NCBI GenBank assembly: GCA_963736705.1 | Contig: CAVTPV010000005.1 | Span: 1,632,353 to 1,696,352 of the forward strand | Source of the DNA: an uncultured Actinomycetota bacterium | GTDB taxonomy: Bacteria; Actinomycetota; Thermoleophilia; RBG-16-64-13 | Reading direction: 5' to 3' | DNA: 64,000 bases | Part shown: piece after piece, positions 1 through 64,000 of the stretch | Layout of the letters: each line of letters starts with the position of its first letter | How positions within the stretch are numbered: the first letter of the stretch is position 1 | Translations under genes and position numbers: made by a program | Notes under the pieces: model-generated | What the model saw: only the letters and a program-made list of their open reading frames with translations | What the model was told of the DNA's origin: nothing | The model's database searches: none

Positions 1-240
1 CTCGTTGCTGATGACGATCCACTCGAGGCTCGCCGCGCGGCTCACCATCTCGCGTTCTTTGGCGCCCACCCGCGGGCCGTCCGCGCCCATGGCCGCCGGC
101 AGGTAGTTGGCCAGACGCCTGCGCAGAGACAGCGCCTTGCCCACGTAGATGACGTCGCCGGCCGCCCCGCGGTACAGGTAGACCCCGGGCAGGTCCGGCG
201 CGAGCTTGATCTGTTCTGGAAGGTCTGTGGAAGCGCTCAT
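1..240 (-). CDS. uvrC: Excinuclease ABC subunit C, N-terminal part (runs off the window edge)
   Basis: Manual translation from ATG at 240: MSASTDLPEQIKLAPDLPGVYLYRGAAGDVIYVGKALSLRRRLANY, the GIY-YIG motif of UvrC. Confidence 0.9.
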   Translation of the reverse strand, partial: MSASTDLPEQIKLAPDLPGVYLYRGAAGDVIYVGKALSLRRRLANYLPAAMGADGPRVGAKEREMVSRAASLEWIVISNE

Positions 241-324
241 GGTTGCCTCTGATTCTACCCCAGTCGGCCCTGCAGAAGCCTGGGCCCATGTGGTACTGTC
301 GCCGCCTACAGGTTAGACATACTT

Positions 325-1977
325 ATGGGGGTACACGTGGCACTGGCAGGACTACCCATCGAAGAACGTGAAATGGTGCTCGATCTGCTCGCTCAGATAC
401 GCCAGCGCATGCTGACGCCTGAGAAACTGCGGCAGTGGGACGCCGACGAGACCTTCCCGGAAGAGGCCATCCGCGAACTGCTCGGCCCCAAGATCGGGCT
501 GCAGCTTCTCTTCATCCCCGAGGAGTTCGGCGGCATGGGCGGCGGCGCGCGCGACATCGCGGCGGTCTCCGAAGAGATGGCCAAGATCTGCCTGGGCGTG
601 GCGACGGCTTCCTGGCCATCCACCTGGGCACCGACCCCATCCTGGTGGGCGCCACCGACGAGCAGAAAGAGAAGTGGCTCGGCAAGCTGGCCGAAGAAGG
701 CACCATCGTGGCCTACGGGGTCACCGAGCCTGAGGCCGGCAGCAACCTGCAGAGCTTCAAGACCACGGCCGCGCCGGTCACCGGCGACGACGGCGCCGTC
801 ATCGGTTACACCATCAACGGCAGCAAGCAGTTCATCTCCAACGGCGGCTACGCCGACTTCCTCACCGTGCTCGCCGACACGCCGGAAGGCCCCACCTTCT
901 TCATCGTGGAGAAGGGCACCCCGGGCTTCACCGCCCGGCAAAGCCGAGGACAAGCACGGCATCCGCAGCTCCAACACGGCGCCGCTGACCTTCGAGAACT
1001 GCTACGTGCCGGTCGAGAACCTGGTGGGCGGCGTGCCCGGCAAGGGCCTCATCCAGGCCAACGAGGTGTTCGGCTACACGCGCCTCATGGTGGCCTGCTT
1101 CGGCCTGGGCGGCGGCGTGGCGGCCCTGCAGAAGGTCATCCCCTACGCCAAGGAGCGCATCCAGTTCGGGTCGCCGCTCATGGAGAAGCAGGGCTACACC
1201 CACAAGCTGGTGCTCCCCTACGCGGCCAAGCTCGAAGCTGCCCGCGCCTACATCGAGGAAGTGGCGGTGCGCCTCGACTCCGGTGAGTCCGACCTGCAGG
1301 TGGAAGGCGCCATCGCCAAGCTCTTCGCCACCGAGACCGGCAACGCCTGCGCCGACGCGGCCATCCAGGCCCTGGGCGGCTACGGCTACATCCGCGAGTA
1401 CGACGTCGAGAAGATCAAGCGCGACGTCAAGATCACCACCATCTACGAGGGCACCAGCGAGATCCAGCAGCTCATCATCAGCACCTTCCGCTGGCGGTCG
1501 TCCGTGCAGTCCAAGTACGAGTTCTACGAGAGCATGGCCGCGCAGATGGACGCCATCGCCGCCGAGCACGCGGACCTCAAGGCCGCCGAGTTCGCCGGCC
1601 TGGTGCGGCTGGTCAACCGGACCATCGAAGAGGCCCACAAGGCCAAGGCCACCCGCCAGCAGTATGTGATGTTCCACATCGCCAACCTGGCCACCGTCGC
1701 CGAGACCGGCGCCGCCCTCGTCAAGAAGGCCGCGGCTGCCGCCGGCTCCGACCGGGCCGGCTACCTCGCCACCTGCGCGCGGGTCAACACGGCCCTCGCC
1801 GCCCAGACGGTGTTCACCGCCGTCAACGAGATCCTCTACGGCACCCAGAAGTGGGACGCCGCGGCAGCCGCCGGCGTCTTCGCATCGTCAGGCTTCGACT
1901 ATGCCGATTCCCAGTCCGGGCTTATCCTCGATATGGACGCCCTCGCGCTGCAGGTCTCGGAAGGAGCTTTCAAGTGA
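325..1977 (+). CDS. Acyl-CoA dehydrogenase (two compensating indels near 610 and 935)
   Basis: IPEEFGGMG, YGVTEPEAGS, INGSKQFISNG, ERIQFG, QALGGYGYIREYDVE and IYEGTSEIQ motifs split over ORFs 325-1977 and 435-1286. Confidence 0.9.
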   Translation: MGVHVALAGLPIEEREMVLDLLAQIRQRMLTPEKLRQWDADETFPEEAIRELLGPKIGLQLLFIPEEFGGMGGGARDIAAVSEEMAKICLGVATASWPSTWAPTPSWWAPPTSRKRSGSASWPKKAPSWPTGSPSLRPAATCRASRPRPRRSPATTAPSSVTPSTAASSSSPTAATPTSSPCSPTRRKAPPSSSWRRAPRASPPGKAEDKHGIRSSNTAPLTFENCYVPVENLVGGVPGKGLIQANEVFGYTRLMVACFGLGGGVAALQKVIPYAKERIQFGSPLMEKQGYTHKLVLPYAAKLEAARAYIEEVAVRLDSGESDLQVEGAIAKLFATETGNACADAAIQALGGYGYIREYDVEKIKRDVKITTIYEGTSEIQQLIISTFRWRSSVQSKYEFYESMAAQMDAIAAEHADLKAAEFAGLVRLVNRTIEEAHKAKATRQQYVMFHIANLATVAETGAALVKKAAAAAGSDRAGYLATCARVNTALAAQTVFTAVNEILYGTQKWDAAAAAGVFASSGFDYADSQSGLILDMDALALQVSEGAFK

Positions 1978-3033
1978 AAGACATCGGCGCGCTGCTGGAG
2001 ATGTTCTCGGACGCCCACGGCATGTCGGGGTACGAGGACGACGTGGCGGCGCTGCTGCGCAAGGAGTTCGAGCCCCTGGTGGACGAGGTCCAGACCGACA
2101 AGATGGGCAACGTCATCGGCATCCGCCGCGGCGAGGGCCCCAAGGTCATGGTGGCCGCCCACATGGACGAGATCGGGCTGGCCGTCTCTCACATCGACGA
2201 TGAGGGCTTCATCAAGTTCGTCTCGGTCGGCGGCTTCTTCGACCCCATCATCCTCGGGCCAACGCGTGCTCATCCACGGGCAGGGTGGCAAGGTCCTGAC
2301 AGGAGTCGTCGGAGCCCGCCCCGTCCACCTCATGGACGCCGAAGAGCGCAAGAAGATGCCCAAGCTCAAGGAGATGTTCGTCGACTGCGGCGCTCACAGC
2401 GTGCAGAACGCCACGGAGCTGGGCGTGGAGATCGGTTCGCCCATCACCCTGGACCGCCAGTTCACCAAGCTGGCCAACGACTTCGTCACCGGCAAGGCGT
2501 TCGACAACCGCGCCGGCCTGGTGATGATGGTCTCGGCGCTGCAGCGCCTGCAGGGCCGCACCGTGAAGGCGACCGTCATGGCCGTGGGCACCGTGCAGGA
2601 GGAAGTGGGCCTCAAGGGCGCGCGCACCAGCGCGTTCGGGCTCGACCCGGACGTGGCCATCGCCACAGACGTCACCATCCCGGGCGACCACCCGGGGATC
2701 ACCAAGAACGAGTGCCACGTGTGCACGGGCAAGGGCCCGGGCATCACCATCATGGACGCGGCAGGCCGGGGCGTCATCGCCCCCAGGCCGGTCATCCGGT
2801 GGCTGCGCGAGTCGGCCGACATGGAGACCATCCCCTACCAGCTCTTCGTGGGCGATGGGGGCAACACCGACGCGACGGTCATCAGCATCACGAGGGCGGG
2901 CATCCCGTGCAGCGTCATCAGCTGCCCCACGCGCTACATCCACTCGCCGGTGGAGGTCCTCTCGCTACGCGACCTGGAGAACGGGGCCGCTCTCATCGCC
3001 GCCGCCATCGATAGGGCGCACCTGCACTTCTAG
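1974..3033 (+). CDS. M42 family metallopeptidase (TET-like aminopeptidase), frameshift near 2255
   Basis: AAHMDEIG, KAFDNRAG, TVQEEVGLKGA, GGNTDA and RYIHSPVE motifs. Confidence 0.9.
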
Positions 3034-3049
3034 GGAGCGGAGTGCGCCG

Positions 3050-3401
3050 TCAGTCGATCTCCCGACATTTGACCCGGGCGGAGTAGTCGACGTCGCGCGG
3101 CGGCCGGGCAGCCTGCCGCACGTCACGGACCATCCACAGCAGCGCGCTGACGTCTTCTTCGCGTCCGACCTCGTGGCCCACCCAGCGCGGCGACAGCCAG
3201 GCGCCTGTGCACGACGCGCTGGCGCCGTCCGGATCGGCCTTCTCCTCCCGCCTCTCGCGCCTCGACCGCCTCCGCGAAAGCCACCCGATAGAACAGCCGC
3301 GAGTGCATGCGCACCTCGTCAAGGACGTCCACGTCGATCGACGTGCCATCCCAGAACCAGCCCTCCCCTTGATCCTCCAGCCGCAGCCGCACGACGCTCA
3401 C
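3050..3401 (-). CDS. Hypothetical protein (frameshift near 3210)
   Basis: GTG start overlaps the stop of the upstream lipoprotein; protein-like segments VSVVRLRLEDQGEGWFW... and AWLSPRWVGHEVG... lie in two frames. Confidence 0.45.
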
Positions 3402-4471
3402 TCGCCCTCCCCTGGTCCCCACTCCACCAGCACCACCGGAGTCTCGGTCTTGCGCGTCGTCCATGTGTCGAAGCGGAGCGTGTGGACGAGCGAGACCTCT
3501 CCCGGACTGAACTGGAATGCTACCGCACCTGTCACGGTCTCCCCGGGATCGAGCGTGCCTGGCTTGAGCGCTGGGGTCACCGAGGTCTGCAGTCCGTCGC
3601 CGCCTCCGCTCCAGCCTTCACGCGCCGAAGTGAGGGACAGCCACGACAGGTCGTAGCTGCGGGATTCGTTCCCGACGTTCTCGATGGTCACCATGCAGTA
3701 GACGACGATGCCGTCCGGCGCGGGTTCGACCGGGCGGCCAGCGGGATCGATCTGCGGGGCCGTGGCCGTCAGGCGAAGGGCTCCCTCGACCGTGACCGTC
3801 TCGCCCCATCCGGCTTTCACGGCCACACGCGCAGGGTCCCACATGCCCAGAGTGGTGGGTCCGCCGCCTTCGCGGATGCGCGCTTTGAGTTCGTCCAACT
3901 CAAGGACCATCTCGTCCTGGTCCCCAACTACGCCCTGATTGAAGTACCGCCCGTCTTCCTCGACCCAAAGCGAGTTCCCCCCGGATATCAGCCAGTACGC
4001 GTCGGCCGGCTGGTACACGCCTCCGCCGTAGAGCTCGGTGCTCTGGTAGCCGAAGGCCATCACATGGTCCCCCACGGTGAACCGGCCGCCGCCGGTGGGG
4101 CTGTTCCACCACACGGCTCGGAAGGCGATGGGCGTCCCCCACTGGGGCACGCCCCGCAGCGTCTCCTCCGGCTCCACATAGAACGTCTGGTAGACCACAG
4201 CCGTTTGCGACCCGCTGCTGGGCTTCCAGGATCGCCCGTCATCGCTGTTCCAGCGAGGCGTATCCACCTGCACGACGGTGCCCAACACAACGAGTTCGGA
4301 TTCGTTCGTCCAATGCTCGATGTTCATGTTGGGGTAGTCCCACTCGATGAGCACCGAAGGCATCGGGCCAAGCTCGACCTGGTCCGAAGGTCCCGGCGGC
4401 GTCGAGGCGCATCCGAGCAGTCCCGCAAGCGCGGCGCAAAGGGCACACACAATGGCTGCTCTGCTCAACAC
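3398..4471 (-). CDS. Lipoprotein with a C-terminal DUF4352-like Ig domain
   Basis: GGAGG RBS before GTG at 4471; hydrophobic signal with lipobox LLGC; C-terminal VTIENVG...LKPGTLDPGETVTGAVAF. Confidence 0.6.
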   Translation of the reverse strand: MLSRAAIVCALCAALAGLLGCASTPPGPSDQVELGPMPSVLIEWDYPNMNIEHWTNESELVVLGTVVQVDTPRWNSDDGRSWKPSSGSQTAVVYQTFYVEPEETLRGVPQWGTPIAFRAVWWNSPTGGGRFTVGDHVMAFGYQSTELYGGGVYQPADAYWLISGGNSLWVEEDGRYFNQGVVGDQDEMVLELDELKARIREGGGPTTLGMWDPARVAVKAGWGETVTVEGALRLTATAPQIDPAGRPVEPAPDGIVVYCMVTIENVGNESRSYDLSWLSLTSAREGWSGGGDGLQTSVTPALKPGTLDPGETVTGAVAFQFSPGEVSLVHTLRFDTWTTRKTETPVVLVEWGPGEGE

Positions 4472-4602
4472 GAGCGATACCTCCTGAGAGATCCTCTCGG
4501 CACCTTTCGTCAAGCATGACACAAGACGCGGCGCGCCTGCGCGCGTTGTTCGCGGCCGAACTGGGAAAGAAGCGGTTGTCCCTACAAGAAGGAGGCTGTC
4601 CC

Positions 4603-6197
4603 ATGGCCGACGACCTGTTCAGCAACGAGCCCGCCGCCGATTTCTCGCGGGCTGCCGATCGGGAGAGCATGACGGCCGCCCTCGCCACAGTGCGCGCCTC
4701 GTTCGGGCAGCACCTATCCGCTCTTCATCGACGGCAGGGACGAGGCCGAGCGACCCACGGCCGCGTCCGTGAACCCGGCCCGCCCGGCCGAGGTGGTGGG
4801 ATACGCCTGCCAGGCGAACGCCGAAGACATCGACGCAGCCGTCGCCGCGGCCAAGGCCGCCTTGACCACCTGGCGCGAGACCGACCCCAGGGTCCGGGCC
4901 GCCTACCTGCAGCGCGCCGCCTCCGCGCTTCGCGGCCGCAAGTGGGAGGCCACCGCGCTGCTCGTGTTCGAGGTGGCGAAGCAGTGGGAGCAGTCGAGCC
5001 ACGACGTCTCGGAGGCCATCGACTTCCTCGAGTACTACGCGCGGGAGATGGTGCGCCTGGCAAAGCCGGTGCGACTGCCGTCGATGCCCGGGGAGCCGGA
5101 GGCGAACCGGCTCTTCTACGAGCCGCGCGGGGTCGCGGCCGTCATCGCCCCGTGGAACTTCCCGCTGGCCATCAGCTGCGGCATGACCGCGGCGGCCATC
5201 GTCACGGGCGACTGCGTGGTCTACAAGCCTTCCAGCCTGTCCCCCGTCACCGGGCGCCTTCTGGTGGACCTCTTCTGCGAAGCGGACCTCCCGCCCGGCG
5301 TGTTCAACTACGTGCCCTGCGGCGGAGGAGGTCTGGGCGATCGCCTGGTGGACCACCCTGACGTCGCTCTCATAGCGTTCACCGGATCGCAGGAGGTGGG
5401 GCTCCGGATCAACGAACGGGCTGCCAAGGCGCAACCGGGACAGCGGCACATCAAGAAGGTCATCACGGAACTGGGGGGCAAGAACGCCATCATCGTGGAC
5501 GAGGGCGCCGACATCACGGACGTGGTGCCGCGCATCATCCGCTCGGCATTCGCCTTCCAGGGACAGAAGTGCTCGGCCTGCTCGCGGGTGATCGCCCTCG
5601 AGAGCGTCTACGACCGAGCTCCTGGAGGAGCTGGTCGCCGCCGTGCGGTCGCTGAGTCTCGGCCCGCCCGAGTCGGGCGGCGCCGATGTCGGCCCCGTGA
5701 TAGAGGCCGCCGCGCAGACCCGCATCCTGAGCTACGTCGATTCCCCGGAACTCGCCGGCCGCATCGCCTACCGGAGCGAGCTGCCCGACCCCGAGGTCGC
5801 CGCGGGCGGGTTCTACGTGCCGGTCACCATCGTCGGAGATGTCACCGCTGCCGATCGCATCGCCCAGGACGAGCTCTTCGGCCCGGTGCTCTCCGTGATG
5901 CGGGCCAGAGACTTCGACCATGCGCTCGACCTGGCCGTGTCGACGCCGTACGCCCTCACCGGAGGCGTGTTCTCGTCAGACCGCGAGCACCTGGCCAAGG
6001 CGGTCACGCGGTTCCGGGTGGGCAATCTCTACCTCAACCGGGCGATAACCGGGGCCGTGGTCGGCCGGCAGCCGTTCGGCGGCTTCGGCCTGTCGGGAGG
6101 GGGCACGAAGGCCGGCGGCCCGGACTACCTGCCCCATTTCATGAACCCACGAACGGTCACGGAAAGGTATCTTGGGGATATCCGAGTGCTCGACTGA
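4603..6197 (+). CDS. L-glutamate gamma-semialdehyde (1-pyrroline-5-carboxylate) dehydrogenase, RocA/PutA-C type, frameshifted
   Basis: FSNEPAADF, EAIDFLEYY, IAPWNFP, FTGS, ELGGKN, FQGQKCSACSR, ELFGP and QPFGGFGLSG motifs. Confidence 0.88.
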
Positions 6198-6237
6198 ACA
6201 GACAAGGAAACCGCCGATCCTCGAAAGGCCTGGTCCC

Positions 6238-7104
6238 ATGAAGATCTCCCGGCTGCTCCAGACCAGAATGACCTTCTCCTTCGAAGTGTTCCCGCCCAAG
6301 ACCGACAAGGGCATGGCGAACCTCATGGCCGCCCTGCCGCACTTCTACGACTTCAAGCCGGACTTCGTCAGCTGCACGTACGGCGCCGGCGGGACCAACG
6401 CGGGGCCCCACATGGAGGTGTGCCGGACGCTCAAGGAGCACGCGTCCTCTGAAGTGCTGGCTCACTTCACCTGCATCGGCAACACCAAGGCCGAGATCAC
6501 CAGCGCGCTCGAGCAGTATCGGGCCATCGGCGTCGAGAACATCCTGGCCATGCGCGGCGATCTTCCGGCAGGCTGGGACAGCACCCGGGGCGACTTCAGC
6601 TACGCCGATGGACTCATCAGGTACATCCGAGACGGATTCTCAGATTTCACCATCGCCGCCGCCTGCTACCCGGAGAAACACCTCTCGGCGCCTTCGTTCG
6701 CGGCCGACATCGCTCACCTGCGCAGCAAGCAGGACGGCGGGGCCGAGTTCTTGCTGTCGCAGTTGTGCCATGACGTCGGCGCGTTCGAGCGGTTCGTCTC
6801 CATGATGAGAAGCGCCGGCGTCACCATCCCGGTGGTGGTCGGGCTCATGCCGGTGCTGGACAAGGACGCCCTCCTGCGCATGACCCTGAGCAACGGCTGT
6901 TCGATCCCCGCCGACCTGGCCGCCGTCATCGGCCGCTACGGCGAGAACCCCGAGGACTTCAAGAAGGCCGGCATCGAGTACACCATCGGCCAGATCCACA
7001 GGTTCATGGCCGCCGGCATCGACGGGCTGCACATCTACACCTTGAACAAGTGGGAAGACACCGAGGCGATCGTGAACGGGGCGGGGATCCGCAAGGACAT
7101 CTGA
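6238..7104 (+). CDS. metF: Methylenetetrahydrofolate reductase
   Basis: FSFEVFPPK, SCTYGAGG, HFTC, LAMRGD, CYPEKH and GLHIYTLN motifs. Confidence 0.92.
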   Translation: MKISRLLQTRMTFSFEVFPPKTDKGMANLMAALPHFYDFKPDFVSCTYGAGGTNAGPHMEVCRTLKEHASSEVLAHFTCIGNTKAEITSALEQYRAIGVENILAMRGDLPAGWDSTRGDFSYADGLIRYIRDGFSDFTIAAACYPEKHLSAPSFAADIAHLRSKQDGGAEFLLSQLCHDVGAFERFVSMMRSAGVTIPVVVGLMPVLDKDALLRMTLSNGCSIPADLAAVIGRYGENPEDFKKAGIEYTIGQIHRFMAAGIDGLHIYTLNKWEDTEAIVNGAGIRKDI

Positions 7105-7206
7105 GGCGCGCCGGAGCCGGCTCGCGAGCAGGCGTGTAGCACCACGCGCTTGGCCGGGCTCTGCTGAACGGCCTTCGAGCACGCTAGGCGTTTGCGCTGG
7201 GATTTC

Positions 7207-7401
7207 TCACCTTGGCGGCCCTTGGCCGACTGGCGTGAATCCCACTTTGCCGCACTTCCGGCATTCGTACTCGATATTCCGGAAGAGATGCTGGCCGATA
7301 TCGCCCCTCACGACCTTCCAGTCGTGGTCGCAGCCCGCTTGTAGAGCTGCGTTCCGCTGCCGCTCACCCCTGAGTGTCTGCCACCGTTCCAGGACTCGCA
7401 T
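7207..7401 (-). CDS. Small hypothetical protein with CxH...CxxC (zinc-ribbon-like)
   Basis: 64 aa ORF with GAGGAG RBS; GCDHDW...YECRKCGK. Confidence 0.55.
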   Translation of the reverse strand: MRVLERWQTLRGERQRNAALQAGCDHDWKVVRGDIGQHLFRNIEYECRKCGKVGFTPVGQGPPR

Positions 7402-7499
7402 GGGTAGTCTCCTCTCGGTCTCACGGCAGAGGGTACTCCTGTCCGAAAATCAAGGAAAGTGAACAGGGACCGATTCGTTTGGCGAAAGAAGACGGGGCT

Positions 7500-7820
7500 C
7501 TACTGTACGGTATTCGAACACTCTGACTGGCGAGAACACAAGCTGTCGTGGCTAGTCCCTCGCGGTTAGGGCCGGGTGCAAGGGTAGCCCGGGACGTAGC
7601 CTCTCAACCAAGCACTTCGCATGGGCGTAGAGTTGCTGCGACTCCTCCCGGCTGCTCGTCGGGAAAACGGCCAGTAGGACTGCGGATGATTCATGAAGGG
7701 CCTCACCGCAAAAGCAGCAAACTACTTCCTGGGACTGGTTCATCTCCGTCCTTTCTATGCGACTTGGGGCGATGATAGACCGTGCGGGCGCGGGGGGGCT
7801 ACTGTACGGTATTCGAACAC
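7500..7820. repeat. 22 bp exact direct repeat CTACTGTACGGTATTCGAACAC (7500-7521 and 7799-7820)
   Basis: Read directly; the two copies are 299 bp apart. Confidence 0.9.
7552..7743 (-). CDS. Small hypothetical protein with CxxC...HxxC
   Basis: AGAAAGGACGGAG before ATG at 7743; MNQSQEVVCCFCGE...YAHAKCL. Confidence 0.6.
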   Translation of the reverse strand: MNQSQEVVCCFCGEALHESSAVLLAVFPTSSREESQQLYAHAKCLVERLRPGLPLHPALTARD

Positions 7821-7849
7821 GCCAGCCGCTTGCGGTAGGATTCCTAAGC

Positions 7850-8374
7850 ATGATGGGGATGCGAAAATGCAGAGCACGAATCGCCCACAAGGCGAGTGCG
7901 TACCTGCTCGCCATCTTTCTCGCAGCCGTTCTCGTTACTGGATGCGGCGGCGAGAAACTGGATGCGGTCCAAGCGAGGATGGGGCAGCTACTGGCCGAAC
8001 AGAGCCAGCTGCGGCAATTCCTGGAGGTCGACTTCTACGGGATCGGCGAAGATGTGAACATATGGGCCCCGCTTCCCTCTGACTATTCTTCTTTCCCAGA
8101 TCAAGTCTCACTCAGAAACGGCAAACTCGAGATCCCGGCGGGAGTAAGCGATAAGGTTCGTGCGGCCCTAACAAGATACGAGCCGCAGATAGTAGCGGTA
8201 TTCAAGGAATTCGGTTGTCGTGGTCTAGTGCTAGCTAGTAACCCCCATCAGATTCAGATGGATTTCGACGCTGTGAACATCGGCGGCTCTTTAGGCACAC
8301 AGTCACTAGGCTATCCTAGCGGTACAGGCCCGCTGTCTGGCCGATGGCCGCCCTTACGCTCGCTGCGGGACTGA
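7850..8374 (+). CDS. Putative lipoprotein (lower GC)
   Basis: Basic N-terminus, hydrophobic stretch and lipobox VTGC within ORF 7757-8374; start approximate. Confidence 0.5.
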   Translation: MMGMRKCRARIAHKASAYLLAIFLAAVLVTGCGGEKLDAVQARMGQLLAEQSQLRQFLEVDFYGIGEDVNIWAPLPSDYSSFPDQVSLRNGKLEIPAGVSDKVRAALTRYEPQIVAVFKEFGCRGLVLASNPHQIQMDFDAVNIGGSLGTQSLGYPSGTGPLSGRWPPLRSLRD

Positions 8375-9104
8375 TCTGGCCAGCTCTAGGCGGTTCCGCG
8401 ACGGCAGCGGCCAGATCTCGGCCAGCTGCAGAATGCCAGACTCGGGAGCCTTGGCTGGCTCTCAGATAAGGGACAGGGTCATCGGGAACCAGCGCTCAGG
8501 GCAATGTTCGTCGCAACTGGCGTAGCGTTGATGAATCTGGCCCCAGCCAGTGTTCGCCTTGCCGACCGATGGGGAGATCTGGCGTCGTCGGTAACCGCAT
8601 GCTCGCATGCCGGCTCTGAAAGATCGGGCGGGCAGAGCGTCCTCTAGTTGCTTGGCCACCGTCAGTCTTGTGGGCGAGATACCGGGCGCAGCTAGGCACC
8701 GTATCCGGTGACTTGCACCGCCGGATAGTTCGGGCTGCCAATGGGCGGCGCCCGGCCTCTGCGACGTGAACGGGGGCTACTGGCATGGATAGGCAAGATA
8801 TGGCTCGACAACTCGAGAGTATCCGTCAGACCCTTGCTAGATCGTCCGTACATAGCCTGAGCTGACTCCAGCAGCCTGCTCAGGTCACTCCACATTAGAA
8901 TCTCGACCACCGGTGGTCACATCGTCTCCGTCGGCCTCGCACACAGCGGTCGCACGCAGCCAGTCCTCGTACGGCTGGTGCTGCGGCGGCGGTCCCTGGC
9001 GATCGTGGACCCAATAGAGACAAGCCCGCGATCTGCAGGTCAGGCGAACCGACTTGTTCGAGCGGATGTTTCAGCGCCTCGATGTCAGACTCAGCTGAAC
9101 TATC

Positions 9105-9128
9105 TGGTGGGGGCTACAGGATTTGAAC
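9105..9128 (-). other. Isolated tRNA 3' end fragment (possible att-site scar)
   Basis: Reverse strand reads GTTCAAATCCTGTAGCCCCCACCA (T-loop, T-stem 3' strand, acceptor 3' strand, CCA); no matching 5' half upstream. Confidence 0.65.
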
Positions 9129-9225
9129 GCCCCGAACCAAGCCGACCTCAGTACCCCGAGCGAGCCCGCTGGGCATGACCCCGTACCTTACGCGTCTCTC
9201 TGGCGGGCGCTGCGAAATCTGCCGC

Positions 9226-10851
9226 CTACTTCTTGAGCAACCCCTCCAGCAGCGCCACCTTATCCGCGCCGAAATAGGCGGCGTTGCCCTTCTTCTGGTC
9301 GGGCTCCACGCCGTTGTCCTTGATGGCCTTGCTCACCTTGGCCGGGGACACTCCCAGCTTTTCGGCGATCTTGCCCGCGCTCAGCAGTTCGTCGGCCATG
9401 GCTGTCTCGCCGTCGCCCTGTGGTTCGCTCTCGTTGGCTCGGCGGGCCCTGGCCCATGCCCGGGCCGCGGTCTGTAGTTCAGCCGCGATCGTCGGAGGGA
9501 TCTTCCCGACGATCCTGACATCCTCGTCGCGGTAGTCGAACGTGACCGTGCCCCGCTCGCGCACCCGCGCCAGCAATTCGCCCTGGGAGTACGGGACGGA
9601 CAAGTCCACGTCGCTCCACAGTTCGGCCAGCACCTCAGCTATGGCGCTCCGTAGCCGGTCGATGCCTTCTCCGGTGAGAGCCGACGCCCTCAGGACGTGT
9701 AGATCGTCCCGCCGGACCACTCCGGGGGCCGGCAGTTCGTGCGGATCTGTCCGGTCGGCCTTGTTGAGAACCACGACGCGCGGCTTGTGGCCCGCGCCCA
9801 GCTCGTCGAGGACCGTCTGCACCGTGCGCCGGTGCTCGGACGCGTGGCGGTCGGCCAGGTCGACGACCTCGATGAGGGCGTCCGCCCGGGTGACCTCTTC
9901 AAGGGTGGCCTGGAAGGCGTCCACCAGTTGGTGCGGCAGCTTGTGGATGAAGCCCACCGTGTCGCTCACGATGATCGTCTGGCCTTCGGTGAGCCGCACC
10001 CGCCGGGTGGTCGGGTCAAGGGTGGCGAAGAGCATGTCCTCGGCATGCGCGGCCTCCTCGCCCACCAGGCCGTTGAGGAGCGTCGATTTGCCGGCGTTGG
10101 TGTAGCCCACGATGGCCACGGTCGGCAGCAGACGCCGCTCGCGGGAGCGAGCGGCCGTCTCCCGGCGGCGCCGGACTTCGTCGACGCGCTCCTTGGTCTT
10201 CTTGATGCGCTGGCGGATGACCCGGCGGTCGGTCTCGAGCTGGGTCTCCCCCGGGCCTCGCGTCCCGATGCCGCCACCCGTCCGGGAAAGGTGGGTCCAC
10301 AAGCGAGTCAGCCGCGGCAGCTGATACTGGAGCTGCGCCAACTCCACCTGGATGCGCCCCTCGTGCGTCTGGGCGCGCTGCGCGAAGATGTCGAGGATCA
10401 CGCTGCTGCGGTCGAGCACCTTGACGTCCAGGAACGTCTCCAGGGTGCGCATCTGCTTGGGAGACAGTTCGTCGTCGGCCACGATGGTGGTGAACTGCAC
10501 GGAGGACTTGGCCTCTTTCAGCTCCTCCGCCTTGCCGGTGCCGAGGTACCAGACCGGATGGACCGCCTTCCCGGTTCTGCACGACCCTTCCGACGACGTC
10601 CGCGCCCGCCGTCTCCACGAGGGCGGCCAGTTCGTTCAGCGACTCCTCCGCGGTCCAGCCCTCGCCGTCGCCGGTGTCCACGGCTATGAGATAGGCCTTC
10701 TCGCGCTCCGGCGGCCGGCCGTCGTCGCGCTCCCGCGCCGCCCGCCTGCCCGTCGGCTTGGTGTCGCCCGGCCGATCGCCGCTCGGCTGATTGCCGGCCC
10801 CGGCGCGCACGCTCCCTGGGCGTTTGGGGGCTGAGTCGCTGCCGGGCTGGG

Positions 10852-10855
<4 letters not shown>
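9226..10855 (-). CDS. hflX: GTPase HflX (frameshift near 10570) with an in-frame C-terminal small HTH-like extension
   Basis: [40 protein letters not shown] and NKAD motifs. Confidence 0.93.
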
Positions 10856-13884
<3,029 letters not shown>

Positions 13885-13964
13885 GTGTCAGGATTCTAGC
13901 AGGTGCCGCGGACAGGACGGCCTAAGGGGCGGCGCCCGGCGCGCGGCAGGCCCCCGCGCCGCTC

Positions 13965-15096
13965 TCAGGCCGGCCGCGGCGCGATGGCCGCCAGCCTGGC
14001 CTTCATCTCCCGGATCTTGTCCCGCTGGTCCTCGATGGCCGGGTGGCCCGGCAGGTCCACCTTGCTGTGGAACAGCGCCAGGTTCATCTGCTCCCGCATC
14101 AGGCGCTTGACCAGCCGCTTCCCCGCGAGGCCCCTCTGCTTCTTGACCTTGCGGACCACCTTGCGCCTCTGGCGGCCGCTGCGCAGCACCCCGAACTCCT
14201 CCTGGGTGACGACGTCGCTGCCCACCTCTTCCGCCATCAGCCGGGCGAACGCCTGCGTCTCCCGCCGCCGGGCCAGCACCACCATCAGCGCCAGGAAGAT
14301 GAGGAACGGAAGCCCCTTGATGACCAGCGATCCGATGAAGGCCCCCACGCTGCCCTGCGGCCAGAGAGTCGAGCCAGGGCGAGTTCCACACGAAGTGCGC
14401 CGCCCACGAGGCCACGATAAGCGCCGCGAAGACTCCTGCCCGCTTGCGCCAACTCACCGACCCCCGCCGCGTGACGAAGTACGCGAAGCCGAATCCGAGG
14501 AGCCCGGTGAACAGCATGTGGCTGTAGAGCCCGGCCACCAGCACCCGGATGAAGAACATGCCGATGACCGCCCCCAGTCCGCCGCCGGACTCACCCGCGG
14601 CGTGGAGGAAGTACTGGATGTTCTCCACCACCTGGAAGCCCAACCCGATCATGGCGCCGTAGACGAGGCCGTCCATGAGGCCGTCGAACTCCTTGCGGGC
14701 GATGAAGTAGATCATCACCAGGCCGGCGCCTTTGTAGAACTCCTCGTCGATGGGCGCCACCAGCGAGGCCCCCCAGGAGTTCAACTGGTCGGCGGGCAGC
14801 AGCCCCTGGAAGAAGTCGAGGAACGTGGAGTTGACGATGGCCGCGAAGCTGAGGGCCACCACGCCGCCCCACAGCAGGGCGATCACGATGAGCGACACCG
14901 GCTCCGGCTCGAACTGGTCGATCCGGTAGATGATGATGCCCACGGGGATGGCCACTGCCGCCAGCAGCAGGATGGACAGGAACCAGGCCCCCGGGTATGA
15001 CAGGAAGTAACTCGCCTGCTCCAACCCCACGAGGCCCAGCCCGGCGAACACGAGGAGCACGAACAGCCAGTATGCCGGTTGCCTGCTGAGGTTCAT
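13965..15096 (-). CDS. PrsW family intramembrane metalloprotease (frameshift near 14350)
   Basis: DQFEPEP, APIDEEFYKG, GLGFQVVEN, HMLFTG and HFVWN motifs; multiple transmembrane segments. Confidence 0.85.
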
Positions 15097-15647
15097 CGCG
15101 GGATCACCAGGCTGTCGAGCATCTCATCGAGGTCTCCTTGGACCCGGGCGATCTGTCCCGCGGGAGCCACCGCCAACATGACCACTCCGGTCTGCCCGGT
15201 GGCGGCGACCACCAACTGGCCCTCGAGGTCGCTGGAGTCGGCCGTGCCGGAGAACAGCACCGACAGCGCCGGGACCCCCTCCGCCAAGGTGCCTGACGCC
15301 TCAGGAAGCGCCCGGAACGACCCGAACTGCTCGCGGGCGCCGGCCAGTTGGTCGTCGAAGAGCTGCTGAGTGGTGCCCTCGTAGGCGTCGGCGGCGAAGG
15401 CCACCAGGACGCCGGACTTCTTCAGGGAGATGGCGTTGGGCCCCACGTCCCAGGCGTTCTCGGCCGAGGTCCAGCCATCGGCGGGCGTCACGGTGACCCC
15501 CTGCCCCAGGGTCTCGGTGGCGGGAGTGGGAACGGAGCCGCCCCCCGAGGAGCCGGCCAGTATGAACACCACGATCATCCAGCCGAACATCGCGCCCACG
15601 AGCAGCAGCGGGCCGCGCCAGCGATGCACGCGGACGGCCTCGGTCAC
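15093..15647 (-). CDS. Membrane-anchored hypothetical protein, coupled to prsW-like gene
   Basis: One N-terminal transmembrane helix; its stop overlaps the PrsW start (ATGA). Confidence 0.6.
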   Translation of the reverse strand: MTEAVRVHRWRGPLLLVGAMFGWMIVVFILAGSSGGGSVPTPATETLGQGVTVTPADGWTSAENAWDVGPNAISLKKSGVLVAFAADAYEGTTQQLFDDQLAGAREQFGSFRALPEASGTLAEGVPALSVLFSGTADSSDLEGQLVVAATGQTGVVMLAVAPAGQIARVQGDLDEMLDSLVIPR

Positions 15648-15740
15648 GGGACGAGGCGGAGCCCCGCGGACCTTGTATGTGGAGGAGATGTCGGTCTCGG
15701 CTGCTATGTCACTCCCGCTCGGTCCGGATGGCTGCTCGGG

Positions 15741-16913
15741 CTAGATCAGAGGGCTCGTTCGAGGATGACCTTGACGATGTCCAAGGTCAAGTCCCTCGTC
15801 TCCGACAAGGCCGTCATCCCCTGGGCTTCCAGCCCGGCGAGTACGTCCGGCAGCTGGTCGGCGCCGACTCCGTAGTCGCTCAGATGGGTCTTTATGCCCA
15901 GGCTCTCGAAGAACCATCTGCGTCTTGTCGATGGCCTGATCGATCTTCTCGTCGTCGGAGCCTTCGGTCAGGCCCCACACGCGCTCCGCGTACTGGACGA
16001 GTTTGTCGTGCTTCTTGTCGCGGCGGACATCCATGAGCACCGGCAGCACGATGGCCAGGGTCTTGGCGTGGTCGATGCCGAACTTCGCGGTGAGTTCGTG
16101 CCCGATCATGTGGGTGGCCCAGTCCTGCGGCACCCCTGCGCCCACCAGGCCGGACAACGCCAGGGTCGCGCACCATTCATGGTTGGCCCGGGCCAGGTAG
16201 TTCTCCGGCTCGGCCACCGACGTCGGGCCGACCTCGACGAGGGTCTGGAGCACGCTCTCGGCGATCCTGTCCTGGATGAGCGCGCCCACCGGGTACGTGA
16301 GGTACAACTCGATGACGTGGATGAAGGCGTCCACCACCCCGTTGGCCACCTGGGTCTCGGGAAGGGTGAACGTGAGCGTCGGGTCGAGGATGGAGAACTT
16401 CGGGAACGTGAGCGGGCTCATGACCGAGTACTTCGAGTGCTGGTACGTGACCACGGCTCCCATGTTCATCTCCGAGCCGGTGGCCGGCAGCGTGAGCACC
16501 ACCCCGAACGGCACGGCCTGCTTCACCACCGGCGGCGTGATGGGCTTGAAGCCGAACTTCAGCAGGTCGGTGGGCTCGCCGTCGTAGTGAGCGGCCAGCG
16601 CCACGAACTTGGTGCCGTCGATGACCGAACCACCGCCCACGGCGACCATGAAATCGATCTTCTTCTCGCGGACCATGTCGATGGCCTTGAGGAGCGTGTC
16701 GTACTCCGGGTTGGGCTCGATGCCGCCGAACTCAAAGACCTCGCGCTCTCCGAGCAGCTCACGGATCTTGTCGATGAGCCCGCTGCGCTTGGCGCTGCCG
16801 CCGCCGTAGGTGATGAGGACGCGCGCGTCCTTCGGGATCTCCCCGGCGATCTTGTCGACACGGCCCTTGCCGAAGAGGATGCGCGTGGGGTTGTAGAAGT
16901 TGAAATTGAGCAC
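15741..16913 (-). CDS. Iron-containing alcohol dehydrogenase (YqhD/Bdh-like), frameshift near the C-terminus
   Basis: NFNFYNPTRILFG, GGIEPNP, AVGGGSVIDG, TLPATGSE, DWATHMIGHE. Confidence 0.9.
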   Translation of the reverse strand: MLNFNFYNPTRILFGKGRVDKIAGEIPKDARVLITYGGGSAKRSGLIDKIRELLGEREVFEFGGIEPNPEYDTLLKAIDMVREKKIDFMVAVGGGSVIDGTKFVALAAHYDGEPTDLLKFGFKPITPPVVKQAVPFGVVLTLPATGSEMNMGAVVTYQHSKYSVMSPLTFPKFSILDPTLTFTLPETQVANGVVDAFIHVIELYLTYPVGALIQDRIAESVLQTLVEVGPTSVAEPENYLARANHEWCATLALSGLVGAGVPQDWATHMIGHELTAKFGIDHAKTLAIVLPVLMDVRRDKKHDKLVQYAERVWGLTEGSDDEKIDQAIDKTQMVLREPGHKDPSERLRSRRRPAAGRTRRAGSPGDDGLVGDEGLDLGHRQGHPRTSPLI

Positions 16914-16974
16914 CTAGGTCTCCCTTTCTGGGTCATTCGGCGGCAGGTCGTCCCACCGCGGGTCCCCGGGAAAG

Positions 16975-17021
16975 GAAAAGCCCCTTCGACGTCCTGATGA
17001 AAGACGCCCAAGGGGCTTTCC
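16975..17021 (-). terminator. Hairpin immediately downstream of tRNA-Ala
   Basis: AAAGCCCCTT...AAGGGGCTTT inverted repeat. Confidence 0.5.
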
Positions 17022-17032
17022 GTCCCGTGAGG

Positions 17033-17105
17033 TGGAGGTAAGGGGACTCGAACCCCTGGCCTCAACGCTGCCAGCGTCGCGCTCTCCCAACTGAGCTATA
17101 CCCCC
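17033..17105 (-). tRNA. tRNA-Ala(GGC), CCA not fully encoded
   Basis: GGGGGTATAGCTCAGTTGGGAGAGCGCGACGCTGGCAGCGTTGAGGCCAGGGGTTCGAGTCCCCTTACCTCCA; cloverleaf with G3:U70. Confidence 0.97.
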
Positions 17106-17157
17106 ACGGCAAGGCGGTCACGGATTATATCGGCTGCCTCCGGTCCGTGCAACCGCG

Positions 17158-17660
17158 CTACTCGATCGACCTCTCGACCGGCGCGCTCTTCCACAGCACG
17201 TCCAGCCGGTAGAAGTCCCGCGCTTCCGGCGTGAACACGTGCACGATGAAGTCCAGGTAGTCCATGAGGATCCACTCGCCTCCGCCCACGCCCTCGACGC
17301 CGGCCGGCATGATCTTGAACTCCTGCTTGAGCTTGAAGGCCACCTCTTCCGCGATGCGCTTGCGTCAGGCGGACGTTGCTGCCGGTGCAGAGCACCAGGA
17401 AGTCCGTGTAGGTGACCAGCTCGTGCATGTCGAGGAGCTTGACGTCCTCCGCCTTTGACGTCCGACGCGACTTTGGCCGCCAACAGGGCGCGCTCGTGGA
17501 TGGCCTCGATCTCGGCCTGGGTGGCGGGATCCCGGGGCCGGTCGCGGACCACGACGGATTCGATGAGCGACGCGGCGTCGGCCGCGCCCCCTTCCAGGGT
17601 ATCGGCGTCGTGCGACGCGCCTTCCGGCGCGCCGGTCAGATCGTCTTCATGTGATTCCAT
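17158..17660 (-). CDS. rsfS: Ribosome silencing factor with acidic N-terminal extension (frameshifted)
   Basis: [18 protein letters not shown] and [28 protein letters not shown]. Confidence 0.9.
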
Positions 17661-17663
17661 GTG

Positions 17664-19193
17664 CTACTCCCACTCGATGGTCGATGGCGGTTTGCTCGAG
17701 ATGTCGAGCACCACCCGGTTGACCCCCGGGACCTCGTTGATGATGCGTTGCGAGATGCGCTCCAGCAGGTCGTAGGGCAGGCGCGCCCAGTCGGCGGTCA
17801 TGGCGTCGTCGGAGGTGACGGCCCGCAGCACGATGGGGTAGGCGTAGGTCCGCTCGTCGCCCATGACACCCACGCTGCGGATGGCCGGCAGCACCGCGAA
17901 GGACTGCCAGATCTGCCGGTAGAGGCCGGCCTTCCTCATCTCCTCCAGGAAGATGGCGTCGGCCTCGCGCAGGATGTGCAGCCGTTCCTCGGTGACGTCG
18001 CCGATGATGCGGATGGCCAGGCCCGGCCCCGGGAACGGCTGCCGCCACACGATGTGCTCGGGCAGGCCCAGCTCCTCGCCCACCACGCGCACCTCGTCCT
18101 TGAAGAGCATGCGCAGCGGCTCCACCAGGTCGAAGTCGACATCCTCGGGCAGGCCGCCCACGTTGTGGTGCGACTTGATCTTGGCGGCCGTCCGGGTGCC
18201 CGACTCGATGACGTCGGAATAGAGCGTGCCCTGCACCAGGAAGTCGGCCTTGCCGAGCTTGTGCGACTCCTCCTCGAAGACGCGGATGAACTCCTCGCCG
18301 ATGATCTTGCGCTTGGTCTCCGGGTCGGAGACGCCGGCCAGCTTGGTCAGGAAGCGCTCCTGGGCCTGCACGTGCACCAGCGGCACGTGGAAGTGGCGGC
18401 GGAAGGTGTCCTCCACCTCCTGCGCCCTCGTCCTTGCGCATGAGGCCGTGGTCCACGAAGATGCAGGTGAGCTGGTCGCCCACCGCCTTGTAGGTGAGCA
18501 GGGCCGCGACGGCCGAATCGACGCCGCCGGAGAGGCCGCAGACCACGCGTCTGTCGCCCACCTGGGCCCGGATGCGCTCCACGGCTTCCTCGATGATGGA
18601 CACCGGGGTCCACGTCGGGGCGATGTCGCAGATCTTGTAGAGGAAGTTCTTGAGGATGTCCTGGCCGTGGGCCGTGTGCCGCACCTCGGGATGGAACTGC
18701 ACGCCGTAGAGGCCGCGGTGCGCGTCCTCCATGGCCGCCACCGGCATGTTGGGGCTCTGGGCGGTCACGCAGAAACCCGGCGGGGATCTCCACCACGGAG
18801 TCGCCGTGGCTCATCCAGCAGGCCAGCTCCGCCGGGATGCCGGCGAACAGCGTGGCCTGGCTTGGTGATGCTGAGCGGGCGGCCGCCGTATTCCGCGGAC
18901 TCGGTGCGGGCCACCTCGCCGCCCCGGAGCTTGGCCATGAGCTGCAGGCCGTAGCAGATGCCCAGGATGGGCACGCCCAGCTCGAAGATGGCCGGGTCCG
19001 GCATGGGCGCGGCCTCTTGGTTGACGCTCGACGGCCCGCCCGACAGGATGATGCCCACCGGCTTGCGCGCCTTGATCTGCTCCACCGGCGTGTCGTAGGG
19101 GATGAGCTCCGAGTACACCCGGCATTCACGGACACGCCTGGCGATCAGCTGGGCGTACTGCCCCCCGAAATCCAGCACCAGGACGGTAGCCAC
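17664..19193 (-). CDS. guaA: GMP synthase (glutamine-hydrolysing), frameshifted
   Basis: [46 protein letters not shown]. Confidence 0.96.
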
Positions 19194-19210
19194 TCCATCA
19201 GCCTTGCTAT

Positions 19211-20155
19211 TCAGCGGGCACCTCCTCGAGTTCCACCCGTTTTGCCAATCTGTTCCGCGTCCGCGGGCACGAACACGCCTGCTCCGTAGCGGATGAGGTT
19301 CGCGGCGGCGCAGCCCAGCCCGAACCGGAGACACTCGAGCGGCCCCTCTCCGTCCAGGAGCTTGACCGCGTAGCCGCCCACGAGAGCGTCTCCCCATCCC
19401 AGTGGGGAGAGAGTATCAACATCGGGCATCCTGCCGATGAAGGTGCGATAGCAGCCGTCGATCTCCAGTTCCGCGATGCAGCCGAACCGGAAGGTGATGA
19501 TCACCGAGCCGGCACCCATCTCCCGCATGCGCCGCGCGGCCTGGACGCGGTCCTCCATGCTGGTGAACTCGTAGCCGATGACCTTCTCGGCCTCGATCAG
19601 CTTCGGGAAGATGATGTCCGGCCGGGCCTTGATGCCCAGGCGGAGCGGCTCGCCGTAGGTGTGAAGAAGGTCTTGACGCCCAGCGGCTTCAGCTTCTGGA
19701 TCATGCGGGCGTAGCAGTCGTCCGTCCAGTCCCAGGGGCACGCTGCCCGCCAGGACCACGATCTCCGCCGCCCTGCCCAGGTAGTCGAGCTTGTCGAAGA
19801 GCGCTTCCAGCTCTTCGGGCTGGATCTCCGGCCCTTGCTCGTTGATCTCGGTGATGCCGTTGGTGGCCGAGTCGACCACCGCCGTGGAGATGCGCGACTC
19901 GCCGGCCACCCGCACGAAGTCGCAGAGGATGCCCTCGCCGTTGAGGTCGGCCACGATCTGGTCGCCCTTGCGGCCGCCCACGAAGCCGGTGGCAATGACC
20001 GGCCGGCCCAGCGTCTTGACGACCCGGGCGACGTTGATGCCCTTGCCGCCCGGCAGGATGACGGTGTCGGTGGCCCGGTGCCGCATGCCCGCCTGGAAGT
20101 TCGGCACGGTCATGGTGCGGTCGAGCGCCGGGTTGAGAGTCACGGTGAGGATCAT
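19211..20155 (-). CDS. 1-phosphofructokinase family (PfkB) hexose kinase
   Basis: [29 protein letters not shown]; internal compensating frameshift. Confidence 0.85.
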
Positions 20156-20205
20156 GTTGAAAGCCCCGCTAGCGAATCAGTAAGGGACAAGCTTAACAGC
20201 AAAGC

Positions 20206-21472
20206 TCAGTCGAACAGGCGATGCCAGTAATAGGCGAACTTGGAGCCGAGAGTGACGCTGCCAAAGGACTTCGTGGCCACCAGGTTCACGCGGCCCACCT
20301 CTTTGTCGCCGGCCTTGACCACCACGTGGCCGTAGACATCCCCCGCCTTGATGGGCAGGGTGAGCGCCTTGTCGACGGTGACCTCGGTGGTGATGACCTC
20401 GTCGGCGGCCATCTGGGTCGCCAGAGCGCCATCGGTGACGAGTTGCACCTTGCCGTCCCCATGGAAGGGCACGGTGGCCTCCGCCAGGACGTACCCTTTG
20501 TCGATGATCTCCACCGGGCGGTACTGGCTCAGCCCGTACTGCAGCAATTCGGCGCTGTCTTCGAACCGGGCGTCGCTGTCCTCGTTGCCCAGGACCACCG
20601 CGATGACCTCCCGGCCGTCCTTGGCGCCCGACGAGACGAGGCAGTAGTCGCCGTTGGGCGTGCTGCCGGTCTTGATGCCGTTCACCCAGCTGTAGTCGGT
20701 GAGCAGGGAGTTGGTGTTCTTGAGGAGCAGATCGGACTCGCCCGTCGATCTCCAGGGTGTACTGCTTCGTCTCGACGAGCTTGCGGAACGTCTCGTTCTT
20801 CATGGCGTAGCGGCTCACGATGGCCATGTCGGCGGCGGTGGAGTAGTGGCCCTCGGCGTCCAGCCCGTTGGGCGTGACGAAGTGGGTGTCGTCCATGCCC
20901 AGTTCCTCGGCCTTCGCGTTCATCTTCTCGGCGAACTTGGCCACGGTGCCGGCGTCGTTCTCGGCCAGAGCGACGGCCGCCCCGTTCATGCTCCTGCAGC
21001 ATCAGCGCGTACAGCAACTGCCTGACGGTCAGTCTGTCCCCGGCGCTCACCCACTTGCTGACTTCCCAGGTGCCCGCAGCCCGCGCCGATACCTTCACCG
21101 TGGACTGTCAAGATCCACGCCGGATTCGAGCACCAGGATGGCCGTCATGATCTTGGTGGTGGACGCCATGGCCCGGCGCGTGTTGGCCTTCTTCGAGTAG
21201 AGCACCTTGCCGGTGTCCATCGCCTCGACGATCACCGAGGGGGAACTGATGGAGGGGGTGTCCTCGCCGCCGAAGCCGCCCAGATCGGCGGCGGTCATCT
21301 GGTAGGTCTCGGATAGGGCGGAGCCGGCCGGCGCCACCACTTCCGTGGAAAGCGTGGTCGTCGCCGGCGCGCCCAGAGCGACACCCGCGACCGCCACCGC
21401 GAGGACGGCCAGCACTACGACAAACAGAAGGAGCGGCAACAGCCGCCCCCGTCTTGGACTCGAGCCCCTCAT
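20206..21472 (-). CDS. D-alanyl-D-alanine carboxypeptidase (peptidase S11), frameshifted
   Basis: Signal peptide, ASTTK (SxxK), FVTPNGL, GIKTG and PBP5-like C-terminal domain. Confidence 0.88.
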
Positions 21473-21547
21473 AGCCGCGAGTATAGCCTATGGCCTATAC
21501 TTCGGCCCCAACGGCGTCTGAAACGGGGAGGTACGACCATCGCCGAG

Positions 21548-22299
21548 GTGTTCCGCCAGGTATGGAAGCGCTTGGCCCACAAGCAGTGGTTGATCTTCTA
21601 CCCGCTGGCGTTGGCCATCATCAATACGCTGGCCTTTCTGGCGGTGTACAGCGCCGCCGGCGGGACCTTCGCTGGAGCACCTTCTTCGCCGCCAACTACG
21701 CCGGCCAGCGCTGGCAGTTCATCGCCGACCACTTCATCACCGGTTTCTCGTTCACGCCCGCTCTGGCGGTAGCCGTGTTCGTGGGTCTGGCGGCCTGCGT
21801 GTTCTCGGCCATGCTGCGGGCGCCGCTCTTCCGGGCCATCGCCGGCTACGACTACCCGCTCACCCCCAAGAGCTGGGATGAGACCGCGAGGCTGTCGCTC
21901 TTCTACGTGGTCTTCTACCTGGTGCTCGTGGTGCTGCCCTTCGCCGTCCCCGCGAGCTCCGCGTTCCGTGTGGCGGTCGGGTGGATCGCCCTCGTGATCA
22001 GCCTGTTCCTCATCTACGCCGACTACATCATCGTGTTCGAGGACATGGCGTTCATCCCGGCCATCCGGCGCAGCGCCCAGCTGCTTGCCCGGCGCTGGCC
22101 TCCGGCGCTCGGCATCCTGGTGATCTGGTGGTTCATCGACCTGGGCTTCAACGCGCTCTACAGCCGCTACTACACCAGCGCCGAGGGGGTGTTCCTGCTC
22201 ATCCCCCTGAGCGAGATACTCGTCTTCTCGTTCTTCTCGCTCCTGCTCGACCTGCTGCTCATATTCCTGTACGAGCATGTCCGGCAGGCTGGGCGGTAG
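21548..22299 (+). CDS. Multi-pass membrane protein (frameshift near 21670)
   Basis: About six hydrophobic helices across ORFs 21548-21772 and 21490-22299. Confidence 0.65.
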
Positions 22300-22382
22300 C
22301 GAGCGGGCACACCCCTCTCCGCTTCAAACCACCGCTCACGCGCCGCTAGCCGCTTCGAGGCATGCGCCCGCTCGCTACCCCA

Positions 22383-22628
22383 CTACTTTTCAGGCTTCAC
22401 AGGTGGCTCGTCGCTTCGCGACATCGCCTCTAGGGGTCTATCAGCACCGTCTGGCTTGTGGTCGGCGGCGCCTTCGGCGACTCGTACTTCTTGTCTCCCT
22501 GGACCGCGCCACTCAGCACCAAGGCGCAGACTATCGCCACCGCTATCACGAAGAGAAGCGCCGGCAGGACCACCGCCCTGCAGCCAGGGGGCGTCCAGGC
22601 CCTCGTAGGTGGCGTCGGTCCTAGGCAC
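22383..22628 (-). CDS. Small membrane protein (frameshifted, end uncertain)
   Basis: GTG overlaps the pyrF end; TM segment VVLPALLFVIAVAIVCALVL. Confidence 0.4.
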   Translation of the reverse strand: MPRTDATYEGLDAPWLQGGGPAGASLRDSGGDSLRLGAEWRGPGRQEVRVAEGAADHKPDGADRPLEAMSRSDEPPVKPEK

Positions 22629-23527
22629 GGCCCGCGGCCTGCCACAGGGCGGCCCTCATGGCCGCCGCCTCTTCGCGGGCGGCGTCCACCCAGTACTTGC
22701 TCGGGGCCTTCTTGTAGGCGTAGAGGATCGCCCGGGCCGAGTTGACCACGGCGCCCGTGCCCTCGGCGTCGAACATGCGCGGCGATGTCGGCCGCGGTGG
22801 CGCCCTGGGCCCCGTAGCCCGGGATGAGGAACGGCACGCCGGCCAGGCGCTTGCGCAGGGCTGCGCCCTCTTCAGGGTGAGTGCCCCCCACCACGGCGCC
22901 GATGGAGCTGTAGCCCCGGTCGCCCACGGCGGAGCGGCCCCACTCCGCGACCAGATCGGCCACGTGGTCGTAGACCGGGCGCCGGACTGCAGGAGCTGGT
23001 CCTGGATCTCCGACGAGCGTCGGGTTGGAGGTCTTCACCAGGACGTAGGCGCCCTTGCCCTGCTCGCGGCAGCGCTTGAAGAACGGCTCCAGGCCGTCGG
23101 TGCCGAAGTAGGGGTTGACCGTGACGGCGTCGGCGCCGGCCACGTCGAGGTGCGCCTTGGCGTAGGCCTCAGCCGTGCTGCCGATGTCGCCGCGCTTGAC
23201 GTCGGCGATGACCAGTAGGCCCAGTGACTGCGCAAACGCGACCGTCTGTTCGTAGGAGATGTAGCCGGGCGCGCCCAGGGCCTCGAAGTACGCGATCTGG
23301 ATCTTGACGGCACAGACCTCCGCGGCGAGCGCCGGCAGCAGGGTGCTCAGGAAGGCCCGGTAGCACGCGGCCTTCATCTCCGCCTCGTCGTCGTAGTCCT
23401 CGGGTGGATGCGAAGCCACTATCTCCGGCGGCAGCGAGCCGTATTCCGGATCGAGACCCACGACCACATGGGAACGCTTGCTCTCGATGGCCTCAAGAAG
23501 GCGGTCGCCGAAATGCTCCTGCGTCAC
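22621..23527 (-). CDS. pyrF: Orotidine 5'-phosphate decarboxylase (frameshifted)
   Basis: VVGLDP, VKIQIAYFE, DVKRGDIGSTAEAY, VKTSNP, LIPGYGAQG. Confidence 0.93.
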
Positions 23528-23583
23528 TTCCCCTCACCTCGCTCCACTCGTAGCTATCGCCGCCCACCGGCATCCGCCGGGAG

Positions 23584-23610
23584 AAAAGAAAAGGGCCGCC
23601 GAAGCGGCCC
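23584..23610 (-). terminator. Intrinsic terminator of hup
   Basis: GGGCCGC-TTCG-GCGGCCC followed by TTTTCTTTT on the minus strand. Confidence 0.85.
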
Positions 23611-23637
23611 CCCTCAGTCGCAACATCCGGTCCCGGA

Positions 23638-23910
23638 CTACTTGACCGCGTTCTTCAGAGCCACGCCGGCGCTGAACTTCGGAACGGTGGTAGCGGGAAT
23701 GGTGATCTTGGCCTTGGTCTGCGGGTTGATCCCCTCCCGAGCGTCACGGGCCTGGACATAGAACTTGCCGAAGCCGGTGAACTGCACGTCGTCGCCCTTC
23801 TTGAGGGCATCGGTGATCACCTCAACAAAAGCGTCGCACACGGCTGCGGCGTCTTTCTTGGTCAGGCCACTCTTGGCCGCGAGCTTGTCGACGAAATCAG
23901 CCTTGGTCAC
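23638..23910 (-). CDS. hup: DNA-binding protein HU
   Basis: AAAGGGAGG RBS; VTKADFVDKLA...FTGFGKF...REGINPQT...PKFSAG. Confidence 0.95.
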   Translation of the reverse strand: MTKADFVDKLAAKSGLTKKDAAAVCDAFVEVITDALKKGDDVQFTGFGKFYVQARDAREGINPQTKAKITIPATTVPKFSAGVALKNAVK

Positions 23911-23990
23911 AGCATCCTCCCTTTCGCTAGCTGAACACACCCCAGATTCAACGTTACCAAATCCTCCACAGTGCACAAGCACCGATTTGG

Positions 23991-24040
23991 CCAAACAGAG
24001 CCAAAAATGGCCGAAAATGGCCGAAAGTGGCCTAAAGGCT
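23991..24040. repeat. Five tandem degenerate 10 bp units (CCnAAAnnGG) upstream of hup
   Basis: CCAAACAGAG CCAAAAATGG CCGAAAATGG CCGAAAGTGG CCTAAAGGCT. Confidence 0.8.
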
Positions 24041-24047
24041 CATCCTC

Positions 24048-24596
24048 TCAGGGCTTTGGCGCGATGCCGAGCTCCGTCGAGGTGAACAGCGGGCGCAGAA
24101 CGAGACCCGCCGCGGCCGCCGCCGCAGCCCCGCCTTCCTCCCGATCGACCACGCAGTAGAGGTCGCGGACGTCCAGTCCGGCCTCCCGCAGGGCCTCCGC
24201 CGCCATGATGGCCGCTCCGCCCGACGTGACGATGTCCTCGATGATCGCCACCCGCTCGCCGGGTTCGAACCTGCCTTCGATCTGCTTGGTGGTCCCGTAC
24301 TCCTTGGACTTCTTGCGCACCAGCAGCAGCGGGATACCCAGTTCCAGCGACAGGCCCGCGCCCAGCACCACGCCGCCCAGCTCCGGAGCGGCCAGACGCT
24401 GGTAGTTCTCGCCGGCGGCGAGCTGCTCCCTGACCATCATGGCCAGCTCGGACACGATGCCCCGCAGCACCATGGGATCGGTCTCGAACAGGTACTTGTC
24501 CAGGTAGTACTTGCTCCGCTTGCCGGAGCGCAGCACGAAGTCGCCCTCCAGATAGGCGGCCTTCAGCAGCGCCTTCCCCACGTCTTCCTTGTCCAC
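24048..24596 (-). CDS. pyrE: Orotate phosphoribosyltransferase
   Basis: GDFVLRSGKRSKYYLDK, RKKSKEYG, IIEDIVTSG, VVDRE; AGGAGG RBS. Confidence 0.92.
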   Translation of the reverse strand: MDKEDVGKALLKAAYLEGDFVLRSGKRSKYYLDKYLFETDPMVLRGIVSELAMMVREQLAAGENYQRLAAPELGGVVLGAGLSLELGIPLLLVRKKSKEYGTTKQIEGRFEPGERVAIIEDIVTSGGAAIMAAEALREAGLDVRDLYCVVDREEGGAAAAAAAGLVLRPLFTSTELGIAPKP

Positions 24597-24609
24597 ACGC
24601 CTCCTCCTT

Positions 24610-26005
24610 CTACAGAGCCCGAGACCGTTATCCGCTCGACCGCCACCGACGGCGTGCACACGCTGCCGTAGAGCGGGATCCACCGGGAATCGCCTCCCAG
24701 GTCGACGATCGACCCGAGGAGAGCGAGAGAAAGTCGGTAGCCATGGTGACTTCGCGCACCGGCCGCCCGAGGGCGCCGTTCTCGATAAGCCTGCCGCTGA
24801 CGCCCACGGAGATCTCGCCGCTGACGACGTTGACCCCCGAGTGCAGCCCGGAGGCGTTCTCGACGTAGAGGCCGTCGCCCACCCGCGCGATGAGCTCCGC
24901 CAGCGTTCCCGGACCCGGGTTGGAGCACCAGGTTGCTGGCCGCCACGCGCGGGCACGGCGCGGTACGACCCGCGCTCCGCATTGCCCGTGGACGCGGCGC
25001 CTTCTCCGGCCTTGCGGGCCGTATAGCTGCTGTGTAAATACGCCCCCAGCACGCCGCCCTGGATGAGCGGGGTCCGCTGCCGGGGCACGCCCTCACCGTC
25101 GAACGGGTTGGTGGCCATGCCGCCTGGGGCCAGCCCGTCGTCGAGAAGCGTGACTCGGTCGGAAGCCGATGGCCTCCCCGAGCTTGCCCGCGAACAGCGA
25201 GCGACCCTTCTGCACCGCGTCGGCGCTGAGCCCCTGAGCCAGGTACGAGAGCAGCGCCGCCATGACCTCCCGGGCGAACACCAGCGGTGTAGGCGCCGGT
25301 AGCGCAGGGCCGGGCGCCCAGAAGCGCCGCGGCCTTCTCCCCCGCTTCTCGCCCGGCCGCCTCCGCGTCGAGTTCTTCCGGGTCGCGCGCTAGCGTCGAA
25401 GCCCAAGCCGGTCTGGCGGTCGTCGCCCGTGCCCGCGTGGGCCTGCGACCAGACGAAGCAGAACGAATGCTCGGCCTCGGCCTCCACCCCTGTGCTGGAG
25501 CAGATGGCGATGCGGCTCTCCTCGTCGGAGTAGACGCTCTCTTCGACCGTCTCCACTCCCGGGCAGGCCAGCGCCCGCCGTTCGACCGCGAGCGCCAGTG
25601 CGACCTTGTCCTCCAGGCTCAGGCGGCCCACGCCCAGGCCGCCAGAGCCCCGGGATGGCCGGGTAGCCCGCAGCGGCGCTCGGCGGCAGAGCCGGCGTAC
25701 GGATCGGCGTCGGTGACGTCCACGTTGGCCACCGCTCCCGCGAGGACCGCGTCCAGACCGCTGTCGGAGAGGTCGGCGGTGAAGGCGTAGCCCACCCGGC
25801 CGCCGCGCACCGCGCGGACGCCCAGCCCGGATGGCTGCGCCACCGAGATGGACTCCACCTCGCCGCCGTACACCTTGATGGAGGCCGTCTTGCCGGCCTC
25901 ACAGTAGACCTCGAGGTCTGCGCCCAGCCGGCGGCCCCGGTCGAGGGCCCGCTTGGCCGTCGCCAGAGGGGACGTGCGCTCGTTGTTGCCGCGTGGTGCG
26001 CTCAT
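24610..26005 (-). CDS. pmbA: TldE/PmbA family protein (frameshifted, end approximate)
   Basis: GLGVRAVRGGRVGYA, VQKGRSLF, PFDGEG, STGNA, IENG. Confidence 0.85.
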
Positions 26006-27436
26006 CCTAGGCTCGTGCCTCCCACCGTCAGTTCGCGGATGCGGATGGTCGGCTGGCCGGTGCCCACCGGGACCAGCTGCCCCTCCTTGCCGCAACTGCC
26101 GGCTTTGATGTCCAGGTCGTCGGCGATGGCGTCGATGTTCAGCAAGCACCTCGGCGCCGCTGCCGATGAGCGTGGCGCCCCGCACCGGAGTGGTGATCCT
26201 GCCGTTCTCGATGAGGTAGCCCTCCGCCACCCCGAACACGAACTCGCCGGTGGCCGGGTTGACCTGTCCGCCGGAGAGCGATTTGGCGTACAGGGCCTTG
26301 GGCGTGTCGGCGATGATCTGCTCCGCGTTGTGCGCGCCCGGGCCGAAGTAGGTGTTGGTCATGCGCGGATAGGGCAGGTGCCGGTAGTCCTGCCGCCGGC
26401 CGTTGCCGCTGAGCGGCAGCCCCAGGTGTCCGCCCCGCAGCTTGTCGGTGAGGTAGCCGGTGAGGATGCCCGCCTCGATGACCGTGGTCTTGCTGGCAAG
26501 GCGTCCCCTCGTCGTCGCACCGGGCGCTGCCCCACAGGCCCGCGGTGACGCCGTCGTCGTAGGCGAAGACGTGCTCGCCCGCCACGCGCTCGCCCAGCCT
26601 GCCCTCCCAGACGCTGGTCTTCTTGAGGATGTAGTCGGCCTCCAGCCCGTGACCGACCGCCTCGTGGAAGAGCACGCCCCCGAACCCGTTGGCCAGCACG
26701 ACCGGCATGCGGCCGGCCGGCGCCGGGATGGAGTCGAGCATGACGAGAGCCCTCTGCGTGGCGGTGGCCGCCAAGTTCGGCGATCTGCTCCTCGGTGAAG
26801 TCCTCCAGGCTGCCCTGCAGAGCCAGAGTCTCCCGGCCCATCTGCAGAAGCGTGCCCCGCTGGGCCATGACGTTCACCGCGAGCATCTTGCGGACACGGT
26901 CGTCGGAGGCGCGGGTGCCATCGGAGTCGGCGATCCAGACACGCTGGCGCGACTCCCCGTAGACGGCCGTGACCTGGCGGACCTCTCCTGACAGGCCCCG
27001 GGCCGTCTGATCGGCGAGGCGCAGGAGTGACGCGCTGGTGGCGACGCGCGCGCGAGCCGCGTCGCGGTCGGTGTGGTCGATGGCGGCCAGGGGCGCGGCA
27101 GCTTCGGGGCGGACCTGGGAGCCAGTCGCGACGGCGCCGGCCGCGGCCGCGCCTGCGTCCGAGCCGGACAGCTCGTCGGCGAGCCGCAGCAAGCGAGCCC
27201 TCGTCGACGGCGTCGACGTACCCGAACTCTGTGCTGAGGCCCCGGATGACCCGGACAGACGCCCCCCGGTCCACGCCCGAGACGGCGTCCTCGATCTTGC
27301 CGTCCTCCAGCCGGAGGGAAAGCGAGGACCGATCCTCTACGAAGACCTCGGCGCGCCGGCCGCCCCCACGGGCGGCGGCGGAAACGACAGCGTCAAGCAG
27401 CCCGGAGTCGGGCCCCGTGAAATCGGCGTTCGTCAT
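26002..27436 (-). CDS. tldD: TldD family metalloprotease (frameshifted)
   Basis: HEAVGHGLEAD, DDEG, GNGRRQ, PRMTNT, CGKEGQLVPVG. Confidence 0.92.
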
Positions 27437-27448
27437 GAAGCGCCGGGA

Positions 27449-27665
27449 TCAGTGACTGATGGGGCTCTGAGCGAGGATCTCGCTGGCCGCGGCCACAAAG
27501 GGCTCGGCCTCGTCCGGTGTTGCCCGGGAAAGCCAGCATGGACCCGTCGTCGAAGTAGAGCTCCACCTGCGGGTTGCGGGCGCGCACGAAGAAGAAGTAG
27601 TAGGCGCCGGCCGCCGCGCTGGCCAGGAGCGCGAAGATGCCGAAGAACTTGAGGACACGTTTCAT
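27449..27665 (-). CDS. Small membrane-anchored hypothetical protein (frameshift near 27515)
   Basis: N-terminal TM helix then VELYFDDGSM; abuts the roadblock gene. Confidence 0.6.
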
Positions 27666-28052
27666 CTAGGCCTCCTCTCCGGTAGCCGCTTTGCCCGCCG
27701 CTTCCCGCGCGTCGCGCAGGCAGGTCTTGAGATCGTACAGAGCCAGGCCGATGCGGCTGCCCTTCTTGCCGGTGGCGACGGCCGTCATGCCGTCGGCAGC
27801 GATCTCGCGGACCAGGAACACCAGGCCCGCCGGAGCTTCGACCACCATCTGCGTGAGCGGCTGCGAGCCCATCTTCTCAGCGCTCGCCTGGCCAAGGCCC
27901 ACCAGCACCGTCGCCTGGGCCACGGTGGCCGAGAGCGCGGGCTCGCTCATGTTGGAAGCCAGAACTCCCTCGGGTCCAAAGACGACCGCTTTGTCGATAT
28001 CGGTGGAGATGTCGAGCATCTCGCCGAACGCGGCTTCTATCTCTTGCTTCAT
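27666..28052 (-). CDS. Roadblock/LC7 (MglB-like) domain protein
   Basis: 128 aa with the roadblock pattern: helix, AVVFGPEG, helix, QMVVEAPAGLVFLV, GLALYDL. Confidence 0.6.
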   Translation of the reverse strand: MKQEIEAAFGEMLDISTDIDKAVVFGPEGVLASNMSEPALSATVAQATVLVGLGQASAEKMGSQPLTQMVVEAPAGLVFLVREIAADGMTAVATGKKGSRIGLALYDLKTCLRDAREAAGKAATGEEA

Positions 28053-28143
28053 CAGCGCCTCCGCTCTACGTGATCGGGGGACCTTGTCTCACGAATCATC
28101 AGTCTCGACCAGTTTACCACCGGGTCCGGACCCTCAAACGAGA

Positions 28144-28218
28144 GGGGCCGCCGCGGCCGCCCCGAAGGGCGTGGCCGCGGCGGCCCCGAAAGGCGGCGCG
28201 CCAAATGGCGCGCCGGCC
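28144..28218 (-). terminator. Tandem GC-rich hairpins after groEL
   Basis: GGCGCGCC-ATTT-GGCGCGCC, then a long stem with a C(UUCG)G loop on the minus strand. Confidence 0.7.
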
Positions 28219-28235
28219 GATCGTGGACTCTCTTC

Positions 28236-29882
<1,647 letters not shown>

Positions 29883-29919
29883 TTAGTCGATCGTCAGTAA
29901 GCCAGCGGAACCGGGTGGT

Positions 29920-30216
29920 TCACTCGCCGGGGATGACGCCGATGATGTCGGTGAGGCCGCGAAGCACGAGGTAATCGTCACCGTCGAGCTTGAGCTCGGT
30001 GCCGGCGTACTTGGCGAAGACGACCAGGTCGCCCTCTTTGACCGGCATGGGGATGAACTCGCCCTTGTCGGAGTATTTGCCTGGGCCTACGGCTACGACG
30101 CGTCCCTTGGACGGCTTCTCTTTAGCCGTGTCGGGGAGGACGATACCCGTCGAAGTCACCATTTCTGATTCGATGATCTTGACGACGACCCTGTCCTCGA
30201 GTGGCACTAGTTTCAT
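29920..30216 (-). CDS. groS: Co-chaperonin GroES
   Basis: [12 protein letters not shown]...[12 protein letters not shown]...KYAGTE; AGGAGG RBS. Confidence 0.97.
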
Positions 30217-30297
30217 GCACAACCCTCCTGTTTTCCGCGTTTTCGACTTCTACTCGTTCTGTGCCTGGTAACAGGCAGTGATACCTGTTTCGCAGAA

Positions 30298-30324
30298 TTG
30301 GCACTCTCATCGGTAGAGTGCCAA
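30298..30324. promoter_or_regulatory. CIRCE element (HrcA operator)
   Basis: TTGGCACTC-N9-GAGTGCCAA upstream of groES. Confidence 0.93.
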
Positions 30325-30333
30325 GCGGCGGAT

Positions 30334-30382
30334 ATGTTATGCGCAGAAAGGCGATTTGTCAAACATGGAAGGAGAGTGCCAA
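30334..30382 (-). promoter_or_regulatory. Sigma-A promoter of groESL, overlapped by a second degenerate CIRCE
   Basis: TTGACA (30362-30357), 17 bp spacer, TAACAT (30339-30334); TTGGCACTC-N9-GTTTGACAA at 30382-30356. Confidence 0.8.
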
Positions 30383-30400
30383 CTGCGGCACTCAGACCGT

Positions 30401-31607
30401 TCACCGCACCATGAGCTTGCGTGTCGCGGCGGTGAGCCCATCCACAGTGAGTTCGAACATAGGGAAGACCTCGCGAACCTTGCGGATGGTGACACTGCCC
30501 CAGGCGCGGTCCCACTCGGGCCTCGGGGATGGTGTTGAGCCACACGGAGTGGTCGAAGTGGCGGCGAAGACGGCGGAGCCACTCGATGCCCGGCTCGTCG
30601 TTGTCGGAACCCCACCAGATGACGCCACCGCGGGCCATGAGCTCGCTGCTGGCCATGGCCGCGTCGCCGACGACGATCAACTTGTAGTCGCTGGGAAGTT
30701 CCTGGAGCACACGCCGGGTGGAGACCGCCTCGGAGGTCGCCATCCGCGTGCCCGTGTAGAGCCAGTCGTACACGCAGTTGTGGAAGTAGTAGAAGCGCAG
30801 GTCCTTGAAGTGGCTGCTACGGTTGACGGCGCTGAAGAGCTGGCTGCAGAGGAGGGTGTGGGGGTCCATGGAACCGCCGACGTCCATGAGCAGCAGGACC
30901 TTGACGGCGTTCTTGCGGCTCTTGCGCCAGACGAGGCTGAGACGGCCGGCGTTGCTCGCCGTCTCCTCGATGGTCTCGTCCAGATCGAGCTCATCGGGGA
31001 CGCCTTCGTTGCGCGACGACAGCTGACGAAGGCGTCGCAGGGCGAGCTCGAACTGCCGCACGCCCACCTCTTGGTCGGTGCGGTAGCCACGGTAGCGGCG
31101 CTCGCCGGCCACCTTGACGGCACTGCGGTTGCGGCTCTCGCCTCCCACGCGGATGCCGCCGGGGTGGTAGCCGGAGTGGCCGAAGGGGCTGGTGCCGCCG
31201 GTGCCCACCCACTTGTTGCCGCCGTGATGGGCTTCCGTCTGCTCCTTGAGGCGCTCCTCGAACATCTCTCGGAGCGCGTCCAGATCCAGGTCCTCGAGAG
31301 CGGCGGCCAGCTGTCGCCGTTCCTCGTCGGTCAGCCCGGGCATCGTCAGCGGGTTGGCGAGCCAGTCCCAGACCTCGTCGGCGATCTCCACGGGCGTCTC
31401 GATGCCCTTGAACATGTGCGCGAACGCCTGGTCGTACTGGTCGAAGTAGGTCTCGCTCTTGACCAGGATGCTGCGCGCGACCGCGTAGAACTGGTCAAGG
31501 CCGGCGGGGACGAGCCCCATGGCGAGCCCGCGCATGAGCGCGAGCCACTCCGTGACCGACACCGGCACGCCGTAGAGGCGGAGCAGGAAGAAGAAGTCGG
31601 TGAACAT
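30401..31607 (-). CDS. VWA domain protein (CoxE-like), frameshift near 30515
   Basis: GGNKWVGTGGTSPFG, MIDAS motif DVGGSM, YFHNCVY, VGDAAM. Confidence 0.85.
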
Positions 31608-31645
31608 CGCTTCAGTCGCCGCTCAGCAGGCGCATCCGCGCGACC

Positions 31646-32479
31646 TCAGCGCCGCCGATTCGAGGCCAGGGCGCGCTGGGCCACGTCCACATCGTGGTCC
31701 TTCTTGAGCAGCACGCCCATGAAGGGCAGGCGCGCGGCGATCGACTCGTGGTCGACCCCTCCGCGCTCCAGCGCCTGCACCCAGTCGATGAGCTCGCTGG
31801 TGCTGGGCTTCTTCTGCAGGCCGGGCATGTCGCGAAGCCAGTAGAAGGCCTGCATGGCCAGGTCGAGCAGCCGCTGGTCCAGACCGGGCACGTGCACGCG
31901 GACGATGCGCTCCATCATCTCCTTGTCCGGGAACTGGATGTAGTGGAACACGCAGCGCCTCAAGAAAGCGTCGGGCAGCTCCTTCTCGGCGTTGCTCGTG
32001 ATGAGGACGATCGGCCGGTGCTTGGCTTTGATGTTCTGCCGCGTCTCAGGGATGTGGAACTCCATCTGGTCGAGTTCCCAGAGCAGGTCGTTGGGGAATT
32101 CGAGGTCGGCCTTGTCGATCTCGTCGATGAGCAGCACCACGCGCTCCTCGCTGCAGAAGGCCTCGCCCAGCTTGCCGAGCTTGATGTACTGGGCGATGTC
32201 GCTCACGTCGCGCTCGCCGAACTGGCCGTCGTACAGACGCTGGACCGTGTCGTAGACGTACAGTCCGTCCTGCGCCTTCGTCGTGGACTTGACGTTCCAG
32301 ATGAGCAGCGGCACGCCGAGGCCTCTGGCGATGGACTGGGCGAGCATGGTCTTGCCGGTGCCGGGCTCGCCCTTGATGAGCAGCGGGCGGCTGAGCTGTA
32401 CGGCGACGTTGACAGTCTGCATGAGGTCGGGCGCGGCGATGTAGTCGCTGGTGCCCACGTAGGCAATGGACTGGCTCAT
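31646..32479 (-). CDS. MoxR family AAA+ ATPase
   Basis: GEPGTGKT, LLIDEIDKAD, ELPDAFLRRC, KKPSTSELIDW. Confidence 0.9.
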   Translation of the reverse strand: MSQSIAYVGTSDYIAAPDLMQTVNVAVQLSRPLLIKGEPGTGKTMLAQSIARGLGVPLLIWNVKSTTKAQDGLYVYDTVQRLYDGQFGERDVSDIAQYIKLGKLGEAFCSEERVVLLIDEIDKADLEFPNDLLWELDQMEFHIPETRQNIKAKHRPIVLITSNAEKELPDAFLRRCVFHYIQFPDKEMMERIVRVHVPGLDQRLLDLAMQAFYWLRDMPGLQKKPSTSELIDWVQALERGGVDHESIAARLPFMGVLLKKDHDVDVAQRALASNRRR

Positions 32480-32565
32480 GGGAGTGCGCTTTCGGTCGTT
32501 GACTGGGCGCCGGGAGCGCCGAGGATGCCGCCGGGAGTCTACCAGATGGCCGGCCGTGCGAGGGT

Positions 32566-33630
32566 CTACGGCAGGGTCGTCCACCGCCCCAGCGGCAGCG
32601 ACGCCGAGGCGTCCACGCTGAGGTAATCAGGGTACGCGAGGGACGGCCCGTGCAGCGCCGCCGCCCCGATCATGGCGGCGTTGTCGGTGCAGTAGGCGAA
32701 GGGCGGCACCACCACATGCAGGCCGGCCGCCTCGCCCTTCTCGCGCAGCCTGCGCCGCAGCAGCGAGTTGGCCGCCACTCCCCCGGCCACGCCCAGTGTC
32801 AGGGCTCCCTCGGCCTTGGCCGCCTTCACCGACTTGCTCACCAAGGCCTCGACGATGGCCTCCCGGTAGGAAGCGGCCACGTCGGCGGCGCGGGCGGCGC
32901 GCTGCTCGGCGGTCATGTCGCGCAGGAGGTAGAAGAGGGCGGTCTTGACGCCCGAGAACGAGAAGTCCGGCTTTGGAGACCGCTTGAGCGCCACCGGGAA
33001 GTCGAACGCCTTCGGATCGCCCTTCTCGGCGAGTTCGTCCAGCTCCCGCCCCCCGGGATAGCCCAGGCCCAGCAGGCGGGCGCCCTTGTCGAAGGCCTCG
33101 CCGGCGGCGTCGTCCAGGGTCTGGCCGAGCAGCCGGTAGTGGGTCCAATCGTCCACGGCCACCAGCGACGTATGCCCCCCGGAGGCGACCAGGGTCACCA
33201 TGGGGAGCGGCGCCTCCTTGTCGGCCAGCCAGACCGCGGCCAGATGCCCGTGCAGGTGGTTCACCGGATAGAGAGGCAGGCGATGTGCCCAGGCGATGGC
33301 CTTGGCCGTCTGCACGCCCACCAGCAGCGCCCCGATGAGCCCCGGCCCCACCGTCACCGCCACGCCACCGAGGTCCTGCACGGTCGTGCCCGCTTGGTCC
33401 AGGGCTTCGCGCACCACGGCGCTCATCCGCTCCACGTGGGCGCGGCTGGCCACCTCGGGCACCACGCCGCCGTACCGCTCGTGGATGGCGTCCTGGGAAT
33501 GCACGACGTTGGAGAGCACCTCACCGCCGGGCGAGAGGACCGCGGCCGAAGAGTCGTCACAGGAGGATTCGATGGCGAGCAGCGGACCCTTCAGCCGAGC
33601 GCGGGCGCCGGCGGCGCCGGGCTGCCGCAC
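32566..33630 (-). CDS. tsaD: tRNA N6-threonylcarbamoyltransferase
   Basis: LAIESSCDD, GGVVPEVASRAH, HLHGH, SGGHT, DDAAGEAFDK, CTDNAAMIG. Confidence 0.96.
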   Translation of the reverse strand: MRQPGAAGARARLKGPLLAIESSCDDSSAAVLSPGGEVLSNVVHSQDAIHERYGGVVPEVASRAHVERMSAVVREALDQAGTTVQDLGGVAVTVGPGLIGALLVGVQTAKAIAWAHRLPLYPVNHLHGHLAAVWLADKEAPLPMVTLVASGGHTSLVAVDDWTHYRLLGQTLDDAAGEAFDKGARLLGLGYPGGRELDELAEKGDPKAFDFPVALKRSPKPDFSFSGVKTALFYLLRDMTAEQRAARAADVAASYREAIVEALVSKSVKAAKAEGALTLGVAGGVAANSLLRRRLREKGEAAGLHVVVPPFAYCTDNAAMIGAAALHGPSLAYPDYLSVDASASLPLGRWTTLP

Positions 33631-34091
33631 CCGCGGACGGCATGTCGGCTCCGAGCGGGCGGATCATCACGAGCGCATCCTCCCCCGTGTCGCTGTAGTA
33701 GCGCTTGCGCGTGCCCACGGTGGCGAAGCCCCACTTCCCGTAGAGGGCCAGGGCCTCGTCGTTGGTGGGCCGCACCTCCAGCAGCACCGGCTGGGCGGCC
33801 TTGTCGGCGGCGATCGAGGAACTCCTGGAGCAGCTGCGCGGCCACCCCGCGGCGCTGCGCCCATGCCGCCACGGCCAGGTTCATGAGATGCCAGGCGTCG
33901 GGGTAGTCGCGGCCGATGAGGTATCCGGCCACCTCTCCCCTCTCGTTCAGCGTGACCCGGTGCCAGCTCCGGTCCTCTTTGATCTCGTCGTCGAACATCA
34001 TCCGCGTCCAGGGCGTCGCGAAGCACCGGCGCTCGATGGCCAGCACCGCGGGCACGTCGCCCACCTGCATGGTGCGGATGGTGAAATCCAT
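33557..34091 (-). CDS. rimI: Ribosomal protein alanine N-acetyltransferase (frameshifted; possibly fused to TsaD)
   Basis: IERRCFATPW, NLAV, LEVRPTN, RKRYYSDTGEDALVM. Confidence 0.85.
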
Positions 34092-34094
34092 GCC

Positions 34095-34982
34095 CTAAGC
34101 CCCGGGGGCCGTCTCGGCCCAGGGGTCGCGCATCTTGGTGATGTGGATGTCTGCGTCGGGCGAGCGCACGTAGATGGGTTTGACCGCCTCGGGGCTGCCG
34201 GGCTCGCCGGCCTTCATGCCGGGCTCGCGGGCCATGCCGCATCCTGTGTACTCCAGCCAGGAGATCAACTGCGACCCGGCGGACGGTCCGTCCGGCTCCT
34301 GCAACTCGTCCTGTCCGACCACCAGGTTCTCCGCCCGGACTTCCAGGGCGTGCAGGCGCACGTGCTCCGGGGCCGCGGCGCCGCTTGCCGCCGTCTCCAG
34401 CACCCCCACGTCGCCCACCACGGCCGTCTCCACCCCAGCGGGGATGTTGCTGAAGAGCGCGTCCCGGTCGCAGACCGCGAACGGCGCGGTGCGGGCATAC
34501 ATAGCCGAGGCTCCGGCCGCCCCGCCCCCGCCGGCCACCCGCCGGTACAGCCCATAGAAGACCTGCCCCCGCCGGGCGTCCACCACGGGTACGATCAGCT
34601 CCGGCTCCGGTTGCGGCTCCGCCCCGTCCGCCGGTACCCCGGAGGACGCCGCCTCGGCCACGAGCGCGGCCAGCGTGCTCACGCCCAGCACCGGGACCTC
34701 GAGAGCCAGCGCCAGGGCGCGGGCCGTCGCCACCGCGATCCGCACGCCGGTGAACGTGCCCGGGCCGATGCCGGTGACCACCGCGGCGATATCCGCCGAG
34801 ACCCGTCCGGTCTCCGCGAGCATGTCGTCTATCAGTTGCAGCAGGACGCGGGCCTGGCCGCGGCTGTCGGTGTGGGTGCGCCGCGCGAGCGCGCTCCATC
34901 CGGCGGCGGGTTCGTAAGCCACCAGCGCGGCAGTGGACACGTGGGTCGCCCCATCCATCACCACGACCACAGGATCACTCAT
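34095..34982 (-). CDS. tsaB: tRNA threonylcarbamoyladenosine biosynthesis protein TsaB
   Basis: GIGPGTFTGVRI, VSTL, DARRGQVF, PIYVR. Confidence 0.92.
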   Translation of the reverse strand: MSDPVVVVMDGATHVSTAALVAYEPAAGWSALARRTHTDSRGQARVLLQLIDDMLAETGRVSADIAAVVTGIGPGTFTGVRIAVATARALALALEVPVLGVSTLAALVAEAASSGVPADGAEPQPEPELIVPVVDARRGQVFYGLYRRVAGGGGAAGASAMYARTAPFAVCDRDALFSNIPAGVETAVVGDVGVLETAASGAAAPEHVRLHALEVRAENLVVGQDELQEPDGPSAGSQLISWLEYTGCGMAREPGMKAGEPGSPEAVKPIYVRSPDADIHITKMRDPWAETAPGA

Positions 34983-35457
34983 GATGGCGGGCCGCCTCCC
35001 AGCGGGCGCGGGCGTCGTCGGTGAGGGCTTCGAGTTCGATGGAGCGCTCGTGCAGCGACTCGTGGGCCATCCGCACGATCCAGGTGGCCGGCCCCAGCCT
35101 GCCGATGCCGGCCTGCGGCCATTCCACCAGCGTCACCGCGTCGTCGCTCACGTACTCCTCGAGAGCGAGGGCGTCGTCGTCGCCGATGTCGTCGAGCCGG
35201 TAGAGGTCCAGATGCTGCACGACCATCCTGCCCGCGTAGATGTTGGCCAGCGTGAACGACGGGCTGCGCACCGGGTCGGTGACCTCCAGGGCCTCGGCCA
35301 CCGCGCGGATGAGCGTGGTCTTGCCGGCGCCGAGCGGCCCATAGAGCAGGACGAGATCGCCTCCCCTGAGCGCGGCGGCCAGCCTGCGTCCGATGCGTTT
35401 CATCTCGGCCAGGCCGACACCCTGCCGGCGGACTACCACGTGCCCTTCGTCTACCAC
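34975..35457 (-). CDS. tsaE: tRNA threonylcarbamoyladenosine biosynthesis ATPase TsaE
   Basis: GPLGAGKT, SPSFTL, HLDLYRL, VEWP. Confidence 0.93.
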   Translation of the reverse strand: MVDEGHVVVRRQGVGLAEMKRIGRRLAAALRGGDLVLLYGPLGAGKTTLIRAVAEALEVTDPVRSPSFTLANIYAGRMVVQHLDLYRLDDIGDDDALALEEYVSDDAVTLVEWPQAGIGRLGPATWIVRMAHESLHERSIELEALTDDARARWEAARHHE

Positions 35458-36248
35458 AGGGGCAGCTGCTCCTGGCGGTCGGCGGGCGTCGCGGCCGTGC
35501 CCGGCGCTGAGTTCGGCGCCTGCGGCGCGGGCGCCGCCGTCGCGGCGGCCGCTGGTCTCGCCGCCTCGGCGGCCGCGGCCTGAGTGGCGGCCAGCGCCTC
35601 GAGCGCCGCCGCCGGCATCACCTCACCGGTCTCCTCGGCCCGGGCGCTGAGGCCATGGGCCAAGAGGTACTTCAGCTTGGCGAAGTCCTGATCCAGCACC
35701 CCACGGTTCGCCGGGTTGTAGAGCGCCGCCGCCGGATGGAACACCGGGAACACCACCAGGTCCACCCCGCCGATCTCCCTGCGCTTGGCCTTGCCGTGGA
35801 TGGCGGTCATGCTGAGTTCGGTATCGGCCAGGAGCTTGGTGGCGAAGCGGCCCAGGGTGCAGATGACCGCCGGCCTGATGATGCCTATCTGCTCCATGAG
35901 GTGCGGGCTGCACGCCGCGATCTCGTCGGGGAGCGGGTCGCGGTTCTCGGGCGGGCGGCACTTGACCACGTTGGCGATGTAGACGTCGGCGCGGGTCAGG
36001 CCGATCTTGCCCAGGAGTTCCGTCAGCAGCTTGCCGGCCGCTCCCACGAAGGGCTCGCCCTGCTTGTCCTCGTGAAATCCCGGTCCCTCGCCCACGAACA
36101 GCAGCCGCGCGTTGGGATCGCCCACGCCGAACACCACCTGGGTGCGCCCGCTGCAGAGCCCGCAACGGTCGCAATCCTTGAGCGACTCGCGCAGCGCGTT
36201 CAGGGGCCCAGAGGCGTCGTACGTGGATGTCTCGTTCGTGTCGGGCAT
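35451..36248 (-). CDS. Family 4 uracil-DNA glycosylase (Fe-S)
   Basis: CDRCGLC, GEGPG, PFVG, NVVKCRPPENR, HPAA. Confidence 0.93.
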   Translation of the reverse strand: MPDTNETSTYDASGPLNALRESLKDCDRCGLCSGRTQVVFGVGDPNARLLFVGEGPGFHEDKQGEPFVGAAGKLLTELLGKIGLTRADVYIANVVKCRPPENRDPLPDEIAACSPHLMEQIGIIRPAVICTLGRFATKLLADTELSMTAIHGKAKRREIGGVDLVVFPVFHPAAALYNPANRGVLDQDFAKLKYLLAHGLSARAEETGEVMPAAALEALAATQAAAAEAARPAAAATAAPAPQAPNSAPGTAATPADRQEQLPLW

Positions 36249-36366
36249 GCTGTCAGGGTAGCAGAACCGGCTTGCAGGCTGTTATGCTACGCGCGCACCA
36301 CGTGGGATGCTGAGAGTCGAGTTGCGGCCGGACCGTCTACCTTATGGAGGCGTAGCCGGAGACGCA

Positions 36367-37484
36367 TGACTCATAAGCGGACCGCATGGTCGAGGGAAAC
36401 GCCGAGCCACGTCTGGTATCTCGAGGCAGAACTGGAACAGAGGCAGGTATCCATCGAAGCGTCAGCTACATCTTCACGTTTCGCCGTCATCGGCGCGGGT
36501 CGCCTGGGCTCCAGCCTGGCGCTCGCCCTGCGCGCGCACGGTCTCCTTCTCGTGGGACATACCGCCGCTTCTGACGCCGGCAGATCCCGAGCTCAAGAAT
36601 GGCTGCACTTCCCGGCGGCGCCGAACCTGCGTGCTCTGGTGGAGCTCGCCCCCGACATCTACTTCATCTGCGTGCCCGATGCCGTCGTGGCCGACGTGGC
36701 TGCCGAACTCGGCGCGGCGCTGGCGGCTCAGGGCGCCCGGCCGGCGGCCGCAGCTCCCCCCGTCGTCGCCCACACCAGTGGCGCCACCTCGGTGTCGGTG
36801 CTGGCTCCGTGCGAGAAGGCCGGAGCGGCAGCCCTCGCGTTCCATCCTTTGCAGACCTTCCCCGAGCCTCTCACCGGCGCTTCGCGCTTCGCGGGCGCGG
36901 GCGTGGCCCTCACGCCGGGGCCGGTCCGTCCGGACGCCGCCGGCGCCACGGGCTTCCACCTGGCCGACCTCTTGGGCATGCGGCCCTTCCTCCTCGCCGA
37001 CGACAAGCGCAGCCTGTACCACGCGGCGGCGAGCGTGGCCTGCAACTACCTGGTGACGTTGGAGCACGTTGCCGATGAGCTGTTCAAAAAGGCCGGCGTC
37101 CCTGAACGCGTGACGCTCGAGCTGTTCCTGCCCCTGGTGCGGGCCACGCTCGACAACCTGGCCACCCGCGGCCCCGTCGACGCCCTCACCGGCCCCCTGA
37201 GCCGCGGCGATGCCGCCACCATCGCCGCCCACCTGGAGGCGCTGGCGGCCGATGCTCCCGAAGCCCTCCCCGTCTACCGGGCCCTCGGCGACGCCACCCT
37301 CGACCTGGTCGCGGCCCGCGGCGAGGTGGAGCCCGCCGTCATCGCCCGCATGAAAGAACTCCTCGCCAGCGATACCCGAACAAGGAAGGAATCCCAATGT
37401 CTCCTGCGCCTGAAGTCTCAGGCCCCTCCACGGTGGTCACCGACAGCATCCACTTCGACACTCAGGGCGACGCCGACATGGTGA
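36367..37484 (+). CDS. Rossmann-like plus DUF2520 domain oxidoreductase (ends uncertain)
   Basis: IGAGRLG, CVPD, HTSG, FHPLQTF, YHAAA, LTGPLSRGD. Confidence 0.85.
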
Positions 37485-37849
37485 ACATCACCGAGCAGGT
37501 GATCGACTGCGTGGCCGCCACCGGCCTGCGCGCCGGCATCGTCACGGTGTTCGTGCCCGGAGCCACCGGAGCGGTCACCACCCTCGAGTTCGAGCCCGGC
37601 GTGGTGCAGGACTTCCGCGATCTCTTCAACCACATCGCCCTGCCCACCAATCACTACTACCACAACGACACCCACCCGGACTCCAACGGCCACGCCCACG
37701 TGCGCGCCGGCCTGCTGGGCCCGTCCCTGGTGATCCCCTTCGACGACGGCAAGCCCTGCCTGGGCCGCTGGCAGGAGATCGCCTTCGTCTGCTTCGACAA
37801 CCGTCCCCGCGAGCGCACGGTGATCGTGCAATCGTTCGGCGTCCGCTAG
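37397..37849 (+). CDS. YjbQ/UPF0047 family protein
   Basis: GATGAVTTLEFE, NGHAH, LGRWQEI, FDNRPRER. Confidence 0.88.
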   Translation: MSPAPEVSGPSTVVTDSIHFDTQGDADMVNITEQVIDCVAATGLRAGIVTVFVPGATGAVTTLEFEPGVVQDFRDLFNHIALPTNHYYHNDTHPDSNGHAHVRAGLLGPSLVIPFDDGKPCLGRWQEIAFVCFDNRPRERTVIVQSFGVR

Positions 37850-37866
37850 TCAGCGAGGAGAGCACC

Positions 37867-39162
37867 ATGAAACCGATGAAGCCCATCCTCCAGCTCGCCC
37901 TGGACTTCGTGGACCTGCCCCGCGCCCTCGCCGTGGCCGAGGAAGCCGTGGCCGGCGGCGCCGACTGGCTCGAGGCGGGCACGCCGCTCATCAAGAGCGA
38001 GGGCCTGCAGGCCGTCCGCGAACTGCACGCCCGCTACCCCGACAAGATCATCGTGGCCGACATGAAGACCATGGACGCCGGCCGGGCCGAGGTGGAGTAC
38101 GCCGCCAAGGCCGGAGCCAAGGTCGTGGGCGTGCTCGGCGCCGCGTCCGACGCCACCATCAAGGAGTGCGTCGAAGCCGCTCACAACTACGGCGCCGAGA
38201 TCGTGGTGGACATGGTGCAGGTGGCCGATGTGGTCACGCGCGCCAAAGAGGCCGAGGCGTTCGGCGCCAGCTACATCGGCATCCACATCGCCATCGACGA
38301 GCAGATGCAGGGCAAGACCCCCTGGGACACGCTGCGTGAGGTGGCCGCCGCGGTCTCCATCCCCATCGCCGTGGCCGGGGGCATCAACTCCGAGACCGCG
38401 CCGCTGGCCATCGAGGCCGGCGCTTCCATCGTGGTGGTCGGCGGGGCCATCACCAAAGCCACCGACGCCACCGCTGCCACCCGCACCATCAAGACCGCCA
38501 TCGAGACCCTGGTGCCCGCGGAGTCGGAGTTCTTCGTGCGCGCCACCGGGCCGGACATCCGCGAGATGCTCAGCCGCGTGTCCGCCGCCAACGTCTCCGA
38601 CGCCCTGCACCGCAGCGGCGACATCCCCGGCATCCGCCCGCTGGCCCCCGGCATGAAGCTGTGCGGCCCGGCGCTCACCGTGCGCACCTATCCCGGCGAC
38701 TGGTGCAAACCGGTGGAGGCCATCGACCAGGCCCAGCCCGGCGATGTCATCGTCATCGACGCCGGCGGCGTAGCCCCGGCCATCTGGGGCGAACTGGCCA
38801 CCAACTCGGCCATCCAGAAGCAGGTGGCCGGCGTGGTCATCTGGGGCGGCGCCCGCGACACCGGCGACATCATCGCCCTGGGCTTCCCGCTGTTCTCCTC
38901 GCTGGTCTCCCCCACCGCCGGTGAGCCGAAGGGCTTCGGCGAGATCGGCGTCCCCATCAAGATCAACGGCGTGCGGGTCTCCCCCGGCGACTGGATCATC
39001 GGCGACGACGACGGCGTCTGCGTCATCCCCAAAGACAAGGCCGTGGAGTACACCAACCGGGCCATGGACGTGCTGGAGAAGGAGAACCGGCTCCGCAAGG
39101 AGATCCAGGCAGGTGCCACTCTGAGCCAGGTGGGGTATCTGCAGAAGTGGGAGAAACGCTAG
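37867..39162 (+). CDS. 3-hexulose-6-phosphate synthase fused to an RraA/HMG-aldolase domain
   Basis: LQLALD, EAGTPLIKSEG, ADMKTMDAG, VAGGI; C-terminal VSDAL, AIWGEL, ARD, GDDDGV. Confidence 0.9.
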   Translation: MKPMKPILQLALDFVDLPRALAVAEEAVAGGADWLEAGTPLIKSEGLQAVRELHARYPDKIIVADMKTMDAGRAEVEYAAKAGAKVVGVLGAASDATIKECVEAAHNYGAEIVVDMVQVADVVTRAKEAEAFGASYIGIHIAIDEQMQGKTPWDTLREVAAAVSIPIAVAGGINSETAPLAIEAGASIVVVGGAITKATDATAATRTIKTAIETLVPAESEFFVRATGPDIREMLSRVSAANVSDALHRSGDIPGIRPLAPGMKLCGPALTVRTYPGDWCKPVEAIDQAQPGDVIVIDAGGVAPAIWGELATNSAIQKQVAGVVIWGGARDTGDIIALGFPLFSSLVSPTAGEPKGFGEIGVPIKINGVRVSPGDWIIGDDDGVCVIPKDKAVEYTNRAMDVLEKENRLRKEIQAGATLSQVGYLQKWEKR

Positions 39163-39212
39163 ACGGGCGTCGATGGGCGTGATGGGCCGCGGCGCCCCGT
39201 AGAGGAGGCCGC

Positions 39213-39845
39213 ATGTCCGCGTTCTTCAGTTGGACCGCTCCGCTCTTCAAGCTGAGCCGCCATCGGTTCACGGAGGAGGATTTCCGGTCGTACGCGAACC
39301 ATGTGCGGCCCTGCGTACCACCCGGCGGCCGGCTTCTTGATCTGGGGGGCGGCACCGGCGACCTCGGACTCGGGGTGGGCCGCATGCTGGGCGCCGAGGT
39401 GGTGGTGGCCGACGCGACCCCGGAGATGCTCCGTCGCGTGAGCCCCGATCCGTCGATGTCGGTGCGGTTGACGACCGCCGAGGCTCTCCCCTTCCCCGAC
39501 GGCCACTTCGACGGGCTGCTCTGCTCAGACGCCTTCCATCACTTCCGCGACCAGGAAGCGGCCGCCGCCGAGATGGCCCGGGTGGTCAAGCCCGGCGGAT
39601 GCGTGCTCGTCTTCGAGTTCCGCCGCAAACGGGCGGGCAGGGTCTTGGTGCCGCTGGAGAAGGCGCTCCACGAACCGGGCTCGTTCCTGGAGCCGGACGA
39701 ACTGCGCAGGCTGTTCGCCCGGCACGGCATCAAGGGCTCCATCGTGCAGCAGGGGTTCCTCACCTACACGTTCGCCGCGCACAGGGATCTGAGAAATCCG
39801 GTAACGTCGCCGCAGGACCAAACGACCTTCCTGGGGGCTCCATGA
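39213..39845 (+). CDS. Class I SAM-dependent methyltransferase
   Basis: LDLGGGTG, AEALPFPDGHFD, RVVKPGG. Confidence 0.85.
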   Translation: MSAFFSWTAPLFKLSRHRFTEEDFRSYANHVRPCVPPGGRLLDLGGGTGDLGLGVGRMLGAEVVVADATPEMLRRVSPDPSMSVRLTTAEALPFPDGHFDGLLCSDAFHHFRDQEAAAAEMARVVKPGGCVLVFEFRRKRAGRVLVPLEKALHEPGSFLEPDELRRLFARHGIKGSIVQQGFLTYTFAAHRDLRNPVTSPQDQTTFLGAP

Positions 39846-41195
39846 CCGCCGTCGACCGTGACCTGCTCCGCACCCGCCTCGCCGAGGAGCGCCGGCTCTT
39901 CGAAGCGACCCATCCGAAATCGGCGGAACTGGCCCAGCAGGCCAAGCAACACCTGCTCACCGGCGTGCCCATGGCCTGGATGACCCGCTGGGCCGGGAGT
40001 TTCCCCGTGTTCATGGACTCCGCCGAGGGCGCCCGCGTCACCGACGTCGACGGCAACGAGTACATCGACTTCGCCCTGGGCGACACCGGCGCCATGACCG
40101 GCCATGCCCTCCCCTTCGTGGCCGACGTACTGGCCGAGCGCGCCCGGCACGGCATCACCACCATGATGCCCACCGCGGACGCCATCTGGGTGGCCGGCGA
40201 ACTCAAGCGGCGCTTCGGGCTGCCGCTGTGGCAGTTGGCGCTCACCGCCACCGACGCCAACCGGTTCGTGCTGCGGATCGCGCGGTATCTCACCGGGACG
40301 GCCGAAGATCCTCGTGTTCGATTGGTGCTACCACGGCACCGTGGACGAGACGCTGGCCACCATGGGCCCCAACGGCGAGACGGAGTTGCGGGAATCCAAC
40401 ATCGGGGCGCAGGTGCATCCCTCGCACACCACCAAGGTGGTCGAGTTCAACGACATCCCGGCCCTGGAAGCGGCCCTCGCACCCGGCGACGTGGCCTGCG
40501 TGCTGGCGGAACCGGCGCTCACCAACATCGGCATCGTTCTGCCCGACCCCGGCTACCACGAAGCCCTGCGGGAGATCTGCACGCGCACCGGCACCATCCT
40601 GGTGATCGACGAGACGCACACCATCAGCGCTGGACCCGGCGGGGCCACCGCGGCGTGGGGTCTGCAGCCGGACATGCTCACCATCGGCAAGCCAATAGCG
40701 GGCGGCATCCCGGCGGCGGCGTACGGCATGAGCGCGGAGATCGGGGCGAAGCTCGAGGAGTTCTTCTACAGCGAGGGTGTGGACGTGAGCGGCATCGGCG
40801 GCACCTTGGCCGGCAACGCCCTCTCGGTGGCCGCCATCCGAGTGACCCTGGCCAACGCTCTGCGCGAGCGCGACTTCGACATCGCCATCCCTCTGGCGGA
40901 GCGCTGGACGGACGGAGTGGCCTCGGTGATCGCCCAGCACGGCCTCCCCTGGACGGTGCAGCGCCTCGGCTGCCGCGGCGAGTACTGGTTCTGCGACCCG
41001 CCGCGCAACGGCGCCCAGGCGGCGGCCGCCATCGACCCAGACCTGGAGCACTGGTTCCACCTCTACATGCTCAACCACGGGGTGCTCATGACCCCGTTCC
41101 ACAACATGGCCCTGATGTCGTCCAGCCATGTGGCCGCCGACGTGGACCGCCACACCGAGTTGTTCGCCGACGCGACGGAGCGGATCATCGGGTGA
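39842..41195 (+). CDS. Class III PLP aminotransferase (GSA-aminomutase-like), frameshift near 40300
   Basis: DVDGNEYIDF, EPALTN, IDETHT, GKPIAGG, GGTLAGN. Confidence 0.87.
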
Positions 41196-42000
41196 TGGAC
41201 CGAGCGACCGACCAGCGCAGCCCTTCTCTCTGACCGGCCGCACGGCGCTGGTGACCGGCGCCGGCAGCCCCACGGGCATCGGTTTCGCCACCGCCCGGCT
41301 GCTGGGCCGGATGGGGGCGTCGGTGGCGGTGACCTCCACCACGGAGCGCATCCACGAGCGGGTGGCCGAGTTGCGGGCCGAGGGCATCACCGCCTTCGGG
41401 ATCGTGGCCGACCTCACCGCCCCGGTGGACGTGGCCGCGCTGACGGCCGCCGTCCTGGATTGGCGCCCCGCCGTCGACATCCTCGTCAACAACGCCGGCA
41501 TGGTCTCCCAGGTCAGCGGCTGGGACGCGGAGAAGCCCTTCGAGGACCTCACCCTCGCCGAGTGGGATGAGGCCCTGGCCCGCAACCTGCGCACCGCCTT
41601 CCTGGCCACCCGGGCGTTCCTGCCCGGCATGAAGGAGCAGTGCTACGGGCGGATCATCCTGGTCTCTTCGACCACCGGTACCGTCGGGGCGATGCCCCTC
41701 CAATCCACCTACGGCACCGCCAAAGCGGCCATGACGGGGCTGGTGCGGTCGCTGGCGGTGGAAGTCGCCGAGTTCGGGGTCACCGTGAACGCCGTGGGCC
41801 CAGGCTGGATCGCCACCGGGTCACAGACCGCCGCGGAAGCCGAGGCGGCGCTGGCCGCTCCGATCCGCCGCGCGGGCACACCCGACGAGGTGGCCGCGGC
41901 CATCGCGTTTCTGGCGTCGGCCGAGGCGTCATACGTCACGGGGCAACTGCTGGTGATCGACGGCGGCAATGCGCTCATCGAGGACAAAGCGCACGTCTGA
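41195..42000 (+). CDS. Short-chain dehydrogenase/reductase (FabG-like)
   Basis: TGAGSPTGIG, LVNNAG, YGTAK, VNAVGPG, YVTGQLLVIDGG. Confidence 0.9.
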
Positions 42001-42010
42001 GAGAAGTCAA

Positions 42011-42047
42011 CCGGGCCTGCGAGCGGTCCTTCCGCTCGCAGGCCCGG
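42011..42047. terminator. Perfect 16 bp hairpin between convergent genes
   Basis: CCGGGCCTGCGAGCGG-TCCTT-CCGCTCGCAGGCCCGG. Confidence 0.7.
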
Positions 42048-42067
42048 CGAAACAGGCGAGGCTTGCT

Positions 42068-42673
42068 CTACTTGGCGTCTTCTGTCTGGACAGCGGTCCA
42101 GATGAAGGCCTTCTCGGTCATGCTGCCTTGGTAGCTGTTGTCGCCGCTCGCGTTGTCCAGGGGCGTTCCGCCCTCGGGGAAGGTGACGGTGAACTCATAC
42201 ACGTGCCCCCTGTTGAGGTCCCCCGGTAGGAACGTACCGAGATTGGCGCCTTCAAAGGCGCTGAGCGGACCTTCGTAAACGGTCTTCTCTTCCCTGACGT
42301 CCATGATCTTCAGTTGGAGCACCTTGCCCAGGTAACCACCGTTAGAGCCTGCGACGTCCTTGACGTTCTCCATGTCCACCCTGAAGTCACCCGGGATATC
42401 GCCGGTGTTGAAGATCACTACCCGGCCCGTCGAGACGTCGCCGGGTTTCATGAGTTCCGCCGTAAGGATGGCCTGGTTCTGGAGGTCGCTCGAGCCGTCG
42501 CGCGTGACCCACATGCTGAGGATGCCGGAGGTGAAGACGTTCTTGGGGTTGGCGGACGTCGTGGTGAAGACGGCGCCGGATCCGACCAGGGCGGCCGAGG
42601 CCAGGATGACCGCGGCCCCGAGGAGCGCTCCTGCCACTATCAGCTTCCGCTTGCGCGATGACTTCGCTTTCAT
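42068..42673 (-). CDS. TasA/CalY-like secreted protein with a SipW-type signal peptide
   Basis: Basic N-terminus, hydrophobic stretch, GSGAVFT...NVFTSG, MKPGD, NTGD, DNSYQG, FIWTAVQ. Confidence 0.72.
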   Translation of the reverse strand: MKAKSSRKRKLIVAGALLGAAVILASAALVGSGAVFTTTSANPKNVFTSGILSMWVTRDGSSDLQNQAILTAELMKPGDVSTGRVVIFNTGDIPGDFRVDMENVKDVAGSNGGYLGKVLQLKIMDVREEKTVYEGPLSAFEGANLGTFLPGDLNRGHVYEFTVTFPEGGTPLDNASGDNSYQGSMTEKAFIWTAVQTEDAK

Positions 42674-42861
42674 CTTGGTCCCTTTCCTGGGCTCTTCGTG
42701 ACTGGGTCACGTGCTTGCTGTGTGAGTGCAAGCCTAGTCCACGCACGAGGCGCCTTCATCGGACGGAAAACGTGTCTTCTGCACTGCGGATGCGCCAGTC
42801 TTTGACTGGACGAACGTCCTATCTACTCTGATCGATCGATGGACGGGGGCGTCCCGTCTTA

Positions 42862-43754
<893 letters not shown>

Positions 43755-43755
<1 letters not shown>

Positions 43756-44755
43756 CAGAGCCCCGCCGCGCCGCTCGCGGCGGCGGCGCCGCCCTCTTCC
43801 CGCCCGGCCGCCAGATCCGTCACCGACAGCGCCCCTCCCAGGCCTTCGGCCGCCCGCACCGCGCGGCGGATGCTGGCCGCCACCGCGTCGGCGGCCGCCA
43901 CGCCCACTTGGAACACGTTCCCCGGCATCCGCCCGGTGGCCATGGTGAAGACGCAATCTCCATCCCGGGGTGTATGGACGGGGTCGATGGCCCGGGCGAA
44001 GCCGTCATGGGCCATCCGGGCGACTATGCCGCACTGCAGTTTGTCGAGGGCGGCGTCGGTCATCACGACGGCCAGCGTGGTGTTCTCGATGGCGCCGAAC
44101 AGCGGCGCCGCCGTCATCGCCAGCAGCACCGCCTTGCTGCCGGCGAAGCCCGCCGTCGCGCCGCGCGCCCGCGAGGATCTCCGCCGTGCTCGTCCAGCAC
44201 GTCGCCGAGCGGGTTCACCACGGTCAGCGCGCACACGGTGGCGCCCTCCCCGGTCTGCACCGAGGCCAGGCCCACACCGCCCTTCATCATCCCCTGGAAA
44301 CCCAACACCTTGCCGACGGTCGCTCCGGTGCCGGCCCCCACGGAGCCCTCCTGCACCAGCGGCCCCGCGGCGGCAGCCGCCTGGTAGGCGTCGCCCGCGC
44401 TCGGGCAGGCGGTGGCGCTGCCCAGTCCAAGGTCGTAGATGACCGCGGCGCTCACCAGCGGGATCTTGGCGAACGGGGTCTGGTAGCCGTAGCCCTTCTC
44501 CTGGAGGAAGGCCGTGATCCCGGCAGCCGCGCCCAGACCGGGCGCGCTCCCCCCGGTGAGTAGGATGGCGTGAAGCTCGGTCACCGACGCGAACGGCGAC
44601 AGCAGGGCCGTATCCAGCGTGCCCGGGGCTCCCCCGCGGATGTCCACCGAGGCCACGGCGCCTTGCGGCGCCAGGACCGCCGTGCAGCCGGTCAGCCCCT
44701 CCAGATCGGAGTGGTGGCCGACAAGAAAGCCCTCGATAGGAAGTTCGGCGGCCAT
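43755..44755 (-). CDS. P1 family (DmpA/ThnT-like) self-processing hydrolase, frameshifted
   Basis: TGCT, RGGAPGT, LTGGS, GSVGAGTGA, KGGVG, ENTT, HTPRDGD. Confidence 0.85.
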
Positions 44756-44829
44756 CTCGGTGTTCGGCGCCCCTGGTCGGCGGTTCGCGGCAGGTCAGCG
44801 GCCCGATGTGTGTCGCTATCGGGCCTGCG

Positions 44830-46129
44830 TTACCGCGAGTTCTTCCTCATCTGCTCGAGGAACTCGTCGTTGGACTTGGTCTCTTTGAGCTTCTGGATGA
44901 GCAGCTCGATGGCCGCGTTCGGATCGAGAGCGTGCAGCACGCCGCGCAGCTTCCAGACCATCTTGGCCTCGGCCGGGTCCATGAGCAGCTCTTCCTTACG
45001 CGTACCGGAGTTCTCGATGTCGATGGCCGGGAACACGCGCTTGTTCGCCAGGTTACGGGTGAGGCGCACTTCCCAGTTGCCGGTGCCCTTGAACTCCTCG
45101 AAGATGACCTCGTCCATGCGGGAGCCGGTCTCCACCAGAGCCGTGGCCACGATGGTGAGCGAGCCGCCTTCCTCGATGTTACGGGCGGCGCCGAAGAACT
45201 TCTTCGGGCGGATACAGCGCCGTGGAATCCACACCACCCGACAGGATACGGCCGCTGGCCGGCGCCTGCAGGTTGTAGGCCCGGGCCATCCTGGTGATGG
45301 AGTCGAGCAGCACCACGACGTCCTTGCCCACTTCCACCAGGCGCTTGACGCGCTCGAGCACCAGTTCGGTGACCTGCACGTGGTTCTCGCCCGGCATGTC
45401 GAAGGTGGAGGCCACGACCTCGCCGTTGACCGTCCGCTCCATGTCGGTGACCTCTTCAGGCCGCTCGTCCACGAGCAGGACGATCAGGTGCACCTCGGGG
45501 TTGTTGGTGGCGATGGCGTGCGCCAGGTCCTTGAGGATGGTGGTCTTGCCGGCCTTCGGCGGCGACACGATGAGCCCGCGCTGGCCCTTGCCCAGCGGGG
45601 AGATGATGTCCATGACCCGGGCGGACATCTTGTCCGGAGTGGTCTCCAGGCGCAGACGCTGGTCGGGGAACAGCGGGGTGAGCGATTCGAAGTTGGGACG
45701 GTGCCGGGCCTGCTCGGGGTCGATACCGTTCACCGTGGAGATCTTGAGCAGCGCGTGGTACTTCTCGTTGTCACGCGGCGTGCGCACCTGGCCGGTGATC
45801 TCGTCGCCGCGGCGGAGCTTGAAGCGCCGGATCTGGCTGAGCGACACGTAGATGTCGGAGTCCGACTGGGTGTAGCCCTGCGTGCGCAGGAAGCCGTAGC
45901 CGTCGGGGAGGATGTCCAGCAGACCGGTGCGGAAGTGCAGGCCGCGGTCCATGGACTGTTCGTTCAGGATCTTCCAGATGAGGTCCTGCTTTGAGTACTT
46001 GCGGTAGTTCTTGATGCCCAGTTCGCCGGCCACCATGTGCAGGTCGGACAGCAGCTTGGGCTCGATCTCGGACAGCGGCGTGGGTTTTGCCGTCTCGCGG
46101 CCTTGTTCCTGTTCCTGGATGGGGTTCAT
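44830..46129 (-). CDS. rho: Transcription termination factor Rho (frameshift near 45210)
   Basis: [49 protein letters not shown]. Confidence 0.97.
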
Positions 46130-46149
46130 TCGCTGTTATTCTCTCTCTT

Positions 46150-47178
46150 TCATCTGATGGCGAGAGCCACCATGGGGCCCCCGTTCTGGGTACGGTGAAG
46201 TGACTTGATGGTACGGACGGTGTGGCAGTTGGAGCACATGATCACCGTCTCGGTCTGGATGCCGTCCCTGCGGACGTCGATGCCTCTGAGGAAGCGCCCG
46301 CCCGTGACGGCCGTGGCCGAGAACAGGACGCCGTCGTGGGCCAGATCCGCCGCGGTGAGCGGCGTCTCCACGTCGTCGAAACCGGCGGCCCTGACCTGCT
46401 CCACTTGGATACGGGACACGGGCCAGAAGCGTGCCTTCATCTCTCCGCCGATGCAGTGCAAGGCGGCCGCGGCCAGCACGCCTTCTATCGACCCACCGAT
46501 GCCGATGGTCATGTGCACGCCGCTCTCCCGGAGAGCGGCGGCGATGCCGGCCGAGATATCCCCGTCAGGGATGAGCTTGAGCCGGGCGCCCGCGGCCCGG
46601 ACCTGCGCGGCCAGTTCCTCATGACGCGGCCTATCGAGCACCACGACCACGAGTTCCGAAGTGGGCAGGGCGAGGGCTTTGGCCACACCCCGGATGTTGT
46701 CCGCCACGGAGGCGTCTATGTCGACCGCCGCAGCCGCCTGGCCGGGGACGATCATCTTCTGCATGTACATCTCGGGCACTTGCATCAGGCTGCCCTGCGG
46801 CCCCGCGGCGATCATCGAGAGCGCTCCTTCAGCGCCCCGAGCCAGCGCGTTGACGGCCTCGAGCGGCTGGACGATGGCGTCCCAGAGCGGGGCCTCCTGG
46901 GCCGCCTCCTCCAGGTCGTCGCCGGCAGCGGCCGCGTCGCGCGGGCTGCCTCCCAGCACGTCTCCAGCCTGCAGACCGGCCGGCCCACGGCCGCTGCCCC
47001 GGCTGCCGACCACCCTGATCTTCAGCGGGCTCGCCGATAGGGCCTCTGCCATGGCAGCGCGCGCCGCCATCTCGCCCGCCAGCCCGTCGCCCCGGCCGAT
47101 CCACTCGGCGGCGCCCAGGGCGGCCGCTTCGGTCACGGCCACGAACCGCGTGCACATACAGCGAGCCTCAGCGTTCAC
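46150..47178 (-). CDS. glpX: GlpX-family (FBPase class II) protein with degenerate catalytic motifs
   Basis: TEAAA, WIGRGD, YMQK, LDRPRH, PDGD and GIGGSIEGV retained; GEGE and DPxEGT motifs altered. Confidence 0.85.
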   Translation of the reverse strand: MNAEARCMCTRFVAVTEAAALGAAEWIGRGDGLAGEMAARAAMAEALSASPLKIRVVGSRGSGRGPAGLQAGDVLGGSPRDAAAAGDDLEEAAQEAPLWDAIVQPLEAVNALARGAEGALSMIAAGPQGSLMQVPEMYMQKMIVPGQAAAAVDIDASVADNIRGVAKALALPTSELVVVVLDRPRHEELAAQVRAAGARLKLIPDGDISAGIAAALRESGVHMTIGIGGSIEGVLAAAALHCIGGEMKARFWPVSRIQVEQVRAAGFDDVETPLTAADLAHDGVLFSATAVTGGRFLRGIDVRRDGIQTETVIMCSNCHTVRTIKSLHRTQNGGPMVALAIR

Positions 47179-47190
47179 CGGCCTGCACCT

Positions 47191-48106
47191 TCAGTATGTC
47201 TCGATGACTCCGTACAGCGCGTCCACAACCGTCCCTACCGTGTCGTCGATGTTGACGTTGTCTACGATCAGCGTTCCTTCCGTCTCCGCCCGCTCCAGGA
47301 TGAAGTCCTGGATCTTGCGTATGTCCTCGAAGCCTTGCAGGTACCGGGCCAGCATCCGCCGCCCCGAGGTCTGCTGCTCTCGCACCAGGAAGTGGCTCCT
47401 GTGGAGCGCCTCTTCCTTCACCACCACCACCAGAGGCAGGAGCAGCGCGTCGGACAAGCCCTCCTGGCCCACCGGCAACTCCAGCATCCCGGGGACCATG
47501 TGGACCCCTTCGACCACCATGCTCGTCCGCTCCTTGATGGCCCTGTCGATGATGGCCCGCACTCCCACGTTCACCATCTCGACCTGCTCCATGAAACCCA
47601 GCAGCCGGGCATCCATGCCCGGCCCCAGCGGCATCCTCACAGCCGCCCCCGCCTCGTACGACGAGTAGTGCAGCGACGGCATGAGCTTCTCCGAGAAGAA
47701 GGCCCGCATCGCCTGCCGGATCGCGTCGGTGGAGATGGTCCTCACTATCCCCAGCCTCTGCGCCACCTGAGCCGCGATGGTGCTCTTGCCCACACCGGTC
47801 GCGCCCCCGATGAGCACGATCACCGGCCTGTCCTCGGCCGCCATCTGGTTCCAGATGCGATAGCGCCGCAGATACATCTGCTCCCCGCTATCGGCCAGCA
47901 CCTTCTCCACGAGCGACCGAAGATCGTCGATGCCCACCTCGCGCTCCGCCGCCTGCAGCAACTGCCGCTCGACGTCCATCGCCACCGCGTACGCCCGCTG
48001 GGGCGACAACCCCGTGGACGTCAGGGCCGTCGCCAGCAATCCCTTGGAGAACGGGACCTTGTGTCCCTCGTTCACCAACTGGATGGGCAGGCCCCTCCGG
48101 CTTCAT
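47191..48106 (-). CDS. 2-phosphoglycerate kinase with ATP-cone (frameshift near the start)
   Basis: PFSKGLLA, LIGGATGVGKST, STDAIRQAMR, LHYSSY, VEGVH; next to cpgS. Confidence 0.88.
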
Positions 48107-48108
48107 CG

Positions 48109-49519
48109 CTATCGCTCCTTGAACCTCTGCGCAGCCATCCCGGCCAGGTCCCGGGCCAATATCCGCGAGGGTGCCGCTCTCTTCTCGCAGACCCCCATCG
48201 GGCCCCACTTCCACCGGCATGTTGTCCATGAAGACCACCGGCAGGCCCCGCTCCGCCGCCTTCTCGGCCACCGTGTCGATGGCCGCCGCTTTGATCTCGG
48301 TGACCACCGTGTCCACCCGGTCCATCGCCTCACTCGCGAGGTCCTTCCGGAGCGCCTCCCGGTCGGCCAGACTCGTGGAGAACAACTCCACCCGGCATCC
48401 GCACCGCTCCTCCAGGTACCTCTTCAGCACATCCCGCTGCCTCGCCGGCGCCGTCGAGAAGACCCCTACTCTGCGGCCCTCGACGCTCTCCATGGGCCGC
48501 GGCCGGAAAACCACCGGCACCACCGGGATGCCCGGATGCACCGCCTCGATCGCCTCACGCACCGCCCGGACCTTCTCCGGCGAGGCCAGAGGCTCCTCCG
48601 CCATGGTCAGCACCACCGCGTCGCTGATGAGCAGCCGGTAGGTACCCAGATACCCGGCTATGTCATCCACCGCCTGGTGCGCCCCGGCTATCAGCAACCG
48701 TGCGTCCGCCGCCACCGGCGGCTGCGCCGCCCCGCTGCCCTCCAGGACGATCAACCCGGGCCGAAGGCTGTTGGCCAACTCGACGCCCTCGGCCACGTTC
48801 GAGACGAAGGGCTCGCCTGCCATGCCCCCGCCGCAGCGCCGGCACCCCACGGTGACGACCCCGCTGAGAGCCGCGTCCTCGAAGTAGTCCGAGGCTGCGT
48901 GCTTGCCCTGCCGGCTCCACGCCAGAAGGTCCTCGGCCGTCAGAGGCCTCTTGGTGCCGTCGACGACCTCCGGCTCGCCGGGCCCGCCGCGCCCCATGGC
49001 CACCACGACGACTCCCGGTCCCCCTTGCTGCACGGGGACGGCCGCTTGAAGGACCCGAGCCACATATCCGCTCAACGCGGTCTTCCCCACCCGCTTACCG
49101 GTACCGATGATGGAAAGCGAGGGAACGGCGCAAAGATGCGAAGAAGTCGTGGGACTGAAGTGGAAATCGGGGCCTACGTACCCCACCCCGCGCGCCAAGG
49201 ACGTGCTCGCCAGGCGGAAACGCTGCACATATCCTAGCACCGGTTCGTCGCTGAGGTCAACGACCACCTCAGGACGGTACCGGTCGATGGCCGCTTCAAG
49301 CCCGGCCGGCCAGCCGCCGGGGAACTCGTCGGCGAACATCACCGGCAGGCCGTAGAGGCCCTCAGCCTTCTCCTTGAGCCCCGTCCGCTCGATCTTCTCG
49401 GCCCCGCCCAGGAACAGGGCCGCCCGCAGTTCGTAGGTTTCGGCGGCATGCCGCAGGGCGTCCCGCACCACCGGAGGGTAGTGCTCGCCGTCGATGAGGA
49501 CTATCGCCGGGATGCTCAC
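48109..49519 (-). CDS. cpgS: Cyclic 2,3-diphosphoglycerate synthetase (frameshift near the C-terminus)
   Basis: IDGEHYPP, DLSDEPV, GTGKRVGKTA, AMGRGGP, HAASDYFEDA, GCRRCGGG, EGSGA, TEIKAAAID. Confidence 0.92.
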
Positions 49520-49549
49520 GCCGATGCCCCTCTCACGCCCGCGCCCCGC

Positions 49550-50305
49550 TCACCCTGTCGCCCGGTCGAACTCCACGATGGTCTCGGAACCGTGGAACGG
49601 GTAGTGCCGCGTGACCGTGATGTGCTCGCCCTTGATGTCCACCACGTTGTAGCAGGGCTTGGTGTCGCCGCGAAGCCGCAGCGACGCGACCGTCCCGGCG
49701 TTCACGATGTACATGTTCTCCAGGTGCCAGGCGTACGGCACGTGCTTGTGGCCCGACAGCACCAGGTCCACCCCGCACTCCATGAGCACCTCGAGCACGT
49801 CCCCGGCGTCGTTGACGATGTTGCGCTCCCGCCCCGTGCCCGGGATGGGGATCAGATGATGGTGGAGCATGAAGATCTTGATGTCGTCCGGGTTCTCCAT
49901 GAACGTCTCCCGGATCACCGGGTAGCGGTGCCGTCCGATGCGGCCGTAGTCCAGGTCCGGCTCGGTGGAGTCCACGCCCAGCAGCGTCACCCCGTTCTTG
50001 CGGATGTGGTTCTCCCTCGTGGCGAACAGGCGCTCGAAGTGCGCGTAGCCCACGTTGCGGCTGTCGTGGTTGCCCGGCACCACCAGGACGTCGGGGCAGG
50101 TGAGGCGGTCGAGATACTCCCGCGCCTCCCTGAACTCCTGGCGATAGCCCATGCTGGTCAGGTCACCCGTGACCACCACGATATCCGGCTTGAGGTCGTT
50201 CACCTCGACCAGCGCTCCGATCCAGCAGGTTGGGCACGAAGTACTGCGAGCCCAGATGCAGGTCGGACAGGTGAGCGATCACGCACGAGCGGGGGAGTCT
50301 CCCAT
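49550..50305 (-). CDS. Calcineurin-like metallophosphoesterase (CpdA/Icc-like), frameshifted near the start
   Basis: HLSDLH, TGDLT, PGNHD, LHHH, SGHKH. Confidence 0.88.
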
Positions 50306-50368
50306 CGTGGCTACCTCGCTAGGACGATAGCTCATCGACCGGCGCCGCGCGCCCGGCGGGCGGCGCGG

Positions 50369-51649
50369 CTACAGCACCCTCAGGGTCATAGGCTCGCTGG
50401 TGCAGCAACTCAACGCCTTCATCTCCTCGATGGCGGCGAAGAAGTTCTTCTCTTTGGTCGGGTGGGTGATGAGCACCAGTTCGGCCTCGCGCTCCCCGCC
50501 CCTTCTGGATCATGCTGGCGATGGACACCCCGTGGCCCCCGAACACCGAGGCGATGCTGGCCAGCACGCCCGACACGTCCTCGACGTTGGTCTTGATGAA
50601 GAACGCCGATTCCACGTCCTCCGCCGGGTAGAAGCCCAGCTCGCGGTAGCAGGAGCAGGCTCTGCAGGAAGCCCACGTCCTTGGTGTTGGTGATCGACAC
50701 GATGTCGCTCACCACGGCGGTGGCCGTCTGCTGGCCGCCGGCGCCCGGGCCCATCAGCATGATCTCGCCGATCTCGGTGCCCTGGAGGAACACCGCGTTG
50801 TTGGCCCCGTTGATGGAAGCCAGCGGATGGTCCTTGGGCACCAGGGCCGGGAACACGCGCACGCTCACCCTGCCGTCGATGAGCCGGGCCGCGCCGATGA
50901 GCTTGACCACGAACCCGAGGTCCTTGGCGTAGCGGACGTCGTCCAGGGTGACGTTCTGGATACCCTCGTAGGCCACGTCGCTGAGCTTGACCCGCGAATG
51001 GAAGGCTATGGAGCCGAGGATGGCCATCTTGGCGGCAGCGTCGCCCCCGCCCACGTCGGCGGTGGGGTCGGCTTCGGCGTAGCCCAGTTCCTGAGCTTTC
51101 TTCAGGATGTCGGCGTAGTCGCCCTCGTCGTTGTACATCTTGGTGAGGATGTAGTTGGTGGTGCCGTTGACGATGCCGTACACCGTCTTGATACCGGCGG
51201 CGATCATGCTCTCGCGCATCACCTTGATGATGGGGATGGCGCCGGCCACCGAGGCCTCGAAGCGCAGGTGGCGCTGCTCGTCGCGGGCCAGCGTCGAAGA
51301 GGGCCTGGCCGCGGCTGGCAAGGAGCTGCTTGTTGGCCGTCACCACGTTCTTGCCCTTGCGCATGGCGGCGTCGAGGAAGTCGAACGCGAAGGTCGTGCC
51401 GCCGATGACCTCCACCACGATGTCGATGGTCGGGTCGTCCACGATGTCGGCGAAGTCGGCGGTGAACAGGTCCGCGGGAACGTCGGCCGGGCGCTTCTTG
51501 GGGTCGATCTCCAGGACTTTCGCCACCTGGAGGTCCACGCCGGTGCCCTCGAGGATCTGGTCGTGCTCCTTCTGGATCAGCCGGTAGACGCTGGACCCGA
51601 TGGTCCCGAATCCCAGCAGCCCTATGCGCACGATCCTATCGCGGCCCAT
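50369..51649 (-). CDS. hom: Homoserine dehydrogenase with C-terminal ACT domain (frameshifted)
   Basis: GFGTIG, VTANK, FEASVAGAIP, GIVNGTTN, EADPTADV, GPGAG. Confidence 0.95.
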
Positions 51650-51667
51650 CTCGTTCCTCGTCTTTCG

Positions 51668-52994
51668 CTATTCGTTGCCGTGCAGTTGATGATGCTTCGC
51701 CACCAGGTCCGCGTAGCTCTCCCGCTCGATGATGACCCGGGCCTGGCCCTCGTTCACCAGGATCACCGCCGGCCGCGGGTTCCCGTTGTAGTTGGAAGCC
51801 ATCGCGAAGCAGTACGCGCCGGTGGCCGGCATCACCAGGATGTCTCCCGGCTCGGGCTTCGCGAGCAGGACGTCCTTGATGAGGATGTCGCCGCTCTCGC
51901 AGTGCTTGCCCGCCACTGTGACTCTGGTATCGGCAGTCTGGCTCGCTTTGTTAGCCAGCATGCCTTCGTAGAGCGCGTCGTAGAGCATGGGCCGGATGTT
52001 GTCGCTCATGCCCCCGTCGACGCTCACGTAGGTGCGGACCCCGGGGATCTCCTTGATGGTGCCCACGGTGTAGGCGGTGACTGCCCGCCTTGCCCACGAT
52101 GGAGCGTCCCGGCTCGATGAGCACGCGCGGCATGGGCAGGCCTCGGGCCGCCATCTCCTTGCGCACGCCCTCCACCTTGACGGCCGCGTAGTCGCCGATG
52201 GACGACGGGGTGTCTTCTTCGGTGTAGCGGATGCCCAGGCCACCGCCGATGTTCAGGTAGCGGCACTCGAAACCGTAGGCCTTGTTGGCCTGTGCGATGA
52301 GCCCCACCAGGATCTCGATGGCCTTGCGGAAGCCCTCGAGCTCGAAGATCTGGCTGCCGATGTGGGCGTGCAGCCCGATGAGGTCAAGATGCGGCGCCGC
52401 CATGGCCTGGCGGATGGCCTCCATGGCCACGCCTTCGTCCAGCCCGAAGCCGAACTTGGAGTCCACCTGCCCGGTCTGGATGTACGAGTGCGTGTGGGCC
52501 TCGATGCCCGGCGTGATGCGCAGCAACACCTTCTGCCGCTCGCCCCGCGCCCCCGCCAGCTCGTCCAGCATGGCGAGTTCCTGGAAGCTGTCGATGACCA
52601 CGAAGCCGACGCCTCCGGAGAGAGCGTATTCCAGCTCGGCCCGGGTCTTGTTGTTGCCGTGGAAGAAGATCTTCTCGGGCGGGAAACCGGCGATCTTGGC
52701 CACGTGGTACTCGCCGCCGGACGACACGTCTATGGAGAAGCCCTCTTCGAGCACCAACTGGGCTATCGCCACGGCGGAGAACGCCTTGCTGGCGTAGATG
52801 ATCTCGAAATCCTGGGTATGTTCCGCGAACGCCTTCATGTAGCGCCGGCACTGGTCGCGGATGGATTTCTCCTCATACACGATGAGTGGCGTGCCGAATA
52901 CATCGACCAAGTCGACGATGTCGCAACCGTCGATCTCGAGATGCCCGGCACCGTTATGGCGCGCGGTGATGGGATAGACGAGCGTGTGGGTCAA
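51668..52994 (-). CDS. lysA: Diaminopimelate decarboxylase (frameshift near 52080)
   Basis: YASKAF, HGNNK, HAHIGSQ, EPGRSI, HCESGD, GAYCFAMASNYN. Confidence 0.95.
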
Positions 52995-53073
52995 AGCAGC
53001 CTCCAGACGGGAAACACGGGTACGTTACCACAGAGGCTGATGCAAGTGCAGGCTGGTAGAATTGACACTCAGG

Positions 53074-53431
53074 ATGACCGAGCAGCCCCCTATCTTCTCG
53101 TATTTCCGCGGCAGCAAGGAACCCACCTTCGCCACCCGCACGGAGCTGGAAGCCGCCAAGCTTTTCGACTACCACCGTATCGCTTGGGAATACGAACCCC
53201 GTACCTTCATCCTCGAGCAGGACGACACGCGGCAACATCCAGGAAGCGTTCACCCCCGACTTCTACCTGCCCGATCTTGAGCTCTTCATCGAGGTCACCG
53301 AGATGAAGCAGTCGCTGGTGACGGCCAAGAACCGCAAGGTGCGCAAACTCCGGGAGAAATACCCCGATGTGCGCGTCAAGCTGCTGTACCGCAAGGACTT
53401 CGTGCGGCTGGCGCAGAAGTATGGGCTGTGA
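53074..53431 (+). CDS. Small PD-(D/E)XK-like nuclease-fold protein (frameshift near 53230)
   Basis: Merged translation includes WEYEPRTF...AFTPDFYLPDLELFIEVTEMKQ...KNRKVRKLREKYP. Confidence 0.7.
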
Positions 53432-54033
53432 TGGAAGAAGAGTGCCGGGAACCAGATACGCAGACGCGCCGCGAGCCCGACGCGCCGGAGGTCGGTGACG
53501 TCTTCCTCGACGCCGGGACGATCGCCCACCGGGTCGCGGAACTGGGCGCCCAGATCAGCCACGACTACGCCGGCCAGGAGATCCTGCTCGTGGGCCTGCT
53601 CAAGGGCTCGATCTTCTTCCTCTCGGATCTGGCGCGAGCCATCGCCCTCCCCTTGGAGATAGACTTCCTGTCCCTGAGTTCCTACCGCCAGGAGCACATG
53701 GAGATCGGCGCCAAGGCCATCCGCTTCCTCAAGGACCTCGACCAGCCCATCAAGGACAAGAACGTCGTCGTCGTCCAGGACATGATCGACTCCGGGCTGA
53801 CGCTGCACTACATCTACCGGTCGCTCAGCCTGCGCCGGCCCCGGTCGCTGGAGGCCTGCATCCTCTTCGACCGCCCGCAACTGCGGCTCGTGGACCTCGA
53901 CGTCAAGTACACCGGCTTCGACGTGCCCGACGACTTCTTCGTGGGCTACGGCTTCGACTACCACCAGCTGTACCGCAACCTGCCGTACGTGGCCTACCTC
54001 AACAGCGGCGCGCTCGACGCGGCCCTGTTCTGA
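53431..54033 (+). CDS. hpt: Hypoxanthine phosphoribosyltransferase (atypical QD in PRPP motif)
   Basis: LLKGS, SSY, VVQDMIDSGLT, FFVGYGFDY, YRNLP. Confidence 0.85.
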   Translation: MEEECREPDTQTRREPDAPEVGDVFLDAGTIAHRVAELGAQISHDYAGQEILLVGLLKGSIFFLSDLARAIALPLEIDFLSLSSYRQEHMEIGAKAIRFLKDLDQPIKDKNVVVVQDMIDSGLTLHYIYRSLSLRRPRSLEACILFDRPQLRLVDLDVKYTGFDVPDDFFVGYGFDYHQLYRNLPYVAYLNSGALDAALF

Positions 54034-54041
54034 CCGCCGGC

Positions 54042-54895
54042 ATGCCCGCGGCGGCCATACGCCTTCACTCCGCCGGCGCCGACGCGGCGCCCATCGTCCT
54101 CGCCGCCACGCTCTACCTGCCCGACTTGGACGCAGGCCCTGGCGGCGCCGCGGGCGGCGGCCCACGCGGCGACGGTGGCGGCCCCCTCCCCGGCCTGGTG
54201 GTAGGACACGGGGCCGGCAGCAGGCGAGGCCGGCATGCGGAGTTCTGCCGCGAAGCGGCCGCCCAGGGGTTCGTGGTCTTAGCCTTGGACTTCCGCGGTC
54301 ACGGGGACAGTGAAGGCGCGGCCGACGGACCGCTTGAGGACGACATCGCTGTGGCCGCCGGCTTCCTCCGGAAGCACTGCGGCGTCGATGCGTCGCGTCT
54401 CTGCTACCGGGGCTCCAGCATGGGTGGGTTCTACGGCCTCAAGGCGGCTGCGACCGGCGCCGCCGGCTTCGCCGCGGTGGCCCTGCTCTGCCCGGCGACG
54501 GCCGAGGTGATGCTCGACGGGCTTGACGAGTTCGAGGCGCGGGATACCGAGGCAGACCCAGAGAACGGCGACGCCGGCTCTGAGGGCGGCGCGCCCGCCG
54601 TGCCGCCCACCCGCTGGGACATGCCCCGGCATCACGGAGTACTTCCGCCGCCAGGACAGCCTGGCGCTGGCGGCCCGGGTGAAGTGCCCCGTCCTGCTGG
54701 TGCACGCCCGGGGTGACGAGGTGGTCCCCATCGGGCACTCACTGGGACTGGCCGCGACACCTGGCCGGGGACGCCACCCTGGTGGCGCTGGCCGGCGGCT
54801 CGCACACCAGCGCCCAACACGACCCGGCGGTGCACCGGCTCACGCTGAGCTGGCTACTGGATCAGACGGCAGAGGCCCCCGGCTGCGCCACTTGA
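54042..54895 (+). CDS. Alpha/beta hydrolase (frameshifted)
   Basis: HGAG, DFRGHGDS, GSSMGG nucleophile elbow, HARGDEVVP, GGSH. Confidence 0.82.
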
Positions 54896-54914
54896 CGGCC
54901 GCCCGGGGTCCAGA

Positions 54915-55247
54915 TCAAGGACGCATGCACTGGACGTACTTGAAGAACACGTCGAAGGCCCGCTCCAGCGATTCCGGATCCAGCTGGGCCCCGGTGGTGT
55001 CTTCCAGGCAGTCCTTCATGTGGTGGCTGATGAGGTGCGTGCCCACCCTCTCGAGGGCGGACTTGACTGCGGCGAGCTGAGCCAGGATCTCTTCACAGTC
55101 CTTGCCCTGCTCGATCATGCGCTGCAGACCCCGGACCTGGCCCTCGATACGCGCGAGCCGGTTGAGGACCTTCGCGTCGTCTTCGGTCATGGCCCGTTTG
55201 GCGTCTGCCCCTGGGGCTGGAACGGGAGCCGCGGCATCGGTCGCCAT
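54915..55247 (-). CDS. CsoR/RcnR family transcriptional repressor
   Basis: LNRLARIEGQVRGLQRMI, C-EEIL-QLAAV, HMKDC. Confidence 0.9.
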   Translation of the reverse strand: MATDAAAPVPAPGADAKRAMTEDDAKVLNRLARIEGQVRGLQRMIEQGKDCEEILAQLAAVKSALERVGTHLISHHMKDCLEDTTGAQLDPESLERAFDVFFKYVQCMRP

Positions 55248-55293
55248 TCCGTCCTCCTTAGAGTGAAATGCTCGCTGTCTTCCTCACCGATGA

Positions 55294-55369
55294 TGGAGCG
55301 GAGTACGGGGGTCGAACCCGCGACATCCAGCTTGGGAAGCTGGCACTCTACCAACTGAGTTAACTCCGC
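55294..55369 (-). tRNA. tRNA-Gly(CCC)
   Basis: GCGGAGTTAACTCAGTTGGTAGAGTGCCAGCTTCCCAAGCTGGATGTCGCGGGTTCGACCCCCGTACTCCGCTCCA; full cloverleaf. Confidence 0.97.
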
Positions 55370-55497
55370 CCGGCCCAAGGACCCCTTGGGAGGCCAAGAT
55401 TCTACCACAGCCCGCCACCGGTTCTGTACGCCTTCAGCGTACGCGGTCATCCGCCAGAGAACTGCGGTATTTGCGGGATGTTTGCCTTGCGCGGGGC

Positions 55498-55525
55498 TTG
55501 ACTCGCCCCCGATGCTGAGTATGAT
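55498..55525 (+). promoter_or_regulatory. Sigma-A-type promoter pointing into an ORF-free region
   Basis: TTGACT, 16 bp spacer, TATGAT. Confidence 0.7.
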
Positions 55526-55531
55526 TCTGAC

Positions 55532-55685
55532 GCAGAGTCCCGAGAGCTCAGACGCATCATCTGAGGAGCTTACAAAGGGGCCCGCGGAGGAAACGCGAAG
55601 TAAATGATCGCGGAGTACAGTGAGGCGGGAACGAAGTAAGAGCCGTTGAAAGGTGAAAAGCGAGTCCACTCGGGGCTCCTTTTTT
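55532..55685 (+). ncRNA. Candidate structured small RNA (6S/Ms1-like rod)
   Basis: Own promoter; 5' and 3' ends pair (GAGTCCCGAG/CTCGGGGCTC); four or more nested helices; ends in a T6 tract. Confidence 0.7.
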
Positions 55686-55744
55686 GTGCTCAAATCCGGC
55701 CCCGTCCAGCCCTAAGGGGGCGGCCCTCCCCCGCCGGTCGCCGT

Positions 55745-56581
55745 CTACCGCTGACAGTCCGGGCAGTAAGCAGTCCCTCTCCCCCCGACCACCGTCCGCG
55801 CCATGGTGCCTCCGCACCGACGGCACTCCTGCCCCTGCCGGCCGTAGGCCTGCAGCCAGTCCTGGAAGCCTCCCGGCTGTCCCTCGGTGTCGACGAAGTC
55901 CGACAGCGTGCAGCCCAGCAGGCGCACGCCCTCAGACAGCCTGGTGCGGATCTCGTCCGCGAGGCAGCAGACCTGCTCCTCCACCAGGGTGCCCGCTTCC
56001 CGCAGCGGCGACAGCGCCGTCCACCAGAGGATCTCGTCGGCGTAGATGTTGCCTATGCCGGCCAGGTGCCGCTGGTCGAGCAGGAAGGCCTTGAGCGGAG
56101 CGGTGCGGCTGCGCAGCCGCCGCTCCAGGTAAGAAGCGTCCCAGTCGCCCTTCCAGGCGTCGGGACCCAGGTTCTCCAGCCGGGGGGCCGGGCCTCCGGA
56201 GGTCAGGTGGAAGCGCCCGAACTTGCGCATGTCGCGGAACTCGAGGCCGATCTCGCTGCCGGGCTCCCGGCCGGCGCCGCTCGACGCCAGACGGAAGACG
56301 AAGCGGGTGTGCGTGCCGGGGTCCGCCGGGTCGATGAGCAACTGCCCGGTCATGCCCAGGTGCAGCGTCAGAAAGAGGCCGCCGTCCAGCACGACGATGA
56401 TGAACTTGCCGATCCGGTCGATCCGCTCGATGGTCCGCCCGGGCAGCAGCGCCTCTACATCTTCGGCGGCGCAGTCGCGGAGCATGGCCGGCTCCACCTG
56501 TTCGACCGCCAGGAAGGTGGCCCCGGTGATGCCGGCGTCCAGTTGGCAGCGGACGGTCTCGACTTCGGGAAGCTCAGGCAC
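55745..56581 (-). CDS. mutM: Formamidopyrimidine-DNA glycosylase
   Basis: PELPEVE, HLGMTG, DMRKFG, AGIGNIYADE, C-terminal zinc finger. Confidence 0.96.
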   Translation of the reverse strand: MPELPEVETVRCQLDAGITGATFLAVEQVEPAMLRDCAAEDVEALLPGRTIERIDRIGKFIIVVLDGGLFLTLHLGMTGQLLIDPADPGTHTRFVFRLASSGAGREPGSEIGLEFRDMRKFGRFHLTSGGPAPRLENLGPDAWKGDWDASYLERRLRSRTAPLKAFLLDQRHLAGIGNIYADEILWWTALSPLREAGTLVEEQVCCLADEIRTRLSEGVRLLGCTLSDFVDTEGQPGGFQDWLQAYGRQGQECRRCGGTMARTVVGGRGTAYCPDCQR

Positions 56582-56641
56582 GGCGACCGAGCCCCCGCGT
56601 GCCGCGCCAAGTCGGCGCCGGCGTGGCTGGGCGACGGCCTG

Positions 56642-58465
56642 TCACATGCTCTCCGGGGCGCTCACTCCCAGCAGGTCCAAGCAGCGGAAGATCACCGTCT
56701 TGGTGACCATGCACAGCGCCAGCCGCGATGAGCCCAGGGCCGGCGACACGCCGATGACCCGGCAGTGCTTGTAGAAGACGTGGAAGTCGGCGGCCAACTC
56801 CTGCGCGTACGCGGCGATGCGGTGCGGCGCGCGCCGTTCGGCGGAGTCCTGCACGGTCCAGGCGAAGGATTCGAGGCGCTTGAGCAGCGCCCGCTCGTAC
56901 GGCGAGGCGAACACCTCAGGGTCGTCCATGATGGCGGGCTTGATCTCTTCCGGCACGTTTCTGCAGGATGCTGGCGATGCGCGCGTGCGCGTACTGCACG
57001 TAGTAGACCGGGTTCTCCGCGGACTGCTGCTGCGCGAGACCCAGATCGAGGTCGAGGGTCTGATCGTGGGAGCGCATCACCAGGAAGAAGCGGGCGGCAT
57101 CCACGCCGATGGCCTCCACCAGTTCGCCCAGGGTCACCATCTCGCCGCGCCGGGTGGACATCTGCCTGAGTTCGCCCTGTTCCAGCAGGTTGACCAGCTG
57201 CCCGATGATGACCTCGAGGGTGCCCGGCCTGCCGGACAGGATCTCCAGAGCGGCGCTTCATGCGCGGCACGTAGCCGTGGTGGTCGGCGCCCCAGATGTT
57301 GATGAGGTGCTCGAAGCCCCGCTCCAGCTTGTTCTCGTGATAGGCGATGTCCGCGGCGAAGTAGGTGGGCCGGCCGTTGCCCCGGATGAGCACCCGGTCC
57401 TTGTCGTCGCCCCGGGAGGTGGTCCGCAGCCAGACGGCTCCGCCCTCTTCGAAGGCCTCGCCCTTGGCCAGCAGGTCCTCGACGACCCGCTCGAGCGCCC
57501 CGCCCACGTGGAGCGTGGTCTCGCTGAACCAGGTGTCGAACACCACGCCGAAGGACGCGAGCTCCGCGCGCATCTCGTCGAGCATGAGGACGCAGGCCTG
57601 CCTGCGGAAGAAGGTGACCGCTTCCTCCACCGCCGGATCGGCCGGCCAATCGGAGGGCGCCGCGTCCTCGTCCTGGTCTTCGGCGTCGTTGGGGTCTTCC
57701 GCGTCGTTCTGGCCTTCGGCCTCGGCCGAAGCCGCCGGCGGCCGCCGCCTGCCCGGCGGGCGAAGCCCCGGGCCCAGCTGCGGCCGCGCTCGCCACCAGG
57801 GTCAGGGCCGGCAGGTAGGCATCGCCCACTTCCGCCCGGATGGTCGCCGCCACGTCCTTGACGTACTCGCCCTGGTAGCCATCGTCCGGCACCGGCAGGT
57901 CGACGTCGAATGACTGCGCGTAGCGGGCGGCCACGCTGCGGCCGAACCGGTCCATCTGCCGGCCGTAGTCGTTGATGTAGAACTCGGTGGAGACCTTGGC
58001 GCCGGCGAACGCCATCAGGCGGTGGAGAGCGTCGCCGTACGCCGCGTAGCGGCCGTGGCCCACGTGCAGAGGCCCGTTGGGGTTGACGCTCACGAACTCC
58101 AGGTTGACCCAGGGATGTTCGCGCAGCTCGCCCCGGCCGATCTCTTCCCCCTCCGCCAGCAGGCCGGCCATGGCCTCGGAGTAGGCGGCCCCGCTCAGAG
58201 TGAAGTTGAGGAAGCCCGGCCCCGCCACGTCGATGCGCTCCACCGAGCGGGCGACGTCCGGGTCGGCCAGAAGGCGGGTGCGCAGCTCCTCGGCCAGCAT
58301 CTTGGGGGCCTTCTTGGCCGTGCGGGCCAGCTGCATGCAGAGCGGCGTGGCGTAGTCGCCGTGGGCGTCCTCAGCCGGGCGCTCCAGCCGCACGGACGGC
58401 CTGTCCGCCCAGCCTTGCTCCTCAGCCCAGCCGTCCACCACTCTCTGCACGAGTTCGGTTATCAC
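56642..58465 (-). CDS. argS: Arginine--tRNA ligase (frameshifted; acidic insertion)
   Basis: HGDYAT, AGPGFLN, EFVSVNPNGPLHVGH, WGADHHGY, NPVYYVQYAHAR, SAPESM. Confidence 0.96.
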
Positions 58466-58491
58466 TGTCTCTGATCCTCTCCGGTTACTTG

Positions 58492-59519
58492 CTAGCTCTG
58501 CGTGCTGGGGCGAGCCATGATCAGCTCCTCCAGCTTGACTATCTGGTCGGGGGTGCCGATGGCGATGATCCTATCCCCGGCCATGAGATGCGACTCCGGT
58601 GCGGGGTTGGTCTCGAACTCGCCGGTGCTCCGCGCGCCGCAGGGCGAGGATGGTCGCCCCGGTGTTCCTCCGTATCTCCATGTCGCCGATCGAGCGGCCG
58701 ATGACGCAGCACTCGCCCCTCAGCTCCAACTCCTCCACCCGGAACTCCAGCTCGCCACCGCCGGTGACGACGTCCAGGTAGTCACTCACCAGCGGCTTGA
58801 GCATGAGCGTGGCCATGCGCTTGCCGCCCAGCCCGTAGGGCGTCACGACGTTGTCCGCGCCGGCCCGCACCAGCTTGCTGACGGTATCGTCCGAGCCGGA
58901 CCTGGCCACGATGAGCAGCTTCGGGTTGAGCACCCGGGCCGACAGCGTGAGGAAGATGTTGCTCGCGTCGGATCCCAGGGCGGCCACCAGGCCCTTGGCC
59001 CGGGCGATCCCCGCCGCTTCCAGGACCTCGTCCGCCGTGGCGTCGCCCTGCAACGGCCAGGGAACCCGTCGGCCTCGGCCCGAGCGACGCCGCCCTCGAT
59101 CGTTGTCCACGACCACGAACGGCGCGCCGTGATCCGCGAAGTGACGCGCGACCGCCTCTCCCACCCGTCCGTATCCGCACACGATGAAGTGCGAATCCAG
59201 TTTGTCCACGTGCCGTCTCACCGCCCTTCTCCGAAACACGCCCGAGAGTTGCCCGTCGATGACGAACTCCACCATGCGCCCGATGCCGTACAGGATGGTG
59301 CCCACACCCACCGACGATGAGCACCAGCGTGAAGATCACCCCGCCGCGCGAAAGCGGATGGACCTCGCCGAAACCGACCGTGAAGATGGTGGTCACGGTC
59401 ATGTAGAGGGAGTCTAGCAGGCCCCAGCCCTCTATCAGGGTGAAGCCCACCGTGCCCAGGATGATGATGGCGAGGATCGCCGCGATGACGACGAGCCCGG
59501 TCTTCAACTCCCCACGCAT
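58492..59519 (-). CDS. Two-TM potassium channel with TrkA-N/TrkA-C domains (frameshifted)
   Basis: TIFTVGFGE filter, CGYGRVG, GDAT, AGAD. Confidence 0.88.
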
Positions 59520-59562
59520 ACCGCCTCACAACCGGCCGCCCTTGCGCGGCGGCCTATCCAGA

Positions 59563-60025
59563 CTAGTGGTGGTACGGCTCTCCGCGCTCGATGCGGATCG
59601 CCCGGTACAACTGCTCCAGAACGATACACCGTGCCATCTGATGTGGGAACGTCACTCGCGAAAGTGACCAGCGATGATCGGCGGCGGCCAGCACCTTGGG
59701 GTCCAGCCCGGACGCGCCGCCCAGCACGAACTGGAAGTGGCTCTGCCCATAGAGCTTCTTGTCCGCCAGGAAGGCGCTCAGCTCCTCGGACGAGTGCTGC
59801 TGTCCCCGGGCGTCGAGCGCGATGGTGTAGGCGCCCTTGCGCAGCAGGCCCAGCGATGGCGGCCCCTTCTTTGCCCCGGGCGTTCTCCTCGCCCACGGAC
59901 AGAGGCGTCTCGGCGACTTCCAGCACCTCGACGTCGGCGTACGGACGCAGCAGGTCTTCGTAGTGGCGCCAGACAGCCTGGTACTCCTTGGAGAGCCGGC
60001 CGATGCAGATGAAGGTGAGTCTCAT
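59563..60025 (-). CDS. rlmH: 23S rRNA pseudouridine-1915 N3-methyltransferase (frameshifted)
   Basis: ICIGRL, FVLGG, TFPHQMAR, EQLYRA, EPYHH. Confidence 0.9.
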
Positions 60026-60045
60026 CGGCCTCCTCGTCCCAGCGT

Positions 60046-60748
60046 CTAGATGAAGGCCAAGTCGTCCGGCCCCGGATCCTCTTCCTCCACCTCGCGCTTC
60101 TTCCTGCGCTCGGCGAAGGCCGGGTCCTTGAGGACGCTGGGCATGTTGCGCCACAGACAGATATCGGGCTTGAGATAGCGGGACTTGATGCTGGGCGAGC
60201 ACTCGATGGTGCAGCTCGCGCAGAGCTCGTCCTCTACGAAGAGCTTCTCGCGGCGGGGCCTCTCCCCTTCGTCCACCCGGCGGTAGGCGTCCAGCAGAAG
60301 GTTCTCCACCGAGACGGTCGGGACCGCCCGGAAGCGGATCTCCTTCTCCGGGATGATGAAGCGGAAGGTGCCGCTGTTCCAGTACATGAGCTGCATGACC
60401 TGGTCGGAGACGTGCCGGTCGACCACCGCTTCCAGGACGGCCTTGTCGGCATGGGCGGCCTTCAGCAGATAGGCCAGCAGCGGCTGCCCCTCGTCGTCGC
60501 CGTTGGACCACCGCATCCAGCACTCTTTGACCTCGGTCTCGGTCAGAGCGCCGGCGGCCACCAGGCGGGAGCCGAACTCCTCGTCGCCCTGCACCAGGCT
60601 GACCGCCTCGATGCGGCCCGAGCCCAGGTAGACGGCTCCCTTGCTCCTCGAAGTCCTGGATCTCGAGCACGCCGCTCCGGCGCTGCACCGCGAGGAACTG
60701 CAGCACGCTGAAGAGCGGAAACTCGCCTATGTCACCCCAGAGGATCAT
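60046..60748 (-). CDS. DUF4388 (PatA-N-like) domain protein with a C-terminal Cys cluster (frameshift near 60640)
   Basis: GDIGEFPLFSVLQFL...SGVLEI; FGSRLV; LMYWNSGTFRF; VENLLLDAYRRVDE. Confidence 0.8.
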
Positions 60749-60847
60749 GGTCCCCCCGATTCTAGCGCACGTCACCTGTTTCACCTATCGGCAGTCGCGA
60801 CCGGCAAGAAGAGCCGTTCGCGAGCGATACCGCCAAAGACAATCGAA

Positions 60848-60865
60848 TCGTGAATGATTTCACAA
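60848..60865. promoter_or_regulatory. Palindromic operator (Rex-like; also fits CRP/GlxR)
   Basis: TCGTGAA-TGAT-TTCACAA, one mismatch to TTGTGAA-N4-TTCACAA; TTGACA at 60890. Confidence 0.6.
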
Positions 60866-60994
60866 GTTCTGGCGGCGTGTGGCCCGCTCTTGACACAGAC
60901 CTTCGTGAACACCCAAAATACGCAGGGGCGTTTCTACACAGGAACGTAAAAAAGCGGTGGCCGTGGGGACCACCACATATGTGAGGGGGTGCGA

Positions 60995-61279
60995 ATGCTG
61001 CACGAGCCAGCGCCAGAAATCCATGGTGTCGACGAAGCAGCCGCGTACAAACGACGTCTTGGCCTGCAGATGCTGGCCGCCTACGGCGCGCTGTATGTCA
61101 TCTTCATCGTCATCAACGTCGTGTGGCCGAAGGTCATGGGAACCATCGTCGTGGGAGGGCTCAACCTCGCCATCGTCTACGGCTTCGCTCTGATCGTCAT
61201 AGCCTTGATCCTAGCGCTCGTCTACAACTGGCTATGCACGAGGCACGAGAAGTCGTTCGAGACCGAGGGGAAGGTCTGA
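60995..61279 (+). CDS. DUF485 family small membrane protein
   Basis: Two TM helices, GLNLAIVYGF; directly upstream of the symporter. Confidence 0.85.
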   Translation: MLHEPAPEIHGVDEAAAYKRRLGLQMLAAYGALYVIFIVINVVWPKVMGTIVVGGLNLAIVYGFALIVIALILALVYNWLCTRHEKSFETEGKV

Positions 61280-61280
61280 C

Positions 61281-63264
61281 ATGGGAGGCAGATCGACTCT
61301 CGCCATCATCATCTTCCTGGTGATCGTCGGACTCGTACTCTTCGTGTCGTTCTGGACCGCGCGGCGCTCCCGCTCGGCCAGCGGCTACTACGCGGCTGGC
61401 GGCCGCATCCACTGGGGTATCAACGGCATCGCGTTCGCCGGCGACTATCTTTCGGCTGCGTCCTTCCTCGGCATCTGCGGAATGATCGCGGTCTCCGGCT
61501 ACGACGGGTTCCTCTACTCCATCGGCTACCTGGCCGGCTGGGTGGTGGCTTTGTTCGTGGTCGCCGAGCCCATGCGCCGGCTCGGCCGCTACACGTTCAC
61601 CGACGCGATCGACTCCAAGTTCAACAAGCGCGGCCTCAAGCTCATGGCGGCCATCGCAACGCTCATCGTCTCCATCTTCTATCTGATCCCGCAGATGGTG
61701 GGCGCCGGCGTTCTCATCCAGCCGCTGCTCGGCCTCCCCTACTGGGTGGGCGTCGTGCTCGTGGGCGCCATCGTCATCACGATCGTCGCCACCGCCGGGA
61801 TGACCTCCACCACGTATGTCCAGTTCATCAAGGGCTCCCTGCTCATCGTCTTCGCCCTGGTGATCGTGGTCGCGCTTCTCGTCCGCGGCTTCTCCACCGC
61901 TCCCGACCAGGGGGGCAGGGTCGAGTTCTACGACTACAAGACCATCACGGCCACGCAGTCGGGGGACACCATCACCCCGAGCGACACCGCTTACAAGAAC
62001 GTCGCCCAGCATGACGTGAAGGTCAAAGACAAGGTCACCACCTTCGTCAAGCTCGAGAGCGCCGGCCTCGCCACGTGGTGGAAAGCCACCAAGACCGACA
62101 CCGAGATCGTCCTGCACGAGACGCAGGAGATCGTCGTCAAAGCGGACGGGACCAAGTACATCAACGGCGCGGCCGCATCCAGCACCAACAAGCTGCGAGA
62201 AGTCGGCACGATGTCCAAGATCGAGGGTCAGACCGACGTCAAGACGGGCTCACTGAACCCGTTCTCGTTCCTGGCCAAGCTCGGTTCTAAGGACACCGTG
62301 GTGGATCTGTGGAAGAACGCCACGTGGACCCAGGACGGCGAGAAGGTCACCGTCTACTACGAGGCTCCCACCGCGGGTGACACGATCACCAAGCCGGGTC
62401 TGAGTCTTCAAGCTCGAGGGTTCGTGGCTCGATAGGGTCGACTTCGTGTCGCTCATGATCGCGCTCTTCCTGGGGACCGCTGCTCTGCCCCACATCCTCA
62501 TCCGGTACTACACGGTGCCCAGCCAGAGGGCCGCGAGGAAATCGACGGTCGTGGCCATCGCCGCCATCGGCGCCTTCTACATCCTCACGCTCTTCCTGGG
62601 CCTCGGCGCCATGACCAACGGCACCATCAACCTGCTCGACAACAACATGTCGGCGCCGTTGCTGGCCCAGTCGTTCGGCACGTTCCTCTTCGCCATGATC
62701 TCCGCCATCGCCTTCGCCACGGTGCTCGGCACGGTGAGCGGCCTCATCATCGCGGCGTCGGGTGCTGTCGCGCACGACCTGCTCGACCGCTTCGGCGGCC
62801 TCATCAAGTCCGAGCGCATGAAGGTCCAGGCCGGCAGGATCGCCGCCTTCGTCGTCGGCGCCATCGCCATCCTGCTCGGGCTGGCGTTCCAGGGCATCAA
62901 CGTGTCGTTCCTGGTCGGCCTCGCCTTCGCGGTGGCGGCCTCGGCCAACCTGCCCTGCATCATCATGATGCTGTTCTGGAAGCGCACGACCTCCAAAGGC
63001 ATGATCGCGTCGATCATCGTCGGCATCGTCGCTTCGGTGGGCATCATCCTGTTCTCCCCCACCGCTTGGGAACTCTATGGGCTCGTCCCCGCGGATGCTC
63101 CCATCCAAATGAAGAACCCGGGCATCATCTCGATCCCGCTCAGCTTCATCACCATCTACCTGGTGTCGAAGCTCACCAAGCAGGACCAGATGGCTGAGAA
63201 GCAGGCCACTCCGAAGACACCGGCTGCAGTGGAAGCAGCCGCGGCTCGGACCAGCGAAAGCTAG
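61281..63264 (+). CDS. actP: Cation/acetate symporter (SSS family), frameshift near 62405
   Basis: NGIAFAGDYLSAASFLG, YLIPQMVGAG, TTYVQ, GTAALPHILIRYYTV, AFAVAASANLP. Confidence 0.9.
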
Positions 63265-63287
63265 CTGACCGCCTCGTAGCGGCAAAC

Positions 63288-63333
63288 AAAAAGGCCGCCG
63301 GACGCGATATGCGTCCGGCGGCCTTTGTCTTTC
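63288..63333. terminator. Bidirectional intrinsic terminator
   Basis: AAAGGCCGCCGGACGC-GATAT-GCGTCCGGCGGCCTTT flanked by A-rich and T-rich tracts. Confidence 0.88.
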
Positions 63334-63346
63334 TCGGGACTCTCTC

Positions 63347-64000
63347 CTAGAAAGCGTCCTTCGCCCGGAAGGGGTAGCCGGTGTAGCCGGCGGTCGCGTG
63401 ATAGACGGCCCGGTCGAAGAACCGGCCCAGTTCACGGTTGAGGTCCACGGCCTTCTGCAGGTCCATGGCCGATTCCCACACCCCGTGGGTACGGGCGGTC
63501 GTCCAGATCTCGCGCTTGAGCAGCAGGACGGCGCTGATGAGTTCGGGCAACGGCAGCCCCTGGGCTGCGCGCGTGGCGCCCAGCTTGTGGAAGAACGCGG
63601 CGATGTCGCCCTCGGCCGGCCGGCCGCTGAAGTGCTCGTCCACCTGGGCCAGAGCGAACTCGCTGGCGGTGACCAGTTCTTCGTCGCTGACGACGCCGTA
63701 GGACGGGGTCTGGGAGCTCTCACGAAGAGCGGAGAGCCACATGCCGGCGATCTCGTTCCCAAAGTCTTGGACGAACCCTTTGGGGAGCTGGCTCACGGAA
63801 CCGATGGGCAGCAGCACGCGCTTGTAGGTCTCGTTGAGGATCTGGGCCATTGCCGCGTAGAGAGCCGACAGACCGGTGAGGATCCCCTCCCAGCCGGCGA
63901 TCTTGCCGACCACCGCGCCGCCGCCGAAATCACGGGCGGCGAGCAGGAAGAACAGGATGGTGAGAAGCCCGAAGACCGTCTGCAGGGCCCTGTTCAGCTT
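63347..64000 (-). CDS. satP: SatP/GPR1-FUN34-YaaH acetate channel fused to a C-terminal RsbRD_N-like helical domain (5' end outside the window)
   Basis: LNRALQTVFGLLTILFFLLA...AGWEGILTGLSALY...LNETYKRVLLPIG, then about 145 aa soluble domain (LGATRAAQGLPLPELISAVLLLKREIW...FFDRAVY). Confidence 0.82.
   Translation of the reverse strand, partial: KLNRALQTVFGLLTILFFLLAARDFGGGAVVGKIAGWEGILTGLSALYAAMAQILNETYKRVLLPIGSVSQLPKGFVQDFGNEIAGMWLSALRESSQTPSYGVVSDEELVTASEFALAQVDEHFSGRPAEGDIAAFFHKLGATRAAQGLPLPELISAVLLLKREIWTTARTHGVWESAMDLQKAVDLNRELGRFFDRAVYHATAGYTGYPFRAKDAF

Follow-up and report, generated by a model that had tools for sequence, protein, structure and literature searches.

Cyclic 2,3-diphosphoglycerate (cDPG) is described, in the parts of the literature covered here, as a compound that is confined to hyperthermophilic methanogens and valued as a heat-protective extremolyte. 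The locus analyzed here raises the question of whether an uncultured actinobacterium makes it too and, if so, what for. The window, a stretch of 64,000 nucleotides of Thermoleophilia/Gaiellales-like DNA, carries a gene for a cyclic 2,3-diphosphoglycerate synthetase (cpgS) next to a gene of the 2-phosphoglycerate kinase (2PGK) family. A preliminary description of this DNA had read the pair as a complete pathway for cDPG synthesis, had credited both genes with signature motifs, and knew of no demonstration of native cDPG in bacteria. We likewise found no report of bacterial cDPG in the literature searched; bacterial homologues might be included in the alignments that supplement De Rose et al. 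2023, and bacterial cpgS and 2PGK homologues are already machine-annotated. The observation was partly confirmed and its interpretation partly supported: both genes lie where they had been placed, on the minus strand, and the DNA codes for the two enzymes by which archaea make cDPG, but a third conserved member of the gene set, a phosphoesterase, had been overlooked.

The cpgS gene extends over 48109..49519 on the minus strand, with a GTG start at 49519 and a TAG stop at 48111-48109. Its product matches the chains of the Methanothermus fervidus synthetase (cDPGS; PDB 8ORK and 8ORU) with an E-value of 1.3e-113 and 384 bits, residues 6-441 aligning with residues 8-437 of the 460 in the chain, a homology of approximately full length that includes the unique N-terminal domain. 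A second cDPGS of 436 aa (PDB 9SXB) was matched at E 2.9e-96, and the local copies of Pfam and NCBIfam held no model matching cpgS. The Walker A/P-loop is present as GTGKRVGKT (pattern GxxGxGK[T/S]). When the residues named in the consulted part of De Rose et al. 2023 were placed on the window protein by hand, from its alignment to the 8ORK/8ORU chain, E45, K46, K145, R146, T150, D208, E305, T353 and E404 corresponded to E41, K42, K142, R143, T147, D211, E308, T356 and E408, respectively. These ligand residues are therefore kept, and the contacts to 2,3-DPG, Mg and ADP named there are invariant in 12 class-level cpgS sequences. In the case of the residue given as P335 in that paper, the mapping is ambiguous, position 335 of the chain being F by count; the V-F-R-P-x-P stretch around it is conserved.

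The kinase gene, once corrected as described below, occupies 47168..48106 on the minus strand, with an ATG at 48106 that is preceded by AAGGAG 8 nt upstream and a stop at 47170-47168. It encodes an ATP-cone (Pfam, E 5.5e-10, residues 5-78) followed by a P-loop with the Walker A motif GGATGVGKST, an architecture also present in the archaeal cpgS-linked kinase. Over its whole length the protein can be aligned with the kinases adjoining cpgS in the Methanolliviera and Natronoplasma loci, to which it is 32-35% identical, and judged from its sequence it is of the cpgS-linked type found beside cpgS in archaeal loci. Two NCBIfam models for 2-phosphoglycerate kinase were matched below their equivalog cut-offs, by an ORF that was short of about nine N-terminal residues owing to a frame break: NF003259, with a curated cut-off of 343 bits, scored 285.9 (E 3.9e-85, profile positions 12-288 of 306), and NF008994 scored 292.4 bits against 603 (E 5.1e-87). 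NCBI's equivalog rule would not name this protein 2PGK. The search of solved structures with the kinase returned no match.

In the letters of the window, the reading frames of these genes are broken. The body frame of cpgS continues to 47888 as an ORF of 543 codons, the real tail, ending in ...ARDLAGMAAQRFKER and the TAG at 48109, being in the +1 frame; about 20 final codons are shifted by one surplus base near 48163. The ATG at 48106 lies 2 bp past the cpgS TAG, in a different frame from the kinase body, which opens at a TTG at 48078 and runs, as lettered, over 48078-47191; the surplus base responsible is at 48090. In the phosphoesterase gene (mpe), the N-terminal region is broken near 50296 and 50213, and a further indel is located at 50330, just upstream of its ATG. 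Contigs from two soil metagenomes, X1 and X5, which are the two of the four compared runs that cover 48163, are 95-99% alike to the window and have one letter fewer at each of positions 48163, 48090, 47198 and 47187. With the surplus bases taken out, cpgS is open to the TAG at 48109 and the kinase gene from the ATG at 48106 to its stop, and indel correction restores all three ORFs. The same 8 kb also contains three frame breaks in hom, one in lysA and one in rho, hom and rho serving as controls for assembly error. The homoserine dehydrogenase gene hom (50372..51664, minus strand; Pfam Homoserine_dh) runs, when compared with intact relatives, through frames -1, -2, -3 and -1; the diaminopimelate decarboxylase gene lysA (51668..53024, minus strand; Orn_Arg_deC_N and Orn_DAP_Arg_deC on two overlapping ORFs) passes from -3 to -1 near 52090; and the gene for transcription termination factor rho (44830..46135, minus strand; Rho_N, Rho_RNA_bind and a partial ATP-synt_ab) passes from -1 to -2 near 45200. 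Because near-identical soil contigs lack the surplus bases, and because hom, lysA and rho are broken alike, we conclude from these comparisons that the cpgS, kinase and phosphoesterase genes are very probably intact in the organism, and the breaks very probably errors of an indel-rich assembly. Programmed frameshifting was dropped as an explanation on the same grounds. The spacing of 2 bp between cpgS and the kinase gene that had been reported before holds once two surplus bases are removed, as in the X1 and X5 contigs, and does not hold for the letters as given.

The overlooked gene, mpe, is located at 49550..50305 on the minus strand (250 codons; ATG at 50305, TGA at 49552-49550) and encodes a calcineurin-like metallophosphoesterase (Pfam Metallophos, 1.1e-14). 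Members of this superfamily (PF00149) are characterized by the metal motifs DxH, GD, GNH[DE], H and GH. In mpe, the first is found as SDLH after indel correction, and is also present in relatives, while GD, GNHD, HHH and GHKH are invariant; equally invariant is a GRER motif within a P-x-P-G-x-G-R-E-R loop. By profile, its closest solved relatives are Rv0805 (E 3e-15) and GpdQ (E 1e-14). On the basis of gene context and co-occurrence, we regard mpe as a candidate hydrolase of cDPG or 2,3-DPG.

The genes in the window are tightly packed in the order hom, mpe, cpgS, 2PGK, glpX, rho. The class II fructose-1,6-bisphosphatase gene glpX (46150..47178, minus strand; Pfam FBPase_glpX, 7.5e-90; TIGR00330, 202 bits against a cut-off of 259) starts with a GTG at 47178 that overlaps the end of the corrected kinase gene. 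The packing is similarly tight in L013, a relative with intact genes, where the mpe and cpgS genes share 4 nt, 2PGK directly adjoins cpgS, and there is an overlap between glpX and 2PGK. A scan for promoters and terminators over 44000-54000 gave nothing above shuffled sequences. Among 25 class-level loci, mpe is directly upstream of cpgS in 24, 2PGK is adjacent in all 25, and glpX is downstream of the kinase gene in 20; in the wider set of 80 loci, the corresponding numbers for mpe and 2PGK are 67 and 55. The pair had been described as inserted between lysA-hom and glpX-rho. This view has to be revised: the phosphoesterase gene (50305-49550) sits between hom and cpgS, and different classes of Actinomycetota have the same block, phosphoesterase-cpgS-2PGK-(glpX)-rho, which makes the arrangement an ancestral one and not an insertion.

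The three genes also occur together beyond the window. Of 201 genomes sampled from the phylum, 116 yielded cpgS, 117 yielded 2PGK and 115 yielded mpe, with only about three discordant genomes per pair, and kinase and synthetase were together in about 115 of the 116 cpgS genomes; the sampled genomes are related rather than independent, and such counts overstate the support. Among class relatives, cpgS is present in 29 of 41, and 2PGK in the same 29. In the tallied actinobacterial families where cpgS was not found, mpe was not found either, at E 1e-20. In the mpe tree, one branch, albeit with weak support (62), sets off the cpgS-adjacent copies, and four unlinked paralogues form a separate clade (support 95). 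One actinobacterial family (f9) has cpgS in all 14 genomes and a mpe homologue in non-adjacent positions only; in the f9 loci examined, which come from two genomes, this homologue is of the paralogue type and lies beside an acyltransferase gene, in one of them also beside a glycerol-3-phosphate dehydrogenase gene. Outside the phylum, close mpe homologues were found in all three archaeal cpgS genomes tested (E 1e-72 to 1e-87), and one archaeon and one unclassified bacterium carry a rearranged cassette of cpgS, 2PGK, a CBS gene and a tandem phosphoesterase; in the two bacterial genomes with a lone cpgS, neither mpe nor 2PGK was found. In 81 Methanobacteria, cpgS and mpe occur together in 70, cpgS alone in six, mpe alone in three and neither in two. 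There, mpe is unlinked to cpgS, and three of the five genomes lacking cpgS keep it; as an independent test of co-occurrence, these numbers were uninformative.

As for descent, the cpgS tree, whose root is not fixed, follows the actinobacterial classes, with support of 99-100 for class-level clades, while archaeal and some non-actinobacterial sequences group together. Identity drops with taxonomic distance, from 74-81% in the genus to 60-71% in the family and about 50-56% in the class. The GC3 values of cpgS and the kinase gene, 0.79 and 0.91, fall within the 0.78-0.93 of their neighbours, in line with the earlier remark that their codon style matches the host. That remark had been taken to suggest long residence, and the case is now stronger than was stated, given the course of the cpgS tree and the presence of the gene in 116 of 201 genomes of the phylum. 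The tree and the gene order lead us to conclude that Actinomycetota have long possessed this module and have passed it on vertically.

These observations suggest the following scheme. In an operon of the form (hom)-metallophosphoesterase-cpgS-2PGK-glpX-rho, the ATP-cone kinase would convert 2-phosphoglycerate into 2,3-diphosphoglycerate, as its homology indicates, and the synthetase would, by homology with the M. fervidus enzyme, join the two phosphates of 2,3-DPG at the expense of ATP to give the cyclic pyrophosphate cDPG. The phosphoesterase may then open the ring, or dephosphorylate cDPG or 2,3-DPG. The resulting cDPG could be a pool that is turned over to store and release phosphate, three-carbon units and the energy of its phosphoanhydride, a compatible solute, or both. 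In methanogens, cDPG has been tied to gluconeogenesis, and roles in carbon, phosphate and energy storage have been described (Roberts 2005, PMC1224877, section 24, the part consulted). A role as heat protectant is unlikely here, because DNA near-identical to the window was found in soil and wetland metagenome runs. A turned-over pool or solute is preferred over it because of this habitat, because the co-inherited and predicted co-transcribed phosphoesterase belongs to the clade of cyclic-nucleotide and glycerophosphodiester phosphodiesterases, and because of the gluconeogenic glpX. We therefore lean, with moderate confidence, towards the view that this bacterium makes cDPG, as a pool of phosphate, carbon and energy that is turned over and/or as a solute. 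A wider proposal is tentative and, taken as a whole, rather doubtful: that mpe opens cDPG or dephosphorylates 2,3-DPG, that the three genes form a full make-and-break cycle gated by the ATP-cone of the kinase, and that cDPG, far from being peculiar to hyperthermophilic methanogens, commonly buffers phosphate, carbon and energy in over half of the actinobacterial genomes sampled, among them mesophilic lineages from soil, sediment and gut, as well as in most Methanobacteria.

Other explanations have to be weighed against this scheme, and two of them concern the genes themselves. If the frame breaks were real, the pathway would be decaying as pseudogenes in this organism, and it is true that cpgS, the kinase gene and mpe all require frame changes as lettered. 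However, the neighbours hom, lysA and rho are broken likewise, contigs of independent soil runs lack the surplus bases, the source genome is 71% complete in only 6 contigs, and the sequence shows neither in-frame stops nor large deletions; moreover, an intact cpgS homologue of 469 aa (P0001) is 91% identical to the window protein, starts alike and also ends in ...QRFKER. Decay is therefore extremely improbable. We hardly credit, either, a recent horizontal gain of the cpgS-kinase pair from archaea with placement in a core operon. The pathway was first described in archaea, and archaeal and some non-actinobacterial cpgS sequences do group together in the tree, but the fall of identity with taxonomic distance, the support for the class-level clades, the same flanking genes across classes and the host-like composition all speak against it.

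The remaining two concern function. It is conceivable that cDPG accumulates as a bulk compatible solute (an osmo-, desiccation- or thermoprotectant), as in hyperthermophilic methanogens, and that neither the phosphoesterase nor glpX is involved. Such a role has been described for cDPG in archaea in the consulted parts of De Rose et al. 2023 (PMC10690619) and Roberts 2005 (PMC1224877), soil bacteria meet drying and osmotic swings, synteny within one phylum may last through descent alone, and the phosphoesterase of Methanobacteria is unlinked and imperfectly co-distributed. On the other hand, mpe overlaps cpgS in L013, is linked to it again in another gene order in the archaeon and the unclassified bacterium, is missing at the threshold used from the tallied families where cpgS was not found, and the habitat is not hot; we consider this reading unlikely. 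Less probable still is that the enzymes use other substrates, or that the route in effect ends at 2,3-DPG, the kinase acting on another hydroxy-acid or the synthetase mainly forming ATP from another bisphosphate. In its favour, the kinase scores under the curated 2PGK cut-offs and its family takes in enzymes of different specificity, mevalonate-3-phosphate 5-kinase being an example; reversibility has been reported for the M. fervidus synthetase (Roberts 2005, PMC1224877, in the part consulted); and no kinase was found in two bacterial genomes with cpgS. Against it stand the named ligand contacts of the solved enzyme, all of which are kept, the kinase being of the same type as the archaeal cpgS-linked one, and the near-constant pairing of kinase and synthetase. 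A specific version of this idea was that the kinase is a missing homoserine kinase. The operon sits where thrB is located in other actinobacteria; the genome G000 shows no thrB, and canonical thrB is lacking in four of five complete cpgS genomes and present in four of five without cpgS. The idea was dropped, since the four thrB-less cpgS genomes all hold a TIGR02535 "proposed homoserine kinase" over cut-off elsewhere; NF040667 exceeded its cut-off in none of the five complete cpgS genomes. A use of 2,3-DPG as cofactor for the dependent phosphoglycerate mutase was discarded as well, as no dPGM over cut-off was found and iPGM is present.

Production of cDPG as a turned-over pool and/or solute, if it takes place in ordinary soil Actinomycetota, would mean that the biology of the compound has to be rethought, with storage of phosphate or energy, or service as a solute under drought, taking the place of protection against heat. 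It would also imply an unrecognized phosphorus pool in a major uncultured soil group, and open up production from bacteria that are easy to grow and with mesophilic enzymes. For cDPG breakdown, the conserved phosphoesterase is a concrete candidate gene that can be tested cheaply.

Comparison with known systems shows both what is shared and what is particular to this locus. With the M. fervidus synthetase (PDB 8ORK, 8ORU; De Rose et al. 2023, PMC10690619, as far as consulted), the window cpgS product has in common the Walker A motif, the Mg ligands T and D, the ADP contacts, and the N-terminal domain with the E-K pair that reaches the partner subunit's site; it differs in that its host is a soil-type bacterium, that its gene is operonic with those for the kinase, phosphoesterase and glpX, and that it is known here from sequence. 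The archaeal 2-phosphoglycerate kinase (NF003259/PRK04220) shares the ATP-cone and P-loop, and its gene abuts cpgS in the Methanolliviera and Natronoplasma loci as in the window; the window kinase differs from it in its lower profile score and in its limited identity to the archaeal linked kinases. In the case of the phosphoesterase, the dinuclear-metal motifs are common to Rv0805, a class III cyclic-nucleotide phosphodiesterase, and GpdQ, a glycerophosphodiesterase (PDB 2HY1, 2DXL, 2ZO9), but these relatives are distant and the invariant P-x-P-G-x-G-R-E-R loop is mpe's own. The cassette of a halophilic archaeon (locus L102) links the same three protein families, in another gene order, with an extra CBS-pair protein and with a tandem phosphoesterase of 497 aa that is 27-40% identical to the window mpe. 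Finally, the breakdown step proposed for mpe is the one carried out by the cDPG hydrolase of Methanothermobacter thermautotrophicus, the only one mentioned in the section consulted (Roberts 2005, PMC1224877, section 24), where it is said to be bound to the membrane and subject to inhibition by K+ and phosphate, no gene being named, whereas mpe shows no sign of membrane attachment.

Pfam, NCBIfam and PDB matches confirmed that the window carries a real cpgS gene, encoding cyclic 2,3-diphosphoglycerate (cDPG) synthetase (cDPGS), and a real 2-phosphoglycerate-kinase-family gene (kinase), as described previously. In this region, which has a G+C content of about 67%, the genes of interest are all on the minus strand, and Pfam and NCBIfam give their order as lysA (53024-51668), hom (51664-50372), the calcineurin-like metallophosphoesterase gene mpe (50305-49550), cpgS (49519-48109, assigned by its PDB match to cDPG synthetase), kinase (48106-47168), glpX (47178-46150) and rho (46135-44830). 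Thus, the pair does lie between lysA-hom and glpX-rho, but hom and cpgS are not direct neighbours, since mpe intervenes. In the window (50305-50372) and in the same-genus loci L002 and L008, hom directly precedes mpe; in most relatives thrC is located between them (e.g. L013:2057-3124), and the sole thrC match above cut-off in the window's own genome, G000, is on another contig (G000:C1:263022-263789). Farther along the window are a CsoR-type metal-sensing repressor (54915-55283), an Fpg DNA glycosylase (55745-56641) and frame-broken gene fragments with a DALR anticodon-binding domain, likely an arginyl-tRNA synthetase (56642-57257).

As lettered, several of these genes are broken. The body frame of cpgS is a 543-codon ORF continuing to 47888, and a protein-like tail, ...ILARDLAGMAAQRFKER, followed by TAG (48111-48109), lies in the +1 frame. 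The kinase body opens at TTG 48078; the ATG at 48106, preceded 8 nt upstream by AAGGAG and separated by 2 bp from the cpgS TAG, is out of frame with it. The N-terminus of mpe requires two further frame shifts. Relative to the intact proteins of three relatives, hom has three frame changes, and lysA and rho one each; at least nine frame breaks were counted in about 8 kb covering seven consecutive genes, those in mpe, cpgS and kinase by eye. We aligned contigs of public runs, mostly 90-99% alike, to this stretch: those of the soil metagenomes X1 and X5 cover all seven indel places, and those of the wetland metagenomes X2 and X3 only part of the stretch. The contigs covering each place omit one letter at 47187, 47198, 48090, 48163 and 50213, and add one letter behind 50296 and 50330. 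When these seven changes were applied by script, the frames of mpe, cpgS and kinase were all restored: mpe then starts MGDVPRSCVIAHLSDLH, cpgS ends ...GTLAILARDLAGMAAQRFKER, and kinase, opening at ATG 48106, reads through to ...GVIENTEGQAGER before a stop codon at 47170-47168. The cpgS homologue P0001, an intact protein of 469 aa and 91% identity, begins and ends in the same way. Together with the broken neighbouring genes and the low completeness of G000 (3.23 Mb, 6 contigs, completeness score only 71%), the run contigs and the restored frames show that the frame breaks in the window are assembly errors. The 2 bp spacing described for the pair therefore holds after indel correction (TAG 48109, ATG 48106) but not as lettered, where both frames are broken. 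Single-base indels occur throughout the assembly, and overlapping same-strand ORF pairs suggest further breaks at 31646-33663, 33591-35132, 34975-36281, 40167-42000 and 56642-57257; frame-tolerant searches are thus needed for any ORF-based reading of G000.

No model in the Pfam or NCBIfam copies used matched cpgS, and its homologues bear the precomputed label PF27272. A PDB search matched it to the cDPG synthetase of Methanothermus fervidus (8ORK, 8ORU; E 1.3e-113, 384 bits), with residues 6-441 aligned to 8-437 of 460, and to 9SXB (E 2.9e-96), another cDPGS of known structure, with 436 aa, that would, if bacterial, bear directly on the present finding. Passages of De Rose 2023 (PMC10690619) describe a Walker A motif in the M. 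fervidus enzyme, 2,3-diphosphoglycerate (2,3-DPG) binding by K145 and R146 plus E45 and K46 of the other subunit, Mg binding by T150 and D208, and ADP binding by E305, P335, T353 and E404. Hand mapping of the PDB alignment gave identical contacts at E41, K42, K142, R143, T147, D211, E308, T356 and E408 of the window protein, and none of these nine residues varies among 12 aligned class-level cpgS sequences. P335 could not be mapped, position 335 of the chain being F by our count; the VFRPxP stretch around it is conserved. The kinase has an ATP-cone (Pfam, E 5.5e-10) and a P-loop, and no match among solved structures was found for it in the PDB search. Its alignment with the cpgS-adjacent kinases of Methanolliviera and Natronoplasma (32-35% identity) spans the whole protein, with PFSKG, Walker A and EGxHxxPG among the motifs shared with archaeal cpgS-linked kinases. 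Among HMMs, the kinase matches the 2-phosphoglycerate kinase models NF003259 (E 3.9e-85) and NF008994, scoring 285.9 bits against a curated cut-off of 343 for the former and 292.4 bits against 603 for the latter, so that it falls short of both.

The pair had been viewed as an insertion into a core operon. This is contradicted by the order mpe-cpgS-kinase-glpX, which is conserved both in the class and in a wider set of loci; the locus is a conserved operon. Among 25 class loci, kinase is downstream of cpgS in all, mpe is upstream in 24 (L016 being the exception) and glpX is downstream in 20. In the intact relative L013 the order is thrC, mpe, cpgS, kinase, glpX, and the packing is tight: mpe overlaps the cpgS ATG by 4 nt, kinase abuts cpgS, and glpX overlaps kinase. 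Searching one genome per species revealed cpgS relatives at no fewer than 563 loci. The best 80 of these are mainly from Actinomycetota (Thermoleophilia/Gaiellales, Rubrobacteraceae, Coriobacteriia and Aquicultor), with a few from Bacillota, Anaerolineae or Neomarinimicrobiota, and archaea represented by Methanobacteriaceae, Methanobrevibacter, Methanolliviera and Natronoplasma. Within these best 80, 67 have mpe no more than 400 nt upstream of cpgS, one (L071) has it farther upstream, and two (L088, L102) carry it downstream in a rearranged cassette; no mpe was seen in the other 10, five of them with less than 1,600 nt of sequence on the upstream side. In 55 of the 80, the kinase directly follows cpgS; the remaining 25 include 3 that are cut off and 16 of Rubrobacter type. 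The latter (L042, L046, L048 and 13 others) have mpe and cpgS, then mostly glpX and rho, without kinase, and in a phylum family of matching layout (f19) the kinase gene is elsewhere on the chromosome.

The genes also occur together across genomes. In the class (41 genomes), cpgS and kinase are present in the same 29, neither being found in families f2, f3, f5 and f7 (10 genomes); mpe is likewise present in 29, differing from the cpgS pattern in two genomes only. Across 201 genomes sampled from the phylum, each at least 90% complete and eight of them flagged as unpublished (G041, G057, G086, G105, G124, G153, G177 and G202), searches at E <= 1e-20 detected cpgS in 116 genomes, mpe in 115 and kinase in 117. 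The discordant genomes are G058 and G220 (cpgS without mpe), G039 (mpe without cpgS), G162 (cpgS without kinase), and G126 and G205 (kinase without cpgS). These counts overstate the support, because related genomes are not independent. The cpgS family comprises 418 clusters at 50% identity (E <= 1e-30) and more than 8,000 at 90%. In a quick IQ-TREE tree of 106 cpgS sequences, none dropped for length and the window's own copy (L001) left out, the window cpgS falls within a 99-supported clade of 30 rows, MAGs titled uncultured Actinomycetota, Gaiellales or Thermoleophilia bacterium; further clades are Rubrobacteria (100), a Coriobacteriia-rich one (99) and several of Thermoleophilia. Identity amounts to 74-81% at genus level, 60-71% at family level and about 50-56% at class level. 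The long residence proposed earlier is thus borne out, as the tree recovers classes and identity falls with kinship, and vertical descent within Actinomycetota is the simplest reading. Archaeal rows group with Bacillota, Anaerolineae, Fidelibacterota and Aquicultor across the midpoint of this unrooted tree, which therefore identifies no donor.

With the genes, their conserved residues, their coupling and their inheritance in hand, the archaeal enzymes suggest that the kinase would convert 2-phosphoglycerate and ATP to 2,3-DPG, from which, with ATP, the cpgS product would form cDPG. We considered whether 2,3-DPG might instead serve as a mutase cofactor. No cofactor-dependent phosphoglycerate mutase above cut-off was found in the G000 genome and a cofactor-independent one is present (G000:C5:1623639-1625155, in three frame fragments, about 7 kb before the window start), so 2,3-DPG is not needed in that role. 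Alternatively, the kinase could be a missing homoserine kinase, since the canonical enzyme (TIGR00191) was not found in the whole G000 genome, nor above cut-off in four complete cpgS-bearing relatives (G004, G011, G012 and G034). However, these four carry TIGR02535 instead, a phosphoglycerate-mutase-like 'proposed homoserine kinase', and G037 has canonical thrB and lacks TIGR02535; we therefore rejected this role too.

As to what the cDPG so formed might do, Roberts 2005 (PMC1224877) connects the compound with gluconeogenesis and with the storage of carbon, phosphate and energy. Near-identical DNA is present in soil and wetland metagenome runs, and the source habitat does not look like a hot one. 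Because of the ATP-cone of the kinase, the operonic glpX, the linked phosphodiesterase-like enzyme and the soil habitat, we favour a regulated cDPG pool that is turned over, or else a stress solute, rather than a protectant against heat.

The metal-binding motifs expected for its superfamily (SDLH, GD, GNHD, HHH, GHKH) are present in the mpe product, as is, in the alignment, an invariant P-x-P-G-x-G-R-E-R loop; a profile comparison places Rv0805, a cyclic-nucleotide phosphodiesterase (3e-15), and GpdQ, a glycerophosphodiesterase (1e-14), nearest to it among solved proteins. In the mpe tree, a single branch (support 62) sets the 91 copies adjacent to cpgS to one side, away from a starred clade (95) of four unlinked paralogues and from the four rearranged-cassette copies. 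The Natronoplasma cassette consists of MarR, cpgS, an ATP-cone kinase, a CBS pair and a 497-aa tandem phosphoesterase. Three archaeal cpgS genomes have close mpe homologues elsewhere (E 1e-72 to 1e-87) and kinase, and in two bacterial genomes with a lone cpgS neither mpe nor kinase was found. Among 81 Methanobacteria (G230, G235-G314), 70 have cpgS and mpe, 6 cpgS alone, 3 mpe alone and 2 neither; cpgS is thus present in 76, and 73 have one to four close mpe homologues (E about 1e-75). Against a strict mpe-cpgS link stand these mixed Methanobacteria counts, family f9, whose 14 genomes all have cpgS with only a non-adjacent mpe homologue, of the paralogue type in the two whose loci were examined, and the membrane-bound nature of the archaeal cDPG hydrolase described in Roberts 2005. 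On balance, mpe is a possible but somewhat doubtful candidate for the hydrolase of the cDPG pathway. The unlinked paralogue adjoins a PlsC-type acyltransferase gene (L108:3827-4750, L109:3911-4780) and, in L109, also an NAD-dependent glycerol-3-phosphate dehydrogenase gene, neighbours that hint at a role in glycerophospholipid metabolism.

The preliminary description is thus partly confirmed in its observation and partly supported in its interpretation. Bacterial homologues are indeed annotated, JGI and NCBI naming the proteins cyclic 2,3-diphosphoglycerate synthetase, so that the window adds a further member, from a poor assembly. New here are the evidence that the frame breaks are errors, the counts across the phylum and in Methanobacteria, the separation of the cpgS-adjacent phosphoesterases from their paralogues, and the exclusion of the mutase-cofactor and homoserine-kinase alternatives. 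Methanobrevibacter, to which one cpgS locus is titled, is not a hyperthermophilic genus; as Methanobacteria are not only hyperthermophiles, cpgS is not confined to hyperthermophiles even in archaea. Our literature search, in line with the earlier statement that native bacterial cDPG has not been demonstrated, found no paper on cDPG in bacteria; the abstract of De Rose 2023 (PMC10690619) calls the compound exclusive to hyperthermophilic methanogens, and a 2025 synthesis paper makes a similar statement. The system itself is known; the form described here differs in being bacterial, in coming from a habitat that is not hot, and in sharing its operon with a phosphoesterase gene and glpX.

Follow-up and report, generated by a model that had tools for sequence, protein, structure and literature searches.

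The stretch analyzed here, referred to as the window, comprises 64,000 nucleotides of a contig from an uncultured member of the Actinomycetota. On its minus strand lies a co-directional series of genes in the order argS, lysA, hom, a metallophosphoesterase gene (MPE), cpgS, a 2-phosphoglycerate kinase-like gene (2PGK), a GlpX-like gene, and rho. The coordinates of the central features are given in Table 1. As the original prediction had stated, MPE ends 30 bp ahead of cpgS on the same strand, with the MPE stop codon TGA at 49550-49552 and the cpgS start codon GTG at 49517-49519. A scan of the window for promoters and terminators returned sites no more frequent than chance gives.

Table 1. Features of the MPE-cpgS cluster in the window
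Feature	Coordinates	Strand	Remarks
MPE gene as assembled	49550..50305	minus	Colinear with relatives' intact 251-codon genes after allowing two 1-base indels
Out-of-frame DxH stretch	50213..50296	minus	Extra base at 50213, missing base behind 50296
Spacer between MPE stop and cpgS start	49520..49549, 30 bp	minus	Purine-rich GAGAGGGG stretch ahead of the cpgS start
cpgS, cyclic 2,3-diphosphoglycerate synthetase	48109..49519	minus	PDB 8ORK, E 1.3e-113
2-phosphoglycerate kinase-like (2PGK)	47191..48078	minus	NF003259, E 3.9e-85; N-terminal ATP-cone domain
Divergent GlpX-like (class II FBPase family)	46150..47178	minus	Pfam PF03320, E 7.2e-90

Judged by similarity, the gene downstream of MPE certainly encodes cyclic 2,3-diphosphoglycerate (cDPG) synthetase: its match to the solved Methanothermus fervidus enzyme (8ORK) spans residues 6 to 441, and alignments A1 and A3 show no variation in its P-loop, GxGKRxGKT. 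The assembled cpgS ORF extends to 47888, and the true C terminus lies in the ORF at 48109..48333; tblastn with P0003 places the frame change at residues 437 to 454. The 2PGK-like protein scores 285.9 bits against NF003259, under the 343-bit cut-off, and matches the Pfam ATP-cone model at E 5.5e-10. The GlpX-like protein reaches 202 bits against TIGR00330, under the 259-bit cut-off, and when aligned to 6AYY it is missing the GEGEKD and DPIDGT stretches that are canonical for class II FBPases; its activity might instead be that of a bisphosphoglycerate phosphatase. It is the sole PF03320 gene in genome G000. The same divergent form is found in L014 (8721-10682), L021 (5849-6886), and L149 (8524-9552); in families f1, f4, and f19, its neighbor is cpgS or 2PGK.

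The original prediction had credited MPE with a complete metal site. All five motifs (SDLH, TGD, PGNHD, HHH, and GHKH) are encoded, but not in a single reading frame. The frame opened by ATG at 50305 runs into TGA at 50279-50281, the DxH motif (VIAHLSDLHLG) is readable only in another frame, from 50282, and after approximately 50213 the other four motifs return to the ATG frame, within a main frame of 217 amino acids. Two compensating 1-base indels bracket the DxH segment. In all 11 related loci (L002 to L012), MPE is an uninterrupted gene of 251 to 266 codons beginning MGD..RSCVIAHLSDLH, with all five motifs sharing one frame, and the 217-aa frame of the window is 94% identical to the orthologue in G004. 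Contigs from public short-read runs (90 to 99% alike) drop the base at 50213 in four of four runs and carry one extra base behind 50296 in the three of three runs that cover that place; these sites are exactly where the MPE frame leaves and returns. Because the relatives are intact and the short-read contigs lack both indels, the frame breaks are most likely assembly indel errors, not gene decay. Other genes on the minus strand between 44830 and 58465 are also split into adjacent frames (rho into 2 ORFs, hom into 3, lysA into 2, and argS into 3), and the 3′ end of cpgS is broken in the same manner near 48158. These split genes, together with a source genome that is 71% complete although in only 6 contigs, point to uncorrected indel errors across the assembly.

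The 217-aa frame matches Pfam Metallophos (PF00149) with 55.3 bits against a gathering cut-off of 21.5 bits, and profile similarity makes MPE an Icc/CpdA/GpdQ-like member of the calcineurin-like metallophosphoesterase superfamily. Among curated family models, no cut-off is reached by either the window frame or an intact orthologue: the two score 38.5 and 37.9 bits, respectively, against the CpdA/Icc cAMP phosphodiesterase model NF008359 (cut-off, 225 bits) and 35.5 and 36.3 bits against YfcE TIGR00040 (cut-off, 56.25 bits). A search of the ESM Atlas returned only unnamed metallophosphoesterase clusters. The metal motifs are invariant in all 19 aligned orthologues, which also have in common the family motifs PGNHDSRNVGY, DSxEPD, and PxPGTGRERN..DAGD. 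Many arginine and lysine residues are invariant as well (R83, R97, R125, R159, R161, K187, R210, and R212), which fits a polyanionic substrate. The intact orthologue contains no hydrophobic segment, with a maximum 19-residue Kyte-Doolittle mean of 1.29; peripheral membrane association is possible.

Across 301 evenly sampled Actinomycetota genomes, cpgS and MPE occur together in 172, cpgS alone in 3, MPE alone in 2, and neither in 124. The sample includes eleven unpublished genomes (G041, G057, G086, G118, G124, G153, G179, G205, G254, G267, and G295), all of which have both genes; without them the numbers are 161, 3, 2, and 124 of 290. Positions of both genes are listed for 122 genomes, and in 119 of these MPE is the next gene upstream of cpgS and runs in the same direction, with a median gap of 84 bp between match ends, and the three exceptions have the two genes split between contigs. 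Among 40 close relatives, 28 carry cpgS, and in 27 of these MPE is directly upstream. The co-occurrence and shared neighborhood anticipated for this phosphoesterase and cpgS are thus strongly evident in the phylum of the window.

Few genomes of the phylum depart from this pattern. Two of the three cpgS-only genomes are uninformative on the upstream gene because cpgS stands at a contig end. G058 and, from the set of close relatives, G016 have cpgS and 2PGK and truly lack MPE. A non-orthologous replacement of MPE in these two genomes was considered and rejected: upstream are a PPDK_N-like gene and an S49 peptidase gene, and no phosphate-ester hydrolases. The region upstream of cpgS in G058 (L150, 1963-6349) encodes an archaeal-type cofactor-independent phosphoglycerate mutase, an MGH1-like (mannosylglycerate hydrolase-like) glycosidase, and the S49 peptidase, a gene set that hints at a wider glycerate-solute neighborhood. 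In families f9 and f16, the only MPE copy that remains is far from cpgS (five of five genomes checked); in f9 it adjoins plsC and gpsA.

2PGK is present in 166 of 291 genomes of the phylum, in the same families as cpgS and MPE, and lies within the same cluster at 19 of 20 sampled loci. In family f19, MPE is beside cpgS in L021, and genomes G260 and G080 have 2PGK hundreds of kilobases from cpgS. The GlpX-like gene is present at 2 of the 20 loci and is a variable member. Of the module originally proposed, comprising the phosphoesterase, cpgS, 2PGK, and optionally GlpX, the pairing of MPE with cpgS holds, but the GlpX-like gene is not a constant part. Across the phylum, most of the 20 sampled loci also have the housekeeping genes hom and rho bordering the cluster, and some have lysA there. 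With this flanking conserved, much of the MPE-cpgS adjacency may be inherited; the joint loss of two adjacent genes is a single event, and related genomes are not independent observations. MPE might then be a passenger of a conserved block (lysA, hom ... MPE, cpgS, 2PGK, rho) with no functional link to its neighbors, its co-distribution with cpgS reflecting shared descent and single deletions that removed adjacent genes together. We consider this very improbable in view of the arrangement found in archaea.

A scan with the cpgS profile, using one genome per species, returned 80 loci. Fifteen of these are bacterial loci with the order MPE, cpgS, 2PGK, followed by rho in 14. Seven archaeal loci have a second architecture, in which cpgS and 2PGK are accompanied by a gene for a CBS-pair protein and a gene for a tandem two-domain MPE (L076, L079, L080, L085, L101, L104, and L111). 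They belong to Theionarchaea, three Thermococci, Natronoplasma, Saliniplasma, and an Aenigmatarchaeota genome. The metal ligands are complete in the first domain of the tandem protein and lost from the second. In L079 and L080, the CBS and tandem-MPE genes remain adjacent to cpgS-2PGK but are encoded on the other strand and point toward it. In the class of the Thermococcus genome G488 (121 genomes), 85 genomes have both genes, 1 has cpgS only, 13 have MPE only, and 22 have neither, and an active MPE domain lies at most 5 kb from cpgS in 74 of the 85; the anticipated co-occurrence therefore largely holds in this class as well. MPE is fixed beside cpgS in two large lineages. That the same linkage recurs in archaea of several phyla under a different gene order and domain architecture, and persists where the unit is on the opposite strand, argues against MPE being a passenger of the bacterial block.

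The remaining 58 of the 80 loci, most of them from Methanobacteriales, have no MPE in the stored stretch, and none was found within the stored flank of any examined cpgS locus of Methanobacteriales or Methanopyri. All five cpgS-bearing archaeal genomes without MPE at the cpgS locus have a full-length member of the family at another site (E 1e-66 to 1e-85). In the phylum of Methanobrevibacter (Methanobacteriota; 151 genomes), both genes occur in 132 genomes, cpgS only in 8, MPE only in 6, and neither in 5, so that MPE family members are present in 138. The two genes are unlinked there, and since both are near-universal, their co-occurrence profile in this phylum says little. The Methanobacteriales homologue directly follows the gene for NAC, the nascent-polypeptide-associated complex (L129, 7004-8103; L130, 6552-7654). 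In several genomes of the Methanobrevibacter phylum, MPE is 25 to 50 kb from cpgS on the same contig.

The inactive second domain and the CBS-pair partner of the archaeal form suggest regulation, and the spacing of the genes is tight or overlapping. These features would suit a regulatory or structural partner in a synthetase-hydrolase complex, as opposed to a free-standing enzyme. A prediction of the complex of cpgS (A3) with MPE (A2) scored 0.00 against a mark of 0.32, which says nothing either way. We regard such a role as extremely improbable: the invariant metal ligands make MPE very probably an active enzyme, and in methanogens, as in families f9 and f16, a long distance separates the two genes.

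Homologues of MPE are also present in organisms that lack cpgS. In the phylum of Natronoplasma (G487; 151 genomes), both genes occur in 1 genome, cpgS only in 0, MPE only in 36, and neither in 114. The homologues in these 37 genomes match at E ≤1e-30, down to 8e-91. The expectation that MPE would be specific to cpgS therefore fails in this phylum, where 36 of the 150 genomes without cpgS carry close homologues, and the MPE family is not specific to cDPG organisms. A tie of MPE to 2PGK in archaea without cpgS was also rejected: full-length 2PGK occurs in 1 of the 151 genomes, G487 itself, which is the only genome of the sample with cpgS and full-length 2PGK. The other 25 matches to 2PGK cover the kinase domain only and come mostly from genomes without MPE; only two genomes are in both the MPE and the 2PGK match lists, with the 2PGK kinase domain only. 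Conversely, cpgS is present in three unclassified bacteria and one Bacillota genome in which no MPE family member scores better than E 2e-16.

Several of the homologues have phosphate-related neighbors. They lie beside genes for RtcA (RNA 3′-phosphate cyclase) and CinA in L113, L114, and L127, beside PHO4/PhoU or a Na/Pi cotransporter with PhoU in L125 to L127, and inside a PhoU-PstB-PhoU block in two Asgard genomes (L145 and L146); in the genomes of all of these loci, cpgS is absent or elsewhere. Other neighbors in the Natronoplasma phylum are MntP and, upstream, an AMP-binding enzyme. Overall, the family looks like one of phosphodiester or phosphoanhydride hydrolases that are repeatedly beside phosphate-handling genes.

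These contexts are what would be expected of a phosphodiesterase or pyrophosphatase of broad specificity whose task is phosphate homeostasis or the turnover of 2′,3′-cyclic phosphates. Such an enzyme would be regulated jointly with the cDPG genes, perhaps in phosphate or osmotic stress, without acting on cDPG. The nearest characterized relatives, Rv0805/Icc and GpdQ (profile E 2.8e-14 and 9.1e-13, respectively), point in the same direction. So do the family-defining motifs TGRERN and DSxEPD, which are identical in cpgS-linked and unlinked members; in an alignment comparison, no residue was found that is common to both cpgS-linked groups and absent from the unlinked ones. Broad specificity nevertheless leaves unexplained the tight, long-lived coupling to cpgS (119 of 122 and 74 of 85 genomes), and also the near-absence of MPE without cpgS in the Actinomycetota (2 of 174 MPE genomes). 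We consider this explanation unlikely, though one to be taken seriously.

In the best tree of the family, all actinobacterial copies of MPE form one clade, with the non-adjacent copies nested inside it and those of f9 and f16 in a non-adjacent subclade, and the domains of the tandem proteins are placed outside this clade. An AU test did not reject a single clade for all cpgS-linked active domains (p-AU 0.164), so a single origin of the cpgS-linked MPE, followed by transfer, is possible, an outcome that also accords with a passenger gene. The best tree separates the two linkages, but as the AU test retains one clade, an independent origin of each is not claimed.

Taking the conserved metal ligands together with the linkage to cpgS, we infer a substrate, a reaction direction, and a mode of control for MPE. 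In our leading reading, which is plausible though still short of probable, MPE is the breakdown arm of the cDPG pool and opens the ring of cDPG to 2,3-diphosphoglycerate (2,3-DPG). The enzyme would be a soluble, binuclear-metal phosphohydrolase of the Icc/CpdA/GpdQ branch, co-transcribed with cpgS and in most cases also with 2PGK. A water molecule activated by metal would attack the cyclic pyrophosphate ring and yield 2,3-DPG, making the phosphate and carbon held in cDPG available for reuse, and the activity of MPE might be controlled, for instance through inhibition by phosphate. A synthetase and a hydrolase of a phosphate store in one operon have a precedent in ppk-ppx of Escherichia coli. 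Ring opening would be the most economical mechanism, since cDPG is a cyclic pyrophosphate, described as a solute with a degradation pattern that suits storage, and since a member of the superfamily opens cyclic ADP-ribose. A point against a cDPG hydrolase is that, made alongside the synthetase and left unregulated, it would drive a futile cycle at the expense of ATP.

The linkage to cpgS would serve equally well if MPE were a phosphatase of 2,3-DPG or of another side product, with the other step carried out by the divergent GlpX-like neighbor or by an unknown enzyme. The presence of 2PGK in the cluster at 19 of 20 sampled loci would accord with this, and the invariant basic residues fit any polyphosphorylated glycerate. 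Such a role is distinctly unlikely, however, given that the nearest relatives are diesterases, not monoesterases, and that the MPE family does not follow 2PGK in the Natronoplasma phylum.

Passages of two papers (PMC4302986 and PMC1224877) present cDPG as a major solute for carbon and phosphorus, with a degradation that fits a storage role, and the abstract of a 2023 paper (PMC10690619) restricts it to hyperthermophilic methanogens. By our counts (175 of 301 Actinomycetota, 140 of 151 genomes of the Methanobrevibacter phylum, and 86 of 121 genomes of the Thermococcus class), cpgS has a much broader distribution than published accounts give it; named members of the cluster come also from Cloacimonadota and Asgard archaea. 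The original prediction held that the gene for cDPG hydrolase was not firmly assigned, and this agrees with the searchable full-text literature, subscription journals and supplements aside, in which no paper assigning it was found. No hydrolase gene is named in passages of PMC10690619, PMC1224877, PMC7554672, PMC4302986, and the 2025 preprint 10.1101/2025.02.21.639460, and the word phosphoesterase is absent from PMC10690619 and from that preprint.

In a mostly uncultured bacterial phylum and in the Thermococci, then, cpgS is nearly always paired with one phosphoesterase family. A wider proposal, possible but somewhat unlikely, is that this family holds the long-missing cDPG hydrolase and that mesophilic Actinomycetota of soils and wetlands, along with Thermococci, make cDPG and turn it over as a regulated store of phosphate and carbon. 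If so, MPE, or in archaea the CBS-controlled tandem MPE, would be the release valve of the store, and the view of cDPG as confined to hyperthermophilic methanogens would be overturned. If MPE opens cDPG, the cycle that makes and degrades a major phosphate-rich solute can be approached by genetics, a tool is gained for controlling the yield of cDPG in production strains, and cDPG would look like a phosphate store besides a thermoprotectant. Should MPE not do so, the pairing would still represent a very conserved operon in need of explanation.

Among known systems, the cDPG hydrolase activity of Methanothermobacter thermautotrophicus, the only one reported and described as membrane-bound (Sastry et al. 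1992, as given in a passage of PMC1224877; cited in PMC10690619), corresponds to the reaction proposed for MPE, cDPG to 2,3-DPG, and an inhibition by phosphate would be in keeping with such a phosphohydrolase. In contrast to that activity, MPE has no membrane segment, which weakens the case for a cDPG hydrolase, and the methanogen homologues adjoin NAC, not cpgS. A mechanistic precedent for the opening of a cyclic pyrophosphate is offered by ADPRibase-Mn of the same superfamily, which, according to portions of PMC3407115 and PMC4334965, hydrolyzes phosphoanhydrides, including cyclic ADP-ribose, and 2′,3′-cAMP; unlike MPE, it is eukaryotic and acts on nucleotide substrates, and it has no detectable close sequence relation to MPE. 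By profile, the best solved relatives of MPE are Rv0805/Icc (CpdA; PDB 2HY1 and 3IB7; E 2.8e-14 and 3.6e-14), which resemble it in the fold signature of the superfamily and in all five metal motifs, whereas the invariant motifs PGTGRERN..DAGD, DSxEPD, and LRLRG are additional in MPE and the genomic context is different. GpdQ of Enterobacter aerogenes (2ZO9, 2DXL, and 3D03), likewise a binuclear phosphodiesterase of similar size, is the best single-sequence match among solved structures (E 4.4e-8; profile, 9.1e-13). GpdQ belongs to a phosphate-scavenging operon; its similarity to MPE is low, and MPE has no glycerophosphodiester genes nearby. The archaeal CBS and tandem-MPE system belongs to the same family, its first domain matching the orthologue profile at about 1e-60 to 1e-76, and has the same linkage to cpgS; it differs from the MPE of the window in its two fused domains, of which the second is inactive, in its separate CBS-pair partner, and in its position downstream of 2PGK.
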